Shown piece after piece: positions 1-64,000 of a stretch of DNA of 64,000 nucleotides. Within the stretch, counting starts at the first letter, position 1, and every line of letters begins with the position of its first letter. A program made the position numbers and the translations under genes. Below the pieces are notes generated by a model. It was not told the DNA's origin and made no database searches. It saw only the letters and a program-made list of their open reading frames with translations. Origin of the DNA: Candidatus Binatia bacterium (GTDB taxonomy: Bacteria; Desulfobacterota; Binatia; UBA9968); NCBI GenBank assembly GCA_036504975.1, contig DASXUF010000173.1, positions 2,745 to 66,744 of the forward strand. The letters run 5' to 3'.

Positions 1-193
1 GGGCGGCTCCATCTTGATCCAGTTGGTGCTGGAAAATTCGTAGACCGACGTTCGCGGGTGATCGTGCCAGTCCTTGCACGCGTGAACGCACTGGCGGCAG
101 CCGATGCACTTGGAGGCGTCGAAAAGAATCGTTCTCGGCTTGCCGTCGAGCAGTTTCGCGGTCGGTATCAACGTGCCGTATTTTTCACTCATA
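1..193 (-). CDS. 4Fe-4S dicluster ferredoxin-type protein, N-terminal 64 codons (continues beyond window start)
   Basis: Reverse complement of 1-193 reads MSEKYGTLIPTAKLLDGKPRTILFDASKCIGCRQCVHACKDWHDHPRTSVYEFSSTNWIKMEPP. CIGCRQCVHAC is a classic CxxCxxCxxxC Fe-S motif of HybA/FdhB-like electron-transfer subunits. Not in the ORF track because no stop lies in the window. Confidence 0.5.
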
Positions 194-332
194 GGGTGAT
201 CTCCGTTGTAAGCGGAATGATATTAGTGTCCCCGTTCCGATGCTGTCAAGGCTTTTGGCGATGTCCGTTTGACAACCGCCCTCATCTGCGAGAGAAAGAT
301 TAAGTAACAACAACAGCGGGAGGATATTTTCG

Positions 333-1268
333 ATGAGCGACAAGAAAAAATTGAGAATCATTTACCGATCCAACGCCCACGCGCCTCTTTGGGTCGTCGC
401 CGAGAAGAGCGGGATATGGGGAGAGAACGGTTTGGAAGTGGACACCAGTCCTCAGTTGGTCCGTGAAAAAGCCGTCGAGACGCTTAAGAGCGGAAGCACG
501 GACCTGATCTCCGGAAATCACCATAATCTTTACGAAAGAAACGCCCGCGGGGAAGACTTCGTGCACTTGGCCCAGGCGGCCAACACCTGGACGGACAATT
601 TCCTGGTCGTGAAGAACGGCATCAAGAGCGTTCAGGACCTGCGCGGGAAAACCATCGTCGTCGATAAACCGAGCTCCCATTCGGGACTCAACGTCTGGCT
701 CTTTTTGCGCCAGGAGGGACTCGACGTCGATCGTGGCGACGTCGAAATCGTAAGCTGTCCCGGGCCCGCAGAGGAAAGATACAATCGTGTCCTTCAGGGG
801 GAATTCGGCGCTACGTTCGTTTGCATTCCCCATGACGCGCGCGTGGCCAAGGCCGGCGGCCGCGTCATTCCCGTGCGCGCCATGCCGATGATCCGCGGCG
901 TCACGCTCACGACGACCATGACTTTTGTGAAGAGCCACGAAGAGGAAATCCGGCGCCTGATTCGCGGCTTCGTGGATACAATCCACTTCTTTCTCACCCG
1001 CAAGGAAGAGACGATCAAGATCTTAAAGAACCACTTGCCCGCCGCTCTCGGCATCAAAACGGACGAAGAAGTCCACGCTTTGTACGGCGAGTGGGAGCAA
1101 TCGCTGGAGCGTAAGCCATATCCGTCGATGGAGGCGATGGCCAACGTGTTTCAACTGGCAGTGCGCCGCAATCCCGAGGTTGCCAGCTACAATCCCGTGG
1201 CGATGTGGGACACGCACTATGTCCGCGAGCTGGACGACAGCGGATATATCGACAAGCTGTATCAATAG
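333..1268 (+). CDS. NMT1/THI5-like (SsuA/TauA family) ABC-type substrate-binding protein, no signal peptide evident
   Basis: 311-aa ORF with NMT1-like SBP architecture (DLRGKTIVVDKPSSHSGLNVWLFLRQEGLD). ATG follows GGGAGG-like RBS. Confidence 0.7.
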   Translation: MSDKKKLRIIYRSNAHAPLWVVAEKSGIWGENGLEVDTSPQLVREKAVETLKSGSTDLISGNHHNLYERNARGEDFVHLAQAANTWTDNFLVVKNGIKSVQDLRGKTIVVDKPSSHSGLNVWLFLRQEGLDVDRGDVEIVSCPGPAEERYNRVLQGEFGATFVCIPHDARVAKAGGRVIPVRAMPMIRGVTLTTTMTFVKSHEEEIRRLIRGFVDTIHFFLTRKEETIKILKNHLPAALGIKTDEEVHALYGEWEQSLERKPYPSMEAMANVFQLAVRRNPEVASYNPVAMWDTHYVRELDDSGYIDKLYQ

Positions 1269-1344
1269 GAATTAGGAATTACGGGTTAGGAGTTGGGGTT
1301 CGCAGTTGCCCATTCCCAATTCCTAACTCCCGATTCCCGTCCAT

Positions 1345-2409
1345 TCATCGCGCCCCCGGAAAGATTTCCCGGTACTGATTCCCGATCGCGTTATAGCGCC
1401 GGCCGATGTCGAGGATGTTGGGCATGCGGATGTCCAGTCCCTCGACCATCTGCGCTTCTTTTCCCCTGACTTGGCTGTGCGCCGCCATGCGGTTGGTCGA
1501 GACGATGACGCGCTGGCCGTCTTCCGAGAGCAGATAATCGATGAAGAGCGCGCCGGCGTGCGGGTGCGGCGCTCCTTGCGCGAGAAAGACGAGACTGGGG
1601 CTGTAGAAGAGCGGCTGGATGGGAGCGAACCAAACCGGAGCCCCCTGGCCGGCGAACGTCAGCACCGAATTCAAATTAGTCTCGACGGTCATGTCGAACT
1701 CGCCGGCGGCGACGAGCTGGCTCGCGAGGCGCCGGCCGCGGACGTGTCTTAGATCCTGCTCGTTCAGTTTCTTCATGAAGCGGAGCCCCGCTTCTTCGCC
1801 GAGAAACTGCATCATCGTCCCGAACCACACGTAGGACTGGCTGTCCATCGCGAGCTTGCCTTTCCAGCGCGGCTTCAAGAGATCGTCGAGCTTCGTCGGC
1901 GCTTCCTCCTTCTTTACCAGTCGCGTGTTGTAGGCGCTCACCATGACGTTCGTCAGGTAAGCGGTCCAGTAACCCTCCTTGTCTTTGAATCCCTCGCGGA
2001 AAAATTCCCTCTGCGGCGAGCGATAACGCGCCATCATTTTCTTGTCCATCAGCGCCAGCATGCCGAGCTGGCCGCTGTCGATCACGTCCGACACCACCTT
2101 CCCCGCGCGAGCTTCCGCTTCCACGCGCGTAATGATGCCCGCGCCCGAGATGCGAACCGGACTCGCTTTGATGAAAGGATATTTTTTCATAAAGTTGTCC
2201 GCGACGGCCTGCGCCGCGGCCGAGTCCAGGTTGCCATAAGCGATGACTTCGCCTTCTTTGCGCGCCGCCTCGACCAGCCGGGCTTGCCGCTCCTGCCGCG
2301 GAACGGAATCAAGCCAGGCGAGCCTGGATTCCGTCGTCTGGCCGTAAAGATGAGGCACGCCGGGAAGAAGGCAAAGTAGAAAACTAAACCACGCGCTTCG
2401 CTTCGCCAT
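1345..2409 (-). CDS. extracellular solute-binding protein family 1 (Fe3+/AfuA-like ABC SBP) with signal peptide
   Basis: Real start is MAKRSAWFSFLLCLLPG, the in-frame ATG at 2409 (cat at 2407-2409). Motifs KGKLAMDS and PHPHAGALFIDYLLS. The 724-aa track ORF is an artefactual 5' extension. Confidence 0.75.
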   Translation of the reverse strand: MAKRSAWFSFLLCLLPGVPHLYGQTTESRLAWLDSVPRQERQARLVEAARKEGEVIAYGNLDSAAAQAVADNFMKKYPFIKASPVRISGAGIITRVEAEARAGKVVSDVIDSGQLGMLALMDKKMMARYRSPQREFFREGFKDKEGYWTAYLTNVMVSAYNTRLVKKEEAPTKLDDLLKPRWKGKLAMDSQSYVWFGTMMQFLGEEAGLRFMKKLNEQDLRHVRGRRLASQLVAAGEFDMTVETNLNSVLTFAGQGAPVWFAPIQPLFYSPSLVFLAQGAPHPHAGALFIDYLLSEDGQRVIVSTNRMAAHSQVRGKEAQMVEGLDIRMPNILDIGRRYNAIGNQYREIFPGAR

Positions 2410-2420
2410 ACTTTCCTCCG

Positions 2421-3434
2421 TTATAAGTATCCCTGCTCCCGATAGTATTTCTTCGCCCCGGGATGCAGCGGGATCGTGAGCGGCCCGCTCTCGCTGCCGC
2501 GGCAGAACTCTTCCATCGTCATCGTCGTGCGGTCGAGGTGATCGGCCTCGATCTTGTCGCGGCAGCGGTCGATCGCCTTGGCCATCGTGTAGGCGATCGC
2601 TGCGGCGAGTTTTTGCCGGCAGAAGAAAACCCAGCCGCTGAAATCGACCGTGGCGATTTCCCGCTCCAAGCCGGGAAACGCGGCATTCGTGAGCGGGGCG
2701 CCGCCGAAACCCAGCCGCTGCATTTTTCTCAGCACGTCGTCGCGCACCGGCAGGAACTTCATTCCCGATCCCAGCGCAAGCGCGCCCCAGCTCTTGATCC
2801 CCTCGTCGAAGACCGCATGAACCTTTCCCGAGCGGATTTGCTCCGCGCGCGCCGGGTCGCTCGGGCTCTGGGCGCGGAGAACCTGGCCGCCCCATTTCGC
2901 GATGTCCTCGAAGCTGAAGCCGTGGGCCTTCAGGATCTCGTTGATGACGTAGAGCGTCGTGTGATATTTGCCGCCGGCGCGCGTGGAGACGACCAGCGGA
3001 TATCTTTTTTCTTTGATATCGTCGAGAGAGTGAATTCCGGAATCTTTCCGTACGGCGAAAGCGAGCCGATCCCAGGAAGGAAAGACGCCGATGGCCCGCA
3101 GATTCAGTTTTTTCTTGTACGGTCCGACGCCGAGCAGCGCCATGCGCGCGAGGCCCGCCGGATTGGCGAAGCCGAAGTCGTATTTCTTTTGATTCACAAG
3201 AAGGGGAATCGCCGTACCGCCGAGCTCCGAGTCCCGATATCCCATCCCGAGGTTGACCTGCGAGGTGGGCGATAGCGTCGCGCAACGGTAAAACGAATAA
3301 GCGACGTCGCGCGCGATTTCCGCTCGCCTGGAGGTCGTCGCGATGGAAATACTTGTTTCGCGACTCACGACGCGGCTCGCCGGGCTTTCGATGGCGCGAG
3401 GTGCCTGGCGAAGAAATCCAGCGTCCGCGGCCAT
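2421..3434 (-). CDS. TAXI-family TRAP transporter solute receptor-like protein, N-terminus atypical (no signal peptide)
   Basis: C-terminal PLHPGAKKYYREQGYL and central NLGMGYRDSELGGTAIPLLVN match the TAXI fold. The 5' end overlaps the upstream hydrolase gene by ~70 nt, so the true start may be an internal GTG/TTG. Confidence 0.55.
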   Translation of the reverse strand: MAADAGFLRQAPRAIESPASRVVSRETSISIATTSRRAEIARDVAYSFYRCATLSPTSQVNLGMGYRDSELGGTAIPLLVNQKKYDFGFANPAGLARMALLGVGPYKKKLNLRAIGVFPSWDRLAFAVRKDSGIHSLDDIKEKRYPLVVSTRAGGKYHTTLYVINEILKAHGFSFEDIAKWGGQVLRAQSPSDPARAEQIRSGKVHAVFDEGIKSWGALALGSGMKFLPVRDDVLRKMQRLGFGGAPLTNAAFPGLEREIATVDFSGWVFFCRQKLAAAIAYTMAKAIDRCRDKIEADHLDRTTMTMEEFCRGSESGPLTIPLHPGAKKYYREQGYL

Positions 3435-4090
3435 GCGGCGGCGGCTGATTGCGGCCGGTATTTACTGCCGTAGGGATCCATGAACGCGTGGCCGGTGGCG
3501 GCGTAAGAATAAAATTCATGGACCTTGCCGTGCTTCGTCAGCTCCGCGTCGAGCTTGCGCACGTCTTCCGGCGACGGGTTTTCATCTTCCACGCCGAAAT
3601 GGCCCATGATCGGGCAATGGATCTCGGGCGTGCGCTCAAACGGCGACGGTCCGTCGCCCCAAGGCGAGAAGGCGTTGCCGCCGTAGTGATCAACCGCGGC
3701 TTTGATTGCAGGGCCGGCGGAGGCCATCAAATACGAAACGCGGCCGCCCATGCAAAAGCCGACAATTCCGAGTCGATCGCCGTCCACCGACGGCTGCCGC
3801 TGGAGAAACTCTGCCGTCGCGTTGACGTCGCTGATGACCGTTCGGTCGCGGAGTCTTTCTCTCTTCGTCGGAGCGTCGTCTTTGCAGTCGGGGCTCTCCC
3901 GATAATAAAGATCGGGCGCAGCGGCAACGTAGCCTTCGGCGGCAAGCCGTTGGGTGAACTCCTCGATGAAGCGATCGACTCCCTTCTGGCCCTGAATCAC
4001 GACGATGCCCGGAAACGGACCCGATCCATCGGGGCGGCTTACGTAAAGATTCATCGTTCCATCGTTAGTCTTTGTCGATTCCCAGCCCAT
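3365..4090 (-). CDS. dienelactone hydrolase family protein
   Basis: 241 aa. GFCMGG nucleophile elbow, catalytic His near the C-terminus (ATGHAF); DLH-family length. Confidence 0.8.
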   Translation of the reverse strand: MGWESTKTNDGTMNLYVSRPDGSGPFPGIVVIQGQKGVDRFIEEFTQRLAAEGYVAAAPDLYYRESPDCKDDAPTKRERLRDRTVISDVNATAEFLQRQPSVDGDRLGIVGFCMGGRVSYLMASAGPAIKAAVDHYGGNAFSPWGDGPSPFERTPEIHCPIMGHFGVEDENPSPEDVRKLDAELTKHGKVHEFYSYAATGHAFMDPYGSKYRPQSAAAAWPRTLDFFARHLAPSKARRAAS

Positions 4091-4109
4091 AACAAACCTC
4101 CATGTCCGT

Positions 4110-5081
4110 TCAGCGTTTGATTTCCAATTCCTTTTTGACCTCGGCGGCGAGCCGCAGGCTCAAAAACTTCTCCGGCGCCACATCTTCCTTTATTTTAAGC
4201 GGCGCCTTCACGTCAAACTCGATAACGTTTTTTATTCCCTGCGGCGACGGCAGTCCGGGAACGCCGTCCGGCAGAGCTTTCGCAAAAAGGCGCACGCCTT
4301 CGACCAGCATCGGCCGGGTGAGATTTCCTAACGGCAGCTTCTTTTGCGCGATGTCAGCCGCTTCTTCCGGCTTTTGCCGGATGAAGACCAGCGCGCGCAT
4401 CATCGCCCTGAGCCACCTTTTGATCTCGCCGGGCTTCTCCGCGATCTTCTTGTCCGTCGTCAGAAATCCCTGAAAAGGGTAAGGGAAAAGATCGCCGATG
4501 AAGGCGAGGGTATTCAACCCTTCTTTTTCGCCGAGCAGCGCCTCGTCTCCATTGACGACAGCGGCCTGAACTGCGCCGGTTTTGAGCGAGAGGAACGTCG
4601 TGACGGTATTTCGCGACGGCATCGCGACGCGCGTAACGTCGCGCGCCGACAAACCGTTGCGCTCGACCAGCATCGTGAGCAGCGTGTCCTGCGTGTCGCC
4701 GATCGTTCCGACCGCGATCCTTTTTCCCTTGAGATCGGAAATTTTTCGAATTTCGGGGGCGGTCAGCAGGTACCAGGTGACTTTTTCCGTCTGGAACATG
4801 ATCGCTTTGATCGGCGCGCCCCGTAGCGCCGCGCGCATCCCGCTTCCGCCCGCGCCGCTGTAATCCACTTCGCCGCTCACAAGCGCGGCGATCGCCGTCG
4901 TTCCTGGAATCACGATCGTTTCATTTTCCAGGTTCTCGTCGCGAAAGAACCCCTTCACTTCCGCCACCGGCACCGAGAGATAATTGAGCGTCGCCCGCGG
5001 TGTGATCGTCCGAACTTTCTCGGCGTAGACAGGTATTGCCAGCACGGTGATGGAAAGAGTTATCAAGAGGCGCACAACCAT
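4110..5081 (-). CDS. NMT1/THI5-like ABC substrate-binding protein with signal peptide
   Basis: Start refined to MVVRLLITLSITVLAIPVYA (cat at 5079-5081); SBP fold motifs follow. Confidence 0.7.
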   Translation of the reverse strand: MVVRLLITLSITVLAIPVYAEKVRTITPRATLNYLSVPVAEVKGFFRDENLENETIVIPGTTAIAALVSGEVDYSGAGGSGMRAALRGAPIKAIMFQTEKVTWYLLTAPEIRKISDLKGKRIAVGTIGDTQDTLLTMLVERNGLSARDVTRVAMPSRNTVTTFLSLKTGAVQAAVVNGDEALLGEKEGLNTLAFIGDLFPYPFQGFLTTDKKIAEKPGEIKRWLRAMMRALVFIRQKPEEAADIAQKKLPLGNLTRPMLVEGVRLFAKALPDGVPGLPSPQGIKNVIEFDVKAPLKIKEDVAPEKFLSLRLAAEVKKELEIKR

Positions 5082-5085
5082 TGCC

Positions 5086-5553
5086 TTAGCTTCGCGACGG
5101 TCCAATGCCGCCTGCTGCGAGAAGTCGCTGACGGTTCCTAAACCACTTGGAGGCCCGCTCGTTCCAAGGCCAGATGCCGTCTGTCGTGGGATATACCACC
5201 TGGAGCGTCTTAAATTGATCGCCGCCATAAAGCCATCGATTCCAACCGAGATACTCTGGGTAGTGCTCTGACCCTACCGGCACAAAGAGCACCTCGAAAC
5301 CTTCGAGGAAACCGGGGTAAAGGCGATCCGTCTCAAATGACTCACCTGAACGTATGCGGCTGTTATATTCGTTGATGGTGAAATGAGCGATGTCTTTCTT
5401 TAGGCCGATGACAATTACTTCAGGTGCGCCTGAAGACTTTTGGATTCCAACTGAATACGAGAAGGGAGGAAGATCCCCTTCTTCGAGTACATGTATAATA
5501 TGGCATCCGTGCTGCGCGATGTCCGCTAGGACCTTTTCGTCGTTTGAGTCCAT
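5086..5553 (-). CDS. DUF4262 domain protein
   Basis: 155 aa; first gene of the minus-strand SBP operon. Confidence 0.5.
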   Translation of the reverse strand: MDSNDEKVLADIAQHGCHIIHVLEEGDLPPFSYSVGIQKSSGAPEVIVIGLKKDIAHFTINEYNSRIRSGESFETDRLYPGFLEGFEVLFVPVGSEHYPEYLGWNRWLYGGDQFKTLQVVYPTTDGIWPWNERASKWFRNRQRLLAAGGIGPSRS

Positions 5554-5698
5554 CTCGGACCTTCTTGGGAATCGGCGGAGTTCCTTGAGCTGGAGCGGGG
5601 TGACGATCGTCGTCGATATTTTTGTACGGGGATTTGTCGCCGCCGACGCCTTTTAAGCCAACTTGCGTTTCGGATGTGCCCGGCCCGCTTCGTCCAGA

Positions 5699-5896
5699 TT
5701 ACTTCTCGGCGGCGCGTCGCCATTTTTTGCGAAGCTCTGCCGCCACTTCCGCGTGCGTCATCGTCCGGCCTGCTTTAGCATCGGCGCGGCCTTTGTCGAT
5801 TTCCTGCAGCACGTAGAGATGGTACAGGACTTCGTCCACGCTGCAATCGTTGGGGAGACGATCCAGGAGAGCTCGCACGGTTTCTTTAGCTTTCAT
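5699..5896 (-). CDS. small hypothetical protein (65 aa), possible antitoxin-like DNA-binding protein
   Basis: Compact ORF between DUF4262 and an SBP gene. Charged helical C-terminus (HAEVAAELRKKWRRAAEK). No firm family. Confidence 0.3.
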   Translation of the reverse strand: MKAKETVRALLDRLPNDCSVDEVLYHLYVLQEIDKGRADAKAGRTMTHAEVAAELRKKWRRAAEK

Positions 5897-5975
5897 ATCG
5901 TGTAATCCTTGGGGTGAATCCTACATGATCCGAGGCTTCTCTTCCACCTGTAGCCGATCTCTGCCGGCAGGCTAT

Positions 5976-6974
5976 CTATCTCCCCACTCCCACTTCCTTC
6001 TGCGCTTCTCTGAGCAGCGAGAAATCTACCAGCTTGGCGATCGGCGGGGCTTCTTTGAGGTTGAGCGGGGTAACGATCGTGTCGTTGATATTTTTGCGCA
6101 GCGATTCGTCGCTGGCGCCGCCGGGATCGCGCGGGTCGATGGCGCGGATGCAGACGGCCGACGCACCCTCGGCCACGTCTCGCGGATGATTGAACTCCTG
6201 CATCGCGATCTTGATCGTCTCCTCCCTCTTGTTCAGCATAAAGAGAAGCGCTTTCACCATCGCCCGCGTCCAGCGCTTGATCTTGTCGCGCTCCTGCGCG
6301 AGCTTGGCGTCGGTCGTGGCGTAGCCGGCCCACGGCCACGCGCCCATCTCCGCCAGCGAAGCCAGCTCGTTGAAGCCCTTTTTCTTCAGCAGAAAGGCTG
6401 CGTCGGGATTGAACGCGCGCGCGTGGATGATCTTCTGCTGCATCGCCAGCACGGAGGTCTCGGAGCCGCCGGTGGAAAAGAACGTCACGTCCTTTTTGGG
6501 GTTGAGTCCATGATGTTCGAGCACCATGCTGGCCGCCAGCTCGGTGCTGCTTCCCGGAGAGGTGATGCCGATGACTTTGCCTTTCAGGTCTTGAACCTTT
6601 TTGATCTCCGGAGCGCCGATCAGAACGAACGTCGATCGCTGGTGCGTGAAGAAGATTCCTTTAAGCGGCGCGCCTCGGGCCGCGGCTCTCATCGCCGAGC
6701 CGGCGGCGCCTGCGACGTCGAGCTCGCCGCCCATAAGTGCCGTAATAACGATGCTCGTATTGACAACCAGCCACTGCACTTCCAGCCCTTCTTCTTTGAA
6801 CAGGCCGGCGCGCATGCCGACGAAGAGCGGCAGGTAGCCGTAGTCTTTGGTGGACATGGCGACGCGGACTCTTTCCAGCGCCGGCGCGGCTGCGGACTCA
6901 CGCGGTAAGTTTGAAGACGAGGCCAATATGAAAAACGCCAACGCTGAAAAGATCCTGCAGGAGACTTTGTTCAT
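5976..6974 (-). CDS. NMT1/THI5-like ABC substrate-binding protein with signal peptide
   Basis: Start refined to MNKVSCRIFSALAFFILASS (cat at 6972-6974). Paralogous to 4110-5081 (same GxxDxxGAxGSxMRAAxRGAPxK block). Confidence 0.7.
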   Translation of the reverse strand: MNKVSCRIFSALAFFILASSSNLPRESAAAPALERVRVAMSTKDYGYLPLFVGMRAGLFKEEGLEVQWLVVNTSIVITALMGGELDVAGAAGSAMRAAARGAPLKGIFFTHQRSTFVLIGAPEIKKVQDLKGKVIGITSPGSSTELAASMVLEHHGLNPKKDVTFFSTGGSETSVLAMQQKIIHARAFNPDAAFLLKKKGFNELASLAEMGAWPWAGYATTDAKLAQERDKIKRWTRAMVKALLFMLNKREETIKIAMQEFNHPRDVAEGASAVCIRAIDPRDPGGASDESLRKNINDTIVTPLNLKEAPPIAKLVDFSLLREAQKEVGVGR

Positions 6975-7096
6975 GCCTTGGAGTCCTTCTGTCATCCTGG
7001 AGCCCTTCGGCTTCGCTCAGGGTAAACTCCGCGAAGGATCTCTCTTTTTCTTCGGAGAGATTCTTCGGCTTCGCCTCAGAATGACATTCTTTGTCC

Positions 7097-7522
7097 CTAA
7101 GCTGTTTTCTGCGGCGGCGCGAAATGAAGCTCCAGATAATTTCCCTCGCTGTCGAACATGTAGATTGTCTTGCCGCTGTTGCGCTCGACGATGCGATGAA
7201 ACTTCTTTAGCTCTTTAGCCTTCTTTAGAGCTTCTTCGTACTCATTCCAGTCCATCTCGAACGCCTGGTGCGCGATGCCGTCCTGGTCGAGCGCGTCTCT
7301 CTGAATCGGCTTCGGCCGCTCGAACAGGACGACGTCGTCGTCGCCACAGCGCAAACGGTCCAGCCGCTGTACTTTGCCGTGAATTTCCAGGGCGTCGGGA
7401 TTTTTCGGATTGCCGCCGACGCGCCCCATGAACTCCATGCCCAGGACCTTGGTATAAAATTCCTGCGCCCGGTCGATATCATCGACCGGAATTCCGACGT
7501 GGTAGAGTTTCGTGACTTTCAT
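7097..7522 (-). CDS. VOC family protein (glyoxalase/bleomycin-resistance/dioxygenase fold)
   Basis: 141 aa. MKVTKLYHVGIPVDDIDRAQEFYTKVLGMEF is a typical VOC N-terminal module. Confidence 0.7.
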   Translation of the reverse strand: MKVTKLYHVGIPVDDIDRAQEFYTKVLGMEFMGRVGGNPKNPDALEIHGKVQRLDRLRCGDDDVVLFERPKPIQRDALDQDGIAHQAFEMDWNEYEEALKKAKELKKFHRIVERNSGKTIYMFDSEGNYLELHFAPPQKTA

Positions 7523-7555
7523 CGTTTTCCTCCTTCCAACTATTCACTTTCTTGC

Positions 7556-8563
7556 TTACTGTAGAAATAACTTCGCGTATTCCTTTCTCTTCTCCGCAAA
7601 AGCCGCCGTGTCCAGCTCGTCCATCTCGATGACTTGAATCTTATCAGCATCGGCGAGCGGCGGATAGATTCCTTTGCGGGTCACAAATTCGCCCATCCTG
7701 GCGATGGCCTTCATGCTTTCTTCGTTGAGAAAAAAATCGATAAAGACTTTGGCCGCATTCGGATGAGCGGCCTTGTTGTCGAGAGCGATGTAATGGCCGT
7801 GGCCGAGCATCTTATCCTGCCGCACGTAATCCATCGGCGCGCCCTTCTGGCCGAAGGCCACGACATATTTCAGGTAGGTGATACCCAGCGGCGTCTCGCC
7901 GGTCGTGATGCGCTCGGCGGCGTTCAGCACACCCTCCACGATCACCGGTTTGGTGGCCGCGAGATCGCGAATATATTTTTCCGCCTTATCTTTGCCCATG
8001 AGCTTGTAGAGGCTCGCCGGCCAACTGGCCGCGATCACGCCGCGAGTGGGATCGGGCATCGCCAACTTGCCTTTGTATTCCGGCCTCAGCAGGTCTTCGA
8101 GGGATTTCGGCGCCGCCTCCGGCTTCATGATGCTCTTGTTGTAGACGATCCCCACGACGCCCGTGCGATATCTCGGCCCAAGCTCGGGGTGGATCAGGTT
8201 TTGCGGAAAATCTTTGCCGGCCGGCGAGCCGTATTTTGCGAAAATATTTTCTTTAAGAAGGATCAGCATCGGGCCGGAATTGGTCGCTACCACGTCGGAG
8301 ATCACCTTGCCGGCCCGGTGCTCGGTGACGACGCGGTCCGTGACCGAGGCGGCCGACGCCCGCCAGTAGTCTACGGTTATGCCGGTTTTCTTTTCGAAGG
8401 ATTTCTTGATGTCCTCGAAGATGTCCTGCTCCATCGATCCATAGACCACGACCTTACCCTCTTTTTTGCCTTCGGCGATGAGCTTGGCGTCCTGGGCCAA
8501 GAGCGGCTGCGTCAGGCAAAGTAGAAAAAAGACAATCGCGCCGCTCATTGTCCGATCACTCAT
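7556..8563 (-). CDS. extracellular solute-binding protein family 1 (Fe3+-type ABC SBP) with signal peptide
   Basis: 335 aa. Signal peptide AIVFFLLCLTQPLLAQ. Motifs KGKLAMPDP and HPNAAKVFIDFFL. Confidence 0.75.
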   Translation of the reverse strand: MSDRTMSGAIVFFLLCLTQPLLAQDAKLIAEGKKEGKVVVYGSMEQDIFEDIKKSFEKKTGITVDYWRASAASVTDRVVTEHRAGKVISDVVATNSGPMLILLKENIFAKYGSPAGKDFPQNLIHPELGPRYRTGVVGIVYNKSIMKPEAAPKSLEDLLRPEYKGKLAMPDPTRGVIAASWPASLYKLMGKDKAEKYIRDLAATKPVIVEGVLNAAERITTGETPLGITYLKYVVAFGQKGAPMDYVRQDKMLGHGHYIALDNKAAHPNAAKVFIDFFLNEESMKAIARMGEFVTRKGIYPPLADADKIQVIEMDELDTAAFAEKRKEYAKLFLQ

Positions 8564-8579
8564 TTCGCCTCCCTGAATC

Positions 8580-10481
8580 TCACTCGCCTAGGTGGCTCCA
8601 TTCGGAGAATTCTTCCAGCCTGAGCCGCGCGAGCGTATCCTTGAACGGCCGGCCGCTTCTCTCGTGTCTCCCCGATAAACGGTAATATTCGAAAATCATG
8701 TCCGGCAGCCATTTGGCGATGGTAAAGCCCTGATATTTCCCGTCGGGAATCGGCTCGAGAAAGCGCGCGCCGACGTCCTTCCAGTCGTGGTCGGCGATCC
8801 AGCCGCGCTGCGTGGCGAAAATGCTTTGCAGCAGCATGCTGCGATGGCCCGCCTCCAGCGCCTGATCGAGAGTAAAATTCCAGCCGGTGATCGCGTTGAA
8901 CGCATCGACGATGCTGTTGAGGCCGTCCGGCTTGTGTTGCATCTGCGCGAACCAGCAGCCGCCGAAGATTCCGGTGAACTGCCGGTGCTGCTCGGAGAGA
9001 ATGTGCGACCACGCCCAGCCGTCGGGGCTGTCGTCGGCCAGCGGGCCCCACTTTTCCCGGTAGCGCAAGTCCGGCGGCGGCTTGGCCGACCCGCCGCCCT
9101 GCGGTTTCATGCCGCCGCTCGCGACCAGCTCGCGGAGCATCTCGCCGAGCTTCGGGCGCCACTCGTGCATCGCCGGCGTCCCGCCTTTGGTGTGCACCGC
9201 CCACTTGGGCGCGTCGCCGCCGATCGCCTCCGCCACCTGCTTGGGACCGTCCGCTAAAAGATTCCCGAGCCAGCCCTCGCGCCGGGCCGCCATCTCCAAA
9301 AGTTTCTCCACCGCCTCGACGTTGCCCCATTCGAGCCGGAGTCCGTTGGTCCGCTCCGGACCGAGAAGGCCTTTCTCCCACGCCTCGAACGCCACGCCCG
9401 CGCCGCAGGAGAAATGGCTGCACTCGATGCCGAGGTCGTTGATTCGCTCCGCCAGATAGAGGGCGGCGTTTCCTTTGACGCCGAGGTTAAAAAAAGTATC
9501 GAGCCACTCGCCGCCGGCATTGAAGCGCACGGTGGTTCCCTTGTAAGGCCCCTCGCCGAGCGTCGCGTCCCAGGGGCAGAGTCGCTGGCACTGAAAGCAG
9601 GGGCGCAAAACCACGTCGTTCTTGTCGAAGCCGCGGATGTGCTCGGGATTCAAGTCGGTGCTGCGCCAGTTCAAGTTATTCAGCGCGCCCCACGATTCGC
9701 CGTGGCCATACTTGGTTTTTTTCTTCTGCACGTCGTGGACTTGCAAAATAGCCCGCCAGCGCATGCCCGCTTCGATCAGCTTCGCCTTGTCGCGAGCCGA
9801 AGGCCGGGCCGTGCCGCTGACGATAACGGCCTTCAATTTCTTGGAGCCGAAGACGGCGCCGCCGCTGTGGGCGGCGAAATGATTATAATCGTTCGCCAGC
9901 ATCGCCGCGCGGTTGAGATTCTCGCCCGCCGGTCCGATGCACAGTATCTTCGCGTCTTTGATACCGACCTCTTCGCGCAGCCGGTCTTCGGTTTGGCGAG
10001 TGCCCAATCCCCAGACCCGGCTCGCATCGCGTAGTTCGGCTTCTCCGTCGTGAATATATAGGTAGTATGGCTTCTCGGCAGCGCCGCTGATGATAAGTCC
10101 GTCGTAGCCCGCGGCTTTGAGATAGGTCCCCCAAAAGCCGCTGGTGGCGCCTCGGCCGAGCGTATAGCGGGTCAGCGGGCTGAGATAAACGGCGGTCATC
10201 TTGGTGCCGCCGGGCGTGAAGCCGTTGCCCGTGAGAGGGCCGGTCATGATGACGACGCGGTTTTCCGGGCCAAAGGGCTCGGCGTCGAGCGGTAATTCTT
10301 TAAGAAGAATGTAGGAAGCCAGCGCCTGCCCGCCAATGAATTTCTCCAGCACATGGGATTCGGGCAGGTTCTCGTCGTTGAGAGCGCCGGACGTGAGATC
10401 GACGCGGAGCAGTTTCCCCATGTAGCCGCCGGGAAGGGGGCTCTTGCGCGATGAAGGAAAAAGGTCGGAGTTTGCTGCCAT
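8580..10481 (-). CDS. tungsten-containing aldehyde:ferredoxin oxidoreductase (AOR family)
   Basis: 633 aa. AOR N-terminal domain (GKLLRVDLTSG; true start possibly the internal M of GYMGKLL) and CFQCQRLC (Cx2Cx3C) 4Fe-4S ligand motif. Size fits the AOR family. Confidence 0.85.
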   Translation of the reverse strand: MAANSDLFPSSRKSPLPGGYMGKLLRVDLTSGALNDENLPESHVLEKFIGGQALASYILLKELPLDAEPFGPENRVVIMTGPLTGNGFTPGGTKMTAVYLSPLTRYTLGRGATSGFWGTYLKAAGYDGLIISGAAEKPYYLYIHDGEAELRDASRVWGLGTRQTEDRLREEVGIKDAKILCIGPAGENLNRAAMLANDYNHFAAHSGGAVFGSKKLKAVIVSGTARPSARDKAKLIEAGMRWRAILQVHDVQKKKTKYGHGESWGALNNLNWRSTDLNPEHIRGFDKNDVVLRPCFQCQRLCPWDATLGEGPYKGTTVRFNAGGEWLDTFFNLGVKGNAALYLAERINDLGIECSHFSCGAGVAFEAWEKGLLGPERTNGLRLEWGNVEAVEKLLEMAARREGWLGNLLADGPKQVAEAIGGDAPKWAVHTKGGTPAMHEWRPKLGEMLRELVASGGMKPQGGGSAKPPPDLRYREKWGPLADDSPDGWAWSHILSEQHRQFTGIFGGCWFAQMQHKPDGLNSIVDAFNAITGWNFTLDQALEAGHRSMLLQSIFATQRGWIADHDWKDVGARFLEPIPDGKYQGFTIAKWLPDMIFEYYRLSGRHERSGRPFKDTLARLRLEEFSEWSHLGE

Positions 10482-10779
10482 CTTTATTCCGTTTCGACTG
10501 AAACATAGGAGAAGAGGCAGTTTGCGTCAAGAGCAATTCGGCTTAATCGCAAAAAATGCGCGCTGTCGAGGGGGGCCTGCGCCTCAGCGGGAGCCGATAG
10601 GCCTCTACTTGTCTGCTTCAAAGTGCCGTTTGGCTCGCCGGTTCTCTCTGTGAACCTCTATTGTCGGACGTCTCCCTGTCTTCGGCGCAGGCTCCCCTTC
10701 GCGCGCTCAAGTCCCTGGGTTCCGAAGGAGGAAACCTGAAGGCCGCAGACGCAGGGACGAGGAGGTTTCGGTAGGCCCG

Positions 10780-10915
10780 GACGGTGGGATTTAATCAGAC
10801 AAAGGGATGGGCGAGGGCGGTCCTCGAGGCAGAAAACTATCGTCTGCGGCCGGAAGGTTTTCTCCGAGGAACCGTACTTTGGGCCGAAGGCGAGCAATTC
10901 GCTTGCGGCAAAGGA
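10780..10915 (+). ncRNA. candidate Moco/Tuco-type riboswitch in the moeA 5' leader (tentative)
   Basis: ~490-nt untranslated gap between divergent AOR and moeA. Contains CTCCGAGG and GGGCCGAAGGCG elements and nested stems reminiscent of the Moco RNA motif; its gene context (moeA, AOR) is canonical for that riboswitch. Not verified by a covariance model. Confidence 0.25.
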
Positions 10916-10970
10916 TTTGGTCATTTGCTTACCGGCGAAGCTTTTGAATATACTTCTTGCGAGTGAAGCG

Positions 10971-12209
10971 ATGGCGAAGGCATTTTTCAAAGTCGTAACG
11001 CCGAAGGAGGCGCGCGAGATTCTGCTCAGGGCGCTTCCGGTGGGGACCGAACCGGTCGAAACCGTTCGCGCGCGCGGCCGCGTTCTTGCGGAGGACCTGT
11101 ACTCAAAAGTCGATCTGCCGCATTTCAGCCGCGCGGCGATGGACGGCTACGCCGTGATCGCCAAAGACACTTTCGGCGCGAGCGCGAGCCAGCCTGGTTA
11201 TTTGAAGCTCGTCGGCACTGTCGAGATGGGAAAGGAAGCGACGCGCCCGCTCAGCAAGGGTGAAGCGATGCGGATCTCAACCGGCGGCATGCTGCCGCCG
11301 GGAAGCGACGGCGTGGTGATGGTCGAATATACGGAAGAGGCGGGCGCAGACACGGTGGAGATCCATCGCGGCGTGTCGCCATGGCAAAACGTGATCCAGA
11401 TCGGCGACGACATCCAAAAAGGCGCGCCGGTTTTCCCGCGCGGGCGGCGCCTGAGGGCGCACGATCTCGGCGCGCTGACCGGCATCGGACTCTCCGCGCT
11501 GCCGGTTTACAAGAAGCCGCGCGTCGCGCTGATCTCGACGGGCGACGAGATCGTCGAAGCGGAGCGCGAGCCGCTCCCCGGCCAGGTGCGCAACATCAAC
11601 CAGCACTCGCTCGCCGGTCTCATCGACGAGTGTGGCGGCGAGCTGAAGGACTTCGGCGTGATTCGCGACGACCGGGACGCTCTTCGTGAAGCGCTCGATC
11701 AAGCGCTTCGCTGGGCGGATCTCGTGCTTCTCTCCGGCGGCAGCTCGATGGGCGCCAAGGATATCGCGCTCGACGTGATCCTTTCTTTCCCCCAGGCCGA
11801 AATGGTTTTTCACGGTATTTCCGTGAGCCCGGGTAAGCCGACGATCTTCGCGCGCGCCGGCGGCAAGCCGGTGCTGGGACTTCCGGGCTATCCGGTCTCG
11901 GCGCTCGTCATCTTCGAGCTTTTCGCCGCGCCGCTGATCCGCACCCTCGGCGGCGAGGATGCGGCGGCCGCATGCGAGTTCAAAAAGACCACGCGCGCCG
12001 TTCTCAAAACCAACGTCGCGTCCCAAGCCGGGCGCGAAGATTACATTCGCGTCTGCCTTGAGCAGGCGAACGGCAAGCTCTACGCCCAGCCGCTGCCGAG
12101 CAAGTCGGGCGCGATTTTTACGCTGGTGAAAGCGGACGGCATGATCCGGATCGATTTAAACCAGGAAGGGATCGAGCAGGGAGAGGAAGTCGAGGTAATA
12201 CTTTTTTAG
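10971..12209 (+). CDS. moeA: molybdopterin molybdotransferase MoeA
   Basis: Start refined to MAKAFFKVVTPKEAREILL (ATG 10971). Full MoeA N, MoCF-biosynthesis and C domains (SGGSSMGAKD, GLPGYPVSALV). Confidence 0.85.
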   Translation: MAKAFFKVVTPKEAREILLRALPVGTEPVETVRARGRVLAEDLYSKVDLPHFSRAAMDGYAVIAKDTFGASASQPGYLKLVGTVEMGKEATRPLSKGEAMRISTGGMLPPGSDGVVMVEYTEEAGADTVEIHRGVSPWQNVIQIGDDIQKGAPVFPRGRRLRAHDLGALTGIGLSALPVYKKPRVALISTGDEIVEAEREPLPGQVRNINQHSLAGLIDECGGELKDFGVIRDDRDALREALDQALRWADLVLLSGGSSMGAKDIALDVILSFPQAEMVFHGISVSPGKPTIFARAGGKPVLGLPGYPVSALVIFELFAAPLIRTLGGEDAAAACEFKKTTRAVLKTNVASQAGREDYIRVCLEQANGKLYAQPLPSKSGAIFTLVKADGMIRIDLNQEGIEQGEEVEVILF

Positions 12210-12348
12210 GGAGAGATCCTTCACGGAGTTTACCCTGAGACTCTTCCTTCGTTCAGAGTGACAAACGAAGGGTTCAGGATGACAAATTCAACGCTGTCAT
12301 TCTGAGCGCAGCGAAGAATCTCTCTTTTCCCGAACGTTATTTTTCACG

Positions 12349-14280
12349 ATGGCGCGCAAACGATACCTCAAGAAAACTCCGCTCAAAGAAGCTCGCGAGC
12401 TTTTTTTGAGCCGCGTCGATCCGCGCGCGCTCGCGAGCGAAGAGTTGCGCATGGATCAGGCGCTCCATCGCGTCACTTCCGACCCGGTCTTCGCGCGTAT
12501 CTCCTCTCCCCACTATCACGCCGCCGCCATGGACGGGATCTGCGTGCGCGCAGAAGATACCTTCGGCGCGACCGAGTTCGCGGCAAAAAAGCTCAGGTGG
12601 ACGCCGCGCGAGGGGGGAGGGGAGGGAGCTTTCGCTTACGTCGACACCGGCAACTCGATTCCGCTCTGGGCCAACGCCGTCATCATGATCGAAAAAGTCC
12701 ATCAGCTCGACGACGGCAACGTGGAAATCTTCGACTCCGTCGGCCCCTGGAACCACGTGCGGCTCGTCGGCGAAGACGTCGTCGCGACCGAGCTGCTGCT
12801 GCCGCGCGCGCACCGGCTTCGCCCTTACGATCTCGGGGCGCTTTTGGCCGCGGGCCATACGACGGTAAACGTCAAAGAGAAGCCGAGAGTGGCGATTCTC
12901 CCGACCGGCGACGAGCTGATCGAGCCTGGCGACGAGCCGAAACCCGGAGCGGTGATCGATTTCAACTCCAGCGTGCTCGGGGCTTTCATCCAGGAATGGG
13001 GCGGCGAGCCGGTCAAGTCGCCGCGGGTCAAGGACGATCCGGCCGAGCTCGGCGCGGCATTGAGAGCAGCGCTGGAAAAAAATCACGTGGCCGCGATCAT
13101 CGCCGGCTCGTCCGCCGGCGAGCACGACTTTACGGCGGAGGTTATTGCCAACGCCGGCGAGCTGCTGGTCCATGGCATCGACGTGATGCCGGGAAAGCCG
13201 GCGGTCCTGGGAATTGTGGACGGGAAACCCGTCATCGGCATACCCGGCTATCCGGTCTCGGCGATCGTCATCGCGCGCGAGATACTCCGGCCCGTCATCG
13301 AAAAACTGTTGGGCGCCGGCCCGCAGTCGGCGCCTTCGGTTAAAGCCGTGGTGCCGAAGAAGATCCCTTCGCACCTCGGCCTGGAGGAATTCGTCCGGGT
13401 TAATTTGGGCCGCGTGGAATCCAAGCTTGTCGCAGTGCCGCTCGGCCGCGGCGCCGGCGTCATCACGACGATGGTCCACGCCGACGGTTTGATGCGCATT
13501 CCGAGTCTTGTCGAGGGCATCAACGGCGGCGACGAGGTGGAAGTCGAGCTGTTGCGGCCGATCGAAGAAGTCGAGAACACGATACTCTGCACTGGCAGCC
13601 ACGATCTCGCGATCGGCGTGCTCGAAGACCAGCTCAAGATGAGTTATCCGGAATTGAAAATCGCGGCGACCAACGTCGGCAGCGTCGGTGGTTTGCTGGC
13701 GCTTAAGCGCCGCGAGACGCACATCGCCGGCAGCCATCTCCTCGACCCGGACACTGGCGCGTATAACGTCCCCGACATCAAGCGCCTCATCCCAGGCACT
13801 CCGTTGGTTCTGGTTCATCTGGCGCGGCGCGAGCAGGGGCTGATCGTCAAGAAGGGCAACGCGAAAAAGGTTTCGGGCCTGCAAGATCTGTTGAGACCAG
13901 ATCTAACTTTCGTCAACCGCCAGCCAGGCTCAGGCACACGCGTTCTCCTCGACTACGAGCTCAAGCGACTCCAACTCGATTCGGCGCAAATCCGCGGCTA
14001 CGAGCGCGAGGAATTCACGCACATGTCGGTCGGCGTGGCGATCGCGAGCGGGCTCGCGGACGTCGGCTTGGGCGTGCGCTCCGCCGCCAACGCCCTCGGC
14101 CTCGACTTCATCCCTGTCGGCAACGAGCAGTACGACCTCGTCGTGCTGCGATCGTTTTTCGAGTCGGAAAAAGGGGAGAGGCTCGTTGACGTGATCCGCT
14201 CCGACGGCTTCAAAAAGGCTGTCACGGCGCTGGGCGGATACAATACGGGTAGAGCGGGAGAAGTTCTTTACCGTCAGTGA
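12349..14280 (+). CDS. MoeA-like molybdopterin molybdo-/tungsto-transferase fused to a C-terminal PBP-like (substrate-binding-like) domain
   Basis: 643 aa. The N-terminal ~400 aa are a MoeA paralog (GIPGYPVSAIV). The C-terminal ~240 aa are a periplasmic-binding-protein-like domain of the kind fused to MoeA in tungsten-utilising organisms. Confidence 0.8.
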   Translation: MARKRYLKKTPLKEARELFLSRVDPRALASEELRMDQALHRVTSDPVFARISSPHYHAAAMDGICVRAEDTFGATEFAAKKLRWTPREGGGEGAFAYVDTGNSIPLWANAVIMIEKVHQLDDGNVEIFDSVGPWNHVRLVGEDVVATELLLPRAHRLRPYDLGALLAAGHTTVNVKEKPRVAILPTGDELIEPGDEPKPGAVIDFNSSVLGAFIQEWGGEPVKSPRVKDDPAELGAALRAALEKNHVAAIIAGSSAGEHDFTAEVIANAGELLVHGIDVMPGKPAVLGIVDGKPVIGIPGYPVSAIVIAREILRPVIEKLLGAGPQSAPSVKAVVPKKIPSHLGLEEFVRVNLGRVESKLVAVPLGRGAGVITTMVHADGLMRIPSLVEGINGGDEVEVELLRPIEEVENTILCTGSHDLAIGVLEDQLKMSYPELKIAATNVGSVGGLLALKRRETHIAGSHLLDPDTGAYNVPDIKRLIPGTPLVLVHLARREQGLIVKKGNAKKVSGLQDLLRPDLTFVNRQPGSGTRVLLDYELKRLQLDSAQIRGYEREEFTHMSVGVAIASGLADVGLGVRSAANALGLDFIPVGNEQYDLVVLRSFFESEKGERLVDVIRSDGFKKAVTALGGYNTGRAGEVLYRQ

Positions 14281-14287
14281 GCTTGAA

Positions 14288-14318
14288 TGGTGCGCCCGCC
14301 GAGATTCGAACTCGGACT
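14288..14318. repeat. direct repeat copy 1: 3'-terminal 31 nt of tRNA-Arg(CCG) incl. CCA (att-like)
   Basis: tggtgcgcccgccgagattcgaactcggact. The 28-nt core is identical to 15238-15265 and differs at one base from the 3' end of the intact tRNA at 22249-22279. No 5' tRNA half upstream. Confidence 0.7.
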
Positions 14319-14338
14319 CGCCTTCATTGAGGTGCGAT

Positions 14339-14872
14339 TCAAGCAGATCCGAAAGTGTCGATGGTTTTCTCCACGGCTCGTCGGAAGGCCGGCGCGTCGA
14401 TAGCGGGATAGCGATACAATTGCGGTTCGATCGCTTCGAAAAGTTTTCGGAGTTCGACCGGCTCAATAAGGCCGCGTCGGAACATTTCCTGGACATCCGT
14501 AACATCGAGCGCATGGCCGCGCTCGATCTTCGCCAATGCCTGCGCGTAAAGATCATAGTGGTAGAAGCTCAACGGCCCCTCTTGGACGATGAAAAGGCTC
14601 CGCTCTTCCCAATGCGGCAGTTCGGGAATGAAATGGGCCGGACAGGCCAACTCCAGGTTGATTTCAAGCTCTTCCTTCAGCGCCGGTAGCGCTCGTAGAA
14701 CCGCGTCTTCCTCCGGAACAAGGAGTATGTCAACGTCGATCGTGCTGGAACGCCAGCCCAGTAACACGGCAGTTGCCCCGCCGGTGAAGTAAAGACGGGC
14801 ATTGCGTGCGGCTTTGGCGCTGATGGCTTTGATGAAACGTTGGATGTGATCGCGGCCGGCTAGGCGACGCAT
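14339..14872 (-). CDS. putative nucleotidyltransferase (DUF6036/MNT-like), toxin-antitoxin-like cassette component
   Basis: 177 aa; overlaps the upstream 107-aa ORF by 13 nt (translationally coupled pair). Lies between two tRNA-Arg 3' repeats. Confidence 0.45.
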   Translation of the reverse strand: MRRLAGRDHIQRFIKAISAKAARNARLYFTGGATAVLLGWRSSTIDVDILLVPEEDAVLRALPALKEELEINLELACPAHFIPELPHWEERSLFIVQEGPLSFYHYDLYAQALAKIERGHALDVTDVQEMFRRGLIEPVELRKLFEAIEPQLYRYPAIDAPAFRRAVEKTIDTFGSA

Positions 14873-15183
14873 TCGAGGGCTCGTTCGAAGCGCACCAACC
14901 GGCGCAGCAGCGCGTTGTAACGCGAGTGCGCCGAGTCGGGATTGGAGGAGGCAAGGAGCCGATACAGTTCGTGTTCAGGAATCTTTAAACCGGGTTCCGG
15001 CACCTTAAATCCAAGCCGGCGTAGTCGTGGAGCGCCGATAAGAACAAGGAGAGCTGCCTCTGATTCCCGCCCTGCGGCCAGATCTTCAAGCCCTTTGCGG
15101 ACCAACTCGCCGCCGGGGAAAGGACTGAAATCCTTGAGATCCATATACGCACTTTCGTACCACGCAGGACCGCGCCGTTTCAA
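14860..15183 (-). CDS. small partner protein of the NTase cassette (hypothetical, 107 aa)
   Basis: Co-oriented, overlapping the downstream NTase gene. No other family evidence. Confidence 0.35.
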   Translation of the reverse strand: MKRRGPAWYESAYMDLKDFSPFPGGELVRKGLEDLAAGRESEAALLVLIGAPRLRRLGFKVPEPGLKIPEHELYRLLASSNPDSAHSRYNALLRRLVRFERALECVA

Positions 15184-15237
15184 GGATCTTCAACCAAGCT
15201 CAACGCCGAGGATGTTCAGGAATTTTTGCTGCACTCA

Positions 15238-15267
15238 TGCGCCCGCCGAGATTCGAACTCGGACTTA
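15238..15267. repeat. direct repeat copy 2: 3'-terminal 30 nt of tRNA-Arg(CCG) (att-like)
   Basis: tgcgcccgccgagattcgaactcggactta; identical core to copy 1. Shares the ggactTA extension with the intact tRNA-Arg at 22249-22323. Confidence 0.7.
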
Positions 15268-15374
15268 AGATCACTAACTAAGAATCAGCTTACTTACCCG
15301 AGGCGCATTTCAAAACTTGACGAGTCAGTCGTCAAATGTCATGATTATCGTCGGAAAGGCGCCAAGCGTGGCAA

Positions 15375-16520
15375 ATGGACGTGCCGGTCATTCAACGCAT
15401 CGTCAACCTACCGGAATGGCTGAAGAAGAAGTCCCATTTTCTCTTTGGCCCGCGCCAGACTGGAAAGACTTTCCTGGTTCGCCAGGTCCTGCCCCAAGCG
15501 CGAGTCTACGACCTGCTCGACAGTTCGGTTTACCTGGCTCTCAGCCAGCGGCCCAGCCGGTTGGCGGAAGAACTGACGCCTCGGGATAAGCTGGTCGTCA
15601 TCGACGAGGTCCAGCGCCTGCCGGAACTTCTCAACGAAGTCCATCGCCTGATCGAGCAGCGCGGCATCTGTTTTCTTCTCACCGGCTCGAGCGCGCGCAA
15701 GTTGCGCCGCGGCGGCGTCAACCTTCTTGGCGGCCGCGCCCGCACGCGTCATCTGCACCCGTTGACCTACCGCGAGCTGGGAGAGCACTTTGAGTTATCG
15801 CAGGCCATCGAGCGCGGGCTGTTGCCGTCGATTTATTTCTCTGACGATGCGAAAGCAGACCTCGACGCGTACACCGGCACTTACTTGCAGCAGGAAATCG
15901 TTGCGGAGGGGTCCACGCGAAACGCGCCGGCCTTCAGCCGCTTCTTGCGCGTCGCCGCCCTGTGCAACGCGACGCTCGTCAACTTTACCAACGTGGCTAA
16001 CGACGCCCAGGTGCCGCGAACGACCGTCTACGAATATTTCGAAATTCTGAAGGATACACTGCTGCTGCATGAACTCCCGGCGTGGCGGTCGTCGAAGAAG
16101 CGCAAGCCGGTGGTCTCGTCCAAGTATTACTTCTTTGACGCGGGAGTCGCTTCGGCTCTGCAAGGGCGGCTGGTGAAACAGGGCGCACCTGAATTCGGCG
16201 GCGCCTTCGAGACTTGGCTGTTTCATGAACTCATCGCCTGGCGGGACTATGCGTCGGGCGAAGCGTTGAGCCACTGGCGCTCCACTTCCGGCTTCGAGGT
16301 GGACTTCATTCTCGGCGATCACACCGCCGTCGAGATCAAGGCTAAGGAGAACGTGTCCCCGCAAGATCTCAAATCGCTGCGGGCGCTAGCCGAAGAACAA
16401 AAGCTGAAGCGGTATCTTTGCGTGAGTTTGGAGCCGCGTCCGCGCGAGCTTGAGGGAATCGCAATCCTCCCCTACAAGCAGTTCCTCGATGCGCTGTGGA
16501 CCGGCGAATTCTCGTCCTAA
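15375..16520 (+). CDS. AAA family ATPase (DUF4143-type, archaeal-ATPase-like)
   Basis: 381 aa. Walker A GPRQTGKT, Walker B LVVIDEV, DUF4143-like C-terminal region. This family is frequent on genomic islands. Confidence 0.75.
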   Translation: MDVPVIQRIVNLPEWLKKKSHFLFGPRQTGKTFLVRQVLPQARVYDLLDSSVYLALSQRPSRLAEELTPRDKLVVIDEVQRLPELLNEVHRLIEQRGICFLLTGSSARKLRRGGVNLLGGRARTRHLHPLTYRELGEHFELSQAIERGLLPSIYFSDDAKADLDAYTGTYLQQEIVAEGSTRNAPAFSRFLRVAALCNATLVNFTNVANDAQVPRTTVYEYFEILKDTLLLHELPAWRSSKKRKPVVSSKYYFFDAGVASALQGRLVKQGAPEFGGAFETWLFHELIAWRDYASGEALSHWRSTSGFEVDFILGDHTAVEIKAKENVSPQDLKSLRALAEEQKLKRYLCVSLEPRPRELEGIAILPYKQFLDALWTGEFSS

Positions 16521-16659
16521 CTGCGCGTGCCGTATGCTGGAATCATCTATCTTTGAATGATACGTGATTGCACGCTGCGCTGTATTGTCGGAATCTTAGG
16601 AGAGAGAAAAATCCTCACCGCCATAGATCTGTAGGCGTTCATAAAAAAGGAGAAATATT

Positions 16660-17217
16660 ATGGCAGACAACGAGAACAAAGAACTATGGGAACAGGGACA
16701 GTCTTCGCTTTTCAAGGCGCGGCTCGAGCGTCGCAAAGCGGATACAGCCCGACGCAAGGCGGGCCGCAAGGCGCTCACGGCCGAAGAGGTCAAGATGGAG
16801 TGGGAGCCGACCAACGGCGTTTGGTTCGGGAGTCTCTGCACGCGAGAGCTGGGCTTCGACAATCGGATCATCGAAGTCGATTGCCACATCTACCCGCCGC
16901 ATTCGCATTCGGTCACGCACAAGCATAACGAAGCGATCATTATCATTCTAAGAGGGAGAGGCTACAGTATTCTGGACGGCGAGCGCATCGACTGGAAGCC
17001 AGGCGATACTCTCTACATCGGCCAGGGAGTCTGGCACCAGCACCACATCACCAGCGACGAGCCGGCTATGGCATTCGCCATCAAGCCGCTGCCGCTGCAA
17101 GAGTATCTGGGCGAGCTGAATATCATCTACAAGGGCGACAAGCCCAAGATCAACGAGACTTTTAAAGCCAAATCGTTCGTCGAAGAGTTCGCGAAGATTA
17201 ACAACGAGAAAAAGTAG
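16660..17217 (+). CDS. cupin domain protein
   Basis: 185 aa. HIYPPHSHSVTHKHNEAIIIILRGRGY...GQGVWHQHHITS matches the two-motif cupin signature. Confidence 0.6.
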   Translation: MADNENKELWEQGQSSLFKARLERRKADTARRKAGRKALTAEEVKMEWEPTNGVWFGSLCTRELGFDNRIIEVDCHIYPPHSHSVTHKHNEAIIIILRGRGYSILDGERIDWKPGDTLYIGQGVWHQHHITSDEPAMAFAIKPLPLQEYLGELNIIYKGDKPKINETFKAKSFVEEFAKINNEKK

Positions 17218-17460
17218 ACGACCTTCCGTCGGGAACAAGCTATACGATCTCGCCAGCGTCAAACAACGTGTGATCTACGGCGCGGCGGCTACATCTTTGT
17301 TTGGTGGAAAGGAGATCACCCGCCCAGGCATGTGCACGTTTACAGGGACGAAAGGCTTGTCGTGAAGTGGGATATCGATAACCATAAAGCCATGAAAGGA
17401 GATGCGTCGAAAAAGGTCGTTAAGCTCATCGAGGAACTCGAGTCGGAAGGGTTGCTATGA
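17218..17460 (+). pseudogene. DUF4160-like small ORF lacking a canonical start codon (possible pseudogene or unconventional start)
   Basis: Frame reads ...GGYIFVWWKGDHPPRHVHVYRDERLVVKWDIDNHKAM...ELESEGLL, matching the DUF4160 GDHxPPHxH core. It opens directly after the cupin stop with no ATG/GTG/TTG in frame. ATGA overlap with the next gene. Confidence 0.35.
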
Positions 17461-17924
17461 AGGTTAGGTCGGTAAGTTTCAATAACAAGAGGAAGGATTT
17501 CGTTGTCAAAGCATCCGGCAAGACGTATGCCTTTCCTTACGTCAAAGCCAGGCCGAGTCCGACTTCGGACGATCCAGTCGCCCAGGTCTATGTCGACAAA
17601 GAGCTTGGCGGCGAAGGGTTCACGTACAAGCTTCAATCGGGAAAGACGGGAACCGTACATGTAGAGCAGGTGCTGGAATACAATCGAGATCCGAACTATC
17701 TGAGAGATCTCATGCTGTATAAATTAACATTGGAGGCTCAAAGGCGCATCGCTGAAAGCCCGCTCTCCAAGCGCGAAATCGTTCGCAGGTTAGGCACTTC
17801 TGCGACTCAGCTCTATCGGCTGCTGGACCAAACCAATTATCAGAAGTCGGTGGACCAGCTTGTCTCTCTGCTTCAACTCCTGGAGTGCGACGTCGATCTG
17901 GTGGTGCGGAAGAAGTCGGCGTAG
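17457..17924 (+). CDS. DUF2442-like N-terminal domain / C-terminal HTH protein (partner of DUF4160 cassette)
   Basis: 155 aa. MKVRSVSFNNKRKDFVVKASGKTYAFPY resembles a DUF2442 beta N-terminus. SKREIVRRLGTSATQLYRLLD is an HTH. Start overlaps the upstream stop (ATGA). Confidence 0.4.
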   Translation: MKVRSVSFNNKRKDFVVKASGKTYAFPYVKARPSPTSDDPVAQVYVDKELGGEGFTYKLQSGKTGTVHVEQVLEYNRDPNYLRDLMLYKLTLEAQRRIAESPLSKREIVRRLGTSATQLYRLLDQTNYQKSVDQLVSLLQLLECDVDLVVRKKSA

Positions 17925-17951
17925 TTCTCTTCAGCGCTTCAATCTTATAAT

Positions 17952-19043
17952 TTACTTTCCCTGCTCTCTCGACTTCATTATGGATTTGGCGAGCTCGAAG
18001 ATCGGCGCCATGTCGGCGTACTCCGGCCGCGCGACGTCGAGGTATTTTCTTCCCTCGACGATTCGATTGTCCGGCGGAACGTCACCTTTGGGAATATCGA
18101 TTCGCCTGGAGTTCGGCGGGTTTTCCGGATAACCGTATTTCTGTAAAGCGATTTGTCCCTTGCGCGAGAGAAACCAGTTGATGAAAACCTTCGCCGCGTT
18201 CGGATGTGGCGCCTGATTCATGAGACTGAGAGAGCCGTTCCGTACTCCAAAAGCGCTGCCTTCTTTCCAACCGCTCGTGTCCAGAGTCTCTATGGGAAGA
18301 CCCTGAGCTCTAGCCATGGATGCGGCGCAACCGAGGCAAAGAGCAAACTTGCCCTGAGCGAGCCAGTCCGTCATCTGCCGCTGGTCCCGGCTGAATGTTA
18401 CGTCCATCCGACCGAAGAACCGCTTGATGAATTCAGGGCCCAAGTCGGGATGATGAAAGAAAAACTGCATCGGGATGCCGATGCCGGTGTTGGTAGGCTC
18501 AAACGAGACGATCTTTCCTTTCCACTTCGAATTCAAAAGATCCCAGTACGATTTGAATTCCTTCGGCTCGACCAGCGTTTCGTTGTAGGCGAGCCGCATC
18601 GCGCTGGGATTGACTTCGTACGCGAAGATGTATTTTCCCTCGGCGTCGATGTATCGGTGTTCTCCTCCGTACCAGTGAGACTGTTCCACAACTTCGGGCA
18701 ACACGAGACTCGGCTTGATGGGATCGAGCGCCTTGCCTTTATAAAGAACGTTGTAGCTGGTGTTGGCGCCACTACTGAAAACGTCCGGGATGAATTTTCC
18801 GCCCCGCCTTTCAGCGACAACCCGGCTTCCCAACTGCGAACCCGGCGCCGCCAGCGAGTTCACCTTTATTTCCGGAAACTCCTTCTCGAACCATTTTACC
18901 GCTGGCTCGTACTGGTAGATGTAAATCGTCACCTGCCCGTCTTTTTTCGCCGCTGCCAAAGTTTCGGTCCACGTCTCTGATGAGCCGGCATAGCCGGAAC
19001 CGGTAAAGGTAAGAAGAGATAGCAAAGCCCGATACAACTTCAT
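17952..19043 (-). CDS. extracellular solute-binding protein family 1 (Fe3+-type ABC SBP) with signal peptide
   Basis: Start refined to MKLYRALLSLLTFTGSGYA (cat 19041-19043). Motifs KWKGKIVSFEP and HPNAAKVFINWFLS. Confidence 0.75.
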   Translation of the reverse strand: MKLYRALLSLLTFTGSGYAGSSETWTETLAAAKKDGQVTIYIYQYEPAVKWFEKEFPEIKVNSLAAPGSQLGSRVVAERRGGKFIPDVFSSGANTSYNVLYKGKALDPIKPSLVLPEVVEQSHWYGGEHRYIDAEGKYIFAYEVNPSAMRLAYNETLVEPKEFKSYWDLLNSKWKGKIVSFEPTNTGIGIPMQFFFHHPDLGPEFIKRFFGRMDVTFSRDQRQMTDWLAQGKFALCLGCAASMARAQGLPIETLDTSGWKEGSAFGVRNGSLSLMNQAPHPNAAKVFINWFLSRKGQIALQKYGYPENPPNSRRIDIPKGDVPPDNRIVEGRKYLDVARPEYADMAPIFELAKSIMKSREQGK

Positions 19044-19248
19044 CCGCGATTTCCAATTGCGCATACTGTCACGCATTCGAAATCGGAGATAACCCACTTT
19101 TGTAAGAGCTGTCAAACAAAAAAGACGTATAGAGGAAGTCCGCAGGGGGATCTATTAAACGGACTTCGAGTCGTGTTATCTGTTGCCAGTGCTTCGCGCC
19201 GAAAAAGCGTCCCAGGGCGTCCCCTTCGCCGTAAAGGAGGGAGTCTTT

Positions 19249-20193
19249 ATGTTGTATGTGCTTTATGTCGGCCTCATCCTTTTTCCCTCGTTGTGTTTCT
19301 CCGCAGAAAAGGTTCGGCTTGCCTACCCGGCCCGCTCTTTGAGCGCGCTCCATATTCGGATCGCGCAAGAGAAAGGCTTATATCGCAAATACGACTTGGA
19401 GGTCGAAGCGATCCAGATGCGCCCGACTATCAGCGCCGCCGCGCTCATCAGCGGCGAGGTGCGTTATCTCGCCTCCGTGGGGTCCGCTATCCGTTCGGCG
19501 GGAATGGCCGCTCCCGTGAAGATCGTTTCCGTGGCGAACGTCGCCCCTTTCTTTAGCCTAGTAGCACGACCGGCTTTTGCGAAGATCGAAGCGCTTAAAG
19601 GCAAAGAGATCGGCCTTACCGGCAACCCGGGCGGCACCAACGACCGAGTCATGCGGTTCATTCTCAAGGAGGCGGGGCTCGATCCCCAAAAGGATGTTCA
19701 ACTTATCTACGCGGGCGATCCGCCGCTTCTTTATTCGTCCTTTCAGGGCGGACGTTTTGACGCGATGTTCGTAAGCCTTCCCTTTCCCGTTCTGGCGGAA
19801 CAACAAGGCTATCGGATTCTGGTCAATGCGGCGGAGCGGATCAGGGTTCCGCTATCGGGCCTGGCGGTCACCGAAAGCACGCTCAAGGCCGGCCGAGATC
19901 AGGTGAAAAGAATGATCAAGGCCGATGTCGAGGCGCGCCGGTTGATCAGAAGAGAAAAGGAGACGGCCGTCGAGGTCATGGTCGGTTGGCTAGGCCTGGA
20001 TCGCCCCGTCGCACGGCGTTCCTATGATCTCTACCTTCCGGCTGTGAGCGGAGATCCTACTGTGGAACGGGAAGGCGTGCGCCTCATTTTGGATATGGAA
20101 GTGGAGAGCGGAGTTCCGATCAAAATTAGGGACCCGGATCAGATCGTCGACGCCAAGATCGTCGAAGAGGTCAGGAGAGAACTCTCGCAGTGA
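19249..20193 (+). CDS. NMT1/THI5-like ABC substrate-binding protein with signal peptide
   Basis: Start refined to MLYVLYVGLILFPSLCFSAEK (ATG 19249), preceded by a perfect AAAGGAGGG Shine-Dalgarno at 19233-19241. Confidence 0.7.
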   Translation: MLYVLYVGLILFPSLCFSAEKVRLAYPARSLSALHIRIAQEKGLYRKYDLEVEAIQMRPTISAAALISGEVRYLASVGSAIRSAGMAAPVKIVSVANVAPFFSLVARPAFAKIEALKGKEIGLTGNPGGTNDRVMRFILKEAGLDPQKDVQLIYAGDPPLLYSSFQGGRFDAMFVSLPFPVLAEQQGYRILVNAAERIRVPLSGLAVTESTLKAGRDQVKRMIKADVEARRLIRREKETAVEVMVGWLGLDRPVARRSYDLYLPAVSGDPTVEREGVRLILDMEVESGVPIKIRDPDQIVDAKIVEEVRRELSQ

Positions 20194-20304
20194 ACAGGCG
20201 TGCATGATCGATGCTGACCCTCGGAGTACGCGCCTGACCGCTAAGAGTCGAAGGCGGCCTGCCTGCTCACAGGCGAGATTCGGAGCCATCGATTGCAACC
20301 AACC

Positions 20305-21213
20305 ATGAGCAAGCTCTGTACTCTTGGAGAAGCGATCTCCAGCATTCCAAACGGCGCGGCGGTGGCGATGGGCTGCGGCCTTGAGTCCCTGATTCCCTTT
20401 GCCGCCGGCTATGAGATCATGCGTCAGAAGAAACGCGACCTCACGCTGATCGCGCCGATCTCGGATATCCAGTTCGATCAGCTCATCGGCGCAGGCTCGG
20501 CGAGAAAAATCATCGCCGCCTGGGTGGGCAACGTCGCCGCCGGGCTGGGGCACAATTTTCGCCGGGCGATGGAAGAGGGCGTTCCGCGGCCGCTCGAAAT
20601 CGAAGAGCACTCCAACTTCACGATCGCTCTCGCTCTCAAGGCCGCCGGCATGGGCGTGCCCTACCTGCCGACGCGCACGGCGCTCGGGAGCGATTTCAGC
20701 CGCGCGCCGCATTTCAACGCGATCACCTGCCCGTTCACCGGCGACAAGCTGCTCGCCGTGCGCGCGGTCGCGCCGGACGTGGCGATTCTCCACGTCCAGC
20801 GCGCGGATGACGAAGGCAACGCTCACCTCTGGGGCAACCTCGGCGTGGTGCGCGAAGCGGCGTTAGCGGCGAAGCGCGTGATCCTGACTTGCGAAGAGAG
20901 AGTCGATCACGAGATGATTCTCAGCGATCCCAACCGGACTCTGATTCCGGGATTTCTCGTTTCCCATGTGGTCAAGGCGCCGTTCGGCTCGCACCCGTCG
21001 CCAACTCAGGGCTATGCCAGAAGGGACGACGGGTTTTATTTCGACTATCACCGGCAATCGCGCGCCCTTGAGGGTTTTCAAGAATGGCTCGGCAAGTGGG
21101 TTTTCGGAACGGGCGGACACGACGGCTATCTCGATCTTCTCGGCAAAGAGCGGCGCGAGCGGCTCACCCCCGGAAAAGAGGTTTTCTCGCCGGCGGTCAA
21201 TTTCAGCGTGTAG
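20305..21213 (+). CDS. CoA-transferase subunit A (glutaconate/3-oxoacid CoA-transferase family)
   Basis: Start at MSKLCTLGEAISSIPNGAAVAMG; CoA-transferase family I alpha-subunit N-terminus. Confidence 0.8.
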   Translation: MSKLCTLGEAISSIPNGAAVAMGCGLESLIPFAAGYEIMRQKKRDLTLIAPISDIQFDQLIGAGSARKIIAAWVGNVAAGLGHNFRRAMEEGVPRPLEIEEHSNFTIALALKAAGMGVPYLPTRTALGSDFSRAPHFNAITCPFTGDKLLAVRAVAPDVAILHVQRADDEGNAHLWGNLGVVREAALAAKRVILTCEERVDHEMILSDPNRTLIPGFLVSHVVKAPFGSHPSPTQGYARRDDGFYFDYHRQSRALEGFQEWLGKWVFGTGGHDGYLDLLGKERRERLTPGKEVFSPAVNFSV

Positions 21214-21383
21214 CACGGGTGGCTAACGCTCTCGGGAGCGAGCCTATTCGGGCAACGGCAATAGATCCTGCCATTAGGCGACCTTCGCGATCGGTGCCGT
21301 TGCCCGTCGCGACTCGCCCCGTCGATCGCCGCACGGCATGATTTTTTCTCGCACCATGAGAGTGCCGGGCTAGGTGACGGCAG

Positions 21384-22142
21384 ATGGACTATACGCTCAA
21401 AGAACTGATGGTGATCGCGGCGGCCCGGGAGATCCGCGATGGAGAGATCGTCTTCGTCGGGATGCGGCTGCCGCTTCTGGGCTTCGCCGTCGCCAAAGAG
21501 CTTCATGCGCCGCGCGCCGTCGGCCTCTTCGAGAACGGCGTCATCCGCGACTGGCCCGCGCTCGCGCCGATCTTCACGATGAGCGATCCGCCCAATGTAA
21601 GCCGCTCGCTTTCATGTTGCGGCCTGGTCGACGTGATGTCGCTCCTGCAAGCCGGTCGCGTCGATCTCGGCTTCATCGGCGGCGCCGAGATCGACCGCTT
21701 CGGCAACCTCAATACGCACTGGGTCGAGGAAAACGGCAGGCGCGTGCGGCTTCCGGGAAGCGGCGGCGCGGCGGACATCGCCAGTCTGGCCGGGCGCTGC
21801 ATCATTATTATGAACCACGAGCGGCGACGTTTTCCGTCGAAAGTGCACTTCATCACCTCGCCCGGCCACGGAGAAGGGAAAGGCTGGCGCGAGGGAAAAA
21901 ATCTCAAGGGAGGCGGCCCGGCGCGAGTGATAACGAGCCTGGGGATTTTTTCCTTTGACCCGGAGAGCCGCGAGATGGTTTTAAGCTCGTTCCATCTCGG
22001 GCTCTCCATCGAGAAAATCCGGCAGGAAACCGGCTGGGCTCTCAGGGTTGCCGATGAGGTTCGCGAGACCCAATCGCCATCCGCCGAAGAGCTTGTCGCA
22101 GTGAGAAAGTACGACCCAAATGGAGTTTGGACCGGGAATTAG
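21384..22142 (+). CDS. CoA-transferase subunit B
   Basis: 252 aa. MDYTLKELMVIAAAREIRDGEIVFVGMRLP...FIGGAEIDRFGNLN...GSGGAADIA is a beta-subunit signature containing the catalytic Glu region. Confidence 0.8.
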   Translation: MDYTLKELMVIAAAREIRDGEIVFVGMRLPLLGFAVAKELHAPRAVGLFENGVIRDWPALAPIFTMSDPPNVSRSLSCCGLVDVMSLLQAGRVDLGFIGGAEIDRFGNLNTHWVEENGRRVRLPGSGGAADIASLAGRCIIIMNHERRRFPSKVHFITSPGHGEGKGWREGKNLKGGGPARVITSLGIFSFDPESREMVLSSFHLGLSIEKIRQETGWALRVADEVRETQSPSAEELVAVRKYDPNGVWTGN

Positions 22143-22248
22143 GCGGGAGATCGCCGTTCAACGCGGTGGGTCGGAAGCGCGGCAGGGGGTCCAAGATCGC
22201 CATGAGCGTCATCCCGCGGGCCCTTTAAGGAAAGTCACAGGCGAGATG

Positions 22249-22323
22249 TGGTGCGCCCGCCGAGAGTCGAACTCGGACTTAAGGCTTCGGAGGCCTTCGT
22301 GATATCCGTTTCACTACGGGCGC
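22249..22323 (-). tRNA. tRNA-Arg (anticodon CCG)
   Basis: Reverse complement folds as a 75-nt cloverleaf. Acceptor GCGCCCG/CGGGCGC, D-stem GTGA/TCAC, anticodon stem AAGGC/GCCTT with loop CTCCGAA (CCG), T-arm CCGAG-TTCGACT-CTCGG. CCA encoded. Confidence 0.85.
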
Positions 22324-22466
22324 GCGAAGATTGTTCTATCAACCGACTTCCGCTCAGTCAATGTTGTCGCTCTGTTGTTCGCTCTCGGGAGGCGCGCTCT
22401 CAACTGCGGCCGATAGGGCGGTCATCCGGAGTGTGGTGTTTCAGAAATTCGCCGTCCATGTCAGAC

Positions 22467-22557
22467 CGTCATTCCGGCCGAGCGGGCCGATGCTCGCGAG
22501 AGCCGGAATCCAGGGAATTCAAAAAGGGTCTGGATTCCCGCTTTCGCGGGAATGACG
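22467..22557. repeat. MITE/REP-like element with 9-bp terminal inverted repeats (CGTCATTCC / GGAATGACG)
   Basis: Internal hairpin GGATTCCCGCTTTCGCGGGAATGAC. It generates the spurious ...DSRFRGND... ORF (22248-22580) characteristic of dispersed repeat elements. Lies next to tRNA-Arg. Confidence 0.45.
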
Positions 22558-22576
22558 CTGATGGACTACCGGAACA

Positions 22577-23368
22577 CTAACGACTCTGTTTTACTTCCTT
22601 GAGCGCTTCGAGCATCTCGGCGTGGATCAGGCCGTTGGACGCCAGCGTCTCTTCGCCCGAGATCGAAAACGGCTTGCCGGAAAAATCCGTGACGGTGCCG
22701 CCCGCTTCGCGGACGATCAGCGTCCCCGCCGCCGTGTCCCAGGGATGTAGCTTCAGCTCCCAAAAGCCGTCCAGCCGGCCGCAGGCCAGATAACAGAGAT
22801 CGAGAGCCGCCGCTCCCGCGCGTCGGATCCCCTGGCTGCGCTTGGCGAAGGCGCGAAAGAACTTGAGATAGAAATCGATATTCTCGCGATGATCGTAGGG
22901 GAAGCCGGTCGCCAGCAGAGCCTTATCAAGCTCTGGAATCTTTGAGGTGCTGATCGGCCTGTCGTTCAGCAGCGCGCCTTCCCCTTTGATCGCGCTGAAG
23001 CCTTCTTCGCGCAGCGGATCATAGACGACGCCGAGAACGACCTGTCCCTCGTGCTCCAGCGCGATCGAGACGGCGAACTGCGGATAGGAATGGGCGAAGT
23101 TGGTCGTGCCGTCGAGCGGATCGATGAGCCAGCGATAGTCGCTGCCGGGCGCCACGATCGCCGTCTCTTCCTCGGCGAGAATCGAGTGGTCGGGAAAGTT
23201 CTTGAGCAACAAATCGACGATCTTTTCCTCCGCCTGCCGGTCGGTCGCGGTCACGAGGTTGATGGTCGATTTGTAATGCACTTCTTTGGCCTGTTGCCAG
23301 TTTTCCCGGATCAAACCGCCCGCAAGTCTCGCTGCCCGCCACGCGACCGAGAGAAATTTTTTCATCAT
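22577..23368 (-). CDS. suhB: inositol monophosphatase family protein (SuhB-like)
   Basis: 263 aa. IMPase motifs AEEE, WLIDPLDGTTNF, WDTAAG. Confidence 0.85.
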   Translation of the reverse strand: MMKKFLSVAWRAARLAGGLIRENWQQAKEVHYKSTINLVTATDRQAEEKIVDLLLKNFPDHSILAEEETAIVAPGSDYRWLIDPLDGTTNFAHSYPQFAVSIALEHEGQVVLGVVYDPLREEGFSAIKGEGALLNDRPISTSKIPELDKALLATGFPYDHRENIDFYLKFFRAFAKRSQGIRRAGAAALDLCYLACGRLDGFWELKLHPWDTAAGTLIVREAGGTVTDFSGKPFSISGEETLASNGLIHAEMLEALKEVKQSR

Positions 23369-23423
23369 CGCTCCATGCTTTCCGTCTTGGCAAAGGTGAA
23401 TACCCTATGTTACCTAATCGAGC

Positions 23424-24278
23424 ATGAGGATTCGAGCGCCCGCGAAGATAAATTTATCTTTGCGGGTGGTGGGGAAGAGGCGCGACGGTTACCATCTCCT
23501 CGACACCCTCATGATCCCGATCGGCCTGTACGATGAAATCGAGATCACGAGGCCCAAGCGCCGTCATGCGGCGAAGGGTCTTACCGTTACTTGCGACCAT
23601 TCGCTGGTCCCGTCGGGAAAACGGAACCTGGCCTATCGAGCGGCCGAGGTGCTGCTCGGAAAGCGAGCCGCTCGCGAGGCTCTTCATATCGACATCCGGA
23701 AGAACATTCCGGTCGGCGCCGGGCTTGGCGGCGGCAGCAGCGACGCCGCGGCGGTTTTGCTGGGGCTCAACCGGCTGTTCCAGCTTAAAAAAACCCGGCG
23801 CGAGCTTCTTTCGCTGGCGGCCGCGCTCGGCGCGGATGTGCCCTTTTTTATCTACGGTCGCCCCGCCAGGGCGCGAGGGATTGGGGATGAAGTCCATCCA
23901 CGGCGCACCCACCGGCGGTTTTGGGTAGTCATCCTGTATCCCGGGTTCCCTATATCGACCTCATGGGTGTATCGGAATCTGTCTTACACGTTGACAAAAG
24001 GTATTGAAAATACTAGCCTTAATTTTTCGGCACGCAGTGGCAAAAAGCTTGCACGATCGTTGGTCAATGACCTGGAAAAGGTTGTTTTTCGCCGCTACCC
24101 TAAAGTCGCCTTTCTCAAAAAGCGGCTGCTCCAGGAAGGCGCTGCGGGGGCTCTGATGTCGGGGAGCGGCTCATCGGTGTTTGGGATTTTTTTTACCGGA
24201 GACAAGGCCAGAAAAGCGTTTCTCCGTTTGCGCAAGGAGGATGGGACACAAGCGTATCTTGTGCGATCATTGAGCTGA
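23424..24278 (+). CDS. ispE: 4-diphosphocytidyl-2-C-methyl-D-erythritol kinase
   Basis: MRIRAPAKINLSLRVVGKRRDGYHLL N-terminus and GHMP kinase motif PVGAGLGGGSSDAAA. Confidence 0.85.
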   Translation: MRIRAPAKINLSLRVVGKRRDGYHLLDTLMIPIGLYDEIEITRPKRRHAAKGLTVTCDHSLVPSGKRNLAYRAAEVLLGKRAAREALHIDIRKNIPVGAGLGGGSSDAAAVLLGLNRLFQLKKTRRELLSLAAALGADVPFFIYGRPARARGIGDEVHPRRTHRRFWVVILYPGFPISTSWVYRNLSYTLTKGIENTSLNFSARSGKKLARSLVNDLEKVVFRRYPKVAFLKKRLLQEGAAGALMSGSGSSVFGIFFTGDKARKAFLRLRKEDGTQAYLVRSLS

Positions 24279-24341
24279 GACAGAAAGCCTAACGTACAAC
24301 TCGCTGAGCACCCTGGCAGGCTCGACGCAAAGGGGGTCCCT

Positions 24342-24629
24342 ATGGAGATTACGGAGGTTAGGGTCTTTCCTGTCAACGAGGAAAAGCTCAGGGCTTACGT
24401 TACGATCACGTTTGACCAGTGTTTCGTCATCAGGGATCTCAAGATTATCCAGGGCGCAACGGGCCTGTTTGTTTCGATGCCGAGCAAGAAGCGCAAGGAC
24501 GGCACGTATAGAGACATCGCTCATCCCATCAACAACGAGACTCGCAGGATGATCGAAGAAAAGATCATCGCCGAATATCACAAAGTGGTCGCTGAGGGCG
24601 GTGGAGAGCGAGCGCTAGGCGGTCAATGA
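24342..24629 (+). CDS. spoVG: septation protein SpoVG
   Basis: 95 aa. MEITEVRVFPVNEEKLRAYVTITFDQCFVIRDLKIIQG is near-consensus SpoVG. Confidence 0.85.
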   Translation: MEITEVRVFPVNEEKLRAYVTITFDQCFVIRDLKIIQGATGLFVSMPSKKRKDGTYRDIAHPINNETRRMIEEKIIAEYHKVVAEGGGERALGGQ

Positions 24630-24675
24630 TGAGAGTTCCTCGAAGAGCGCGCGAGCTCTTTGAGGAGTTCGGGGT

Positions 24676-24749
24676 TGGGCGGTCGCCAAGTGGTAAGGCC
24701 CCGGACTTTGGATCCGGTATCGAAGGTTCGAATCCTTCCCGCCCAGCCA
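24676..24749 (+). tRNA. tRNA-Gln (anticodon TTG)
   Basis: 74-nt cloverleaf. Acceptor TGGGCGG/CCGCCCA, D-arm GCC-AAGTGGTAA-GGC, anticodon stem CCGGA/TCCGG with loop CTTTGGA (TTG), T-arm GAAGG-TTCGAAT-CCTTC. CCA encoded. Confidence 0.85.
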
Positions 24750-24827
24750 GTTTTTCCAAGATGATGGAGATGCCGGAGTTGATTTGACACTCCGGCTGTT
24801 CTATTTTTAACGGGTTCGCCGTAAGCC

Positions 24828-25781
24828 ATGAGCCAGCATCAAGACGACTTGAAAATCTTCGCCGGCAATTCGAATCTGCCGCTCGCGCAGGAGATTTGCC
24901 AGCACCTCAAGATCCCGCTCGGCCAGGCGACGGTGGAAACCTTCAGCGACGGGGAAAGCCGGGTCGAGGTCAAAGAAAACGTGCGCGGCGGCGACGTGTT
25001 CGTGATCCAGTCCACCTGTTCGCCGGGAAACAACAACCTGATGGAATTGTTGCTGATGCTGGACGCCTTCAAGCGCGCCTCGGCGAAGCGGATCACCGCG
25101 GTCATCCCCTATTATGGCTACGCCCGGCAGGACCGCAAGGTCGCGCCGCGGGTCCCCATCAGCGCGAAGCTGGTGGCCGACCTGATCACGACCGCGGGGG
25201 CATCGCGAATTCTCACGATGGACCTCCACTCGGGACAGATCCAGGGATTTTTTAACATCCCCGTGGACAATCTCTACGCGACCCCGGTGCTGCTTCAGTA
25301 CTTGAAGCGACGGCTCAATCACAGCGAGGTGACGATCGTCTCGCCGGACGCCGGCGGCGTGGAGCGGGCGCGCGATTTTGCGACTAGGCTCGACGCTTCG
25401 CTCGCGATCATCGACAAGCGGCGGTCGGGTCCCAACGTCGTTGCCGAGATGAACATCATCGGCGAGGTCAAGGGACAGATCGCGGTGCTGCTCGACGACA
25501 TGGTGGACACGGCCGGGACGTTGACGATGGCCTCCGGCGCGCTCAAGCGCGAAGGGGCCAGGAGAATTCTCGCGTGCTGCACGCATGCGGTATTGTCCGG
25601 GCCGGCGATTCAGAAGATCAATGAGTCGCCCTTGGAAGAGTTGATCGCCACAAATTCCGTTCCGCTCAGCCCGCAATCGGCAAGCTGCAACAAAATCAAA
25701 GTTCTTTCCGTCGCCCACCTGATCGGCGAAGCGATCCGGCGCACGCACGAGGAGCGGTCGATCAGCTCGCTCTTCGACTGA
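24828..25781 (+). CDS. prs: ribose-phosphate pyrophosphokinase
   Basis: 317 aa. PRPP synthetase signature DLHSGQIQGFF and PRPP-binding loop VLLDDMVDTAGT. Confidence 0.9.
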   Translation: MSQHQDDLKIFAGNSNLPLAQEICQHLKIPLGQATVETFSDGESRVEVKENVRGGDVFVIQSTCSPGNNNLMELLLMLDAFKRASAKRITAVIPYYGYARQDRKVAPRVPISAKLVADLITTAGASRILTMDLHSGQIQGFFNIPVDNLYATPVLLQYLKRRLNHSEVTIVSPDAGGVERARDFATRLDASLAIIDKRRSGPNVVAEMNIIGEVKGQIAVLLDDMVDTAGTLTMASGALKREGARRILACCTHAVLSGPAIQKINESPLEELIATNSVPLSPQSASCNKIKVLSVAHLIGEAIRRTHEERSISSLFD

Positions 25782-25812
25782 GCGAGCGGAAAAATTTTAG
25801 GAGGTCGTATCA

Positions 25813-26484
25813 GTGGAAACCGTCGAGATAAAGATCGAACCGCGCGAGACCGGGGCCAAAGGCAAAGCGAAGCGTCTGCGCCGCGACGGCAAGCTGCCGG
25901 GCGTTTTTTACGGACCCAAGACCCAAACGGTTCCGCTGGAGGTCGATAGGAAGGACTTTCTCACCCGCGTCGCCGATCTGGAGGGGTCGCATCTCATCCG
26001 CATCAAATCCGCGTCGCCGCTGCTGGCGGACAGGGTCGCGCTCGTGAAAGAGATGCAGTTCCATCCCGTTACGGGCGAAATCGTCCATGCGGATTTCTAT
26101 GAAGTCGATCTCTCCGCGAAGATCCGCGTCAAGGTGCCGCTCCACTTCGTCGGCAAGGCGGCGGGCGTCGTCCGCGGCGGGATTCTCCAGCCGGTCGTGC
26201 GCGAAGTCGAGGTCGAATGTCTGCCGATGGATATACCGGAGTTTTTCGACGTCGAGGTTTCGGCGCTCGATATCGGCGATTCACTGCACGTTACCGAGCT
26301 GACTATGCCGGAGGGCGTTACCGCCGCCTCTGAATCAGACCTGACGCTCGTCACGGTTGTGCCGCCCAGCATCGAAGAGGCGCCGACGCCGGTCGAGGCG
26401 CCTGTCGTTGCGGTCGAGGGAGCGGAAGCGCCTGCGGCCCCCGTCGAGGAGAAGAAAGAGGAAGAGGGCAAAGAGGAGAAATGA
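25813..26484 (+). CDS. rplY: 50S ribosomal protein L25 / general stress protein Ctc
   Basis: GTG start after AGGAGG. N-terminal L25 domain (RRLRRDGKLPGVFYG) plus acidic C-terminal extension. Confidence 0.85.
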   Translation: METVEIKIEPRETGAKGKAKRLRRDGKLPGVFYGPKTQTVPLEVDRKDFLTRVADLEGSHLIRIKSASPLLADRVALVKEMQFHPVTGEIVHADFYEVDLSAKIRVKVPLHFVGKAAGVVRGGILQPVVREVEVECLPMDIPEFFDVEVSALDIGDSLHVTELTMPEGVTAASESDLTLVTVVPPSIEEAPTPVEAPVVAVEGAEAPAAPVEEKKEEEGKEEK

Positions 26485-26570
26485 TCGTGTTTCGTGTTCG
26501 TGCTGAAATCACCGACGCGCCTACGAATACGGCATGCGGCGAGCGCGGTTTCTCTCAGAAACTCTGATCA

Positions 26571-27128
26571 GTGAAGGTCGTTGTCGGGCTGGGCAATCCG
26601 GGAAAGAAGTACGAGCGAACGCGACACAACCTGGGTTTCATGGTTGTGGATCGCCTCGCCGCTGAAAACCGAGTCGCCTTCACGGAAAAAGAGAGGCACG
26701 ATGCTCTCATCGGCGAGTGGAACCGGGATGGCGAAAAGGTTCTGCTGGTCAAGCCGCTGACTTACATGAACCAAAGCGGCAAGACGCTCGAGAGCCTTCC
26801 AGTCGAAAAAGAAAATATTGTCCTGATCCACGACGATCTCGACCTTCCCTTCGGCCGCATGCGAATTCGTCAGCAAGGCAGCCCCGGCGGTCACCGCGGC
26901 ATGATTTCTGCGACGGGAGTGTTGGGTGAACAGGGTTTTTCACGCCTGCGGATCGGTATCGGCCGCCCGCCGCCAGGAGTCGATCCTACTGTTTTCGTCT
27001 TACAGAAATTTTCTCCAGATGAAGCGGCGAGGCTGGACGAAATTATCTCCAAGGCGGTCGAGGCGGTTCAATGTTTGCTCGATGAAGGCGCTCGGCGGGC
27101 GATGGAAAAATTCAACCGGGCGGAGTGA
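26571..27128 (+). CDS. pth: peptidyl-tRNA hydrolase
   Basis: MKVVVGLGNPGKKYERTRHNLGF and HDDLDLPFGRMRIR...GGHRG (Pth catalytic His/Asp motifs). Confidence 0.9.
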   Translation: MKVVVGLGNPGKKYERTRHNLGFMVVDRLAAENRVAFTEKERHDALIGEWNRDGEKVLLVKPLTYMNQSGKTLESLPVEKENIVLIHDDLDLPFGRMRIRQQGSPGGHRGMISATGVLGEQGFSRLRIGIGRPPPGVDPTVFVLQKFSPDEAARLDEIISKAVEAVQCLLDEGARRAMEKFNRAE

Positions 27129-27242
27129 TCGAGCATCACAATGAATGAGGTTGATCCCCTCTCAAGTCACGCGCGTCGTATTTGTATCACGCTCAATTGT
27201 AAAGCCCAGACGCTTGTGATAAGCCACAAGTAACAATTTTTT

Positions 27243-27638
27243 ATGGCGACAAAACCGACAGTGGCGCTTTACGAGACGATGTTCATACTCCATCCCGACA
27301 GGGGAGGGACGGTAAAGGAGTACATCGAAAGATTCAAGAAAATCGTCGAAGAGCAGGGCGGAACCGTCGCCCACCTGGAAGAATGGGGGCTCAAAGATCT
27401 GGCCTACCGCATCGGCAAGCAGATGAAGGGCTACTACACGTTGCTCCAATACAACTCCCCGGCGCGCGCGGTGGACGAGTTGGAACGCACGATGAAGCTC
27501 ACCGACGGCGTGCTGCGGTATCTTACCGTGCGTGTAGACGAAAGCGCCCAGACGGCCCCGCAAACCACGGCCAAGAAGATTTCCGGAGAAGCCGGCAAAA
27601 AGGAAGAGGACGCCGCGAAGGCCGAGCCGCAAGCGTAA
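27243..27638 (+). CDS. rpsF: 30S ribosomal protein S6
   Basis: [10 protein letters not shown]...[12 protein letters not shown] signature. Confidence 0.9.
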
Positions 27639-27693
27639 GCGCGGGACGAGTAAGAGCGTTTTCCGACTGAACACAGCGAGGGAAAATCAGACC

Positions 27694-27987
27694 ATGGCCC
27701 AGCCATCTTCATATTCCCGGCCGCCCCGTGAGCGATCCGACGAAGAGAAGGGCGGTGGCCGCCGCCGGCCCATGATGCGGCGCAAAGTTTGCCGCTTTTG
27801 CGCCGATAAAGAGGCCAGGATCGATTACAAGGACATCAGAATTTTGACCCAGTTCGTCACCGAGAGAGGAAAGATCACTCCCAGCCGGATCACCGGCACG
27901 TGCGCGCGTCATCAGCGACTTCTCACGGTCGCGATCAAGAGGGCGCGCAGCGTCGCCCTCCTGCCGTTCACCACAGTCAAAAACTGA
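27694..27987 (+). CDS. rpsR: 30S ribosomal protein S18
   Basis: [53 protein letters not shown]. Confidence 0.9.
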
Positions 27988-28011
27988 GCGGGTTCTACTC
28001 TGCGGCTCGTT

Positions 28012-28965
28012 ATGAGTTGGCAAGTCGCCAAGAGCTTTTTACTGGCTTTAGCCTCCACGGTTTTGCTCGCTCTTTGTGGAGCCGTGATTCCGCTGGCCGG
28101 CATGTTGTTGATTCCGCTGATTCCCCAGCCGGCGCTCGCTTTCGGACTGCGGCACGGAAGAGCTCAAGCGACCGGCCTGCTATTGCTGGCGCTGGCATTG
28201 GTTGCGTCACTCGGGGGGAGGGAACTGGGCCTCGCCTATTCTTTCCTGGCGCTGATGGTGCTTTTGCTTTTTCTCTGTCTCGGTCGCGATTGGTCGATCG
28301 AACGGGTTGTGGCCAGCACGGCGGCAGGAATGCTCGCCGCTCTGGCCGCCGCTCTCTTGCTGGTGTTCGGTTCCGTATCCGGCATTCAGCAGGGCATCCG
28401 CGCGGCGCTCCAGGAAAATTTGCACGCCTCGATCGAGGTTTACGGCACGGTTGGTTTTTCTCCTCAGGGGTTGGAGTTCTTAAAAGAGAACGCGCCGCAG
28501 ATGATCGACATGACTCTCAGAATCCTGCCGGCGCTGGCATTCGCCGGGTTTGTGACGCTGGTCCTGATCAATCTTTTTTTGCTCCTGCGCCGTTTCCCCG
28601 ATCGCTATGCTTTTTTCTTCGGCGCGAGCCAGGATTTGAGGGAATGGCGCTCGCCGGAATTTCTCGTCTGGTGCTTCCTTGCGTCAGGCTTCGCCCTGTT
28701 TGTTCCGGGCGCGGAAATCGTGAAGACACTCGCCTTGAATCTTTTCCTCGGGATCGCGCTCTTTTATTTCTTTCAGGGGCTTTCGATCATCGCGTATTAT
28801 TTCCATCACAAGCGCGTGCCGTATTTTTTCCGCAGCCTGGCGTACATCTTGATCGTGTTCGAGCAGGTATGCACGGTTTTTGTGGTCGCGCTCGGCCTGT
28901 TCGATCTGTGGGGCGATTTTCGCCGCTTGAAGAAAAAGGATTTCAATCCGGGCCGGGTATCTTGA
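28012..28965 (+). CDS. DUF2232 (YybS-like) polytopic membrane protein
   Basis: 317 aa with multiple hydrophobic helices. Position between rpsR and rplI mirrors the Firmicutes yybS-gdpP-rplI arrangement, but no GdpP gene follows. Confidence 0.65.
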   Translation: MSWQVAKSFLLALASTVLLALCGAVIPLAGMLLIPLIPQPALAFGLRHGRAQATGLLLLALALVASLGGRELGLAYSFLALMVLLLFLCLGRDWSIERVVASTAAGMLAALAAALLLVFGSVSGIQQGIRAALQENLHASIEVYGTVGFSPQGLEFLKENAPQMIDMTLRILPALAFAGFVTLVLINLFLLLRRFPDRYAFFFGASQDLREWRSPEFLVWCFLASGFALFVPGAEIVKTLALNLFLGIALFYFFQGLSIIAYYFHHKRVPYFFRSLAYILIVFEQVCTVFVVALGLFDLWGDFRRLKKKDFNPGRVS

Positions 28966-29052
28966 AAAAAGCGGCTTTCAGCGGTTAGCCGTCTCCGCCC
29001 AAGGCGGATCAGCCTCCGGCTGAAGCGATGAGTTGAAAAGAAGGAGCAAGCC

Positions 29053-29508
29053 ATGGAAGTGATTTTGAAAGAAGACATCCCCAACGTGGGAAAGATGGGC
29101 GAGGTGGTGCGGGTGCGCGACGGCTACGCGCGCAACTATCTTCTGCCGCGCGGGCTGGTTCTCGTTGCCAATAAGAAAAACCTCAAGGGCTTCGAGCATC
29201 AGAAACAAGTGGTTCAGTCGCAGAAAGCGCGGGTCGTCAATCAAGCCCAGGCGCTGGCGGAAAAGCTGTCTCAAGTCTCTCTCGTCATCCAGGTCAAGGC
29301 GGGCGAAGAGGGCAAGCTCTTCGGCTCGGTGACCAACATCGACATCGAGAAGGCGCTTAAAGCCAAGGGCATCGAGATCGAGCGGCGCAAGATCCATCTG
29401 AGCGAGCCGATCAAAATGGTCGGCGACTATCAGGTGCCGGTCCGCTTCACGTCCGAAGTGCAGGCCAACGTGCAAGTTTCGGTGGTTGCCGAGCAGGAGA
29501 AAAAGTAA
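29053..29508 (+). CDS. rplI: 50S ribosomal protein L9
   Basis: MEVILKEDIPNVGKMGEVVRVRDGYARNYLLPRGLV. Confidence 0.9.
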   Translation: MEVILKEDIPNVGKMGEVVRVRDGYARNYLLPRGLVLVANKKNLKGFEHQKQVVQSQKARVVNQAQALAEKLSQVSLVIQVKAGEEGKLFGSVTNIDIEKALKAKGIEIERRKIHLSEPIKMVGDYQVPVRFTSEVQANVQVSVVAEQEKK

Positions 29509-29562
29509 GGGCCTTGTTTTTTTGGAGAGGTGTCCGCAGCGCCGGTTTCGAATGAGACCGAT

Positions 29563-30642
29563 ATGGCTTCGCGAACTCTGGCCCGCCTAACGGTAAGATC
29601 ACTCATCCTCTTCACCTCGCTTGCCTTTCTGTGCGTTCCCAGACCGCTGGACGCGCGCAACGAATATTATATCGGAGAGAAGCTTGTCTCCTATCAGGTT
29701 TACCGGGCCGCAATTCTCGTCAACGAAACCCTTCCGCTTATCAACTCAAACCGCCTGGAAGAAGCGAAAGAGAAACTGCTGAACGCCCTCAAGCTAGCCC
29801 CGGATTTTCCCGAGGCTCACTATAATTTAGCGTTGGTTCTGTCGCGACTCGGTAAGACCGAGGAGGCTTTACAGCGATTGAGGGCGCTCGTAGCCATGAA
29901 GACAGAGCTTCCGGTGGCCTGGTTGCTGCTCGGCAACCTCTATCTTACCACTGGACAGCTCGAGGAAAGTGTCAAGTATTCCCAGGAATTCGTTCGGCGA
30001 TTTCCCAATGATCCGGAAATTCCGTTGGTGGTCGATGAGATCAAAATTTTGGAACGGGAGTTGGAACAGTCGAGGCTATATGTTAACAGCGCAGACCGGG
30101 CAAAAACCGGCGAAGATTACTTTTTTAAAGCCACCCGGAATGGAACGAAAAAATGGCCGGCCGAGTCGATGCCGTTACGAGTGTATATTCATCCGTCCCA
30201 AGGCATAACGGGATTCCACCCCCGGTACGACGATATACTCAGGGCCTCTTTCGACAATTGGGCCGCAGCCTCTCGTGGGGCGGTGGCGTTCAGGTTTGTC
30301 GAGGACCTTGCGCAGGCCGATATTGCATGTCTCTGGAGCGGCGATCCGTCGCAACTTAGCAATCGCGTCGAGGCGGGCGAAGCGATGGTATTCTTTCAGG
30401 AAGACGGCCTTATCAAGAAAGCCGCCATGGTTATCTTGACGGTTCCGGTCAGCGCCATGCGCCCGATCGACGACGATTTGATAAGAGCCACCGCGCTTCA
30501 CGAGATCGGGCACGTTCTCGGTATTCTCGAGCATAGCGACAATCCCGTAGATATCATGTTCCTCTCCATGAGCCATAGGAATAAGAGCGGTCTGTCGGAG
30601 CGCGACAGAAAAACTTTAATTCGCCTCTACTCGGTCAAGTAG
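29563..30642 (+). CDS. secreted TPR-repeat / metzincin-type zinc metalloprotease fusion protein
   Basis: Signal peptide MASRTLARLTVRSLILFTSLAFLCVP. TPR repeats (AHYNLALVLSRLGKTEEAL). C-terminal HEIGHVLGILEH (HExxHxxGxxH zinc site, matrixin/M10-like). The alternative GTG at 29530 would add 11 aa. Confidence 0.65.
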   Translation: MASRTLARLTVRSLILFTSLAFLCVPRPLDARNEYYIGEKLVSYQVYRAAILVNETLPLINSNRLEEAKEKLLNALKLAPDFPEAHYNLALVLSRLGKTEEALQRLRALVAMKTELPVAWLLLGNLYLTTGQLEESVKYSQEFVRRFPNDPEIPLVVDEIKILERELEQSRLYVNSADRAKTGEDYFFKATRNGTKKWPAESMPLRVYIHPSQGITGFHPRYDDILRASFDNWAAASRGAVAFRFVEDLAQADIACLWSGDPSQLSNRVEAGEAMVFFQEDGLIKKAAMVILTVPVSAMRPIDDDLIRATALHEIGHVLGILEHSDNPVDIMFLSMSHRNKSGLSERDRKTLIRLYSVK

Positions 30643-30656
30643 CTGCATGAGGATCG

Positions 30657-31367
30657 TCAAATATTCATCGCCGCGCGAAAGCCGTAATCCGCGTACTTGA
30701 AAGCCGGGTTGAGCGAGCTGCGCGCAGCGCAGCGGCTGAATTTGATCTTGTGCCGCCACGATCCTCCGCGCGAGACTTTTCTCGGTCCGGAGGACGGGCC
30801 GGACGGATTCTTTTCCGGCGATATCTGATAATAGCTTGGATCGTAAAAGTCGCTGCACCATTCGTGAACGCTCGCGCTGATGTCGTAAAGACCGAACCCG
30901 TTCGGCTGGTTGGCGCCGACGCGCTCCGGGCCGCCGTGCTCGAGGTCATAACCAGCATATCCTCTCTCCTCCGGCGTCACGTCGCCCCACGGATATTTCC
31001 GGCTTTCCCTGCCACCGCGGGCGGCGCGCTCCCATTCCGCTTCCGTGGGAAGACGAAATGTTTTTTCGGTTCGCTCGCTCAACCAACTACAGTAGGCAGT
31101 GGCATGGTGCCAACTGACACCGACCACCGGCTTTTCCGGATGAGAGAACATCGGTTCCAAGCAAAAAGGCGGCGGCACGGATTTCGTCTGTTCGACGAAA
31201 ATTCGGTATTCGCGGTTGGTCACGGGGAACTTGCCGATTGAAAAACCGTCCACCCACACCCGGTGCACCGGTTTTTCGTTATCCATCCCGTCTTCGCTCC
31301 CCATGAGAAAATCGCCTTCGGGGATAGGGATCATCACCGGAATAAATTCTTTTTCCAGACGTGCCAT
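30657..31367 (-). CDS. formylglycine-generating enzyme (SUMF1/FGE) family protein
   Basis: Start refined to MARLEKEF (cat 31365-31367). Motifs GDFLMGS, RLPTEAEWERAARGG, RGGSWR. Confidence 0.8.
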   Translation of the reverse strand: MARLEKEFIPVMIPIPEGDFLMGSEDGMDNEKPVHRVWVDGFSIGKFPVTNREYRIFVEQTKSVPPPFCLEPMFSHPEKPVVGVSWHHATAYCSWLSERTEKTFRLPTEAEWERAARGGRESRKYPWGDVTPEERGYAGYDLEHGGPERVGANQPNGFGLYDISASVHEWCSDFYDPSYYQISPEKNPSGPSSGPRKVSRGGSWRHKIKFSRCAARSSLNPAFKYADYGFRAAMNI

Positions 31368-31398
31368 GATAGAAACGCTGTAATCGGGCACAAATTGT

Positions 31399-32258
31399 AT
31401 GTCAAACGGCGAAGAAAGGATTCTGACGACTGCGGATGCGGGCCGCGGCAGGCTTCTGATCCTCGTCACGGCGGTTTTGTGGAGTCTCGCCGGGGTTTTC
31501 ATCAAGTTTCTCGAGCTTCATCCGCTGACGATCGTTTTTTACCGCAGTCTTTTCGCCGGGATTTTTTTTCTGCCGCTGATCAAGGGAAAAAGCTGGAAGA
31601 TCAACCTGCCGGTTTTGGTATCCGCTCTGAGTTATACGGCCGCGATCAGCTCTTTCGTCTCGGCGAACAAGCTCACCACGGCGGCGAACGCGATCGTCTT
31701 GCAGTACTCGGCGCCGATCTTCGTGTTTATTTTCGCCCGCATCTTGTTTCGCGAGCCCATATCAAAACTCAATCTGCTGACGTTGATCGCGGGCACGGTG
31801 GGAGTGGGGGTGATATTTGCCGGCAGCGCCGGTCTTCCCGACATCGGCGGTGTCGGCGTCGCGCTTTTGAGCGGGCTTTTTTTTTCGATTTACATGACGA
31901 ATCTCAGGTTTTTGAAAGAGACCGATCCGGCGTGCTTGACGCTCGTGAACAATCTCGCCTGCTGCATCGCGCTTTTACCCTGGATCCATTCGCGGCTTAC
32001 CCTGACCGCGGTAGAGACGGTGACGCTATTCGTGATGGGCGTGATTCAACTAGGGATTCCGTACTTTCTCTTTTCCAAGGGGCTGGAAAAAATCCCGCTG
32101 CAAGAGGCGTCTCTGATCGTTCTCGTCGAGCCGGTCTGAATCCGATCTGGGTGGCGCTGGCTTTCGGCGAGATCCCTTCGAGCGCCACTCTGATCGGCGG
32201 CGGGATTATTTTGTTGAGCCTGGGAATCCGCTACGCCTGGCCGCCAAAAAAATGTTGA
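31399..32258 (+). pseudogene. EamA/DMT-family transporter interrupted by a 1-nt frameshift near 32134-32139
   Basis: Frame 1 ends ...SLIVLVEPV* at 32139. The downstream frame continues LNPIWVALAFGEIPSSATLIGGGIILLSLGIRYAWPP, the normal EamA C-terminus. Restoring one base in ccggtc-tgaat gives the contiguous VEPVLNPIW. Confidence 0.6.
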
Positions 32259-32317
32259 ATTTTGAGTTTTGAATGATGAATTGAATTCAAAATTAAGAAT
32301 TCAACATTCAACATTAT

Positions 32318-32731
32318 TTACCGGATGCTGCCGCCGTGTCGGATCCGCTCCGTTTCCTCGGGCGAGAGCTGCTTGATGTCCTTGCGCAGCTCGTAGTTGA
32401 TGTGCTGAATCGCTTCGCTTGCGCCGGAGCGATTGCCCATCATCACCATCGGTCTGCTGCCGCTGTTCTCCAACTGGTAGAATGAGCCGCCGGTGATCAA
32501 CGCCGCCATCCCCGGCGTCATCACGGCCTTGCCGCCGTCGGGGAAATGCATCGTGCACTCGCCCTCGATCACGTAAAAAGTCTGATCGGCATTGTGGCAA
32601 TGCATGTCGTCCTTGTCTCCGGGATTGGGATAATAATGGACCCAGGCGTGGAACCTCGGCGTGTTGAGCACGACCTTTCTCTTTTTTAAATGATGCGCCA
32701 TTTTTACGGTGTCGATGATTTCGATCGGCAT
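32318..32731 (-). CDS. cupin 2 barrel protein
   Basis: Start refined to MPIEIIDTVK (cat 32729-32731). Cupin motifs HYYPNPGDKDDMHCH and PGMAALITGGSFY. The 62 upstream codons of the track ORF are spurious. Confidence 0.6.
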   Translation of the reverse strand: MPIEIIDTVKMAHHLKKRKVVLNTPRFHAWVHYYPNPGDKDDMHCHNADQTFYVIEGECTMHFPDGGKAVMTPGMAALITGGSFYQLENSGSRPMVMMGNRSGASEAIQHINYELRKDIKQLSPEETERIRHGGSIR

Positions 32732-33039
32732 AGTCGCTCCTCCAAGCTTGATGCGAGAGCCTAGCAATCTACAGGCAGCCGTGTCAACTATAAGGCGCGT
32801 TTGGAAACCGTCCACCTGGGAGTCTCTCTCCGGGCCGATGCGATACGTTTGTTTTACGCCCGACAAAAATGATGAGGGTATCTCCCCGGTACGCTTGGTT
32901 CTCCTCGTCCCACACATCGGCCCTTCAAGAAACCCCCAGGCGGACGGTTACAATAGTTGGGCGATGACCGTTTCACTTTTTGCGGAATTTTATGATAGGT
33001 TCGTTCGGTCATCATCACGTTACAAGGAGGCTCGCACAG

Positions 33040-33843
33040 ATGGATTGGGGAATGAAAAACAGACTGGCAAGGATCATCAAGCCGGAGGACGGCCGGGCGG
33101 TGATGCTCGCCGTGGATCACGGCTATTTCTTGGGCCCGACGAGCGGACTCGAAGAGCCGCGCAAGACGATCGAGCCGCTTTTACCTCACGCGGATTCGAT
33201 CATGCTCACGCGCGGCGTGCTCCGGACCTCCGTCGATCCGAACGCGAACGTCCCGGTGGTGCTGAGAGTTTCGGGCGGGACGAGCATCTTGAAAGAGCTT
33301 TCCAACGAGGACATTACGGTTTCGATCGAGGACGCCGTTCGGTTGAACGTCTCGGCGATGGCTTTGTCGATTTTCGTCGGATCGGAATTCGAGAAGCAGA
33401 CGCTGGTGAGCCTCGCGAAGCTCGTCGACGAAGGTGAGAGGCACGGGATTCCGGTCTTGGCTGTCACCGCGGTGGGCAAAGATATGGCGCGCGACGTTCG
33501 TTATCTCGGTCTCGCCTGCCGCATCGCAGCCGAGCTCGGCGCCCACGTCGTCAAGACGTATTATTGCGCAGAGTTCGAAAAGCTGGTCGAAAGCTGCCCG
33601 GTCCCGGTGATCGTCGCCGGAGGCAAGAAGACTCCCGAGAGGGAAGCGTTGGAGCTGGCCCACAACTCCGTTCGGGCCGGCGCCGTGGGCGTGGATATGG
33701 GGCGAAATATTTTTCAGTCCGACAGCCCGGTCGGAATGATCCGCGCCGTGCGCGCCATCGTCCACGACAAAGCTTCCGTCGCCGACGCCTATAAGATCTA
33801 CGAAAGCACGAAGGGTGTAAAAGCCAGAAGAGCGGCAGGATGA
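33040..33843 (+). CDS. class I fructose-bisphosphate aldolase family protein (DhnA/LsrF-type)
   Basis: Start at MDWGMKNRLARII after AAGGAGG (33024-33030). AVDHGYFLGP and VKTYY (Schiff-base Lys region) are typical of the DhnA-type aldolase fold. Confidence 0.75.
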   Translation: MDWGMKNRLARIIKPEDGRAVMLAVDHGYFLGPTSGLEEPRKTIEPLLPHADSIMLTRGVLRTSVDPNANVPVVLRVSGGTSILKELSNEDITVSIEDAVRLNVSAMALSIFVGSEFEKQTLVSLAKLVDEGERHGIPVLAVTAVGKDMARDVRYLGLACRIAAELGAHVVKTYYCAEFEKLVESCPVPVIVAGGKKTPEREALELAHNSVRAGAVGVDMGRNIFQSDSPVGMIRAVRAIVHDKASVADAYKIYESTKGVKARRAAG

Positions 33844-33941
33844 CCGCCCGTGTTCGTGCGCCGTGCTCGTGTTCGTAAATGCGAGCCCGGATTCCTGATC
33901 ATCAGGGCACGAGCACGAAACACGACCACGAACACGATCTC

Positions 33942-34970
33942 ATGCGCGTCGCGATGTACTACAACAACCGGGACGTTCGCCTCGAAGAGATGGCGGTTCC
34001 CTCAATCGGTCCCGGCGAGCTCTTGGTGCGGGTCAGGGCAAGCGGCATCTGTGGCACGGACGTCATGGAATGGTACCGCATACAAAAAGCGCCGCTGGTG
34101 CTGGGCCATGAGATCGCCGGCGAGGTTGCGGCTGTCGGCGAAGGAGTGAAGGACTACCACACCGGCGACCGCGTTTTCGTCTCGCATCACGTTCCCTGCA
34201 TGAGCTGCCGCTACTGCCGCGCCGGCCATCATTCGGTGTGCGACACCCTGCGCCGGACCCATTTCGACCCCGGCGGCTTTGCCGAGTACATCCGCGTGCC
34301 CAAGATCAACGTCGAGCTGGGAACCTCCCGCTTGCCCGACGAGGTCTCTTTCGAAGACGGCTCGTTCATTGAACCCCTGGGCTGCGTCGTGCGGGCGCAG
34401 AGATTTGCCCGGGTGGGCGCCGGTCTAAGCGTTCTCGTCGTCGGCAGCGGCATCTCCGGCCTGCTGCACGTGCAGTTGGCGCGCGCGCTCGGCGCGGCAT
34501 TGATCGTCGCTACCGACGTCAACGATTTTCGCCTCAAGGCGGCGCGCGAGTTGGGTGCCGACGTTGTCCTTCATGCCGCCGAGGACGTGCCGCAAAAAAT
34601 GCGCACAGCGAACGATGGACGATTGGCTGACGTGGTCATCGTCTGCACGGGAGCGACACCGGCGGTGGAGCAGGCGTTCAAGTCGGTCGAAAGAGGCGGG
34701 ACGATTCTTTTCTTCGCGCCGACCGCGGCGGGCGTCAACGTGCCGGTCCCGCTTTACGAGTTGTGGCGCGATGAAATCACGGTCACGACGTCGTACGCGG
34801 CGAGTCCTCAGGATATTGCGGCGGCCATCGAGTTGATCCGCACCCGGCGCGTGCGCGTCAGCGAGATGATCACGCACCGGTTAAGTTTGGCGGAAGCGGG
34901 ACTTGGCTTCGAACTGGTGTCGAGCGCGCGCGATTCTATCAAGGTGATCATCGATCCCCAGCGTCTTTAA
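33942..34970 (+). CDS. zinc-dependent alcohol dehydrogenase family (threonine/sorbitol dehydrogenase-like)
   Basis: Motifs GICGTDVMEW, GHEIAGEV, structural-zinc CMSCRYCRAGHHSVC, Rossmann GSGISGLL. Confidence 0.8.
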   Translation: MRVAMYYNNRDVRLEEMAVPSIGPGELLVRVRASGICGTDVMEWYRIQKAPLVLGHEIAGEVAAVGEGVKDYHTGDRVFVSHHVPCMSCRYCRAGHHSVCDTLRRTHFDPGGFAEYIRVPKINVELGTSRLPDEVSFEDGSFIEPLGCVVRAQRFARVGAGLSVLVVGSGISGLLHVQLARALGAALIVATDVNDFRLKAARELGADVVLHAAEDVPQKMRTANDGRLADVVIVCTGATPAVEQAFKSVERGGTILFFAPTAAGVNVPVPLYELWRDEITVTTSYAASPQDIAAAIELIRTRRVRVSEMITHRLSLAEAGLGFELVSSARDSIKVIIDPQRL

Positions 34971-35274
34971 AGACATAAATTTCCTCGAAAAAGCCTCGAT
35001 CCCGGCGGTTTTTTCCGCCTAAATGGGCACATTTTTTCCCTCGGTATCGGCCTTTTGGCCTCATCCGCCACTCGTGTCTAAGGTTCTGCCCTTCCTGTCC
35101 TATCGGGGGCTCGGATAGCAAGTTTTGTCAACGCTTTTGTCGTGGATTGTCCTCGGATTCCACGCCCATCTTGTCCTGACCTGAGTAGACGCCTTTAAAA
35201 ATAGCCGGTTAGAAGGCTGACCCGTCCTGGCATATGGCTTGCTCCGATGTCCAGCTTCGTGGAGGTGCGAAAAC

Positions 35275-35478
35275 ATGAACGGTGAGCAGACCGAACTCAA
35301 ATTCCTGACCCTGGCCGAGGCTGCAACGATCCTGCAGGTGTCTAAACGGACTATTCTCAGGATGATCCAAAAGAAAGATGTCCCGGCGTTGAAAGTCGGC
35401 GGTCAGTGGCGGCTGCGAGAGAGCCAGTTGAAGAAATGGGCGGAGGAAAAAGAGGGCTTACTGGCGGCTTTCGAATAG
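35275..35478 (+). CDS. helix-turn-helix DNA-binding protein, excisionase/MerR-type (TIGR01764-like)
   Basis: MNGEQTELKFLTLAEAATILQVSKRTILRMIQKKDVPALKVGGQWRLRESQLKKWAEE. ATG 35275 preceded by GGAGGTG. No integrase nearby. Confidence 0.65.
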   Translation: MNGEQTELKFLTLAEAATILQVSKRTILRMIQKKDVPALKVGGQWRLRESQLKKWAEEKEGLLAAFE

Positions 35479-35589
35479 CGCTCCGGGAAAATAGGTTCAC
35501 TCAGCAAGCAATCGTCGTTTCAAAAGCAAGTCCAATGGCGCTTCATCGAGCCGATCAGCGGCGCAACGGACAGCCGAGGAGTAATTGAC

Positions 35590-38500
35590 GTGGGTCTCTC
35601 CGACCGCATGGCCGAAGCCTTACAAGAATCTTATCAAGGCTTAGAGAGAAAAATTACCGAAAGAACGCGGGACCTTTCGGCCCTCTATGCGGCTCTGGCG
35701 CCTTTGGCGTCTGCGGATCCCACCCGCTTGCTTCAACAAATCGTGGAGCGGCTCAAAGAGGCAACGGGCGCCGACGCCGCGCTCATTCGTATTCTCGACA
35801 AAGAAACAAAATCTCTTCGTTCTCCGGCTCACGTCGGGTTTTCTTCCGCTTACTTGCAGTCGACGCAGGATCTCGACGAAGGCTCGGCCGTCCGCGCCGC
35901 CTTCACGTCGGGCGAGCCGATCATCGCGGCGGATATTTCAAAAGATTCGCGGCTGAAGGGTAAGAAGCAAATAGAGGCGGGATTTCGCTCGTGCGCTTTT
36001 CTGCCCCTGAAAGTATCCGGCGAGCTGCGCGGAGTCGTCCATCTTGCCAGTGGCAAGGCCGGGCACTTCAGCGCGGATAAGATGGACAACCTCATGGCGA
36101 TCGCCCGTCAAATGGGCGTGGCCATGGAGAATCGCGAGCTGCTCGAGGAAACCAAGCGGCGCGCGGAACAGCAGGAGGCATTGGTCAAGTCGCTGAGCTT
36201 GCTCATCGGCGCGTCGCAGAAGCTGGTTGCGCGGGTCGATATCGACACGCTGGCTCAAGATATTTTGACAACCGTCGTGACCTCTTTCGGCATACGTTTG
36301 GCTTGGATCGGCAGCGCCGAATCCGACGGCCGAGTACGCCCGCTTTATTGGGCGGGAGACGTAGCGGAGTATCTGAGGCACGTCGAAATCCGCTGGGACG
36401 ATTCCCCGCTTGGACAAGGACCCGCCGGACGCGCCATCCGGACCGGCCGGCCGGTTGTCATGGACGTTGCCACCGATCCTGGATTTGAGCCGTGGCGCAA
36501 GCCGGCTCTTGACCATGGCTATCGCGAGGTCGCCGCATTTCCTCTTATGCGCGGCGCCACGCCGTTCGGCCACCTGATTCTCTACAGCAGCCAAAACGGT
36601 TTTTTTACTTCCGAGCGAGTGGAATTGCTGCAAACCTACGCGAATATCGCCACCGGCGCCCTCGAGAGCGCCCGTCTCTTTGAAGAGACCAAGCGCCAGG
36701 CGCAGGAAAAAGCGGCTTTGAACACGATCGCCACGGCTGTGAGCCAGTCGCTCGACGTGCAACAGATCCTAAACATCGCCATCGAAAAAGTGCTGGAAGT
36801 TACCGGCCGCGAGCGGGGTTACATCCGACTTAAAGATCTGGTTACTGGCGAGGTCACGCTGGCGGCCCACAAGGGGATCTCCGAGGAGTACGCTAACGTT
36901 CTCATTCACCAAAGGACTCCGGGAGGCAAGACCGATCAGGTCTTTACAACCGGGAAGCCCGTGATCATCAACGATCCCACGGCGATACCGCTCAAAGGAG
37001 AGACGCGCCGCGAGGGGCAAAATGTCGTGGCTTGGATTCCTGTGAAGGCGCGCGGCGAAGTGATCGGGATTCTCAACGTCGCCTCGGCGCGGCTGGTCCC
37101 TTTCTCGACTCAGGAAGTGGAGCTGCTCCAATCGATCGGGAATGTTATTGGAGTAGCCCTGGAAAACGCCTGGCTCTATAAAGAGTCGCAGCAGCATCAC
37201 GATATCCAAAAGCTTCTGAAGGAGGTGAGCCAGGACGTTACGGTTCTCGGTCTCGACCGCTCGCTCACGAAGATCGCAGATAAGGTTCGGGAGATGTTTA
37301 AAGTCGACATCGCCGATTTCCGGATTATCGAGGCAGGGGCCGCGAAGTACATCGGCCGGTCGGGGCAATGGTCCGAGCTTCTCGTGGGATCCGGTAAGAT
37401 GAGAGGGCGGATGAAATGGATTTTAGAGCATCGAACTCCTCTCATCATTCCGGATATCAACGTAGAGACGAACCTTCCCAGCGGCGATTCTATCCGGCAT
37501 CTCGGCCTCAGGGGTTTTCTCGCGGTGCCTCTCTTGTCGAGGAGCGCGGAGGTCATCGGCGTTCTCAGAGCGCTGACTTATTTGCCCCGAGACTTTAGGC
37601 CGGAACAGGTCGATTTTCTCCAGCAGTTGGCCAACGGGGTGGCCATTGCGATCGAGAATGCGCGCCTCTTCGAAGAGACCGTGCAGCGGGCGCAAGAGCA
37701 GGCAGCTCTTAGCGCGATCGCGACGGCGACCAGCCAATCACTTCACATCGACGAAATGCTCCATTTAGCGTTGGACAAGGTGTTGGAGGTCACAGGGCGT
37801 GAAAAGGGTTACATCAGGCTGAAGGATCCACTCACCGGCGACGTCAAGTTAGCAGCCCACCGGGGCATCTCCGATAAATACGTCACGCTTCTGCAACGCC
37901 GGACTCCGGGCGGTAAAAGCGATCAGGTTTTTGAAACGGGAGAACCGGTCATCATCAACGCTCCCGAAAAAGCGCTTCTCAGGGAGGAAACCCGTGATGA
38001 AGGCAACAGCTCCATCGCCTGGATTCCACTGAAGGCGCATGGGAAAGTCGTGGGGATCCTCAACGTCTCTACGGCTCAATCGGGTTTTTTCACCTCGCGT
38101 GAGGTGGATCTCTTGCAGGCCATCGGAAACGTGATCGGAGTCGCGGTTGAAAACGGCTGGCTTTACCAGGAATCCCAGCGGCAGGAGGAGATTCAAAAAC
38201 TCCTGAAGGAATTGAGCCAGGACATCACCTCTCTCGACATCAAATCTTTTTTTCAAAAGGTCACGGACAAAGTCCGCGAATACTTCAAGGTCGATATCTC
38301 GGACATCCGGCTGATCGAGCAGGGCGGGATTCTGCCGCCGGTCGGCTTGTCGGGTGCAGATTCCAAGCCTCTGTACAAATTGGGCGGACTGAGGGGACGA
38401 GCCGGATGGATCGTCAAAAATCGGCGCGCCGCGGTTATTTCGGATACCTCGAAAGACACGACTATTCCGGCCGGCGATACGACGCGTGAGATCGGTATCC

Positions 38501-41064
38501 GCGGCTATCTCGCCGTGCCGCTGTTCGCGCGGAGCGGCGAGGTCATCGGCATTCTCAGGGCGCTCACTTATAAACCGCGCGAGTTCAGCCAGTCCGAAGT
38601 CGATCTCGTCCAGCAGTTGGCCAACGGCACCGCGATCGCACTCACCAATGCCCGCCTCTTCGAGGAGACCGAGCGCCGGGCGCGCGAGCAGGCGGCTCTC
38701 TATGGCGTGACCGCGGCGGTCAGCGGCTCTTTCGATATCGAACAGATTCTTCTCAAGGGTCTCGATGCGGTCCTCGAAGCGACCGGCATGGAAGGGGGAT
38801 ACATCCAGTTTCTTGATGGAAACCCTCCGAAGCTCGTCCTTAGAGCGCATCGCGGGATGTCCCAGACCTTCATCGCGAAGACTCGCGATGAAATTCGTCC
38901 GGGCGGCAAGACGCAGCAGATTATCGCGACGAAACAGCCCCTGGTGCTGGAAGATATCGCTCCCGATCACGGAAAATTTCAGGGCGAGAACATCACCGCC
39001 GCCGCGTGGGTGCCGATCGTGGCGAAAGACAAAGTGATCGCGGTTCTCGCCGTCAGCACCAAGACCAAACGCCATTTTCCCCAGGCCCAGCTCCCGCTCC
39101 TGGTCTCGATCGCCAACGCCCTCGGCGTGGCGCTGGAGAACGCCCGGCTGTTTCAGGAGACCGAGCGCAACCTCGAGCGCATCCGCGCGCTCCGAGAGAT
39201 CGACCAAGCCATTTCCTCGACCCTGGACCTGCGCAACGTCCTCGATGTTTTGCTCGAGAAGATCGATCTCTCCCTTCCCTACGCGACGGCTACCATCAGG
39301 CTGTTTAACAAAGAGAACGGCATGTTGGAGCCGGTCGCCTGCCGGAATCTGGACGAAAACGAATGGAAGCTCGAGCAATGGAAACCGGGCCGCGGCATCG
39401 CCAATGTCGTGTTCGAGACCAAGACCCCTTTGATCATCCCGAACGCGCAGGCCGACCCGCGCGTGCTCGACGCCGAGTTTTACCGCAAGCACAGGCTCAC
39501 CTCCTATGTCGGCGTTCCGTTGATCGTGAAAGAGGAGGCGCTTGGGGTGCTTGGGTTTTACACCAAGGAGGAGCACGACTTCACCGGCGAGGAAGTCGAT
39601 TTTCTCGCCACCCTGGCGGGTCAGGCGGCGATCGCCATTCACAATTCGCAGCTCTACGAGAATGCCCGCCTTAGAGAAAAGCAACTGGAGGAAACCAACC
39701 GGATGCTTTCGGCGCTCCATGCGGTGGCGGCGACGGCGAGCCAATCGCTGGATCTGGATCGGGTCTTTCAATCGGCCATCGGGAAGATCACCGACATTTT
39801 CGGCTTCGACGCCACCCATATTCATATCTACAACGAGCGCACGGACGAGCTGGCGTTAAGAGCCAGTTTCGAGAGCGATCCGAATCGTTTCGTCCCGGTC
39901 CAGTCCTTCCAGAGGGGCCAAGGCATTGTCGGCGAGGTGGCGGAATCGGGCCGATCTATGATCTTTGAAGACGTTCAGACCGATCCCACATACCAAAAGC
40001 TCAGCCGCAGCAAGACCTCGGGCTGTGCCGGCTATCATCTTTTCGCGGTCTTCCCGATCAAGGGCAAGCTGAGAAACTTGGGCACTCTGGCATGCACCGG
40101 CATAGACCCGCGAAAATTGACTCCGGGCGAAATCCAACTCCTCGAGGCGGTCGCGGACCAAGTCGCCGTGGCGATCGAAAACGGCCAGCTTTACGAGCAG
40201 CTCCGACAGAAGGTCGAAGAGCTGATGCAGGCGAACAAAGTCAAAGACGAATTCTTGAGCGTCATGTCGCATGAGCTGAGGACGCCGCTGAACGTGGTCA
40301 TGGGCTACGCGGCGATGATCAAGGACGAGATGCTGGGGGTCGTCAATCTGGAGCAGAAGCGGGCGTTGGAGAAAGTCATCAGCCGCTCGAGCGATCTTTT
40401 GAACATGATCACAAGCATTCTCTACGCCACCAGCATTGAGGCCAAAGAGGTCCGGGTGCAAAACAGCGAGTTCGGCTTGAGCGATCTGCTCGACGAGCTC
40501 AAGAGAATCTACGACATCTCTCTGCTCAAGCCGATTGCGCTCGACTGGGATTACGCTCCCGGCTTGCCTCAGGTGTTTTTGGATCGCGACAAAGCGCGGG
40601 TCGTACTGCAGAAACTCATCGACAATGCGACCAAATTCACCGAGACCGGCGGCGTCACCGTCACCGCGCGCCTGAGCGAGGGCCGGAAGCAGAATCCGGA
40701 AAACAGTCGGCGCGAGGCGCCGCTTCCCGAACCTGCCAACGGCTGGTTGTTCTTGGAGCCGCCGTGGCTGGAAGTGAAGGTGACCGATACCGGGGTGGGA
40801 ATAGCCAAGGACAAGCTCCCCGTTATCTTCGACAAGTTCCGCCAGGCCGACAGCTCGGAGACCCGGCGTTATGGCGGCGTCGGCCTGGGACTTTATATCG
40901 CCAAGCACTTCACCGAATTGCTGGGCGGTCATATCGAAGTCGAGACGGAGGAAGGAAAAGGATCGATTTTTACACTCAAGGTACCGTGCCCGATCTTGCC
41001 GTCGTCGGCGAGTTCAAAGAGCGAAAATATCGAATTGACCGGCCATGTGTCCCAGATTCACTAA
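35590..41064 (+). CDS. cytoplasmic sensor histidine kinase with nine tandem GAF domains + HisKA + HATPase_c (HK1)
   Basis: 1824 aa. Nine repeats, each ending in a linker of the form ...IENARLFEET... C-terminal H-box LSVMSHELRTPLNVVMGYAAMI and G1/G2 boxes (DTGVGI, GGVGLGLYIAKHF). No TM or receiver domain. Confidence 0.85.
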   Translation: MGLSDRMAEALQESYQGLERKITERTRDLSALYAALAPLASADPTRLLQQIVERLKEATGADAALIRILDKETKSLRSPAHVGFSSAYLQSTQDLDEGSAVRAAFTSGEPIIAADISKDSRLKGKKQIEAGFRSCAFLPLKVSGELRGVVHLASGKAGHFSADKMDNLMAIARQMGVAMENRELLEETKRRAEQQEALVKSLSLLIGASQKLVARVDIDTLAQDILTTVVTSFGIRLAWIGSAESDGRVRPLYWAGDVAEYLRHVEIRWDDSPLGQGPAGRAIRTGRPVVMDVATDPGFEPWRKPALDHGYREVAAFPLMRGATPFGHLILYSSQNGFFTSERVELLQTYANIATGALESARLFEETKRQAQEKAALNTIATAVSQSLDVQQILNIAIEKVLEVTGRERGYIRLKDLVTGEVTLAAHKGISEEYANVLIHQRTPGGKTDQVFTTGKPVIINDPTAIPLKGETRREGQNVVAWIPVKARGEVIGILNVASARLVPFSTQEVELLQSIGNVIGVALENAWLYKESQQHHDIQKLLKEVSQDVTVLGLDRSLTKIADKVREMFKVDIADFRIIEAGAAKYIGRSGQWSELLVGSGKMRGRMKWILEHRTPLIIPDINVETNLPSGDSIRHLGLRGFLAVPLLSRSAEVIGVLRALTYLPRDFRPEQVDFLQQLANGVAIAIENARLFEETVQRAQEQAALSAIATATSQSLHIDEMLHLALDKVLEVTGREKGYIRLKDPLTGDVKLAAHRGISDKYVTLLQRRTPGGKSDQVFETGEPVIINAPEKALLREETRDEGNSSIAWIPLKAHGKVVGILNVSTAQSGFFTSREVDLLQAIGNVIGVAVENGWLYQESQRQEEIQKLLKELSQDITSLDIKSFFQKVTDKVREYFKVDISDIRLIEQGGILPPVGLSGADSKPLYKLGGLRGRAGWIVKNRRAAVISDTSKDTTIPAGDTTREIGIRGYLAVPLFARSGEVIGILRALTYKPREFSQSEVDLVQQLANGTAIALTNARLFEETERRAREQAALYGVTAAVSGSFDIEQILLKGLDAVLEATGMEGGYIQFLDGNPPKLVLRAHRGMSQTFIAKTRDEIRPGGKTQQIIATKQPLVLEDIAPDHGKFQGENITAAAWVPIVAKDKVIAVLAVSTKTKRHFPQAQLPLLVSIANALGVALENARLFQETERNLERIRALREIDQAISSTLDLRNVLDVLLEKIDLSLPYATATIRLFNKENGMLEPVACRNLDENEWKLEQWKPGRGIANVVFETKTPLIIPNAQADPRVLDAEFYRKHRLTSYVGVPLIVKEEALGVLGFYTKEEHDFTGEEVDFLATLAGQAAIAIHNSQLYENARLREKQLEETNRMLSALHAVAATASQSLDLDRVFQSAIGKITDIFGFDATHIHIYNERTDELALRASFESDPNRFVPVQSFQRGQGIVGEVAESGRSMIFEDVQTDPTYQKLSRSKTSGCAGYHLFAVFPIKGKLRNLGTLACTGIDPRKLTPGEIQLLEAVADQVAVAIENGQLYEQLRQKVEELMQANKVKDEFLSVMSHELRTPLNVVMGYAAMIKDEMLGVVNLEQKRALEKVISRSSDLLNMITSILYATSIEAKEVRVQNSEFGLSDLLDELKRIYDISLLKPIALDWDYAPGLPQVFLDRDKARVVLQKLIDNATKFTETGGVTVTARLSEGRKQNPENSRREAPLPEPANGWLFLEPPWLEVKVTDTGVGIAKDKLPVIFDKFRQADSSETRRYGGVGLGLYIAKHFTELLGGHIEVETEEGKGSIFTLKVPCPILPSSASSKSENIELTGHVSQIH

Positions 41065-41108
41065 GGCGGTTGCGGCTTCGTCGTTTCGACCGCCGGCGCG
41101 CTAAATCT

Positions 41109-43796
41109 ATGCGGCAAAAACTCGTACAGTTAACGCTCGGCAACATCGCGGGTCGCCTCTGGTCGCTCCTGCCCTCGGGCGGCTCCCTGCCCGACGAGGT
41201 CTGGCGCAACCGGCACCGCTTTCTCGTCGGGCTCACGTGGTTCCATGCGGTCATCATCGCTCTTCTGGGGCTGATATTGAGCGAAAACTGGGAAGTGAGC
41301 CTGAGCGCGATTTACCATGAAGACACCCTGCTCCACGCGGTTTCCGAAGGATTGCTGGTCGGCGGGTTTGCGTTCTTGGGCAGCAGGCTCAAAGCCAGTC
41401 GCGCCTTGCGCGCCGCGCTCGTGGGCTTGGGACTGATCAGTTCCTCCGCCATTCTCGTGCATCTTTTTGGCGGCTACATCGAGCTTCATTTCCACTTCTT
41501 TGTCATGCTCACCTTTCTCGCGCTCTACCAGGATTGGTTCCCCTTCGGACTATCGATCTTGTACGTCGCGGTGCATCACGGCGTGGTGGGCGTCCTGTGG
41601 CCCACGGAAGTCTACAATCATCCCGCGGCGATCGAATCTCCCTGGACGTGGGCCGGCATCCACGCTTTCTTCGTGCTCTGGGCTTCCGTCGGAAGCGTGA
41701 TCGCCTGGCGTCTGAACGAGGCGGCGATCGCCCGCACCAAACTCATTTTGAACTCGGCCGGCGAAGGCATCTTCGGCGTCGACGCCGACGGCAAAGCTAT
41801 TTTCGTGAATCCGGCGGCGGAGAAGATGCTCGGCTATCAGATGACGGATCTGAACGGCCGGAGCATGCACGACGTTCTGCGCCATGCGCGAGCGGATGAG
41901 ACGCCATGCGCCGGTGAAGAATGCCCCGTATGCGCCGTGTTGAAGGACGCGACCGTCCACCAGGCAAGCGAGGAAGTGTTCCGGAGTAAGGACGGCACGG
42001 GCTTCCCCGTGGATTACGTGAGCACACCCATCATCGAAGGCGGGGAATTGCGCGGCGCCGTCGTGACTTTTCGAGACGTGAGCCAGCGCCAGCAAGCGGA
42101 GAGGGCGCAGAGAGAAAGCGAGCTCCGATTTCGCCAGATGGCTGAGAACATCAAGCAGGTTTTTTGGATAACCGATACGCTGACTAACGCGTGGCTCTAC
42201 GTCAGTCCCGCCTACGGTGAAATATGGGGGCGCAGCGCCGAAGCGCTCGGCCCGATGGCCCAGTCCTGGCTTGGCGCGATCCACCCGGAAGATCTCGAGC
42301 GGGTGCTCGCCGCCGTACGAACGAAGCAGGTCACGGGAAGCTACGACGAGGAGTACCGGATCGTGCGGCCCGACGGATCGATCCGTTGGATTCGCGACCG
42401 TGCCTTTCCGGTAAGAAACGACTCGGGCAGGAACTATCGCGTCGCGGGCATCGCCGAGGACATCACCGAGCGCAAGCGCGCGGAAGAGGACGCGGAGCGC
42501 AATTTGGAGCGCTTGCGGGCGCTCAGGGATATCGATCATGCCATTTCTTCGAGTCTGGATCTCCGGACGGTCCTCGCCGTGCTGATGGAGAAGATCGATC
42601 TCGTTCTGCCTTATGCCGTCGTTACCGTGAGGCTTTTCAATAAGGCGAGCGGCCTGCTCGAGCCCGTCGCCTGCCGAAACCTGGACGAAAACGAATGGAA
42701 AGAAGCTCAGTGGAGAGGCGGGCGGGGCATCAGCAACGTCGTGTTCGAGGGCAAGGCGCCGCTCATCATCCGGGACACCCTGGCCGACGCTCGAGTCGTG
42801 GACGGTGAATTTTACCGCAAGCATAGCCTGATTTCATACGTCGGGGTTCCATTGACCGTCAAAGAAGACACTCTAGGCGTGCTCGGCTTCTACACCAAAG
42901 AGGAGCACGATTTTACCGGCGAGGAAGTCGAGTTTCTCATGACGCTCGCCGGCCAGGCGGCCGTCGCGATCCATAATTCCCAGATCTACGAGGAGATGGC
43001 GCAATTGGCGGTCGACTTGGCGAGCTCCAACAAGGTGAAGGACGAATTCTTGAGCGTGATGTCGCATGAGCTGAGAACGCCGCTGAACGTGGTGATGGGC
43101 TATGCAGCGATGATCAAAGACAAGCTGCTCGGCGAGGTGAGTCCGGAGCAGAGCCATGTCCTGGATAAGTTGATGAGCCGGATGCGCTCCCAACTGGATA
43201 TGGTCAACGGCATCCTGCAGGCGACCCAGATCCAGGCGCACAATGTCACGATCGATCAAGAAGAGGTGAGCGTGGCCAATCTTTTAAACGAGCTTCAATT
43301 GGCTTACAGGGCTGCCCTGGACAAGCCGGTCAAGCTCATCTGGGACTATTCCCCGGATTTGCCTGCGATCCAGAGCGACGGCAAGAAGTTGAAGCAGATT
43401 CTGGCGAACCTGGTGGATAACGCCATCAAGTTCACCGACGAAGGCCGCGTCACCGTCTCTGCCAGAGTAAAGGAAGGCGACAAGGCTGTGGAGTTGCGGG
43501 TCGAGGACACCGGCCGCGGGATTCCGGCCGAAGCGCTGCCCATTATTTTCGAAAAATTTCGCCAGGCGGATAGCTCGGAGACGCGCCTCCACGGCGGGAT
43601 CGGTCTGGGACTCTACATCGCCAAGAACTTCGCCGAGCTTCTCGGCGGCGCGATCAAAGTCGAGACCGCGGTGGGGAAGGGGTCGGTCTTTACCGTGACG
43701 ATCCCGTGCTCGGAGCATTCGTCGAAAACATATCCTCCGGGAGACAAATCGACGGCGAGCGGTCACGCCCGGGAGTTCGGGCCGGTGTCGTTTTAG
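41109..43796 (+). CDS. membrane sensor histidine kinase: His-rich polytopic TM domain + 2 PAS (one Cys-rich) + GAF + HisKA + HATPase_c (HK2)
   Basis: Real start MRQKLVQLTL at 41109; the upstream 115 codons of the 1010-aa track ORF overlap HK1. TM region with many conserved His. PAS with PCAGEECPVC. Confidence 0.85.
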   Translation: MRQKLVQLTLGNIAGRLWSLLPSGGSLPDEVWRNRHRFLVGLTWFHAVIIALLGLILSENWEVSLSAIYHEDTLLHAVSEGLLVGGFAFLGSRLKASRALRAALVGLGLISSSAILVHLFGGYIELHFHFFVMLTFLALYQDWFPFGLSILYVAVHHGVVGVLWPTEVYNHPAAIESPWTWAGIHAFFVLWASVGSVIAWRLNEAAIARTKLILNSAGEGIFGVDADGKAIFVNPAAEKMLGYQMTDLNGRSMHDVLRHARADETPCAGEECPVCAVLKDATVHQASEEVFRSKDGTGFPVDYVSTPIIEGGELRGAVVTFRDVSQRQQAERAQRESELRFRQMAENIKQVFWITDTLTNAWLYVSPAYGEIWGRSAEALGPMAQSWLGAIHPEDLERVLAAVRTKQVTGSYDEEYRIVRPDGSIRWIRDRAFPVRNDSGRNYRVAGIAEDITERKRAEEDAERNLERLRALRDIDHAISSSLDLRTVLAVLMEKIDLVLPYAVVTVRLFNKASGLLEPVACRNLDENEWKEAQWRGGRGISNVVFEGKAPLIIRDTLADARVVDGEFYRKHSLISYVGVPLTVKEDTLGVLGFYTKEEHDFTGEEVEFLMTLAGQAAVAIHNSQIYEEMAQLAVDLASSNKVKDEFLSVMSHELRTPLNVVMGYAAMIKDKLLGEVSPEQSHVLDKLMSRMRSQLDMVNGILQATQIQAHNVTIDQEEVSVANLLNELQLAYRAALDKPVKLIWDYSPDLPAIQSDGKKLKQILANLVDNAIKFTDEGRVTVSARVKEGDKAVELRVEDTGRGIPAEALPIIFEKFRQADSSETRLHGGIGLGLYIAKNFAELLGGAIKVETAVGKGSVFTVTIPCSEHSSKTYPPGDKSTASGHAREFGPVSF

Positions 43797-43820
43797 CAAA
43801 GCGTCGCGCTGGAAAAGATT

Positions 43821-46800
43821 GTGAAGTCCAAGAAAAAAACTGCTGCGCTCGCCGAAAGAATCGCCGAAAGGAATTCCGATCTTTCCGCTCTCGCCCGAGA
43901 ACAACAGGCGCTCAACATGATCGCCCAGGCCGTCAGTCAATCGCTGCACCGCGACGAGCTGCTGGAGATCGCGCTCGACAAGGTTCTGGAGGTCACCGGC
44001 CGCGAGCGGGGAACGATCAGGCTCAAAGATTCGGTCACCGGCGACGTCAAGCTGTCGGCCCACCGCGGCTTCTCCGAAGAGGAAATAGCGGAGCTGCGTC
44101 GCAACATGCCGCATCGAATCAGCGAGCAGATTTTTGCTTCCGGCCAGCCGCTCGTCGTCAACGATCGGGCGGAGCTCCGTAACACGCAGTCTCTGTTGCC
44201 CCAAAGCCGCTCGGTCGCCTGGATCCCGATCAAGGCGCGGCAAAAAGTCGTCGGCGTGCTCGGGGTTTCCGCGGGCCGGCCCATACCATTTAGGCAACGC
44301 GAGGTCGATCTTCTTCAGGCGGTTGGCAGCGTCATCGGCGTCGCGATCGAAAATGCCCGGCTCTTCGAAGAAACCGGACGCCGGGCGCGCGAGCTGGCCG
44401 CGCTGCATGCGGTGACGGCCGCGGTCAGCGGCTCTTTCGATCTCGATCAGATTCTCCTCAAGGGTCTCGACGCGGTCCTCGAAGTAACGGAAATGGAAGT
44501 GGGTTACATCCAGTTTCTCGATGGCCACCCGCCCAGGCTTCTCCTCAAGGCGCATCGCGGCATGTCCGAATTGTTTCTCACGAGGTTCCAGGGCCGAGTT
44601 CGTCCGGGCGGCAAGACCGAGCAGATCATCGCGACGCGACAACCGCTGGTGCTGGAAAATATTCCCGCCGATCACGTGGGAAAATTCTCGGGCGAAAGAG
44701 TCACCGCGGCGGCGTGGGTGCCGATCACGTCGAAGGACAAAGTCATCGGCGTTCTCACCATCAGCACCAAAACCAGACCGACCTTTCCCCTGGCCCACCT
44801 TCCGCTGTTGGCCTCGATCGGCAATACGCTCGGGGTCGCGCTGGAGAACGCCCGGCTTTTCGAAGAAACCAAACAGCGCGCTCACGAGCAAGCGGTGCTC
44901 TCCGCGGTTGCCATGGCGATGAGCGAGTCGCTTCAGCTCGACGAGCTTCTGCGGATCGCGTTGGACCGGGTGCTCGAGGTCACCGGGAGGGAGCAAGGAT
45001 ATATACGGCTAAAAGATCCCGTCACCGGCAACCTAACGCTCGCCGCCCACCGCGGCGTTTCGGAAAATTATCTCCAAACGCTGCTGCATGGGCGCACGCC
45101 GGGCGGCAAGAGCGACCGCGTTTTCAAATCGGGGGAGCCGCTGGTCATCAACGATCCCGAAGGCTTTCAGCTCAAGGAACAGACCCGCCGCGAAGGAAAC
45201 CGCTCCTTCGTATGGGTTCCGTTAAAGGTGGGAGGAAAAACGGTCGGCATCGTGAACGTCTCGACGAGCCGGCCGCTTCCGTTCCAGCCGCGAGAAGTGG
45301 AGCTTTTGAAGGCGATCGGCAACGTGATCGGCGTGGCGCTGGAGAACGCGCGTCTCTTCAACGAAACCGAGCGGAGTCTGGAGCGCATCCGGGCGCTGAG
45401 AGAAATCGACCAGGCCATCACCACGAGTCTGGATCTGCGCACGATCCTGGACGTGCTGATGGAAAAAATCGATCTCGTCCTCCCGTACGCCGCGGCGACG
45501 GTGCGATTGCATAACAAGGAAAGCGGCTTCTTGGAACCCGTCGCCTGCCGAAACCTGGACGAAGAAGAATGGAAGAAAGCGCAGTGGAAAGGCGGACGGG
45601 GCATCGCCAACGTCGTTTTCGAAAAGCGGGCGCCGCTGATTATCCGCAACGCCCAGGCGGACGCGCGCGTGCTCGACGCCGCGTTTTACCGCAAGCACAG
45701 CCTGACCTCATACGTGGGAGTTCCCTTGCGGGTCAAGGACGAGGTCCTGGGGGTGCTCGGTTTCTACACCAAAGAGGAGCACGAATTCACCGGCGAGGAG
45801 GTCGAGTTCCTGATGACGCTGGCGGGGCAGGCGGCCATAGCGATCCACAAGTCCCAGCTTTACGAGGAGGCGCGTACTCGGGAAAAGGAAATGCAAGAAA
45901 CCAACCGCATGCTCTCGGCGTTGCATGCGGTGGCCGCCGCGGCGAGCCAATCGCTGGACCTCGACCGGGTCGTGCGCGCGGCGATCGAGAAAATTACCGA
46001 AATATTAGGCTTCGACGCGACGCAAATCCACGTTTACAACGGGCGCTCGGACGAGCTGGTCATGCGCGCCTACTACGAGATGGACCCGAAACTTTTCGTT
46101 TCGGTCCGAGCATTTAAGGTCGGACAAGGCATCGTCGGCAAAGTGGCCGAATCGGGCCAGCCGTTGATCTTCGAGGACGTCCTTACCGATCCGTTGTATC
46201 AAAGTCTCAGCCGCACGAAAGCGTCGTACCAGTTGGGCTATCATTTCTTTGCCGTCTTTCCGATTCGCGGCAAGCTCAGAAGCTTGGGCACGCTCGCCTG
46301 CACCGGCATCGACTCCCGGCGTTTGAGCTCCGGCGAGGTCCAACTGCTCGAGGCTATGGCGGACCAGATTGCCGTGGCGATAGAAAACACCGGGCTCTAC
46401 GAGCAGTTGACGCAGAAAGTCGACGAGCTGCAATTCAAGACCGAAGAGCTCCAGCGCGCCAACAAAGTCAAGGACGAATTCTTGAGCGTGATGTCGCACG
46501 AGCTCCGAACGCCGCTGAACGTCGTCATGGGTTATACCGCGATGATCAAGGACCAGATGGTCGGCGCGGTGAATCCGGAGCAGAGTCAAATTCTGGAGAA
46601 GCTGATGAGCCGCGTGCGCTCTCAGCTCGACATGGTCAACAGCATATTGCAGGCGACCCAGATTCAGGCGGCTACCGTCGCTCTCGAGCGCGAAGAAGTC
46701 AAGTTGAAAGATCTTCTCGACGGTCTCAAATCGGACCACAGCGCCAATTTGACCAAGCCCCTGACTCTGATCTGGGACTATCCACGGGACTTGCCCGCGA

Positions 46801-47276
46801 TCCAGAGCGACGGCAAAAAGCTGAAGCAGATTCTGGAGAACTTGATCCACAACGCCATCAAGTTCACCGACCAGGGCTGTGTGACCGTCTCGGCGAAGAT
46901 AACAGAAGGCGGTATGCGGAAAGCAGTAAGCAGCGGGCACGAAGCTGAGATTCTGCCTGCTGCCGACCGCCTGCTGGCTACGGGGAGGCGGTGGCTGGAG
47001 TTGCGGGTTGCGGACACCGGGCGCGGGATTCCGGCGCAAGCGCTGTCCATTATTTTCGAAAAATTTCGCCAGGCGGACAGCTCCGAGACCCGGCGCTACG
47101 GCGGCGTCGGCCTGGGACTTTATATCGTCAAGAACTTTACCGAACTCCTCGGCGGCGCGGTCGAGGTCGAGACCGAGGAAGGAAAGGGATCGATCTTTAC
47201 TGTGACGATTCCTTGCACGGTCTCGTCTTCGGCTGCGGAACGCCCGGAGGAATCCAAAAGGCTGAAATCCGCGTGA
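43821..47276 (+). CDS. cytoplasmic sensor histidine kinase with five tandem GAF domains + HisKA + HATPase_c (HK3)
   Basis: 1151 aa; same module grammar as HK1. H-box LSVMSHELRTPLNVVMGYTAMI. Confidence 0.85.
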   Translation: MKSKKKTAALAERIAERNSDLSALAREQQALNMIAQAVSQSLHRDELLEIALDKVLEVTGRERGTIRLKDSVTGDVKLSAHRGFSEEEIAELRRNMPHRISEQIFASGQPLVVNDRAELRNTQSLLPQSRSVAWIPIKARQKVVGVLGVSAGRPIPFRQREVDLLQAVGSVIGVAIENARLFEETGRRARELAALHAVTAAVSGSFDLDQILLKGLDAVLEVTEMEVGYIQFLDGHPPRLLLKAHRGMSELFLTRFQGRVRPGGKTEQIIATRQPLVLENIPADHVGKFSGERVTAAAWVPITSKDKVIGVLTISTKTRPTFPLAHLPLLASIGNTLGVALENARLFEETKQRAHEQAVLSAVAMAMSESLQLDELLRIALDRVLEVTGREQGYIRLKDPVTGNLTLAAHRGVSENYLQTLLHGRTPGGKSDRVFKSGEPLVINDPEGFQLKEQTRREGNRSFVWVPLKVGGKTVGIVNVSTSRPLPFQPREVELLKAIGNVIGVALENARLFNETERSLERIRALREIDQAITTSLDLRTILDVLMEKIDLVLPYAAATVRLHNKESGFLEPVACRNLDEEEWKKAQWKGGRGIANVVFEKRAPLIIRNAQADARVLDAAFYRKHSLTSYVGVPLRVKDEVLGVLGFYTKEEHEFTGEEVEFLMTLAGQAAIAIHKSQLYEEARTREKEMQETNRMLSALHAVAAAASQSLDLDRVVRAAIEKITEILGFDATQIHVYNGRSDELVMRAYYEMDPKLFVSVRAFKVGQGIVGKVAESGQPLIFEDVLTDPLYQSLSRTKASYQLGYHFFAVFPIRGKLRSLGTLACTGIDSRRLSSGEVQLLEAMADQIAVAIENTGLYEQLTQKVDELQFKTEELQRANKVKDEFLSVMSHELRTPLNVVMGYTAMIKDQMVGAVNPEQSQILEKLMSRVRSQLDMVNSILQATQIQAATVALEREEVKLKDLLDGLKSDHSANLTKPLTLIWDYPRDLPAIQSDGKKLKQILENLIHNAIKFTDQGCVTVSAKITEGGMRKAVSSGHEAEILPAADRLLATGRRWLELRVADTGRGIPAQALSIIFEKFRQADSSETRRYGGVGLGLYIVKNFTELLGGAVEVETEEGKGSIFTVTIPCTVSSSAAERPEESKRLKSA

Positions 47277-47286
47277 TGGTGGACGA

Positions 47287-49530
47287 ATGAATAGATTTTC
47301 CTTCTCGGGGCTCCGCGTCCGCTTGATCCTGCTGGTTCTTTTGGCCGTGATCCCGGCCTTGGGACTGATCTTCTACGCGGCCTCTGCGCCGGACGAGCAT
47401 AACATGGCGCACAGTCTGGTTTGGCTCATGATCGTTTTGCTGTTGACCCTGGCCGGCGCTTGGTGGGGCGGTAACTGGCTGATCGTCGGGCAATTGAAGA
47501 GATTGATGGAAGCGACTGAAAAGCTCGGCACCGGTGATCTCGACGCGCGGGTTGCCGTTTCGAACGGCGACGGCGAGCTGCAAAAACTTGCCCGAGGGTT
47601 CAATCAAATGGCCGAAGGCCTGCAACGTCGCGACGCCGAGACGAAGCTGGCGCAAAGCGAGCTCAAGCGGCTGCTGCGGCAGAGCACGGCGCTGCGCGAG
47701 ATCAACCTCGCCGTCACCTCGAGTCTGGATTTACGCGCGGTATTGGGGGTCTTGATGGAGAAAATCCAGATCCTGCTTCCTTACGCCGTGCTTCTCGTCT
47801 GGCTCAGGAACCGCGAGACCGGAGAACTGGAGCGGACGGCTTGCTGGAACATCGATGAAGCCGACTGGAAGCGGCGGAAGAACAAGGACGCGCCGCCGAT
47901 TATCAAAGCGGCGATTGAAAATCAGAGTCCGGTTTCCGTCCTCGACGTGCCCACCGATCCCCGGACCGAGAATCCGGAGTTCTACCGCCGGAACGGCGTG
48001 GTCTCCTATCTCGGAGTCCCCCTGATCGTCAAAGGCGAGGCGCTGGGGGTTTTGGCCTTTCTGACACGCGAGCGGCACGAATTCACCGCCGAGGAGGTAG
48101 AGTTCTTGTCCTCCCTGGCGGGCCAGGCGGCGGTGGCGATCCATAACTCTCAGCTTCACGAGCAGAGCAAAAGACAGGCGGTCGAGCTCGAGAAAGCGAA
48201 CAAGGATTTAAGTCGAAAGGAAGCGATCCAGGCGCTGCTCAAGGAGCTAAGCCAGGACATCGCGTCTCAGGACGTGGGAAGCTTGCTTAAAAAGCTCACC
48301 GACAAAGTGTGCGAGTTCTTCAAAGTGGACATCGCCGACGTGCGCATCATCGACAACGGCGTGCCGCGCATCCTCGGCGTCTCCGGCGTCGACGAAGAGA
48401 AGATGCGGCTCGGCAGCACCGGCAGCGGCAGAGGCGCATCGGGATGGATCGTCGCAAACCGCAGACCGCTCGCGATAGCGGACTTGACGAAAGTAAAAAA
48501 TCCTCCGATCGGCCGGACGACGCGCCGCATCGGCATCCACGGCTATCTTGCCGTGCCGTTTTTTTCCCGCAGCGGAGAAGTCCTGGGCGTTCTCCGGGCG
48601 TTGACCTACCGGCCGAGAGAGTTTCTCCAGGAGGAAATAGATCTGTTGCAGCAGATGACCAACGGCGCCGCCATCGCGTTGGAAAACGCCCGGCTTCTGG
48701 AGCAGACCCAGACCCAGGCGGCCGAGCTCAGGCAGGCGAACAAGGTCAAGAACGAGTTTCTGGGCTTCGTGTCGCACGAGCTGAGGACGCCGGTGAACGT
48801 CATCATGGGTTATGCGGCGATCCTGCAAAGCAAGATGCTGGGCGAGATCAACGCCGAGCAGGACAACGCGCTGGAAAAAATGAGCGTCAATTCGAAAGAG
48901 CTGCTGAGCATGATCGAACTGCTTTTGGAGGCGACCAAGATCGAGGCCGGCGCCGCGGCGGTGGAGATCGCGGAAGTCAATTTGTCCGATTTTCTCGAGG
49001 ATCTAAAATCCGCCTACTCCATTCCGTTGAAGAAGCAGATACGTCTGGATTGGGATTGGCCCAAGAACTTTCCCGTTATAAAAACCGACCGCGAGAAGCT
49101 GAGACACATCCTGCTGAACGTCATCGGCAACGCGGTCAAATATACCGAGCAGGGCAGCGTCGGCGTTTCGGCGCGCTATCTGGTCGAACAGGGGCGGGTC
49201 GAGTTCGAAGTCACGGACACCGGGATCGGCATTCCGAAAGAGGAGCTGCCGCGCATCTTCGAGATGTTCTCTCAAGTCCGCAGCGCCCGGTCCAAGTCTT
49301 CCGGCGGAGTGGGCCTCGGCCTTCACATCGTCAAGAAGTTTACCGAGCTGCTCGGCGGAGACATCCGCGTGACGAGCGAAGAGGGCAAAGGATCGACGTT
49401 TGCGATAAGGTTGCCCACCGGCGGCCAGGCCGGGCAGGCGCCCGACCGTCAGGACTTTCGCGCGGATGAATCTTCGGCTGCGCGAGAAAAAGAAAGCGCC
49501 GAGCGTCCGGTCCCGGCGGGGGATTCTTGA
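47287..49530 (+). CDS. membrane sensor histidine kinase: 2 TM + HAMP + 2 GAF + HisKA + HATPase_c (HK4)
   Basis: 747 aa. Two hydrophobic helices, HAMP (GDLDARVAVSNGDGELQKLARGFNQMAEGL), H-box FVSHELRTPVNVIMGYAAIL. Confidence 0.85.
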   Translation: MNRFSFSGLRVRLILLVLLAVIPALGLIFYAASAPDEHNMAHSLVWLMIVLLLTLAGAWWGGNWLIVGQLKRLMEATEKLGTGDLDARVAVSNGDGELQKLARGFNQMAEGLQRRDAETKLAQSELKRLLRQSTALREINLAVTSSLDLRAVLGVLMEKIQILLPYAVLLVWLRNRETGELERTACWNIDEADWKRRKNKDAPPIIKAAIENQSPVSVLDVPTDPRTENPEFYRRNGVVSYLGVPLIVKGEALGVLAFLTRERHEFTAEEVEFLSSLAGQAAVAIHNSQLHEQSKRQAVELEKANKDLSRKEAIQALLKELSQDIASQDVGSLLKKLTDKVCEFFKVDIADVRIIDNGVPRILGVSGVDEEKMRLGSTGSGRGASGWIVANRRPLAIADLTKVKNPPIGRTTRRIGIHGYLAVPFFSRSGEVLGVLRALTYRPREFLQEEIDLLQQMTNGAAIALENARLLEQTQTQAAELRQANKVKNEFLGFVSHELRTPVNVIMGYAAILQSKMLGEINAEQDNALEKMSVNSKELLSMIELLLEATKIEAGAAAVEIAEVNLSDFLEDLKSAYSIPLKKQIRLDWDWPKNFPVIKTDREKLRHILLNVIGNAVKYTEQGSVGVSARYLVEQGRVEFEVTDTGIGIPKEELPRIFEMFSQVRSARSKSSGGVGLGLHIVKKFTELLGGDIRVTSEEGKGSTFAIRLPTGGQAGQAPDRQDFRADESSAAREKESAERPVPAGDS

Positions 49531-49545
49531 GGGAGGCCTCAGAGT

Positions 49546-51642
49546 TTGATGGAAGTTAACGCTCTCGTTCGAATCAGTCGAGTCATGCGACGCGCTCTCG
49601 GACAGGCGCGTGCCGCGGTCGCCTACCTGATTTACGAGCACACGATTCTCCTGCTGACCGTCATGTTTTGCGCCGCAGGGGCGGCGACGCTGTGGCATTT
49701 GTCCCGCCTGTCGGCAACTCTAGTCGAGTCCGGAGCGTTACAGGGAACCGTGCTCTATTCCGGATCTCTCACCGAGCTGCGCACCTTCTATGGCTCCGAG
49801 GTCGTGGATAGGGTCAGGTCGCGCGGCATCGAGGCCACCCACGACTACGCCGGCAAACAAGGCGCAATCCCGATTCCGGCGACATTCACGATCGAGTTCG
49901 GCAAGCACATGGGCGCGATCAGCCCCGGGATGCAGATCCGCCTCTACAGCGATTATCCTTTTCCGTTCAGGAAAGACGGCGGTCCGAGAGATGGTTTCGA
50001 GCGCGACGCTCTTCTGGAGCTGAGAAAAAATCCCGGCCAACCTTATTTTCGTTTTGAAGATTTCCAGGGCAGAGCGTCCTTGCGCTATGCCACCGCGGTC
50101 CAACTGCGCGCCGGGTGCGTCTCCTGCCACAACACTCATCCCGAGAGCCCCAAGATCGATTGGCAGGTCGGCGACGTAAGAGGAGTCCAGGAGATTATTC
50201 GCCCCTTGGACAGCGCCATCGCCGAGACCCGCTCGGGCCTCCAAAGCACCTTTGTCCTTCTCGGCACGATGGGACTTTTGGGAGTGGGCGGCCTAGCCAT
50301 GGTGATCGGCAGGATGCGCCGCACCTCGGTGGAGTTGCAGCAGCGGGTCGCCGAGCGCACCGCCGCCGAGGCCCGTTTGGCGGCGTTACATGAAATCAAT
50401 CTGGCCGCGACCTCGACCCTGGATCTGCCTAACGTCTTGAGAGTGTTGTTGGAAAAAATCGGCGTCTTCCTACCCTATGCCGCGGCCACCGTCCGTTTAT
50501 TCAATGAAGCGAGCGGTCTCCTGGAGCCGATTGCCTGCCTGAACCTCGACGAAGAGGAATGGAAGGAAGAGCAATGGAAAGGCGGCCGCGGATTGCCGAA
50601 CGTGATCTTCAAAAATAGGGTGCCTTGGATGGTGCGGAATATTCAAACCGACTCGCGCGTCCAGGACCCCGATTTTTTTCGCCGGCAGGGTTTGGTTTCC
50701 TATCTGGGAGTTCCTTTGATCGTGAAAGACGAGATCTTCGGGGTCATTTCCTTTTATACGAAAAAAGAGCACGATTTCAGCGACGACGAAATCGAATTTC
50801 TCAACACGCTCGTCGGACAGGCGGCCATCGCGATCAATAATTCGCAGCTCTTCGAGCAGACCCGAAGCCAGGCGGTCGCGATGGAGAAATCAAACAAGGT
50901 CAAGGACGAATTTTTGAGCGTCATGTCGCATGAGCTGAGAACTCCGTTGAATGTGGTCATCGGCTATACCGGACTGATGAAAGAAGGAATATTGGGCGCC
51001 GTCAGCGAAGAGCAAACCAAAGCCTTGGACAAAATCGGCGATCGGGCCAAGGACCAATTGACCATGATCGACAGTATTTTGTTCGCTACTTCGGTCGAGA
51101 CCCGCGAGATCAAGGCGGAGTCCCAGGAGTTGAACCTGGCGGCGTTTCTCGACGATCTCAAGTCAAGCTATGAAGTTTCGGTGGAAACGCGAATCCGTCT
51201 GAATTGGATCTACGCGGCGGATTTGCCGGTGGTCCAGTTAGACGTGGCAAAGCTGAGACACGTCCTGCAAAATCTCATCAATAATGCACTCAAGTTCACC
51301 CGCGAGGGCGAGGTGGCGGTATCGGCGAGAATGATGGGAAACGGACAGCACGCAGGGGGCAATGGGTATCCGGCATTTATAGAATTCAAGGTGGCCGATA
51401 CCGGTATCGGCATTGCGGAGTCGCATGTGCAGGTCATCTTCGACAAGTTCCGCCAGGTGGACAGCTCCGAGACGAGACCGTACGGAGGCGTCGGCATCGG
51501 CCTTTACATCGTGAAAAAATTCACCGAGATGCTCGGCGGCACCGTCGATGTCGAGAGCAAGCCCGGCGAAGGATCGACGTTTACGGTCCGAGTGCCTTGC
51601 GCCGTCGCCAATGTTAAGGGTCAAGGCGCCGATTGGATATAA
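49546..51642 (+). CDS. sensor histidine kinase with periplasmic DUF3365 (CXXCH, putative heme-c) domain + GAF + HisKA + HATPase_c (HK5)
   Basis: 698 aa. N-terminal TM, periplasmic domain containing GCVSCHNTHPESPKIDW (CXXCH), second TM, then the conserved C-terminal GAF and kinase core. Confidence 0.85.
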   Translation: MMEVNALVRISRVMRRALGQARAAVAYLIYEHTILLLTVMFCAAGAATLWHLSRLSATLVESGALQGTVLYSGSLTELRTFYGSEVVDRVRSRGIEATHDYAGKQGAIPIPATFTIEFGKHMGAISPGMQIRLYSDYPFPFRKDGGPRDGFERDALLELRKNPGQPYFRFEDFQGRASLRYATAVQLRAGCVSCHNTHPESPKIDWQVGDVRGVQEIIRPLDSAIAETRSGLQSTFVLLGTMGLLGVGGLAMVIGRMRRTSVELQQRVAERTAAEARLAALHEINLAATSTLDLPNVLRVLLEKIGVFLPYAAATVRLFNEASGLLEPIACLNLDEEEWKEEQWKGGRGLPNVIFKNRVPWMVRNIQTDSRVQDPDFFRRQGLVSYLGVPLIVKDEIFGVISFYTKKEHDFSDDEIEFLNTLVGQAAIAINNSQLFEQTRSQAVAMEKSNKVKDEFLSVMSHELRTPLNVVIGYTGLMKEGILGAVSEEQTKALDKIGDRAKDQLTMIDSILFATSVETREIKAESQELNLAAFLDDLKSSYEVSVETRIRLNWIYAADLPVVQLDVAKLRHVLQNLINNALKFTREGEVAVSARMMGNGQHAGGNGYPAFIEFKVADTGIGIAESHVQVIFDKFRQVDSSETRPYGGVGIGLYIVKKFTEMLGGTVDVESKPGEGSTFTVRVPCAVANVKGQGADWI

Positions 51643-51838
51643 CCCGCCAAAACGTTTCCTTTTCCGCCGCTTTTTGTTTGAGGAACACAGGGACCGGCAT
51701 GCCGCCGCGATAGTTGCGGATTTGCGCAATTGAGCAAACGTGACAAAGCCGCTTTTTCTCAGGCCATCTGACCCGCCATAGGTTTTTCCGCGCGTCGGAG
51801 TAGAATTCAAATGAGACTTAGGAAAGGGGGACGAGCCC

Positions 51839-52735
51839 ATGGCGCTATCCGACGTTATTGGATGGGTTGAATACTTCATTAATTTGAGGCTTTTCGAGGT
51901 CAACAAAACAGCGATCACGCCCGCTTCGATCCTCATGTTTGTCGTCGTTATCGCGGTGTTTGGCGTGACTTCGCGTTTGCTGCAACGGCTGCTGAAGGCG
52001 CAACTTTTTTCTCACATGAGGATCGATGAGGGCATCCAGTATACTCTGATCCGCATCAGCCACTATCTCATCATGATCGTCGGCGCCGTAGTCGCCTTTC
52101 AGTTCATCGGCATCGATCTCACCGGCCTGGCGATCATTCTCGGCTTTTTATCCGTCGGCATCGGCTTTGGATTGCAGAACATCACTTCCAACTTCGTCGC
52201 CGGTCTTATTCTTCTTCTCGAGCGGCCGATCAAGGTCGGGGACAGGGTCATGGTCGGCGAGCAGGAAGGAGATGTGGTCGAAATCAAGATGCGCTCGACG
52301 ACGATTAACACCTTGAACAACGTCGCGTTGATCGTGCCGAATTCGGAGTTTGTTTCTGCGAAGCTGGAGAACTGGTCTTATGGCGACCAGAAGATCAGGC
52401 TGGACATCGACCTGGGCGTCTCGTACCGATCCGACCTGGAAACCGTTATCCGCTCTCTAAAGGAGGTGGCCGCAGAACATCCGGAGGTCCTGAAGCATCC
52501 CGCTCCCGATGTGCTGCATAGAGGATTCGGGGACTCGGCATGGAACATGCGGCTTCGGGTTTGGATCGGTCATCCGCGGCGGCATCTAGAGGTCGAATCG
52601 GATATCCATTGCGCGATTGTGCGAAAGTTCCAGCAGAACAGCGTGGAGATTCCGTTCCCCCAGCGCGACTTGCACGTGCGATCTCCTCTTCCGGTTCCCA
52701 TATCGACGGGCACTGAATTTCGACGCCCGGCTTAA
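51839..52735 (+). CDS. mechanosensitive ion channel family protein (MscS-like)
   Basis: 298 aa. TM helices and the MscS signature ...GFGLQNITSNFVAGLILLLERPIKVGDRV. Confidence 0.8.
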   Translation: MALSDVIGWVEYFINLRLFEVNKTAITPASILMFVVVIAVFGVTSRLLQRLLKAQLFSHMRIDEGIQYTLIRISHYLIMIVGAVVAFQFIGIDLTGLAIILGFLSVGIGFGLQNITSNFVAGLILLLERPIKVGDRVMVGEQEGDVVEIKMRSTTINTLNNVALIVPNSEFVSAKLENWSYGDQKIRLDIDLGVSYRSDLETVIRSLKEVAAEHPEVLKHPAPDVLHRGFGDSAWNMRLRVWIGHPRRHLEVESDIHCAIVRKFQQNSVEIPFPQRDLHVRSPLPVPISTGTEFRRPA

Positions 52736-52760
52736 TGTAGGGGGAAAGCGTAATTCCGCT

Positions 52761-53798
52761 CTAGATTTCGCTGCCGATCCCGGCTTCGCGTGCTTTGTCA
52801 TGCGCCAATCGGGCCAGAGCCATGAAGCCGACTCCCTGATCGCTGTTTTGTTTGAAGAGCGTGATCTGCTTTGCGTTTGAGCGGCCGGCGGCCTTTTGAG
52901 CCAGAAGAGAGCTTAGATCGTTGATATCTTCCCACTGAAGCAATCCTTTGCCGATCGGCTCGACAAAATCTCCCTGCTCGTCGTGAATGCCTTGCTGCCG
53001 CAAGGTCGCGATTATGACGTCGGCGCGAGTAAGAACTTTGTCGTCCAACTCCCGTCTCGGACTACTGACGAGTCCTTCCTGCAAAAGCTCCTTGTTGCTG
53101 CCAACGATCGACGTTACGTGCTGGCCTTCATCGAGCCAATCGCCGTACAGCACCGGTACGTTGCTCCCCGTGGCGCAGACGATCAAGTCGGAACCGACCG
53201 CAACATCGCGTGGATCGTCAACCGGCACGAGTTCAGCATCGACGTGCGGACGCATGAGATCGCAAAAGGTCTTGCGGTTCTCCCGGCTTCGGCTGAACAC
53301 TTTGACCTTTTGGATCGGCCGAAGTGTGCACATGACTTTTAAATGACGCCGGGCTTGGCGACCCGTGCCATAGAGGCCCAAGACCCGGCAATCTTCGCGC
53401 GCCAAATATTTCGTTCCCACCGCGCTGGTGATGGCCGTCTCGGTAGCGATATCGTTGTCGTCGAAATCGTAGAGAGGTATGCAACCGACGATGATCGTGA
53501 GAAGCGCCGCGGTCTCGCTGTCGTAAGCCATGTACACGCGCTTACCAACGGCGGCGTAGGTCTGATCCTCTTTGGTATAGCGATGACGTTCGTAGTGGAT
53601 GAACGTCCCGGCGACGCGCAGATCGACTGAGCCGCCCGAGTGGATGTTGATGCGCCGATCGCCCGCCATCATACGCTGGCGCGGCAGGCTGAATTGCGGA
53701 TGCCGTGCCTGATCGCGAAACCCATTCTCGACGGCGCTGATCGCCTCCTCGATCGAAATCAGCCCTTTCATCTCTTCCGCTTTGAGTAGTAGTGCCAT
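52761..53798 (-). CDS. ornithine cyclodeaminase / mu-crystallin family protein
   Basis: 345 aa. OCD family Rossmann core (GLYGTGRQARRHL). Call is family-level only. Confidence 0.7.
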   Translation of the reverse strand: MALLLKAEEMKGLISIEEAISAVENGFRDQARHPQFSLPRQRMMAGDRRINIHSGGSVDLRVAGTFIHYERHRYTKEDQTYAAVGKRVYMAYDSETAALLTIIVGCIPLYDFDDNDIATETAITSAVGTKYLAREDCRVLGLYGTGRQARRHLKVMCTLRPIQKVKVFSRSRENRKTFCDLMRPHVDAELVPVDDPRDVAVGSDLIVCATGSNVPVLYGDWLDEGQHVTSIVGSNKELLQEGLVSSPRRELDDKVLTRADVIIATLRQQGIHDEQGDFVEPIGKGLLQWEDINDLSSLLAQKAAGRSNAKQITLFKQNSDQGVGFMALARLAHDKAREAGIGSEI

Positions 53799-53951
53799 GC
53801 TATTCCTCCACGATGATGCATCCCTTACGTCTTTCGGTCTCTGAGGTCAAACGGATTATTTCCGCCCTATGTACCGCAAAAATCTGGAACATGACCGTGC
53901 GGCAAGCGAAGCAGGTCTTGACCGAGGGTCGACGTTCAGTTTCATTAAGGC

Positions 53952-54353
53952 ATGCAGAACGATGAACAATCGATTCGCGAGTTAGTCGCCGAATGGCAGG
54001 AGGCCGCCGCGGCCGGGAATTTATCGAGACTTCTCGAGTTAATGGCGGATGACGTCACCTTTTACGTAGTGGGTCAGCCGCCCATGCGCGGCAAGGAGGC
54101 GTTTGCGGCGGCGTTCCGAACCGCCGTGGAGCGTGTCCGCATCGAATCGACCGCAAAAATCGAAGAGCTCCAGATCGCAGGCAACTTCGCGCATCTGGCA
54201 AATTATCTAGTGGTGACGATGACGCCGCTCCACGGCGGGTCAATCATGCGCCGGTCGGGGCACACGCTCACGATCCTGCGCAAGGAAGTCGATGGGCGTT
54301 GGATCCTATTCCGCGATGCCAACATGCTGGCGCCGGAAAAATCGAATGCGTGA
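53952..54353 (+). CDS. SgcJ/EcaC-like NTF2-fold protein (DUF4440/SnoaL-like)
   Basis: 133 aa. IRELVAEWQEAAAAGNLSRLLELMADDVTFYV is a typical NTF2-like opening. Confidence 0.55.
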   Translation: MQNDEQSIRELVAEWQEAAAAGNLSRLLELMADDVTFYVVGQPPMRGKEAFAAAFRTAVERVRIESTAKIEELQIAGNFAHLANYLVVTMTPLHGGSIMRRSGHTLTILRKEVDGRWILFRDANMLAPEKSNA

Positions 54354-54391
54354 GACCTTACTATGACCGCGACTCTCGACGTAATTCTTTC

Positions 54392-55519
54392 ATGAAGCTT
54401 TCAAGCACGGCAGCCCTGGGATTTGTCTTTTGCCTTTGGCTGACGTCGGGCCACGCCGCCGAGTCCAAAGCGGCGTGGCAAGCGGAATGGGACGCGATCG
54501 TCGGAGAGGCGGCCAAGAAGGACGGGCAGATCGCGATCTACCACACCCGCGGTCCCTTCGAAAATGTCTTCGCCGAATTCTCTAAGCGTTATCCCGCGAT
54601 CAAGGTCGTCTCGGTCTCCGGACGAGGCGGCGAGCTGATCTCACGGATCATGACCGAGAGGAGGGCCGGCAAGCAGGTGGCCGACGTTTATTTGGGCGCA
54701 ACGGGCACGCCGATGGACGTTCTCTATCCGGGCAAAGTTTTGGAGCCGGTCCCGCCGCTGATGATCTTGCCCGAGGTCAAAGACGCGTCGAACTGGTTCC
54801 GAAAACAACACCACTACGCCGATCCCGAGGGCAAATACATTTTTGTTTTCGAAGGCGTGGTGCGCTCCGACATGGCTTACAACACCAAGCTGTTAGATCC
54901 CAAGGAGGTCGGCTCTTATTGGGACTTGGTGAAGCCCAAATGGAAAGGAAAGATCGCCGCGATGGATCCCAAGCTCTCGGGCTTCCCGAGCGGACTCCTT
55001 CAGTTCGCTTACTATCATCCCGAGCTCGGCGCGAAATTTTTAAGAAAACTCTTCGGCGAAATGGATGTCACTTTGTCGCGCGACGGCCGGCAGATTGTCG
55101 ATTGGCTCGCCGTGGGGAAATTCGCCATCGCGCTGGCGCCGTCTGCCAGCGACGTTCAGGCGGGCATGAAGCAGGGCCTGCCGTTGTCGCGGTTCGAGCC
55201 GCGGGTCTTTAAAGAAGGACTCTACATGCGCGCCACCCAGGGATCGCTCAGCGTCCTCAGCCAGTCACCGCATCCGAGCGCGACGAAGCTCTTCGTCAAC
55301 TGGCTCCTCTCGAAGGAAGGGCAGACGCACTATCAGAAGCAGTTTTTGCGAATCGATCCGATCTTCACTTTGCGCGAAGACGTCCCCGCAGATCCAGCCT
55401 TCGAGTCCTACCGGCCAAAGCCAGGCGACAAATTCATGGCCGTGTATCGCCCGGAATTTAGAGACCTCGATCCGGCGCTCAGGGTGATCGACGAGGTTTT
55501 GAAGCGTGTGGAGAGATAG
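54392..55519 (+). CDS. extracellular solute-binding protein family 1 (Fe3+-type ABC SBP) with signal peptide
   Basis: Start refined to MKLSSTAALGFVFCLWLTSGHA (ATG 54392). Motifs KWKGKIAAMDP and HPSATKLFVNWLLS. Paralog of 17952-19043 and 59780-60928. Confidence 0.75.
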   Translation: MKLSSTAALGFVFCLWLTSGHAAESKAAWQAEWDAIVGEAAKKDGQIAIYHTRGPFENVFAEFSKRYPAIKVVSVSGRGGELISRIMTERRAGKQVADVYLGATGTPMDVLYPGKVLEPVPPLMILPEVKDASNWFRKQHHYADPEGKYIFVFEGVVRSDMAYNTKLLDPKEVGSYWDLVKPKWKGKIAAMDPKLSGFPSGLLQFAYYHPELGAKFLRKLFGEMDVTLSRDGRQIVDWLAVGKFAIALAPSASDVQAGMKQGLPLSRFEPRVFKEGLYMRATQGSLSVLSQSPHPSATKLFVNWLLSKEGQTHYQKQFLRIDPIFTLREDVPADPAFESYRPKPGDKFMAVYRPEFRDLDPALRVIDEVLKRVER

Positions 55520-55533
55520 ATTTGGGTAGAATA

Positions 55534-56307
55534 TTACTCTGAGGCTTCAGTGAAGCTAACCGACAATTCTTTTACTCTGAAAACGGGAATAGTTGTCGGC
55601 AGTCGATACCAGCTCAAAGTTGTCTCAATCAAACGTTCTTCGCCGGGAGTTAGAACAAACTGTGTTACCCGACTCTCGTGGAGTTTCCAGCCTGATGAAT
55701 CCGATAGAAGCGCGTTTCGAGGTTGATGCCCGCTCGATGTAACAAGTTGCGTTTTCACGGCACGATCACACCCATTCTGGTAGACAGTCGCCTTCTTCAG
55801 GAGATTATTATCCGAATGTGCGTACCAAATCGTTAGGTCACGTTTGGCTTGAATACATCTTTTAGCCGTCGCCGTGGCGTTAAGAAGAGCAGGCGTATTA
55901 TGCAATCGTTCAGCTTCCCTTTCGTCCTGACGATGGATGCGTTGTCCTTGCGACACGGCTGATCTCGTATCGACCTCTGTAGCCAAATATAGTTCGTTGC
56001 CATCATATATTTGCAATAAATAGATTCCACGTTCAAGCCCTTTGAATTCGTAACGTCCATTGTGAGAAGTACTGGAATGTGCCGTAGAACCGGCAACAGC
56101 GGGTAAAGCCTGAAGTCTCACGGTTAGATTAGGACGACCACCGGGATTTTTTTCGTTGTCTATATTTCTCGCGTTGGTTTCATCCGCAACGGAGATCCTC
56201 AGCTCTTCCCCGAGATGGCGGATCTCCAGCGCGATAAAATGGGACGAGATAACCGGCAACCCTCCATCGCTTGTGAAATGGGTGAACGTGGCGAAACAGA
56301 ATGACAT
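55534..56307 (-). CDS. hypothetical protein with carboxypeptidase-regulatory-like beta-sandwich segment, in locally low-GC DNA
   Basis: 257 aa. NGRYEFKGLERGIYLLQIY resembles a CarboxypepD_reg-like fold. Region is visibly more AT-rich than the surrounding ~62% GC. Confidence 0.4.
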   Translation of the reverse strand: MSFCFATFTHFTSDGGLPVISSHFIALEIRHLGEELRISVADETNARNIDNEKNPGGRPNLTVRLQALPAVAGSTAHSSTSHNGRYEFKGLERGIYLLQIYDGNELYLATEVDTRSAVSQGQRIHRQDEREAERLHNTPALLNATATAKRCIQAKRDLTIWYAHSDNNLLKKATVYQNGCDRAVKTQLVTSSGHQPRNALLSDSSGWKLHESRVTQFVLTPGEERLIETTLSWYRLPTTIPVFRVKELSVSFTEASE

Positions 56308-56562
56308 CCGAAACAGGTTGCCAGTGACAGCAGGAACAACTTTGTCAGCGTGCTGAACAGCCTGCCGCCGCGATCATTTGTCCTGATGCAACGGAATATC
56401 ATCTCAGATCCGCCTCAACTCCCTCCTGTGATACTAATGGCTGCCGCCTTGGATGGCCAAAACCGAGCCCCTGCTTGTTAGATAGTTAGCGGGGGACTGA
56501 TTTCTAACCTCTTCGTAGAGATACAGTCAAGCCCCTTAGGAAACTGAGTCGGGATTATTTCG

Positions 56563-56722
56563 TCCCAAAAATTTTATGGAAAAGCTTAACGTAGCGGTCG
56601 AAGTCGGCATAGACCTCGTCGGGAGTGAAAACTGCGGTGAATCCCTGCGCCAGTTTGGGGGTATCGGGCGAGACGTCGGTGCGGTCGGGCACGCGCCGCT
56701 GGGCGCGGATACTGTCTGGCCG
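56563..56722. repeat. gene-remnant repeat copy 1 (C-terminal ~50 codons of an unidentified gene, minus strand)
   Basis: ~88% identical over ~160 nt to 57548-57710. Minus-strand translation ...IRAQRRVPDRTDVSPDTPKLAQGFTAVFTPDEVYADFDRYVKLFHKIFGTK*. Confidence 0.6.
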
Positions 56723-56830
56723 GCCTAAAAATAAAACGGACAGGCAGACAAGCCGATTGGATTCCTCATTTGCCTCGAAGATTTCAATCTGATACGCATG
56801 TCAACGTTTGAGACGAAGGAGGCAGCGGAT

Positions 56831-57175
56831 ATGAGATTAGCCAAAGCAATCCCTTTGATGTTGATGACGCTGACGTTGCCGGCCTTGATCGGTTGTGGAA
56901 CCATGGGCGGCAAAACTCCTCCCCCAGAACAGCCTGTGGCTCGGCCGATGGGCGTCGAGACGCCTGAGGACGCAGCTCTTAGCAAAGCGGTCAAGCAACG
57001 ACTTTCAGCGGAGAAAGCCGTCAACCTATCGCCCGTGGTCGTGGAAGCGAGAAAAGGGACGGTCTACCTGAGCGGGCGCGTGTCGTCTTTAGATGCGCGG
57101 GAGCAAGCGACCAAAATTGCATGGCAGGTAGCGGGCGTTCAAACGGTTTTGAATCATCTCGAGGTTGGAGAATAG
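56831..57175 (+). CDS. BON-domain lipoprotein
   Basis: Start MRLAKAIPLMLMTLTLPALIGC (lipobox LIGC) after GAAGGAGG. BON domain (VVVEARKGTVYLSGRVSSLDAREQATKIAWQVAGVQTV). Confidence 0.7.
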   Translation: MRLAKAIPLMLMTLTLPALIGCGTMGGKTPPPEQPVARPMGVETPEDAALSKAVKQRLSAEKAVNLSPVVVEARKGTVYLSGRVSSLDAREQATKIAWQVAGVQTVLNHLEVGE

Positions 57176-57547
57176 CAAGTCTACGAGGTCATCACTGAGT
57201 CATCATTTCGACGCCAAAGCCAGCCCTGGTCGGCCCGCAGGGTCAGACTTTCTCAGACTGTTGAAAAAGTCCTACTCGTGCTTCGACAAGCTCAGCACGA
57301 ACGGAAATTACTCAACGATTCCAATACTAGGTCCGTTCGCCCTGAGACTCTCGAAGGGTGAACGGGGGTTTTTCAACAGTCTGTTCTATTCTAAAGAATC
57401 TTCCTCATGTGAGTTGTTTTACACCGCGATCGATTCGATCCGCTGGAGCGGAGAGTGAAAGCCGTTCGGCTTGGAGGTCTTCTTTCAGACGTTGCTGGCG
57501 CGTGGTTTCGGTCCAACAACCCCGTGCCCCTGCGGATTCTCAGGCCG

Positions 57548-57710
57548 ATTATTTCGTCCTAAAAATATTCTGGAAAAGCTTCACGTAGCGGTCAAAGTCG
57601 GCGTAGGCCTCATCGGGAGTGAAAACCGCGGTGAACCCTTGCGCCGGTTTGGGAGGATCGGGCAGGACATCGGTGCGGTCGGGCACGCGCCGCTGCGCGC
57701 GGATAATCTC
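57548..57710. repeat. gene-remnant repeat copy 2
   Basis: Minus-strand translation ...IRAQRRVPDRTDVLPDPPKPAQGFTAVFTPDEAYADFDRYVKLFQNIFRTK*. Paralogous to 56563-56722. No intact parent gene in the window. Confidence 0.6.
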
Positions 57711-57825
57711 CTACCCGGCTTTTGACAGCACGAAATCGATGAACAATTTTCCCGCACTGGGGCGGCGCGCTTGACTCGAAATCAAGTGTTGCGATTGCGC
57801 GTTAACCCCCTGGATGCCAACTTCC

Positions 57826-57849
57826 ATGTTTCCGGAATTCCGGAAACGT
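57826..57849. promoter_or_regulatory. palindromic operator copy A (core GTTTCCGGAATTCCGGAAAC, outer arms imperfect)
   Basis: Located 28 nt downstream of the ArsR stop. Followed by the conserved GTGAGATATAACG tail shared with copies B and D. Confidence 0.55.
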
Positions 57850-57876
57850 GAGATATAACGTCATCGTTGTCTGTCT

Positions 57877-58179
57877 CTAGCGCCGTACCGGAGAAGCCGC
57901 TTTCACAAAGCGCGAAAGCGCGGTTAGAACACTCTTAACCTCACTCGGATGTTTGAGCCGGTACTGATTCCGCCTGCCATCCATCTGGTAGCGCACAACC
58001 TCGGCCACCCGCAGCACGCCGAGCACGGTGCTGACCCGCTGCACGCTCCTGCCGAGCGCGCGGGCGATTGCGCCGACGCTCAGCTCTTTGTTCTCCGCCA
58101 GCAGTTGAACGACGGCGAAGGCCAGCGGATTCCCGAGCAAGCGACAGAGCCGCGATTGTCTGTAGCTCCCTTCCTCCAC
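57877..58179 (-). CDS. ArsR/SmtB-family transcriptional regulator (no canonical metal-binding Cys pair)
   Basis: 100 aa. Winged HTH (LSVGAIARALGRSVQRVSTVLGVLRVAEVVRYQ). GTG start 14 nt downstream of palindrome B. Confidence 0.8.
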   Translation of the reverse strand: MEEGSYRQSRLCRLLGNPLAFAVVQLLAENKELSVGAIARALGRSVQRVSTVLGVLRVAEVVRYQMDGRRNQYRLKHPSEVKSVLTALSRFVKAASPVRR

Positions 58180-58192
58180 GCCGGCTTATGTA

Positions 58193-58220
58193 TCACGTTT
58201 CCGGAATTCCGGAAACGTGA
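58193..58220. promoter_or_regulatory. palindromic operator copy B: perfect 28-bp palindrome TCACGTTTCCGGAATTCCGGAAACGTGA
   Basis: Self-complementary over all 28 nt. Immediately upstream of arsR (minus) and in the divergent region toward the bicupin gene (plus). Confidence 0.65.
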
Positions 58221-58632
58221 GATGTAACGTAGTCGCTGCCCCCCTACCGGACCTCGGACGCGGACTGTACAAACGGGAAAGAACGCTGAGAACACTTCAA
58301 TTACCGGCTCAATATCACCGACCAACCTAAGTCCACCGCCTCGCCAACTGCTCGTATCGAACGGATTTACGGATATCGCTAGTTGGTCGGAAATCCCGCT
58401 GCCGCCGCCGGCAATAATTGCGGTGCGATCTTCCAAGGAAAAGCGACAGAGATCAATGCAAAGAGGAAGATGGGCCGGTGTGGAGAAGACGGCTTGCCTT
58501 CTTTCTCCAAATGGTGTCTTCTCTTTTGCGAGTGGCTATTTTTTTTAAACGGATCCAGCGCGGATCATTCCGCGGTGGCTCCACTCAGCCAAATCTCAAC
58601 TGAGTCGGGACAGATCAGGAGGCACGGAACCC

Positions 58633-59757
58633 ATGGAAGCACGGAGCGAGGATTTCCCGCGCGAGCGGCTCACGCCCAAGACCGCTTACGAAAAGTGGCA
58701 GGAGGAAGAGAAGATACCGATCCTCAAGGCTTTCTACATCGAAGATGTCCTCAAAGTGGAGCTTGAACCATGGGAAAGGGTGGGGGGGAAAGGCGCGTTT
58801 CTCAACATGGCGGGATCCGAGAATACCAACGGCGCGTATCTCTGCGAAATACCTCCGGGCAAAGGGCTAAAGCCGCAAAGGCATCTTTACGAAGAGATGA
58901 TCTATGTCTTGAGCGGCCGGGGAGGGGCCACGATATGCAACGAGGGAGGAGCCAAGCAGACCTTCGAGTGGCAAGCCGGAAGTCTCTTCAGTCCGCCGCT
59001 CAATTGTTGGTTCCAGCTCTTCAACGGCTCGGGCGGCGAGCCCGCCAGGTTTCTCTCCGTGACTACCGCGCCGCTGGCGATGAACTTGTTTCATAACGCG
59101 CATTTCATCTTCCACTCCGATTATAATTTTACCGACCGTTTCGACGGGCAGACAGGCTATTTCACCGAAAAGAAGGAGCCGGCGCGAACTCATGTCTGGG
59201 AAACGAACTTCGTTTCCAATCTCGGCACGTTCGAGCCGCGGAGCTCGCTCGAGGCTACGGGCAAAGTGGAGAAGCGCGGGGTGGGCATTCGTCGGGCCAT
59301 CTTTGAGATGGCCAGCAATGTCCTTTGCGCCCATATCTCCGAATGGAAGCCCGGGGTTTACAAAAAGGCCCACCGTCACGGCCCCGGCGCCAATATTTTG
59401 ATCCTTGCGGGGCGCGGCTATTCGCTCCTGTGGCAGGAGGGAAGACCGCGCCAAAGAGTCGACTGGCGTCCCGGGAGCCTCTTTGTCCCGCCGCCCCAAT
59501 GGTTCCATCAGCATTTCAATACTTCCCCCACTCCGGTCAGGTTCGTCGCTTTACGCTGGAGCAATAAATTCAGTCTGGGAAGCGTCTTCGGATACGAGGG
59601 CTTCAACACCGACGTCAAGGAGGGGGGCAACCAGATCGAATGGGAGGACCAAGGCCCGGAGATCCATGAACTTTTCGTCAAGGAATGCGCCAAGGCGGGA
59701 GCGCAGGTAGCGCCTGAATTACAACAGATATTCGATCAAGGAAAAGCGCGAGGGTGA
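58633..59757 (+). CDS. bicupin protein, gentisate/hydroxynaphthoate 1,2-dioxygenase-like
   Basis: 374 aa with two cupin modules. The second carries His-rich motifs (KKAHRHGPGANILI...PPPQWFHQHFN) typical of ring-cleaving bicupin dioxygenases. Confidence 0.55.
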   Translation: MEARSEDFPRERLTPKTAYEKWQEEEKIPILKAFYIEDVLKVELEPWERVGGKGAFLNMAGSENTNGAYLCEIPPGKGLKPQRHLYEEMIYVLSGRGGATICNEGGAKQTFEWQAGSLFSPPLNCWFQLFNGSGGEPARFLSVTTAPLAMNLFHNAHFIFHSDYNFTDRFDGQTGYFTEKKEPARTHVWETNFVSNLGTFEPRSSLEATGKVEKRGVGIRRAIFEMASNVLCAHISEWKPGVYKKAHRHGPGANILILAGRGYSLLWQEGRPRQRVDWRPGSLFVPPPQWFHQHFNTSPTPVRFVALRWSNKFSLGSVFGYEGFNTDVKEGGNQIEWEDQGPEIHELFVKECAKAGAQVAPELQQIFDQGKARG

Positions 59758-59779
59758 GGGTCTGCAGGGAACAAACGAC

Positions 59780-60928
59780 ATGAAGAACGATGCCTTGTCT
59801 ATTCTAGCCCGCTGCGCCGCCATCGGACTCTTTTGTTACGGCCTTGTTCCGTTCGGAAAAGGCGTATCGCCGGCGCTCGCGGCGGAGATAAAACCGGACT
59901 GGCGCGCGGAGTGGGAGAGGACGCTGGCGGCGGCGAAGAAGGAAGGCGAGGTTTCTATATACGGACCTTCGAACCGCGACGAGCAAAACGCATTGGTCGA
60001 CGCTTTTCAAAAAGCCTACCCGAATATCAGGGTCAAGTACGTCACGGGAAGACTCAGCGAGCTGGCCAGCAGGATCATGGCGGAGCGGCGGGCGGAAAAA
60101 TTTATCGTCGACATTCTCCTCGGCTCCACCACGACCCCCAACCGGACGCTCAAGCCGGCGGGAGTTTTCCAGCCGATCCACAGCGCTCTGATCCTGCCGG
60201 AGATCTTGGACGCCTCCGCATGGTTCAAAAAGAAACTATGGTTCGGCGACAACGAGGAGCGCTTTTTGATACTCTGGCGCGGCGGTTCCTCGGGCTCTTT
60301 CATGATCAACACCAATCTGGCAAAGCGCGAAGAATTCAGCTCCTATTGGGACCTGCTGAACCCGAAGTGGAAAGGGAAGATTACGGCGCAAGACCCGCGA
60401 GTGACCGGAAGAGGCTACAGCACCTCGGTCTTTTTATACTATGCGAAGGACTACGGCCCCGACTACTTGAAGCGGCTCTTGGGTGAGATGGAAATTGTGC
60501 TCTCGCGCGACAGCCACCAGATCGTCGATTGGCTCGGTCAGGGTAAATTCGCCGTCGCTCTGTTCGTCGGGAGCCAGGGGGAAGGCGACGTCGCGATCCG
60601 ACAGGGCTTGCCGATCACTGAAATCGAGCCCACCAAGGGAAGCGGCGCGTTGGGAACGCCGCGAACCGTTACCTTTGTCAATGGCGCGCCTCATCCCAAC
60701 GCGGCCAAGATATACATCAACTGGCTCCTGTCGCGCGAGGGGCAGATCGCTTACCAGAAAGCGACCGGGACCAATTCCTTAAGAACGGATATACCCAAGA
60801 ACGACGTCAATCCCGCGGAGATGTTGCGGGATGACCGCGACTACATACCGCAGAACCTGGAGAAGTACGAAGAGGGCGCGCGGCCGGGCCTGAAGCAGGT
60901 TTTCGACGCGGTTCTGCCGCAGCGCTAA
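59780..60928 (+). CDS. extracellular solute-binding protein family 1 (Fe3+-type ABC SBP) with signal peptide
   Basis: 382 aa. Signal peptide ILARCAAIGLFCYGLVPFG. Motifs KWKGKITAQDP and HPNAAKIYINWLLS. Confidence 0.75.
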   Translation: MKNDALSILARCAAIGLFCYGLVPFGKGVSPALAAEIKPDWRAEWERTLAAAKKEGEVSIYGPSNRDEQNALVDAFQKAYPNIRVKYVTGRLSELASRIMAERRAEKFIVDILLGSTTTPNRTLKPAGVFQPIHSALILPEILDASAWFKKKLWFGDNEERFLILWRGGSSGSFMINTNLAKREEFSSYWDLLNPKWKGKITAQDPRVTGRGYSTSVFLYYAKDYGPDYLKRLLGEMEIVLSRDSHQIVDWLGQGKFAVALFVGSQGEGDVAIRQGLPITEIEPTKGSGALGTPRTVTFVNGAPHPNAAKIYINWLLSREGQIAYQKATGTNSLRTDIPKNDVNPAEMLRDDRDYIPQNLEKYEEGARPGLKQVFDAVLPQR

Positions 60929-60944
60929 ATGGCTGGAGGTTACG

Positions 60945-61655
60945 ATGGACTGGCTACAAGAATGCCGACAAGAGCTGGACCGCATGGCCAACGAAGTATT
61001 CGAGACGCCGGAGCTGAAGCGCTATTTTTCCAGCCCTCTCACCTGGGCCGGCTATCATGTGAAAAGGACCATGTGGAGCCGCTACGCCAATCCCACACAC
61101 CGGGATTGTTGGGCCTATGTCATGGGAGCCGCTCCGATAGACGTGAAGCAGGTGATCTGGCGCCACGAAGAGGATGAGCTGATTTTTGACGAGCGGCTCG
61201 GGCGAGCGCACGTGGCCTGGGATAAAGAGGAGGAAGAGGAAAAATCTCGAGACAAAGGCTTCGAGGTCCCCGAGGCTCCGCCTGGAGTGCGGGTCGCTTG
61301 TTGGGGGCGGGTTCATATTGCAAAGAACAGCCCATGGCTGGAAGGATTGGCCGCCTCGCACATCATTGAGCGCCTCAATAATCCTAAAGTCGTCAAAGAG
61401 GGGCTGACGCTTTCCCGCCGGGGAGTGAACCAGGTGATGAACGATCTTAAAGTTCCTTTTGACAAGTTAAGTCCCAGCGCACGGGTGCATCTGGACGCGG
61501 ACGAAGAGCACAGCGCTCTTACGTGGAGCGTATTCGAGCGGCACGTCAAGGGCGAGGAGGCATTCAGTCAGTCGATCCAGGGCGCAAAGAGGTCGTTGGA
61601 TTGTTTTAGGGTTTATGCCGACGCGGTGGGGAATCTGATGGCCAGTGTTTCGTGA
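60945..61655 (+). CDS. heme-oxygenase-like fold protein (TenA/PqqC/CADD superfamily, iron-containing redox enzyme family)
   Basis: 236 aa, helical. Paired acidic/His residues (HEEDE...H, E..H) are consistent with di-metal HO-like oxidases. Family-level only. Confidence 0.45.
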   Translation: MDWLQECRQELDRMANEVFETPELKRYFSSPLTWAGYHVKRTMWSRYANPTHRDCWAYVMGAAPIDVKQVIWRHEEDELIFDERLGRAHVAWDKEEEEEKSRDKGFEVPEAPPGVRVACWGRVHIAKNSPWLEGLAASHIIERLNNPKVVKEGLTLSRRGVNQVMNDLKVPFDKLSPSARVHLDADEEHSALTWSVFERHVKGEEAFSQSIQGAKRSLDCFRVYADAVGNLMASVS

Positions 61656-61710
61656 CAATCGCTACCGTGATCGAAGAAATCGTTCAACGAACGTCACGGT
61701 CTTAGTGAAG

Positions 61711-61832
61711 CAGCAGTTGAACGACGGCGAAGGCCAGCGGATTCCCGAGCAAGCGACAGAGACGCGATTGTCTGTAGCTCCCTTCCTCCACGGCGGCTTA
61801 CGTATCACGTTTCCGGAATTCCGGAAACGTGA
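61711..61832. repeat. duplicated arsR 5' end + operator module (copy of 58099-58220), ending in palindrome copy C (61805-61832)
   Basis: ~122 nt with 3-4 mismatches versus 58099-58220. Contains a degenerate arsR N-terminus (GTG EEGSYRQSRLCRLLGNPLAFAVVQLLLH*) and a perfect 28-bp palindrome. Confidence 0.7.
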
Positions 61833-61871
61833 ATACAATCGGCTTGACGTGTCGCGTGCCGTGGATTCCCG

Positions 61872-62096
61872 CTAGCGCGGGATCGCCGGCTTGTCGGAAT
61901 AGCCGTAGCCGCGGAGATCGATATTGATGACTTTGAAGAACGCGGAGAAGTGCGCCGCCTGATGGATGAACATGCGCCGGTCGAACGGGTTGGCATGAAC
62001 CATGATCAGCGGGTAACCCTCGCCTGAGGTCTCGTAATAAATCTTGACCCCGTTTCTCGCGCAGTAAGGCATGGTTTCCTCCCGGAGTAGCGGCAC
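61872..62096 (-). pseudogene. alpha/beta-hydrolase fold protein, N-terminal 74-aa fragment only
   Basis: MPYCARNGVKIYYETSGEGYPLIMVHANPFDRRMFIHQ...INIDLRGYGYSDKP is the canonical start of an ~280-aa alpha/beta hydrolase. The ORF stops after 74 aa exactly where the duplicated arsR/operator module begins. Confidence 0.6.
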
Positions 62097-62103
62097 AGAC
62101 GGC

Positions 62104-63108
62104 TCACTGAATCGCGGCGGCTTTCAGGTATCTCAAGTCGACGAAGCGCTCCGCCGCCGGGACCGGCGTCGGGATCACACCCGCCTCGCCCATCAGAGCC
62201 AGCACGCGATTAAATGCCGCGAGATCCAGTTCGCCCTTCTTCGGCAAGACGTTTTTGCCGGGCTCGAGATAAGGCGCGAAAATCTCGCGCGCGACATCGT
62301 CGGAAATTTTAAGATATTCCTTGATGATGTTCGTGACCTCGTCGCGATTCTTGGGGTCGTTGATGAACATGTAGGAAGCGGCGAACGCGCGCGTGAACCG
62401 GACCAGAGCGTCCTGGTTCTTCTCTCCCCAGGCGCGGCGCGTCATGTCGACGTTGAAAATCAGATCCGTGCCCGCCTCATAGGTGAAGCTGAGTCTGGGA
62501 AAGCCCTGCTTGACCGCGCCCAGGTCTTCCGGCTGGCCCATCGGCACCGCGGCGCATTCTCCCGCTTTGAGACAGTCGAAGCGGGCGGCGGTGCCGACGA
62601 CGGCCTTGGCGCGAAAATCCGCCGCCTTGATGCCTTTGGCGGCAAGCAGCCTCAACGTCGACAACGTGATCGTATCGCCCGTCGTCGACAGACCCAGCAC
62701 CTTCTCTTTCAAATCGGCAAAGCTCTTGATCTCGGGTCTCACGATCAGGCTGTAGACGGGATTGGTCGTTTGGGCGAGGATCGCCACCGCGTCGGAGCCC
62801 TTGAGCGCCGCCTGGATCAGGTAGGGCGTGGCGTTCCTGCCCGCGTCGATCTCGCCCTTGTCGAGCGCTGCGACGATCCTGTCCGTGCCGCCGGGAATCG
62901 GAACCACGACTAGATTGATCCCCTCACGGACGAAGAAACCCTTGCGCTCGGCAACGGTCAGCGGGAGCGACGACAGGCTGCCGGCCGAGGCAGCGTTTTG
63001 CCCGTAGCGCAAGGTGAACGGCTCCGCGGCGAGCGCCGCCTCGATCATGCCTGCGCAGAATAGCGCGGCGAGGGAGAGAATGCGCCGAATCATGATGGCC
63101 TTCGTCAT
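62104..63108 (-). CDS. NMT1/THI5-like ABC substrate-binding protein with signal peptide
   Basis: 334 aa. Signal peptide MIRRILSLAALFCAGMIEAALA. GGGGAGG Shine-Dalgarno upstream of ATG 63108. Palindrome copy D lies ~60 nt upstream. Confidence 0.7.
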   Translation of the reverse strand: MTKAIMIRRILSLAALFCAGMIEAALAAEPFTLRYGQNAASAGSLSSLPLTVAERKGFFVREGINLVVVPIPGGTDRIVAALDKGEIDAGRNATPYLIQAALKGSDAVAILAQTTNPVYSLIVRPEIKSFADLKEKVLGLSTTGDTITLSTLRLLAAKGIKAADFRAKAVVGTAARFDCLKAGECAAVPMGQPEDLGAVKQGFPRLSFTYEAGTDLIFNVDMTRRAWGEKNQDALVRFTRAFAASYMFINDPKNRDEVTNIIKEYLKISDDVAREIFAPYLEPGKNVLPKKGELDLAAFNRVLALMGEAGVIPTPVPAAERFVDLRYLKAAAIQ

Positions 63109-63168
63109 AGACTGCCTCCCCTGGCACGTCTCAATTTTTATATCTTCGACTCCACGCCGGCTTATGTA

Positions 63169-63196
63169 TCACGTTTCCGGAATTCCGGAAACGTGA
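63169..63196. promoter_or_regulatory. palindromic operator copy D: perfect 28-bp palindrome TCACGTTTCCGGAATTCCGGAAACGTGA
   Basis: In the divergent intergenic region between the NMT1-like SBP (minus) and the reductase-like gene (plus). Flanked by the same CTCCACGCCGGCTTATGTA and GTGAGATATAACG arms as copy B. Confidence 0.65.
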
Positions 63197-63298
63197 GATA
63201 TAACGCATCCGTAATCTCAACCGACTTCGCGACAGCGTAGTTGACTCAACACCCGCCCGTGCAGTAGGGGTATGGTTAACCCTAAAAGGAACTCTGTC

Positions 63299-64000
63299 AT
63301 GACGAATCATGCTGTCTCAAATCGAAGTCACCGCGCGTCTCACCGCATCGTCGCAATCGCCGCGTTAATTCTTGCGTTAGGAACTTTGCCGCGGACGGTT
63401 TTTGCCCAGGCGGCCACCGGCGGCTCTGCCGTCAAGATCGGGATCGTCGGCTCCGGCAATTTGGGCGGCGCGGTGGGAGCGCTGTGGGTGAAGAGCGGCC
63501 ATCCGGTGCTGTTCTCTTCCCGGCATCCCGAAGAACTCAAAAAACTCGTCGACGGTCTCGGACCGTTGGCGCGCGCCGGCACGGTGCGCGAAGCGCTCGC
63601 GTTCGTCGACGTCGTTTTCGTCGCGGTGCCCTACGCCGCCTACCCGCAGCTCGGCAAGGATTACGCGCGGGAGTTTGCCGGCAAGATTGTCATCGACGCC
63701 GGCAACGCGGTGCTCGCGCGCGATGGCGAGATCGCCAAAGAAGCGCGCGAGAACGGCATCGGCATCACGTCGGCGAAATATCTCGCCGGGGCGCGCATCG
63801 TTCGCGCGTTCAACACGATGAACTTTCGCCGGCTCGCGAGCAACGCCAACCGACCCGAAGGCCGCATCGCCATCCCCATGGCCGGCGATGACAAGGAGGC
63901 GCTAGCGGTGGCGTCGGCCCTGGTGCGGGACGCGGGCTTCGATCCAGTGATTATCGGCCCGCTCGAACGCGCGAAGGACTTTGCGCAAGGCGCGCCTCTA
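63299..64000 (+). CDS. NADP-binding Rossmann protein of the F420-dependent NADP oxidoreductase / pyrroline-5-carboxylate-reductase-like family, with N-terminal signal-like peptide (partial, continues beyond window)
   Basis: Manual translation: MTNHAVSNRSHRASHRIVAIAALILALGTLPRTVFAQAATGGSAVKIGIVGSGNLGGAVGALWVKSGHPV... GIVGSGNLGG is the dinucleotide-binding motif. No stop before 64000. Confidence 0.6.
   Translation, partial: MTNHAVSNRSHRASHRIVAIAALILALGTLPRTVFAQAATGGSAVKIGIVGSGNLGGAVGALWVKSGHPVLFSSRHPEELKKLVDGLGPLARAGTVREALAFVDVVFVAVPYAAYPQLGKDYAREFAGKIVIDAGNAVLARDGEIAKEARENGIGITSAKYLAGARIVRAFNTMNFRRLASNANRPEGRIAIPMAGDDKEALAVASALVRDAGFDPVIIGPLERAKDFAQGAPL

Follow-up and report, generated by a model that had tools for sequence, protein, structure and literature searches.

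Within the 64-kb window (the whole stretch of DNA that was analysed, 64,000 nt long) lies a gene, HK1, whose product is best explained overall as a class-I sensor histidine kinase (HisKA/HATPase_c) that is soluble, intact and encoded on the chromosome of an uncultured member of the Binatia (Candidatus Binatota), its whole sensory region consisting of nine chained GAF domains; we put the probability of this reading at about 0.8. HK1 belongs to a known but uncharacterised kind of protein: its component domains are textbook and it is itself already deposited, a 100% identical protein (automatically annotated and MAG-derived) being named 'GAF domain-containing protein [Candidatus Binatia bacterium]'. 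The gene and its parts, with the GAF units numbered U1 to U9, are the following.

35590..41064, + strand: HK1 gene, coding for a soluble sensor histidine kinase of 1824 aa with 9 GAF domains, HisKA and HATPase_c (ORF, Pfam)
35576..35592, + strand: GTG start codon and, separated from it by a spacer of 8 nt, ribosome-binding site GAGGAG(T) (read from the sequence)
35653..36150, + strand: GAF unit 1 (aa 22-187), N-terminal type (Pfam, unit HMM; orthologous units up to 86% identical)
36151..36687, + strand: GAF unit 2 (aa 188-366), type of its own, loops longer (closest orthologous unit 89% identical; dN/dS 0.07-0.10)
36688..37185, + strand: GAF unit 3 (aa 367-532), a-type (EVTGRERGYIRLKD; 62% identical to U5; within the AlphaFold cassette model)
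37186..37677, + strand: GAF unit 4 (aa 533-696), b-type (KVDIADFRIIE; 55% identical to U6)
37678..38172, + strand: GAF unit 5 (aa 697-861), a-type, paralogous to U3 (DNA repeat offset 987-990 nt from U3)
38173..38667, + strand: GAF unit 6 (aa 862-1026), b-type, paralogous to U4 (55% identity; direct DNA repeat)
38668..39159, + strand: GAF unit 7 (aa 1027-1190), diverged a-like type (40% identical to U3/U5; cluster of its own; orthologues 84-87%)
39160..39663, + strand: GAF unit 8 (aa 1191-1358), PVACRNLDE type (orthologues 89% identical)
39664..40200, + strand: GAF unit 9 (aa 1359-1537), kinase-proximal type (Pfam, unit HMM)
40243..40443, + strand: HisKA (DHp) domain (aa 1552-1618), H-box HELRTPL with His1561 (Pfam E 3e-14; 53.2 bits, cut-off 26.9)
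40582..40989, + strand: HATPase_c domain (aa 1665-1800) with N, G1, F and G2 boxes (Pfam E 5.9e-23)

Three Pfam models each match nine stretches of HK1: GAF_2 (E 1.7e-162, 534 bits for the whole protein against a cut-off of 28.6), GAF (E 2e-131, 433 bits against 22.4) and GAF_3 (E 1.5e-83, 278 bits against 27). These scores place the units in the GAF superfamily, and an HMM made from the HK1 units recovers all nine of them (E 1e-53 to 1e-65). The sequence-only reading, which had counted nine GAFs in one cytoplasmic HisKA kinase and had proposed an HMM segmentation as the check, is borne out by these matches (all nine stretches are hit by GAF models), by the single 1824-aa reading frame and by the absence of a transmembrane segment from HK1: the top Kyte-Doolittle mean over 19 residues is 1.62 and falls in a charged beta-strand segment. 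Units were delimited with linker motifs and global pairwise alignment (BLASTP self-comparison showed the trivial self-match only). The recurring linkers that had been said to separate the units (...ENARLFEE / ...ENxWLYxE) do occur nine times; a regular expression picks up seven of them, and the other two are variants. At the N terminus, residue ~22 is the start of GAF unit 1 in most homologues, and a GAGGT-AAnTGAc-GTG block covering the ribosome-binding site and GTG start is kept in six syntenic loci.

The kinase core is readable in full. Besides the H-box, the HATPase_c domain shows LIDNATKF, DTGVGI, FDKFRQ and GGVGLGL, and judged by its sequence HK1 would be a class I histidine kinase (H-box HisKA plus four-box HATPase_c). 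An insert of ~27 aa precedes the G1 box, such that 136 residues span 109 profile positions. A tblastn search of the 64-kb window with receiver domains of CheY, OmpR and NtrC found no response regulator (best E 0.027). Orphan kinases are common, however, and a missing nearby REC gene does not exclude class I membership; a stand-alone REC gene is present in two more distant syntenic clusters (L007 and L008).

Clustering together with homologues divides the nine units into seven types, where at least three had been noticed from the sequence. The three that had been named are real: EVTGRExGYIRLKD is the type of U3 and U5, KVDIxDxR(I/L)IE that of U4 and U6, and PVACRNLDE is confined to U8. The proposed a-b-a-b alternation is likewise correct for U3-U4-U5-U6, but these are only four of the nine units; U7 is a diverged a-like unit and U1, U2, U8 and U9 are types apart. 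Global pairwise identity reaches 62% for U3/U5, 55% for U4/U6 and 40% for U7 against U3/U5, with 21-32% for the remaining pairs. At the DNA level the internal repeat has a period of 987-990 nt and includes a direct repeat of 263 nt with 71% identity (37447-37709 against 38437-38699). U3-U4 and U5-U6 are two a-b cassettes, the product of an ancient 990-nt tandem duplication, and the idea that the array grew by duplicating a two-GAF cassette holds up well: to the period and the pairwise identities are added a relative with three a-b repeats and a correlation between a-a and b-b distances over 31 cassettes (Mantel r 0.40, a value reached in 0 of 2000 permutations).

The all-versus-all alignment of units and the dating at DNA level that had been suggested both point to an old event. 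Third-codon identity is 38% for U3/U5 and 48% for U4/U6 (against a background of 27-42%), and dS has reached saturation in U3/U5 and stands at 1.19 in U4/U6. All HK1 units are nearer to a unit of another organism (68-89%) than to a paralogue within the protein. Full or nearly full saturation of the synonymous sites, together with the closer counterparts in other organisms, marks the duplication as old. The order of cassettes also varies by lineage (the b4-type follows the b6-type in homologue P0008 and precedes it in HK1), which indicates that shuffling has occurred besides simple tandem duplication. As a signal of a-b co-inheritance, an r of 0.40 is moderate.

HK1 is embedded in a conserved locus, of which the neighbouring genes are given below.

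35275..35478, + strand: gene for a 67-aa HTH_17 DNA-binding protein directly upstream of HK1 (Pfam HTH_17 E 2.1e-16)
41065..51642, + strand: four more sensor kinase genes, HK2 (PAS-PAS-GAF), HK3 (5xGAF), HK4 (HAMP-2xGAF) and HK5 (Tll0287-like-GAF) (Pfam)

The gene order DeoC-ADH-HTH_17-multi-GAF kinase-more kinases recurs in eight other independent contigs (from JGI, ENA, NCBI and Logan), and the HTH_17 protein is present and nearly invariant in all eight. The GAF count of the orthologous kinase at this locus is 6, 8, 9, 10 or at least 15, a variation due mostly to differing numbers of a-b cassettes: the unit order is 1-a-b-7-8-9 in P0007, 1-a-2-a-b-7-8-9 in P0004 and 1-2-(a-b)x3-a-x-a-x-7-8-9 in P0002, in which a-b occurs three times before a degenerate continuation. 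The Binatia family follows a common grammar, with U1 first (often followed by U2), a variable a-b middle and a fixed end that is usually U7-U8-U9 and always U8-U9. HK1 shows both features by which we define the family, namely the DeoC-ADH-HTH_17 synteny and the U1...(a-b)n...U8-U9-HisKA grammar. The neighbouring kinases are related as well: their cores are 49-55% identical to that of HK1, HK3 has the same HATPase_c insert, and the GAFs of HK2-HK5 fall in HK1 unit types. The U8 type is found in all four (77% identity in HK2, 81% in HK3, 52% in HK4 and 61% in HK5) and is the single GAF of HK2 and of HK5. U9 always adjoins HisKA directly, in the orthologues and in HK3, and the U1 type comes after HAMP in those relatives that have dCache and HAMP. 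In the intergenic region at 34.9-35.65 kb we found one chance lncRNA match in Rfam (E 0.16), no sigma-70 match, and terminator-like matches at chance level.

The same data bear on the possibility that the repeat array is an assembly artefact, i.e. a chimeric or repeat-expanded metagenome contig. The source is indeed a metagenome-assembled genome and the internal repeats of 990-nt period are of the sort that might raise suspicion, but the longest exact internal repeat measures 19 nt and the repeats are 63-78% identical at the DNA level. Assemblers would consequently have had nothing to collapse or expand, which makes misassembly unlikely. Furthermore, the 5.5-kb frame is open with its catalytic motifs intact, and independent assemblies of other samples contain the same unit order around the cassettes in the same synteny. 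We consider an artefact very improbable and rejected it on these grounds.

A more serious alternative is that most of the GAFs are ligand-free structural or transmission modules (a rigid rod, a spacer or an oligomerisation scaffold), that one or two units do the sensing (for instance U8-U9 or U1) and that the number of cassettes tunes length or gain. Cassette number is free to vary among orthologues (from 6 to at least 15 GAFs in total) around a constant U1 and U8-U9, and all 31 cassettes keep to a length of 328-332 aa, which is what one would expect were helical phase to outweigh pocket content. U4 is the least conserved unit, its closest counterpart elsewhere being 68% identical, and that a U8-type unit can serve as the sole GAF of a kinase also fits. 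Nonetheless, purifying selection acts on eight of the nine HK1 units: among the unit types, all eight with a partner in P0002 or P0004 have a dN/dS of 0.06-0.20 (U4, with its best orthologue at 68%, falls outside this set), and the a and b units are constrained as strongly as U8 and U9. Across 20 cassettes, polar residues in or near predicted GAF beta-strands are invariant (T39, R41 and S65 in a; D207, D210, S225, W244, D256, R294 and R301 in b), which is more than a spacer needs. We regard this alternative as possible, though tentative.

The GAF fold is an antiparallel beta-sheet, flanked on one face by the N- and C-terminal helices and covered on the other by a lid of short helices. An AlphaFold model of U3-U4 (pLDDT 83.7, pTM 0.69) predicts the GAF order of strands and helices in both halves, and joins the two cores by one continuous helix of 47 residues (cassette residues 141-187). 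In Foldseek the best match of this model is the GAF-PHY region of Cph1 (TMq 0.68), followed by PDE5A GAF-A/B (TMq 0.63-0.64, E 1e-16), and all matches at probability 1.00 are GAF-containing structures. The structure prediction that had been proposed as a check on pairing accordingly gives helix-linked tandem GAFs of the PDE5 GAF-A/B kind. For helical connectors between sensory domains and HisKA it has been suggested that, in dimers, they pair as parallel coiled coils and in this way pass on conformational change (Anantharaman, Balaji and Aravind 2006, PMC1592074); inter-GAF linkers are treated there as a class related to, but distinct from, these S-helices, and both are described as coiled-coil signal conduits. 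The predicted 47-residue helix between the GAF cores of HK1 may be a helical connector comparable to these.

On the preferred reading of HK1 as a nine-GAF sensor kinase, the protein would dimerise via its DHp domain, and a helix continuous from each GAF to the next would set the nine GAFs on a long spine leading into the DHp helix with His1561. This continuity is modelled at the U3-U4 junction, and for the other eight junctions we infer it from their similar linker sequences. Small cytoplasmic ligands in one or several GAF pockets may then alter the packing or register of the helices and thereby set the rate of autophosphorylation. That the units fall into seven distinct, individually conserved types suggests that a number of different inputs are read, and not a single input nine times over.

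The sequence-only reading had put forward multi-ligand integration or cooperative small-molecule (cNMP or metabolite) binding. One form of this would be a cyclic-nucleotide sensor working cooperatively, like those of the PDEs and CyaB, whose repeated cassettes would all take up one cNMP and so respond ultrasensitively. The cassette model does superpose on the GAF-A/B tandems of PDE5A and PDE2A and on that of CyaB2, and the best solved match of U8 (5w10, E 1e-10) was deposited as a 'cGMP-specific phosphodiesterase'. In PDE2/5/6 of mammals and the adenylyl cyclase CyaB2 of cyanobacteria (3lfv, 3ibj, 1mc0, 1ykd) two GAFs sit on a long continuous helix upstream of a catalytic output, as they are predicted to do in the U3-U4 model. 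However, these proteins have two GAFs against nine in HK1, the output of HK1 is a HisKA kinase, and identity to the PDE GAFs is 13-19%. The N-K...F-x3-D-E (NKFDE) arrangement is absent: HK1 contains two NK dipeptides only (at 1240 and 1549), neither of which is followed by F-x3-DE. The phytochrome GAF-PHY fold match is equally good, and what the superposition reflects is therefore tandem-GAF geometry and not ligand specificity, while seven unit types argue against a single ligand. A cNMP array is, in our view, unlikely.

Other solved relatives offer no better guide to the ligand. The nearest solved sequences to U8 are 5w10 and the PtsP GAF 3trc, but transfer of a ligand to U8 from its PDB matches (5w10, PtsP GAF, HD-GYP GAF, Nlh1, DevS, NreA) was rejected, these being too distant and having unrelated ligands. 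The haem sensor kinases DevS/DosS and DosT of Mycobacterium (2w3d, 4ynr, 2vzw) resemble HK1 in being soluble histidine kinases with a GAF-only sensory part; they differ in having two GAFs only and a kinase of the HisKA_3 type, and the similarity of the DevS GAF to U8 is weak (E 1e-5) and limited to the C-terminal half of the domain.

Nearly every multi-GAF array described in the literature belongs to a cyanobacteriochrome (PMC6696110 and PMC5812497 discuss examples with three to seven GAFs), and with a phytochrome GAF-PHY as top fold match it might be argued that HK1 is a bilin-binding photoreceptor of this sort. Both have long tandem GAF arrays upstream of a signalling output, with units that have diverged within the protein. 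Yet neither a 'CH' dipeptide nor DxCF occurs in the 1824 residues of HK1, in agreement with the earlier remark that a chromophore-type Cys-His motif is missing, and there are five Cys in all (135, 1251, 1479, 1502 and 1800). The host is a Binatia bacterium rather than a cyanobacterium, the units are of the GAF_2 or small-molecule type, and identity to phytochrome GAFs is 10-17%. The absence of the bilin Cys motifs led us to reject a photoreceptor, which we find hardly credible.

The claim that concatemers of this length are rare outside cyanobacteriochromes does not stand, given the numerous long non-photoreceptor chains among homologues and library representatives. Rarity is a feature of the literature only: all papers that we found on 'multiple GAF domains' deal with cyanobacteriochromes, a search for Binatia and GAF returned nothing relevant, and the searched literature held no experimental study of the multi-GAF HisKA kinases of Binatia, Chloroflexota and others. 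Among the other listed homologues, 31 of 119 carry 9-15 GAFs. A library of 1.84 billion representatives was scanned and the best 150 matches were taken, which have up to 23 matched stretches; 141 of them were new, and 123 of these 141 have at least nine GAFs by the unit HMM (up to about 20-23). Non-photoreceptor GAF chains of 9 to more than 20 units hence form a widespread and apparently unstudied class.

For the Binatia in particular, the orthologues constitute a clean comparative series (one locus, constant end modules and a varying count of a 330-residue cassette) that can be used to ask how signals pass through many helix-linked sensor domains. For now the practical significance of HK1 is modest. 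A bolder and rather doubtful proposal is that the a-b cassette is a mobile, phase-preserving 'plug-in' that is gained, lost and reshuffled at one orthologous kinase locus in this lineage of Binatia, with cassette number as an evolvable setting of the cooperativity or threshold of the switch, and possibly with the HTH_17 protein as an unconventional output partner. If true, this would amount to a natural experiment on how far a conformational signal travels along a chain of helix-linked domains.

Named sources of long chains include Herpetosiphon, Anaerolineales and the cultured Variovorax robiniae. The uncharacterised multi-GAF HisKA kinases of Binatia, Chloroflexota and others (e.g. WP_340333471.1 of V. 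robiniae, 3673 aa) resemble HK1 in having 9 to more than 20 GAFs at a spacing of ~165-175 aa, mostly followed by a HisKA H-box. Those of Binatia also share its unit types, cassette and synteny, whereas the non-Binatia kinases are 21-27% identical to HK1 overall and many have added REC, PAS or TPR modules. In the top library representatives a Cys-His dipeptide is present in 18 of the 1545 units.

HK1, the multi-GAF sensor kinase of the window (35590-41064, forward strand), is encoded by one uninterrupted open reading frame of 1824 codons, with a GTG start and GAGGAG 8 nt ahead of it; the GAGGT...GTG start block is kept in six related loci. Nine GAF stretches are found with each Pfam model (GAF_2, E 1.7e-162; GAF, E 2e-131; GAF_3, E 1.5e-83). 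The linkers ..ENARLFEE.. / ..ENxWLYxE.. also occur nine times, and an HMM made from the units recovers 9/9 of them (E-values 1e-53 to 1e-65).

Domains of HK1 (amino acids; unit bounds from linker motifs, kinase domains from Pfam)
22-187, GAF unit U1
188-366, GAF unit U2
367-532, GAF unit U3
533-696, GAF unit U4
697-861, GAF unit U5
862-1026, GAF unit U6
1027-1190, GAF unit U7
1191-1358, GAF unit U8
1359-1537, GAF unit U9
1552-1618, HisKA, C-terminal to the GAF units
1665-1800, HATPase_c, after HisKA

The H-box (HELRTPL) contains His1561, and the four boxes N, G1, F and G2 can be located as well. HK1 has no transmembrane segment (the top 19-residue hydropathy mean, 1.62, lies within a charged beta-strand region) and neither a Cys-His nor a DxCF motif, the whole protein having five cysteines. 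The sequence-only reading, which described nine GAF domains in one cytoplasmic kinase lacking membrane segments and chromophore-type Cys-His motifs and proposed HMM segmentation, is confirmed: HK1 is a HisKA kinase, soluble and intact, with a sensory part made of nine conserved GAFs that fall into seven types. Between N box and G1 box, an insertion of ~27 residues is seen in the HATPase_c domain both of HK1 (window 40582-40989) and of the downstream kinase HK3 (aa 997-1132, window about 46809-47216), 136 residues spanning 109 profile positions in each; the insert of HK1 contains ...SEGRKQNPENSRREAPLPEPANGWLFLEPPW....

Global pairwise identity between all units is 62% for U3 and U5, 55% for U4 and U6, 40% for U7 against U3 or U5, and 21-32% for the remaining pairs. 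Judged from these values, the a-b-a-b alternation proposed earlier is real for U3-U4-U5-U6 only (a-type, U3 and U5; b-type, U4 and U6); U7 is an old a-like offshoot, and U1, U2, U8 and U9 are four separate types. Growth by duplication of a two-GAF cassette is likewise real but ancient and limited to these four units. At DNA level, direct repeats have a period of 987-990 nt (two units), the longest measuring 263 nt at 71% identity. The all-versus-all alignment suggested for dating, run on protein and DNA, gave codon-aligned nucleotide identities of 64% (U3/U5) and 63% (U4/U6), third-position identities of 38% and 48% (background 27-42%), and a Nei-Gojobori dS of 1.19 for U4/U6, with saturation for U3/U5. 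The low third-position identity and high dS, together with a longest exact internal repeat of 19 nt, show that the duplication is ancient. Such a short exact repeat leaves an assembler nothing to collapse or expand, so that misassembly is a very unlikely source of the array. Moreover, the closest counterpart of every unit (9/9) lies in another organism rather than within HK1 (U1 86%, U2 89%, U3 83%, U4 68%, U5 78%, U6 81%, U7 87%, U8 89%, U9 78%), and therefore the duplication is older than the lineage split. Much younger internal duplications are seen in the homologues P0002 (L004 6001-13768; units 6 and 8, 80% identity) and P0032 (units 4 and 7, 84%), hence cassette expansion in this family is still ongoing.

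Counting with the unit HMM among the best 120 homologues, HK1 included, yields nine or more GAFs in 32 proteins, with a maximum of 15, reached by an incomplete Binatia protein of 2589 aa. Two ways of typing the units, by best HK1 counterpart and by clustering 251 of them (average linkage), give the same grammar, U1(-U2)-(a-b)n-...-U7-U8-U9-HisKA.

Unit orders
P0007: 1-a-b-7-8-9
P0004: 1-a-2-a-b-7-8-9
HK1: 1-2-a-b-a-b-7-8-9
P0002: 1-2-a-b-a-b-a-b-a-x-a-x-7-8-9

The cassette measures 328-332 aa in 31/31 instances. Distances between a units correlate with those between b units across cassettes (Mantel r 0.40, reached by 0/2000 permutations), so the two halves tend to be inherited jointly; the modest r and the lineage-specific order of b subtypes indicate that shuffling occurs too.

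Concatemers of this length had been called rare outside cyanobacteriochromes, and literature on 'multiple GAF domains' and similar phrases indeed yielded nothing beyond cyanobacteriochromes or phytochromes. Sequence space does not bear this out. The nine-unit profile, run against 1.84 billion representative proteins, matched 263,646 at E <= 0.001, with up to 23 matched stretches per protein in the best 150. Nine or more GAFs are present in 123 of the 141 new proteins among these (unit HMM), and a Cys-His dipeptide occurs in only 18/1545 of the units of the new proteins. Sources with a name include Herpetosiphon sp., Anaerolineales and Variovorax robiniae, a cultured species (WP_340333471.1, 3673 aa). 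The rarity claim thus mirrors the literature but is wrong, and the earlier interpretation as a whole is borne out in part; given these many arrays, HK1 adds a member to a kind that is already known, widespread and experimentally unstudied. An identical protein is already deposited ('MAG TPA: GAF domain-containing protein [Candidatus Binatia bacterium]'); the class Binatia belongs to the candidate phylum Binatota. Of most use beyond HK1 itself is an orthologous kinase series with differing cassette numbers and an invariant HTH_17 neighbour.

Eight unit types, paired with P0002 or P0004, show dN/dS of 0.06-0.20 (U4 was left out as its orthologues are too distant); these units are kept by purifying selection, none looking like a decaying copy. 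Twenty a-b cassettes were aligned and U3-U4 was modelled with AlphaFold2 (mean pLDDT 83.7, pTM 0.69). One helix (cassette residues 141-187) connects two alpha/beta GAF cores, so at least one inter-GAF linker is predicted to be a long helix; as residues 2-19 and 305-329, at the two cassette termini, form helices too, a similar continuous helix is expected at the b-to-a junction. Foldseek against PDB matches helix-linked tandem modules with probability 1.00 (TMq 0.68 for Cph1 phytochrome GAF-PHY, 0.63-0.64 for PDE5A GAF-A/B, 0.50-0.52 for PDE2A, 0.46-0.47 for the CyaB2 tandem GAF), at 13-19% sequence identity.

From what is established for HisKA kinases and for signalling helices between domains (PMC1592074), HK1 would form a parallel homodimer in which the linker helices make up a spine running on into the DHp helix; ligands in the GAF pockets would change helix packing and so modulate autophosphorylation of His1561. 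The tight cassette length fits a need to preserve helical phase, and seven individually conserved types with differing invariant polar residues in a and b units fit several distinct inputs. The main rival, in which the a-b cassettes bind no ligand and serve for transmission or as spacers, would suit their varying copy number, but agrees poorly with the strong purifying selection and with the polar residues conserved in both units. As to ligands of this putative multi-input sensor, no assignment resulted: the nearest solved relatives of U8 by sequence (5w10, PtsP GAF, HD-GYP GAF, Nlh1, DevS, NreA) bind ligands unrelated to one another, and the PDE-type NKFDE arrangement is not present in HK1.

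The gene order of the window recurs in eight independent contigs (assemblies from JGI, ENA, NCBI and Logan): DeoC aldolase, Zn-dependent alcohol dehydrogenase (L005 stops short of these two), a 66-70 aa HTH_17 protein, the multi-GAF kinase and more sensor kinases. Ribosomal-protein genes adjoin; the region belongs to the core chromosome rather than to a mobile element. At the syntenic position the kinase has 6 GAF units in P0007, 8 in P0004 and P0003, 9 in HK1 and P0012, 10 in P0005 and P0009, and at least 15 in P0002, which runs past the end of contig L004. The HTH_17 (PF12728) DNA-binding protein lies directly upstream in every syntenic locus.

HTH_17 genes
Window 35275-35478, forward strand
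L001 9694-9906
L002 6975-7178
L004 5588-5788
L005 693-899
L006 2604-2807
L007 7777-7980
L008 7777-7977

It is nearly invariant (core LTLAEAA(T/I)ILQVSKRTILRMIQKK(D/E)VPALKVGGQWR(L/M)RESQL), whereas the kinases share just 41-70% identity, and possibly acts with the kinase cluster as a partner or regulates it; its PDB match is weak (6amk, E 0.078).

Five sensor histidine kinase genes stand head-to-tail on one strand (window 35590-51642, forward).

Kinases downstream of HK1, same strand
HK2: PAS-PAS-GAF
HK3: 5xGAF (unit order a-7-a-8-9)
HK4: HAMP-2xGAF
HK5: Tll0287-like-GAF

Their GAF types are those of HK1 (the GAF of HK2 and U8, for instance, share 77% identity), and their kinase cores are 49-55% identical to that of HK1. 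No receiver-domain gene was detected in the whole 64-kb window; a stand-alone REC-only gene (150-159 aa) sits among the kinases of two more distant syntenic Binatia clusters (L007 21861-21934, L008 18370-18849) and is missing from this one. Downstream kinases vary in number and kind between loci, which suggests recombination among tandem paralogues. At the site of HK2 and HK3, L002 (12197-12562) and L003 (5560-5889) have a HATPase_c-only ORF of 109-121 aa, flanked by the multi-GAF kinase and a HAMP-2xGAF kinase; this ORF resembles what deletion or recombination would leave of a kinase gene. The mechanical ORF of HK2 (40764-43796) shares its first 300 nt with the 3' end of HK1 (window 40764-41064) and encodes 1010 aa, against 781 aa for the syntenic homologue in L001; the true start is probably downstream of 41064. 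For two forward-strand ORFs of the window, 27900-28988 (362 aa) and 31263-32258 (331 aa), Pfam gave no hit at E <= 0.001; close by, ORF 29530-30642 encodes TPR repeats together with a matrixin-type (Peptidase_M10) segment at the C-terminus.

Follow-up and report, generated by a model that had tools for sequence, protein, structure and literature searches.

A conserved histidine- and glutamate-rich six-helix membrane domain in a Candidatus Binatia histidine kinase and its putative membrane-embedded cofactor

Described membrane sensors and the Binatia kinase

HtrVIII (Htr8, OE3167F) of Halobacterium salinarum is described as an aerotaxis transducer that mediates attraction to O2 (Brooun et al. 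1998, J Bacteriol 180:1642, via PMC13401364, PMC7289035, PMC3579733). It is the only 6-TM transducer of this organism, and its transmembrane helices (TMs) reportedly resemble the sites at which subunit I of cytochrome c oxidase binds haem (PMC13401364, PMC7289035, PMC3579733). The MHYT domain, found in CoxC of Afipia carboxidovorans, is another membrane-embedded sensor, and copper is needed for its CO sensing (PMC11347149).

The gene described here encodes a sensor histidine kinase and is located in a window of 64,000 nucleotides, which is the whole stretch of DNA that was analysed (contig DASXUF010000173.1). It is HK2 in an array of five kinases. The product matches HEY3306086.1 from a Candidatus Binatia MAG in length and sequence, and is labelled by NCBI only as "PAS domain S-box protein". 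The 895-aa protein consists, in this order, of a 6-TM domain, two PAS domains, a GAF domain, HisKA, and HATPase (Table 1). It belongs to the HisKA-class sensor histidine kinases, as it contains both HisKA with the H-box residue His653 and HATPase_c. No second copy of the six-TM domain was found within the window. A first-pass annotation, made from the sequence alone, described a polytopic, histidine-studded membrane domain followed by a PAS domain with a cysteine cluster. The four membrane peptides and the cysteine peptide quoted there are all present in the translation (aa 36-53, 118-134, 152-165, 170-188, and 263-280), and the PAS domain behind the membrane domain is borne out by PAS/PAS_9 matches at aa 210-326.

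Table 1. Features of the kinase gene, in positions of the window.
Feature	Position	Strand	Basis or remark
Sensor histidine kinase gene, 895 aa + stop, ATG at 41109	41109..43796	+	ORF and translation
Six-TM His/Glu-rich sensor domain without a name, aa 1-205	41109..41723	+	no Pfam/NCBIfam match
Core conserved putative ligand region, aa 118-185	41460..41663	+	conservation in 381 relatives
Further conserved polar residues H36, H46, H76, E80	41214..41348	+	conservation in 381 relatives
PAS domain 1 (PAS1), aa 210-326	41736..42086	+	Pfam PAS/PAS_9
C267-x4-C272-x2-C275 motif in PAS1	41907..41933	+	residue positions
PAS domain 2 (PAS2), aa 335-461 (PAS_3 at 363-449)	42111..42491	+	Pfam and TIGR00229
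GAF domain, aa 484-622	42558..42974	+	Pfam GAF/GAF_2
HisKA dimerisation/phospho-acceptor domain, aa 644-710	43038..43238	+	Pfam HisKA, E=1.1e-14
Phospho-acceptor His653	43065-43067	+	in 'SHELRTP' box of HisKA
HATPase_c catalytic domain, aa 757-867	43377..43709	+	Pfam HATPase_c, E=2.8e-30

Topology and conservation of the membrane domain

Hydropathy, the positive-inside rule, and an AF2 model (pLDDT 94.4) all predict six TM helices and a cytoplasmic N-terminus, where the first reading of the DNA had suggested several. In the model, an amphipathic helix (2-19) precedes TM1 (29-57), TM2 (74-93), TM3 (98-119), TM4 (124-140), TM5 (143-163), and TM6 (178-214). Lysine and arginine residues of the domain are confined to the predicted cytoplasmic loops. 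TM6 continues into PAS1 as a single helix (aa 178-214), and the six-TM domain is placed directly upstream of the cytoplasmic signalling module, as it also is in haloarchaeal chemoreceptor homologues, where HAMP/MCPsignal follows. An alignment of the two halves of the domain with hhalign gave no internal duplication or repeat (probability 0.4%).

The depth of individual residues in the membrane was derived from the helix boundaries and the positive-inside rule. With six TMs and the N-terminus inside, eight conserved histidines and two glutamates are assigned to the outer leaflet. The residues of the core region (H118, E125, H127, H129, H156-H157, N170-H171, and H185) are all located in the periplasmic half of the membrane. 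Furthermore, H76 and E80 are found in the outer part of TM2, H46 in the middle of TM1, and H36 at the cytoplasmic face.

Residues 1-215 include 11 histidines; the 13 counted previously are reached only by adding H254 and H259, which belong to the PAS domain. Compared with 2.1% His in the remaining protein, this enrichment is modest by composition alone (binomial P = 0.005), and it is the conservation of the histidines, rather than composition, that is decisive against chance. Ten of the 11 are kept in 345-381 of 381 relatives, the sole exception being H70, which lies within an insertion. E125, H157, and H185 are present in 381/381 relatives, while H127 (380/381), H129 (378/381), and H171 (376/381) each reach at least 98.7%. 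H118 (368/381), H76 (354/381), H46 (353/381), H156 (349/381), and H36 (345/381) vary slightly more, and position 80 is Glu in 332/381 relatives and Asp in 24 more. The core residues are part of the motifs 'VHLxGGYIExHFHFFV' (H118, E125, H127, H129), 'HHG' (H156-H157), 'VYNHP' (N170-H171), and 'IHAFFV' (H185). The rare substitutions at conserved positions introduce Q, E, D, N or Y, all of them able to act as ligands as well. However, some members, haloarchaeal chemoreceptors among them, have other residues in place of H156 and H76/E80, and this counts against a cofactor. Bacterial and archaeal copies of the domain share about 50% identity. Non-conservation of the histidines in homologues had been named in advance as evidence against the proposed redox or metal input; they are instead kept across the 381 relatives. 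The polytopic N-terminal region is a real module, rich in His and Glu and under strong constraint.

Distribution and relatives of the domain

The six-TM family comprises 3310 representative clusters (50% identity) at E<=1e-3 and at least 540 loci in species-representative bacterial and archaeal genomes, distributed over Binatia, Methylomirabilota, Actinomycetota, Chloroflexota, Nitrospirota, and three archaeal lineages. At 80 related genome loci the domain is N-terminal (in three of these the ORF appears to extend a further 290-620 aa upstream), and the same holds for the representative-cluster matches. The outputs that follow it in 71 full-length members are predominantly HATPase_c (53) and HisKA (52), in addition to REC (13) and, more rarely, GGDEF (7), EAL (5), HisKA_3 (3), and HD-GYP (2). 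In haloarchaea the domain is followed by HAMP and an MCP signalling domain. At least one genome has two copies (loci L004 and L005). Residues 1-205 are an input module that is reused with varied outputs.

Clustering of the ORFs around the 80 loci revealed that only signalling genes recur, namely a response regulator or kinase in 37 loci. Metal-efflux, chaperone, and resistance genes are not recurrent next to these loci, and BLAST of qNOR, NirK, and CoxIII against the same neighbours returned essentially nothing. A general physiological cue therefore fits the neighbourhood better than a dedicated metal-resistance circuit.

The suggestion that the membrane domain belongs to no named family holds for the databases. 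Pfam and NCBIfam provide no model that matches it in the query at E<=1, in the 71 family members (E<=0.001) or in five haloarchaeal MCPs, which excludes the MHYT, MASE, 5TMR, 7TMR, and cytochrome-b models, including those that the first-pass annotation had listed for an HMM check. Accordingly, MASE1-12, 5TMR_LYT, 7TMR-DISM, and cytochrome-b-type domains were rejected. MASE9-12 are also set apart by their published descriptions, with aromatic, Asn/Ser or Cys/Arg/Asp signatures and 7-8 TMs or a HAMP linkage. A sequence-profile search of the PDB gave weak PAS matches only. Foldseek of the AF2 model against the PDB gave no match at E<0.4 (0/185 matches at E<=0.001), and the best TM-score, 0.39, was to ImcA. 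Literature searches returned no described His-rich membrane sensor domain that matches. One qualification applies, as a description from 1998 probably already covers this module, namely the 6-TM domain of HtrVIII.

The link to HtrVIII is provided by cultured haloarchaea, in which the six-TM domain is part of 6-TM chemoreceptors of 617-655 aa that keep the core histidines where aligned. The 6-TM MCPs of Haloarcula, Halobaculum, Halorussus, and Halorubrum were matched with E=1e-30 to 2e-15. Identity to the domain is 37-47% across the aligned segments, which in two Halorubrum matches span only its second half, and the source records label these proteins only as 'methyl-accepting chemotaxis protein'. 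The Halobaculum limi copy is encoded between a qNOR gene and nirK, a denitrification context seen in this one genome only and the sole hint from gene context of a response to O2. These receptors, with one of them between qNOR and nirK, point to HtrVIII. The six-TM domain and the N-terminal domain of HtrVIII are likely one and the same module, a homology proposed through the other haloarchaeal 6-TM MCPs. In both proteins an N-terminal six-TM domain stands straight before a cytoplasmic signalling module, and the TM histidine motifs of HtrVIII have been likened to those that ligate haem in cytochrome oxidase subunit I. The outputs differ, being PAS-PAS-GAF-histidine kinase in the Binatia bacterium and HAMP-MCP in the archaeon.

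The family sequence 'YIEAHFHFFV' resembles 'YVVAHFHYVL' in helix X of COX1, which bears the haem a3 and haem a ligands; within it, 'AHFHFFV' corresponds to 'AHFHYVL' of haem-copper oxidase subunit I (COX1/NorB, PF00115), in which the ligands are likewise located in the P-side half of the membrane. In addition, 'HH' is similar to the CuB pair of helix VII, and 'IHAFFV' to 'AHAFVM' of helix II. The resemblance to cytochrome c oxidase subunit I remains at the level of motifs (HFHFFV/HFHYVL, HH, IHAF) and is statistically non-significant: the family profile gave E=1 against bovine COX1 (hmmsearch, Z=1) and an hhalign probability of 0.06-0.09, while the hmmsearch (Z=1) value of E=0.03-0.05 against qNOR belongs to a meaningless alignment. 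The Pfam COX1 model matches neither the query nor the 71 family members, and no oxidase chain is found among the best 50 of the 185 Foldseek matches. Haem-copper oxidases have twelve TMs rather than six, and the order HxH (TM4) before HH (TM5) is not colinear with COX1 (helix II, VI, VII, X). Membership of the haem-copper oxidases was rejected on the statistics, the six TMs, the motif order, and the Foldseek result, and the relationship is at most convergent or extremely diverged.

The MHYT domain (PF03707) is likewise a modular membrane input of about six TMs with conserved histidines near the outer face, and is attached to kinases, GGDEF/EAL, and other outputs. However, no sequence relationship was detected, and the Pfam model has no match in the query or the 71 relatives. 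MHYT consists of a threefold repeat, whereas the present domain has neither three repeated MHYT-motif TM pairs nor any other internal repeat, and its ligand set is His/Glu without a Met or Tyr motif. It was therefore not assigned to MHYT. A similar layout is known from the ETR1 ethylene receptors, in which an N-terminal TM domain with a membrane copper cofactor precedes GAF and a histidine kinase. The stimulus of ETR1 is a small hydrophobic gas, which it perceives inside the bilayer. Its three TMs and Cys/His copper site distinguish it from the six-TM domain, to which no sequence similarity was detected.

The putative cofactor and competing readings

The near-invariant His/Glu cluster of the outer, periplasmic leaflet would be arranged in two tiers. 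The first, near the interface, would consist of H76, H118, E125, H127, and N170/H171, and the second, approximately 5 Å deeper, of E80, H129, H156/H157, and H185. Judged by depth alone, these residues may converge on one site. Such a cluster could hold a permanently bound redox-active cofactor, with haem and a Cu/Fe centre as candidates, singly or together. TM4-TM6 would then be repositioned when a membrane-soluble gas (O2, possibly NO) binds or when the cofactor changes its redox state. The unbroken helix of TM6 (aa 178-214) would pass the signal into PAS1 and onwards through PAS2 and GAF to the HisKA/HATPase core, altering autophosphorylation at His653. A six-TM module, likely of the HtrVIII type, whose putative cofactor (metal or haem) is embedded in the membrane and responds to O2, NO or redox state is proposed, with about even confidence. 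The copper-requiring MHYT domain is a precedent for a sensor of this kind. The initial suggestion of a metal or haem sensor remains the most economical reading of the His-rich domain, the cofactor being putative. No conserved Arg/Lys that could serve haem propionates is present on the periplasmic side, which counts against haem.

More tentatively, and with considerable doubt, the family could represent a widespread novel class of metallo-sensors. In this case a 'miniature' centre of six helices, holding haem and/or binuclear Cu/Fe, would mimic the motifs of haem-copper oxidases, by convergence or extreme divergence.

The His/Glu cluster might also be a reversible site for periplasmic Zn, Cu, Ni or Co, and the kinase a direct metal-ion sensor. 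The eight His and two Glu near the periplasmic face are in line with this, since His/Glu clusters are typical Zn, Ni, and Cu ligands. Metal-sensing kinases such as CusS, CopS, and CzcS have His-rich periplasmic sites. However, efflux, chaperone or resistance genes do not recur at the 80 loci, and chemotaxis, c-di-GMP, and many kinase outputs, together with two copies in one genome, would be unusual for a specific metal-stress sensor. In addition, at least seven ligand residues are near-invariant and several are buried about 5 Å from the bilayer centre, which suggests a structural cofactor. A direct metal-ion sensor is considered unlikely.

A role that involves no metal is still less probable. 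A polar His/Glu/Asn/Gln network could sense protons or pH, form a hydrogen-bonded core or provide a quinone or lipid site, and the output would then report membrane energisation or the redox state of the quinone pool. Periplasmic His clusters gate pH-sensitive membrane proteins such as UreI, the peripheral substitutions (Q, N, E, D, Y) are hydrogen-bonding residues, and the conserved aromatics W143, W179, W181, and Y169 could line a quinone pocket. The invariance of the histidines across bacteria and archaea, with 'HxH', 'HH', and 'NH' pairs, nevertheless goes beyond known pH and quinone sensors, and Foldseek against the PDB gave no similarity to known quinone-site folds.

The cysteines of PAS1 were initially regarded as part of the sensory input, and an Fe-S cluster or zinc bound by them could be the main point at which redox state or O2 is sensed, as in NreB or AirS. 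The spacing is C-x4-C-x2-C, not the C-x5-C-x2-C given at first. Three of the five cysteines of the protein fall within nine residues (chance P ~0.002), between the conserved 'DG' and 'DG/DA' turns and in a region where other PAS domains hold cofactors, and the motif is identical in the cluster mate P0384 (at least 90% identity). However, none of the 83 PAS domains located behind the six-TM domain in family members has the complete triad; they served as the conservation sample because a search for PAS1 homologues gave only four matches. Individually, 2 of the 83 have C267, 23 have C272, and 1 has C275, the usual residues being Y/F at 267 and L/Y at 275, and only C272 is part of a recurrent PAS motif, 'EECPIYAA'. 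NreB/AirS-type Fe-S PAS domains, also cytoplasmic and with clustered cysteines, have four conserved cluster-ligating cysteines, as opposed to three non-conserved ones here, and assignment to this type was rejected. The closest solved relative of PAS1, the PA0861 PAS (E=1.3e-7), shows no cofactor-specific similarity. A principal input at PAS1 is hence quite improbable, and the cysteines do not persist as a conserved sensory feature, an outcome the first-pass annotation had itself named as contrary to its proposal. By its distribution in sequences, the C-x4-C-x2-C motif is a lineage-specific addition outside the family mechanism, and at most a secondary thiol or zinc switch.

Finally, it is highly improbable that the membrane domain is a mere anchor or dimerisation module with the cytoplasmic PAS and GAF domains as the true inputs: two PAS and one GAF are each potentially ligand-binding and TM regions serve solely as anchors in many kinases, but anchors neither retain about 50% identity and the same 12 polar residues inside the membrane in both archaea and bacteria, nor are they shuffled as one piece among many different outputs.

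Among the components of bacterial signalling, input domains integral to the membrane are the least understood, and the six-TM family is large, yet without a database model or a solved structure. A profile for the family would re-annotate thousands of proteins now named 'PAS domain S-box' or 'hypothetical'. The invariant His/Glu set makes the hypothesis of an embedded cofactor directly testable. Cultured haloarchaea with the domain, namely Haloarcula marismortui, Halorubrum, and Halobaculum, are potential experimental systems, and established genetic tools exist for haloarchaea. If the family is indeed a class of metallo-sensors, thousands of kinases, c-di-GMP enzymes, and chemoreceptors of soil bacteria and archaea would read O2 or NO inside the membrane, and the oxygen sensing of HtrVIII would be explained. 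Confirmation of the link to HtrVIII would turn the 1998 observation on a single receptor into a general O2/NO-sensing module.

A conserved histidine-rich membrane domain

The HK2 protein is an exact match to HEY3306086.1 from a Candidatus Binatia MAG, where it is named 'PAS domain S-box protein', and all peptides quoted in the first-pass annotation were found in its translation. Its first ~205 residues gave no Pfam match at E<=1 and none in NCBIfam. An AlphaFold2 model of this domain, built from 84 homologues (mean pLDDT 94.4, pTM 0.86), concurs with hydropathy on six TM helices, bearing out the polytopic membrane domain proposed earlier. Lys and Arg are confined to the N-terminal tail, the 93-101 loop and the region past TM6, which places the N-terminus and the PAS domains in the cytoplasm. 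In the model, TM6 continues as one helix into PAS1.

Features of HK2, its kinase array and related loci
Feature	Position	Strand	Description
HK2 gene	window 41109-43796	+	single gene, 895 aa
Amphipathic helix	HK2 aa 2-19		hydropathy and AlphaFold2 concur
Six TM helices	HK2 aa 29-57, 74-93, 98-119, 124-140, 143-163, 178-214		hydropathy and AlphaFold2 concur
PAS	HK2 aa 210-326		Pfam
Shared PAS1 motif	HK2 aa 256-284, window 41874-41960
PAS_3	HK2 aa 363-449		Pfam
GAF	HK2 aa 484-622		Pfam
HisKA	HK2 aa 644-710		Pfam
HATPase_c	HK2 aa 757-867		Pfam
Kinase array	window 35590-51642	+	five tandem genes, HK2 second
Kinase gene 1	window 35590-41064	+	1824 aa, multi-GAF
Kinase gene 3	window 43821-47276	+	multi-GAF
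Kinase gene 4	window 47287-49530	+	TM-HAMP-GAF
Kinase gene 5	window 49546-51642	+	Tll0287-like (PF11845) domain
CVSCH haem-c attachment motif	window 50116-50130		in kinase gene 5
Nitrospira sp. variant (L062)	chromosome OZ245008.1, 6001-6570		natural variant
Halobaculum limi chemoreceptor region (L082)	plasmid NZ_CP120469.1, 1433-7003
Actinomycetota loci	L067 2114-5794; L074 5119-6831; L075 4627-7962		ORF reaches 290-620 aa upstream of domain

The membrane part was initially credited with 13 histidines; residues 1-215 hold 11, and 13 requires the addition of two PAS histidines. His enrichment by composition alone is modest (P = 0.005), and the significance of the set comes from its conservation. 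Among 381 relatives with no key column missing, E125, H157 and H185 are kept in every one, H127 in 380, H129 and W143 in 378 each, H171 in 376, E204 in 370, H118 in 368, N170 in 357, H76 in 354, H46 in 353, H156 in 349, H36 in 345 and E80 in 332, with Asp in another 24. The sole non-conserved His, H70, sits in an insertion missing from most relatives. Where the other residues are replaced, it is mostly by Q, E, D, N or Y. Conservation mapping thus confirmed and strengthened the histidine-rich domain. Judged by helix position, H76, E80, H118, E125, H127, H129, H156, H157, N170, H171 and H185 would lie in the periplasmic half of the bilayer, H46 mid-membrane and H36 at the cytoplasmic face. The Nitrospira variant lacks H76 and E80 and carries Asp for H156, while retaining H118, E125, H127, H129, H157, H171 and H185. 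This pattern points to a core set of ligands and a peripheral set that can be dispensed with.

Family spread and relation to HtrVIII

When 1.84 billion representative proteins were searched exhaustively with phmmer, 3310 matched at E<=1e-3, of which 1466 reached <=1e-10 and 545 reached <=1e-30; almost every match lay N-terminally, in proteins of up to 1245 aa. GTDB species genomes contain at least 540 confirmed loci. The best 80 of these are all from MAGs, spanning bacteria (Binatia, Rokubacteria/Methylomirabilota, Acidobacteriota, Nitrospirota, Actinomycetota, Chloroflexota, Verrucomicrobiota and Armatimonadota) and archaea (Halobacteriales, Thermoplasmatota and Methanobacteriota); domain identity between bacterial and archaeal copies is ~50%. 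Source annotations of members read 'PAS domain-containing', 'hypothetical', 'histidine kinase', 'GGDEF' or 'methyl-accepting chemotaxis protein'. The upstream stretch at the three Actinomycetota loci is either a true extension of the N-terminus or, the DNA being high in GC, an overrun of the ORF.

A PDB profile search with the HK2 domain yielded PAS-region noise only, and Foldseek against 350,542 PDB chains found no match at E<=0.001 (best E 0.46 and best TM-score 0.39 among the matches listed). MHYT is internally repeated, whereas the HK2 membrane domain has no internal repeat. MASE9-12 was set apart by description, as the published accounts do not match, and literature searches returned no matching His-rich membrane sensor domain.

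TM4 of the family ('YIEAHFHFFV') resembles COX1 helix X ('YVVAHFHYVL'), which bears the haem a3 and haem a ligands. The TM5 'HHG' was likened to the CuB pair of COX1 helix VII, and the TM6 'IHAFFV' to 'AHAFVM' of helix II. The best hhalign alignment, which is not significant, placed TM4-TM6 on COX1 helices X-XII. Homology to haem-copper oxidases was rejected: hmmsearch at Z=1 gave E=1 against bovine COX1, the hhalign probabilities were 0.06 and 0.09, six TMs face twelve with non-colinear motifs, and no oxidase was among the 50 Foldseek matches listed. The COX1 sequence was verified against 1occ_A.

A tblastn search of plasmids from cultured organisms turned up 617-655 aa chemoreceptors carrying the domain in Haloarcula marismortui (pNG700), Halobaculum limi, Halorussus pelagicus and two Halorubrum species, with E values of 1e-30 to 2e-15 and 37-47% identity over matched stretches; the Halorubrum matches span only the domain's second half. 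The Haloarcula and Halobaculum copies, aligned in full, keep H36, H46, H118, E125, H127, H129, H157, N170, H171 and H185. HAMP and MCPsignal follow the membrane domain, and a domain scan named no N-terminal domain. Three reviews (PMC13401364, PMC7289035, PMC3579733) describe HtrVIII (Htr8) as the sole six-TM transducer of Halobacterium salinarum, mediating attraction to O2, and its six TMs as having been reported to share homology with the sites at which cytochrome c oxidase binds haem. The family motifs appear to fit this description, and the HK2 domain likely belongs with HtrVIII as the reviews portray it. The earlier statement that the domain is unnamed holds for Pfam and NCBIfam; the module itself is probably the long-neglected HtrVIII domain, here coupled to a kinase.

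The Halobaculum limi chemoreceptor lies between nirK and the gene for a quinol-type NO reductase, which bears the annotation cbb3 oxidase subunit I and the Pfam domains NorB_cytochrome_c-like and COX1. This context is suggestive of O2/NO sensing; nothing comparable was seen at the other haloarchaeal loci. A haem-copper oxidase subunit III gene is also nearby.

Predicted sensing mechanism and its alternatives

The best-supported reading, held at roughly even confidence, is a membrane cofactor-based gas or redox sensor. The outer-leaflet His/Glu cluster would bind haem, Cu/Fe or both as a redox-active cofactor, and the cofactor's coordination would be altered by a membrane-soluble gas (O2, perhaps NO) or by redox state. 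Movement of TM4-TM6 would then pass along the continuous TM6-PAS1 helix and, by way of PAS2 and GAF, reach the kinase core, whose phospho-acceptor is His653. The proposed mechanism resembles those of MHYT, which performs copper-dependent CO sensing (PMC11347149), and ETR1, although the HK2 domain is a member of neither family.

The only genes that recur near the 80 genome loci encode response regulators or kinases (37 loci); homologues of qNOR, NirK and CoxIII are essentially lacking there. Only signalling genes recurring, neither a partner protein nor a metal-resistance operon is indicated. The same His/Glu cluster could serve as a reversible sensor of periplasmic metal ions, which is unlikely. 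A sensor that uses no metal, responding through protons, a quinone or a polar network, is more improbable still.

A PAS Fe-S or zinc site as the input is highly doubtful. PAS1 is an ordinary PAS domain (nearest solved relative, the PA0861 PAS, E=1.3e-7). Its cysteines, previously spaced as C-x5-C-x2-C, read C267-x4-C272-x2-C275, and their clustering has a chance P of about 0.002 within HK2. The triad is retained in the near-identical P0384 (>=90% identity). Of 83 PAS domains that come after this membrane domain in relatives, 2 have C267, 23 have C272 and 1 has C275. The full triad occurs in none of the 83, leaving the suggested cysteine-based input unsupported. It may serve as a thiol or zinc feature particular to this lineage and is not part of a conserved sensing mechanism. 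C272 belongs to a recurrent 'EECPIYAA' motif, with Ser at its position in many other PAS domains. Many post-membrane PAS domains share the longer 'HHS(R/K)xDG(T/S)PYPxEECPIYAA(F)(K/R)DG', and others have 'SPILAP' at this site; together they form a PAS subfamily marked by one conserved Cys or Ser.

Domains downstream in 71 full-length members comprise HATPase_c (53), HisKA (52), PAS (50), GAF (20), REC (13), GGDEF (7), EAL (5), HisKA_3 (3) and HD-GYP (2), and none of the 71 has a Pfam membrane domain. Being modular and always upstream of outputs, the membrane domain is assigned as the input; that it is a mere anchor is scarcely credible. Five metagenome members (P0346, P0352, P0355, P0323, P0284; 272-278 aa) are kinase-less, with the six-TM domain, a coiled coil and a DHp-like two-helix hairpin 'ALEINDxVVQGL' bearing Asn in place of the HisKA_3 phospho-acceptor His. 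These could act as decoys of kinases or as their sensor-only partners.

The C-terminal GAF-HisKA-HATPase modules of the array kinases share 33-52% identity with that of HK2, and their inputs differ; the array looks as if inputs had been diversified, cassette fashion, on a single transmitter. The ORFs scanned on both flanks of the array included no response-regulator gene. With CVSCH in its Tll0287-like domain, kinase 5 gives the array one probable haem-based sensor, alongside the His-rich membrane sensor of HK2. The size of the family and the absence of a model or cofactor assignment make this domain a worthwhile experimental target.

Follow-up and report, generated by a model that had tools for sequence, protein, structure and literature searches.

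Extracytoplasmic sensing of gases and redox state by heme-c Cache domains has been recognised only recently. The family filed in Pfam as PF11845 (Tll0287-like/DUF3365) was renamed sCache_heme in two 2026 preprints (bioRxiv 10.64898/2026.02.01.703092, 10.64898/2026.05.25.727664). Its hallmark is a short helix bearing the CXXCH motif, inserted before the last beta-strand; the motif is 99% conserved family-wide and its helix is a family-specific insertion (bioRxiv 10.64898/2026.02.01.703092). For the signalling class, the data come from a Pseudomonas azotoformans member without the axial Cys: its NO koff is ~6e-4 s-1, a stable O2 complex does not form, and NO binding is relayed through the membrane (bioRxiv 10.64898/2026.02.01.703092, 10.64898/2026.05.25.727664). 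Tll0287 and a P. putida protein, on the other hand, are stand-alone and soluble; they have Cys/His axial ligands, bind NO weakly, and are read as redox proteins (the same bioRxiv preprints). The sensor domains of the Geobacter heme-c chemoreceptors GSU0582 and GSU0935 bind NO and CO, and a redox-sensor role has been proposed for these receptors (PMC8396549).

The window analysed here, a 64-kb stretch of DNA from a Candidatus Binatia metagenome-assembled genome (MAG), encodes a sensor histidine kinase, HK5, whose extracytoplasmic loop is a domain of this family. The features of the gene are the following.

49546..51642, plus strand: complete HK5 gene, 698 aa, sCache_heme-TM-GAF-HisKA-HATPase_c sensor histidine kinase (ORF list, Pfam)
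49546..49614, plus strand: predicted cytoplasmic N-terminal tail, aa 1-23, Arg-rich with 5 K/R and 1 D/E (residue counts, positive-inside rule)
49615..49701, plus strand: predicted TM1, ~aa 24-52, uncleaved membrane anchor (Kyte-Doolittle 19-residue window, peak 1.9)
49702..50244, plus strand: extracytoplasmic sCache_heme domain (PF11845), aa 53-233, a 181-aa loop (Pfam, AF2, Foldseek)
50116..50130, plus strand: CVSCH (C191, C194, H195), predicted heme c thioether site with His195 as proximal iron ligand (sequence, conservation, model)
50245..50310, plus strand: predicted TM2, ~aa 234-255 (Kyte-Doolittle peak 2.2, then RMRR)
50311..50418, plus strand: cytoplasmic linker, aa 256-291, leading from TM2 straight to GAF with no HAMP, presumed helical (Pfam; helicity inferred)
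50419..50835, plus strand: GAF domain, aa 292-430, with the motif ACxNLDExEWK, of a type common to all five kinases of the cluster (Pfam GAF/GAF_2, alignment)
50902..51096, plus strand: HisKA/DHp, aa 453-517, phospho-acceptor His462 in SHELRTP (Pfam HisKA, 52.9 bits)
51241..51600, plus strand: HATPase_c ATP-binding domain, aa 566-685 (Pfam PF02518, 93.3 bits)

HK5 corresponds to HEY3306089.1 at NCBI, where it is labelled merely 'ATP-binding protein'. The start codon is TTG, with a GGGAGG Shine-Dalgarno sequence 9-12 nt 5' of it; the alternatives are ATG at 49549 and ATG at 49585, and the JGI start call is Met14. In the exact-protein lookup the TTG-49546 version was found, identical over all 698 aa, on 2 independently assembled metagenome contigs, while the ATG-49549 version gave no match. 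The sensor segment is also unchanged in near-identical JGI and NCBI variants, so an error in the motif Cys or His residues is very unlikely, and the reading of these residues as real stands. Full-length orthologs are 62% (P0175) and 50% (L001 and L002) identical.

The preliminary description, made for positions 49546-50300 (N-terminus through TM1 and loop, plus most of TM2), placed a CXXCH motif for c-type heme outside the membrane, between two TM segments. Hydropathy, the Arg-rich flanks and the position of the kinase beyond TM2 agree with this topology. By the positive-inside rule the N-terminal tail is placed in the cytoplasm; with Arg-rich flanks inside and an ATP-dependent kinase one TM helix away, the loop must be extracytoplasmic, as c-type heme attachment requires, a placement predicted by hydropathy and this logic. 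The motif itself, CVSCH at aa 191-195, lies in the loop segment RAGCVSCHNTHPESPKIDWQVGDVRG (aa 188-213) and its column is invariant: CxxCHN, including N196, is conserved in 36/36 and 72/72 homologs in the two alignments. The chance count of CxxCH expected in the HK5 protein is 0.0006. At the DNA level, degenerate CxxCH matches are not enriched in the window (4 vs 1.8 expected), and the other 3 sit in stop-to-stop ORFs of 30-71 codons, which are not genes. Apart from C191 and C194 the loop contains no Cys, so that the axial Cys of Tll0287-type proteins is absent. No extra invariant Cys, Met or His was found in the sensor domain among the 72 relatives; H99 is conserved in 86%, H198 in 65% and M129 in 53%, position 187 is Met in 64% and Leu in HK5, and M122 is lost even in >90% identical variants.

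The assignment to the DUF3365/Tll0287-like family, also put forward earlier, was borne out by the Pfam search. PF11845 matches aa 94-220 with 61.1 bits (E=2.1e-16, profile positions 18-144 of 144), well above the gathering score of 24.1 bits, and all 72 relatives match it too. In the AF2 model of the sensor (pLDDT 92.4) CVSCH lies on a short helix (model residues 137-145) between strands 124-134 and 159-168, before the last beta-strand. Foldseek with this model gives GSU0935 (3b42) as the top match and GSU0582 at rank 11, and the rest are mostly Cache domains, WalK, DctB, KinD, CitA and DcuS among them, although the E-values are marginal (2e-3, and ~1e-3 to 1e-2 over the matches; TM 0.37-0.50). 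Tll0287 (5B82) is absent from the top 50 matches. Since phmmer with the loop and hmmsearch with a 36-sequence profile gave chance matches only (E>0.5) against the solved heme-Cache structures, the tie to these structures comes from the PF11845 profile and from Foldseek. Of the PAS-like heme-c fold proposed earlier, the heme-c family thus holds, while the fold is now classed as Cache and not as PAS (bioRxiv 10.64898/2026.02.01.703092), with which Foldseek agrees. Sequence and profile together confirm the loop as an sCache_heme domain, an ordinary additional member of an already described family.

An exhaustive representative search gave 2,762 representative clusters of sensor relatives; the best 150 of the 2,762 are 47-76% identical in the sensor, too close for a farther-reaching profile. 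Among the 72 full-length relatives the outputs are cyclases in 31 (16 with an HNOBA linker), histidine kinases in 30 and Ser/Thr kinases in 5, which makes the sCache_heme domain a portable input module. The HNOBA linker is familiar from NO-regulated guanylate cyclases. The GAF partner, coupled without HAMP, is uncommon (3/72). Close relatives turn up often in nitrite oxidisers and other taxa of the N cycle (Nitrotoga, Nitrospirae/Nitrospirales, Nitrospina), as well as in Planctomycetota and Cyanobacteria.

On the cytoplasmic side, TM2 is followed by the linker RMRRTSVELQQRVAERTAAEARLAALHEINLAATST, in which Pfam finds no HAMP, whereas HK4 has one. HK5 carries an H-box His in DHp and a HATPase_c domain and is by its sequence a HisKA-type two-component sensor kinase, with matches to histidine kinases in the PDB at E down to 1e-36. 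NahK-family NCBIfam matches are partial, cover the kinase core only, and fall far below cutoff. The GAF domain is a relay or second-input module, and nothing indicates heme binding by it.

HK5 is the last of five tandem paralogous kinases (35590-51642) with a near-identical DHp helix in the alignment. The other four were delimited by Pfam, tblastn and ORF coordinates.

35590-41064, plus strand: HK1, 9 GAF
~41109-43796, plus strand: HK2, multi-TM, 2 PAS, GAF (1)
43821-47276, plus strand: HK3, 5 GAF
47287-49530, plus strand: HK4, TM, HAMP, 2 GAF

The gaps are 10 nt between HK3 and HK4 and 15 nt between HK4 and HK5. By tblastn the cytoplasmic part of HK5 is 52% identical to HK2 over 405 aa and 38-41% identical to the other three, and the GAF copies in HK1-HK4 are 52-58% identical to that of HK5; the earlier view that HK5 has a GAF-kinase chassis in common with its four neighbours is therefore well founded. 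The antisense ORFs 41550-42824 and 42873-43259 (minus strand) were rejected as genes, having no Pfam match and lying where tblastn places HK2 on the plus strand. The N-terminal membrane domain of HK2 gave no meaningful Pfam match (IRK, E=0.38). Counts from a promoter and terminator scan of 34900-52900 (3 vs 4.8 and 21 vs 20.3, found vs shuffles) equal those of the shuffles and are therefore uninformative on operon boundaries.

No receiver domain was detected in the 64-kb window at E<0.1 in tblastn with five receiver-domain queries, the same queries that do find receivers in the loci L001, L002, L003, L005 and L012, and none of the window ORFs scanned has a Response_reg Pfam match. Adjacency of a response regulator to its kinase is common but not obligatory, and HK5 is therefore taken as an orphan kinase that still belongs to the HisKA type. 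Considering the near-identical DHp helix, the distinctive common GAF and the lack of a receiver within the 64 kb, we tentatively suggest that the five kinases may form one multi-input device, all of them phosphorylating, or heterodimerising to control, one unlinked regulator. HK5 would then be the only extracytoplasmic input (heme-c, for NO or redox), with HK1-HK4 as cytoplasmic or membrane inputs through 9, 1, 5 and 2 GAF domains, HK2 adding two PAS domains and an unclassified membrane domain; homogenisation with the neighbouring kinases would have affected the kinase core of HK5 but left its sensor and GAF as orthologs of those in other Binatia.

The domain identity, motif conservation, topology and model fold found here, with the architecture, are best explained if HK5 is a dimeric inner-membrane kinase with a heme-c Cache sensor whose ligand is most likely NO, and this whole picture is probably correct. 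Sensing of NO or of a heme ligand is favoured because the axial Cys is absent and the domain is fused to GAF-HisKA-HATPase, as in the signalling class. Once Sec has inserted the protein, heme would be attached covalently to Cys191 and Cys194 by the cytochrome c maturation machinery, with His195 becoming the proximal iron ligand. The sixth site is expected to be vacant or weakly occupied, leaving it accessible to a small ligand, since the optional distal Cys is absent and there is no other invariant Cys, Met or His. Binding of the ligand would shift the heme coordination; this ligand is most likely nitric oxide, by analogy with the P. azotoformans signalling-type member, the one characterised relative on which the NO assignment rests. 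This change would move the two terminal helices of the Cache domain, the N-terminal one running on into TM1 and the C-terminal one into TM2, and the movement would pass through TM2, the 36-residue linker (no HAMP) and GAF to the DHp helices. Autophosphorylation at His462 would be altered, followed by phosphotransfer to a response regulator encoded outside the window; the direction of this regulation and the partner, like the heme attachment and the ligand, are predictions. A literature search found no experiment on HK5 or on any sCache_heme histidine kinase.

Cytochrome c maturation (Ccm/Ccs) and NO-metabolism genes were not found within the 64-kb window. Alternative complex III (ACIII) includes c-type cytochrome subunits. 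All Binatota genomes are reported to encode ACIII together with complex IV, which is indirect evidence for a maturation system in the host, and denitrification is not among the traits that the genome survey of the phylum reports (PMC8262859).

Redox, O2 and NO had each been named as possible signals in the preliminary description; NO is the most likely of the three. The main rival to the NO or heme-ligand reading, in our estimate an unlikely one, is a redox-state sensor, in which periplasmic electron carriers or the surroundings outside the membrane oxidise or reduce the heme iron, and the spin or ligand switch that comes with this, not the binding of an external gas, is the signal. GSU0935 is the top structural match of the sensor model, with GSU0582 also listed, and the domains of both go between high spin and low spin on reduction, with different redox ranges proposed (PMC8396549). 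Judged from its conservation (86% of relatives), H99 could be a candidate distal ligand, serving as a switchable sixth ligand and favouring a redox or ligand-displacement mechanism. Aerobic respiration with alternative complex III, along with methylotrophy enzymes in the periplasm, has been described for Binatota (PMC8262859). Against this reading, NO changed the output of the P. azotoformans receptor much more than oxidation or reduction alone did; the distal Met60 of GSU0935 has no conserved counterpart (M122 and M129 being the variable positions given above); and the redox-type members with Cys/His ligation are stand-alone, unlike HK5.

Sensing of another heme ligand (CO, sulfide, nitrite, hydroxylamine, cyanide or similar) through the same heme-c and transmembrane relay is less probable still. 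The authors of the CHH study explicitly allow another heme-coordinating effector, the reduced GSU sensors also bind CO (PMC8396549), and the frequency of relatives in N-cycle taxa is compatible with several N-oxide signals, but direct evidence for any specific alternative is absent and NO is the sole ligand shown to drive signalling in the family. Heme-based O2-sensing kinases are well known, and direct O2 sensing like that of FixL or DosS, but by an extracytoplasmic heme, would suit a phylum described as aerobic (PMC8262859). Yet 0/3 tested sCache_heme proteins gave a stable oxy complex, all of them autoxidising and releasing superoxide; as characterised relatives autoxidise instead of binding O2, this signal is the least likely of the three named and very improbable. 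Hardly credible is a chance or vestigial CxxCH in a cofactor-free Cache domain binding small molecules: most Cache domains bind small ligands without cofactors, and maturation genes are not visible in the window, but the motif is present without change in 72/72 relatives, is 99% conserved across the family, has a chance expectation of 0.0006, and sits on an inserted helix peculiar to this family.

For the family, HK5 leaves the present understanding unchanged; it improves the annotation and is a candidate for studying the control of a kinase by a heme-c Cache domain. Compared with known systems, HK5 resembles DosS/DevS in having GAF directly before the kinase core, with weak sequence similarity to the DevS GAF, but the DosS GAF itself binds heme b in the cytoplasm, which nothing indicates for the GAF of HK5. 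The H-NOX- and NosP-associated kinases (HnoK/HqsK, NahK) offer a working analogy, a heme-based NO signal controlling kinase autophosphorylation; their sensors lie in the cytoplasm, bind heme b, are usually polypeptides of their own and have no homology to the HK5 sensor, whereas the heme of HK5 is c-type (predicted), extracytoplasmic and fused to the kinase. With GSU0582 and GSU0935 (PDB 3B47, 3B42) HK5 has in common a c-type heme (predicted in HK5), a Cache/PAS-like fold and a transmembrane receptor layout. These are chemoreceptors with MCP output, while HK5 has no MCPsignal domain in Pfam; their sensors are only 11-15% identical to that of HK5, and Met60 of GSU0935 is not conserved in the HK5 group. 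Tll0287 (Thermosynechococcus, PDB 5B82) and the P. putida stand-alone sCache_heme protein belong to the same Pfam family and have the CXXCH in the same position, but unlike this 'Cluster 1' type HK5 is a 698-aa kinase without a candidate axial Cys. The likeness is to the 'Cluster 2' Cache_heme-HAMP receptor of P. azotoformans: in both, a single periplasmic Cache domain is flanked by two TM helices and coupled to a cytoplasmic signalling module, a short inserted helix bears the CXXCH, and the axial Cys is missing. The outputs differ, as that receptor ends in HAMP and signals via a separate Ser/Thr kinase, and GAF, which HK5 has, is not listed among the frequent sCache_heme partner domains in the preprint (0 mentions). 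HK5 is thus a clean example, from the uncultured phylum Binatota, of a predicted heme-c Cache domain wired straight to a GAF-kinase core with no HAMP.

The HK5 gene, the last of the tandem histidine kinase genes, occupies 49546..51642 on the + strand and encodes 698 residues from a TTG start, with an alternative ATG right after it (49549) and a Shine-Dalgarno sequence GGGAGG 9-12 nt 5' of the start. The peptide quoted in the preliminary description, RAGCVSCHNTHPESPKIDWQVGDVRG, was recovered at residues 188-213, with its CVSCH motif at residues 191-195 (nt 50116-50130). The degenerate CxxCH DNA pattern has 4 matches in the window vs 1.8 expected, and the count is therefore uninformative by itself; the remaining three are non-genic, in stop-to-stop ORFs of 30-71 codons. 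From the amino-acid composition of HK5, 0.0006 CxxCH motifs are expected in the protein by chance. The identical 698-aa protein is found on contigs of two independent metagenome assemblies (SRR11743100, SRR11742962), and the motif segment is intact in NCBI and JGI variants, including one with many other substitutions; this answers, in favor of the motif, the refuting condition set in the preliminary description, loss of the second Cys or His in an error-corrected sequence.

The Pfam search gives the following domains:

HK5 residues 94-220 (+): PF11845 (Tll0287-like, formerly DUF3365), 61.1 bits (curated cutoff 24.1), E=2.1e-16
HK5 residues 292-430 (+): GAF, 55.5 bits
HK5 residues 453-517 (+): HisKA, 52.9 bits
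HK5 residues 566-685 (+): HATPase_c, 93.3 bits

The DUF3365/Tll0287-like assignment of the preliminary description is thus borne out. HAMP and receiver domains are absent from HK5 according to Pfam, and the NCBIfam matches are confined to the kinase core, all far under the cutoffs.

A Kyte-Doolittle scan shows two hydrophobic segments, at residues ~24-52 (TM1) and 234-255 (TM2). The N-terminal 23 residues contain five Arg/Lys and one acidic residue, the 15 residues past TM2 (RMRRTSVELQQRVAE) contain four Arg/Lys, and the loop-side flanks one and two. Because the GAF domain and the ATP-dependent kinase are cytoplasmic, with exactly one TM helix between, the loop (residues 53-233) must, by hydropathy and this logic, be extracytoplasmic. 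Hydropathy, charged flanks and the kinase side of TM2 agree with the earlier placement of CXXCH outside the cytoplasm. The TM-sensor-TM layout is seen again among the relatives, with the sensor usually starting at residue 30-60; in the Ser/Thr-kinase fusions the sensor is C-terminal to the kinase domain, flanked by two TM helices.

The AlphaFold2 model of the loop, built on a 36-sequence alignment, has a mean pLDDT of 92.4 and a pTM of 0.86. It comprises a long N-terminal helix (2-39, model numbering), which would extend TM1, a mixed alpha/beta core, and a C-terminal helix (170-181) running toward TM2. The short helix 137-145, between strands 124-134 and 159-168, bears C139-x-x-C142-H143. The same Pfam family is treated in a February 2026 preprint by Deshpande, Xing, Gumerov, Crane and Zhulin, in which the fold is moved from PAS-like to Cache, the domain is named sCache_heme, and CXXCH, 99% conserved, is carried by a short helical insertion that separates beta3 from beta4 (bioRxiv 10.64898/2026.02.01.703092). 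In a Foldseek search against the PDB, the heme-c sensor domain of Geobacter GSU0935 (3B42) ranks first and GSU0582 (3B47) eleventh, the other top matches being mostly Cache domains (WalK, DctB, KinD, CitA, DcuS, TlpA, CHASE4). With marginal E-values (2e-3 and up) and TM-scores of 0.3-0.6, the matches of this predicted structure support the Cache fold class, short of proof; sequence searches, with the loop or with the 36-sequence profile, did not reach any of the solved heme-Cache structures. Of the original fold claim, membership in the heme-c sensor family stands, and PAS-like is replaced by Cache, on the reclassification and the fold search.

A word-indexed search with the loop returned 348 proteins (<=69% identical). 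When 1.84 billion representatives were searched exhaustively, 2,762 clusters matched at E<=1e-3, 778 of them at E<=1e-30, and a scan of species-representative genomes gave at least 577 relatives. CxxCH and the next Asn are invariant (36/36 and 72/72 sequences), as are Y82, P109, P111, R132, S135, P138, F139, F151, A155, L159, R180, W206, G209, G213 and P220. Beyond CxxCH, no Cys, Met or His is invariant in the alignment of relatives; H99 is conserved in 86%, H198 in 65% and M129 in 53%. C191 and C194 are the only cysteines in the loop, so HK5, unlike Tll0287, has no Cys axial ligand.

The best-supported reading is that HK5 would use a heme c outside the cytoplasm to sense a small ligand of the heme, with NO the most likely one. 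By homology, C191 and C194 would be the attachment points of the heme and H195 its proximal ligand; ligand binding would move the helices at both ends of the Cache module, and the movement would reach the GAF domain and DHp via TM2 and a linker of 36 residues (256-291) that lacks HAMP, altering autophosphorylation at His462. The 72 full-length relatives lend this reading supporting context: the sensor is coupled to class III cyclases in 31 cases, to histidine kinases in 30, to Ser/Thr kinases in 5 and to GGDEF-EAL in one, and 16 of the 31 cyclases carry HNOBA, a linker characteristic of NO-regulated guanylate cyclases.

The chief alternative is that the heme senses redox state, with H99 as a possible switchable sixth ligand; the Geobacter sensors, which bind NO and CO, are proposed redox sensors with a high-spin/low-spin switch via Met60 (PMC8396549). 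In the P. azotoformans Cache_heme-HAMP receptor, however, NO signals across the membrane and alters phosphorylation by the associated Ser/Thr kinase, and oxidation or reduction alone has a much smaller effect (May 2026 preprint, 10.64898/2026.05.25.727664). This signalling representative binds NO (koff ~6e-4 s-1) as a mixture of 5- and 6-coordinate nitrosyl species; it autoxidizes quickly and gives no stable O2 complex (bioRxiv 10.64898/2026.02.01.703092). Because of the published biochemistry, O2 sensing by HK5 is unlikely. From the candidate redox, O2 or NO sensor proposed initially, the sensor is retained, with NO favored over O2; both the observation and its interpretation are supported, with two updates, the Cache fold and the preference for NO.

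The window belongs to a Candidatus Binatia MAG. HK5 (HEY3306089.1, labeled just 'ATP-binding protein' at NCBI, where entries among HEY3306056 to HEY3306090 are identical to housekeeping proteins of the window) closes a head-to-tail run of five same-strand kinase genes (35590-51642):

35590-41064 (+): HK1, 9 GAF; soluble
about 41109-43796 (+): HK2, unclassified 4-5-TM domain, 2 PAS, GAF; multi-TM
43821-47276 (+): HK3, 5 GAF; soluble
47287-49530 (+): HK4, TM hairpin, HAMP, 2 GAF; 2 TM
49546-51642 (+): HK5, sCache_heme, GAF; 2 TM

The HK3/HK4 and HK4/HK5 gaps are 10 and 15 nt. The proposed GAF-kinase chassis shared with the four neighbors is confirmed: over 405 aa, the cytoplasmic part of HK5 shares 52% identity with HK2, and with HK1, HK3 and HK4 it shares 38-41%; the GAF copies of these three are 52-58% identical to that of HK5. 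All five have a near-identical DHp helix, NKVK(D/N)EFL..(M/V)SHELRTP(L/V)NV(V/I), and the distinctive GAF motif ACxNLDExEWK; the input modules differ, and HK5 alone has a sizeable extracytoplasmic domain. With five receiver queries, tblastn gave no match in the 64-kb window at E<0.1, whereas, in a positive control, the search did detect receivers at five related loci, and no window ORF scanned matched Response_reg; the related loci, unlike the window, have several receivers close by. It is possible, and in our judgment rather doubtful, that the five tandem orphan kinases work together as a single many-to-one array with multiple inputs, of which only that of HK5 faces outward. The 64-kb window contains no genes for cytochrome c, Ccm/Ccs or NO metabolism. 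Alternative complex III contains c-type cytochrome subunits, and heme-c maturation capacity is therefore implied, indirectly, at the phylum level; this complex and complex IV are reported for all Binatota genomes surveyed (PMC8262859).

Within the kinase run, the nine consecutive GAF domains of HK1 (1,824 aa) are an unusually long series. The ~200-aa membrane domain of HK2 (41109-41735, +; 4-5 predicted TM helices) has His-rich segments (HLFGGYIELHFHFFVML, VAVHHGV) and no Pfam family (best match IRK, E=0.38), and is possibly a membrane sensor module not yet classified. Antisense ORFs of up to 570 aa over the kinase genes (41550-42824, 43284-44996, 46005-47039, 49003-49698, all -) look like GC-rich frame artefacts; those at 41550-42824 and 42873-43259 (-) have no Pfam match. 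Elsewhere, third-position GC is markedly low (0.42-0.47 vs ~0.7) in ORFs 27900-28988 (+), 31263-32258 (+) and 55534-56307 (-), which match no significant Pfam family and may be foreign genes, or not genes. At 8580-14280, a tungsten/molybdopterin-type aldehyde:ferredoxin oxidoreductase adjoins two MoeA genes, one PBP_like-fused, in what looks like a cofactor-insertion cluster. At least nine NMT1/THI5-like or SBP_bac-type periplasmic solute-binding protein genes are scattered in the window, mostly without ABC permease or ATPase alongside:

333-1268
1345-3519
4110-5228
7556-8563
17952-19115
19183-20193
54299-55519
59780-60928
62104-63108

The sCache_heme-GAF-HK arrangement recurs in a full-length ortholog (P0175, 62% over 689 aa) and, at 50% identity, in loci L001 (a Ca. 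Binatia MAG) and L002; P0175 has the DHp of the window, and the DHp/CA type of the other two is unlike that of HK5. Kinase clustering is conserved at L001 and L002 with other partner kinases: a REC-REC hybrid kinase (about 5100-7230, -) divergent from the sCache_heme-GAF kinase, and a further kinase downstream.

No characterised sCache_heme histidine kinase was found in the literature searched. One family branch contains stand-alone, Cys/His-ligated, redox-like proteins and the other signalling-fused proteins without the Cys ligand (bioRxiv 10.64898/2026.02.01.703092); HK5, fused to an output and lacking the axial Cys, falls with the signalling class. Its GAF domain, a coupling seen in just 3 of 72 relatives, is outside the frequent architectures named there. 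HK5 thus belongs to a known, now partly characterised family, and its peculiarities are wiring variants rather than a new kind of sensor. Ser/Thr protein kinase-TM-sCache_heme-TM fusions in Planctomycetota loci (L027, L030, L068, L077) and in proteins P0015, P0037 and P0056 are the single-chain form of the receptor and kinase that are separate operon partners in the 2026 CHH preprint. The sensor-HNOBA-class III cyclase proteins (16/72 relatives, mainly cyanobacterial, ~490-520 aa, e.g. L020, L043) resemble NO-regulated soluble guanylate cyclase in their wiring, with an input that is here an extracytoplasmic heme-c.
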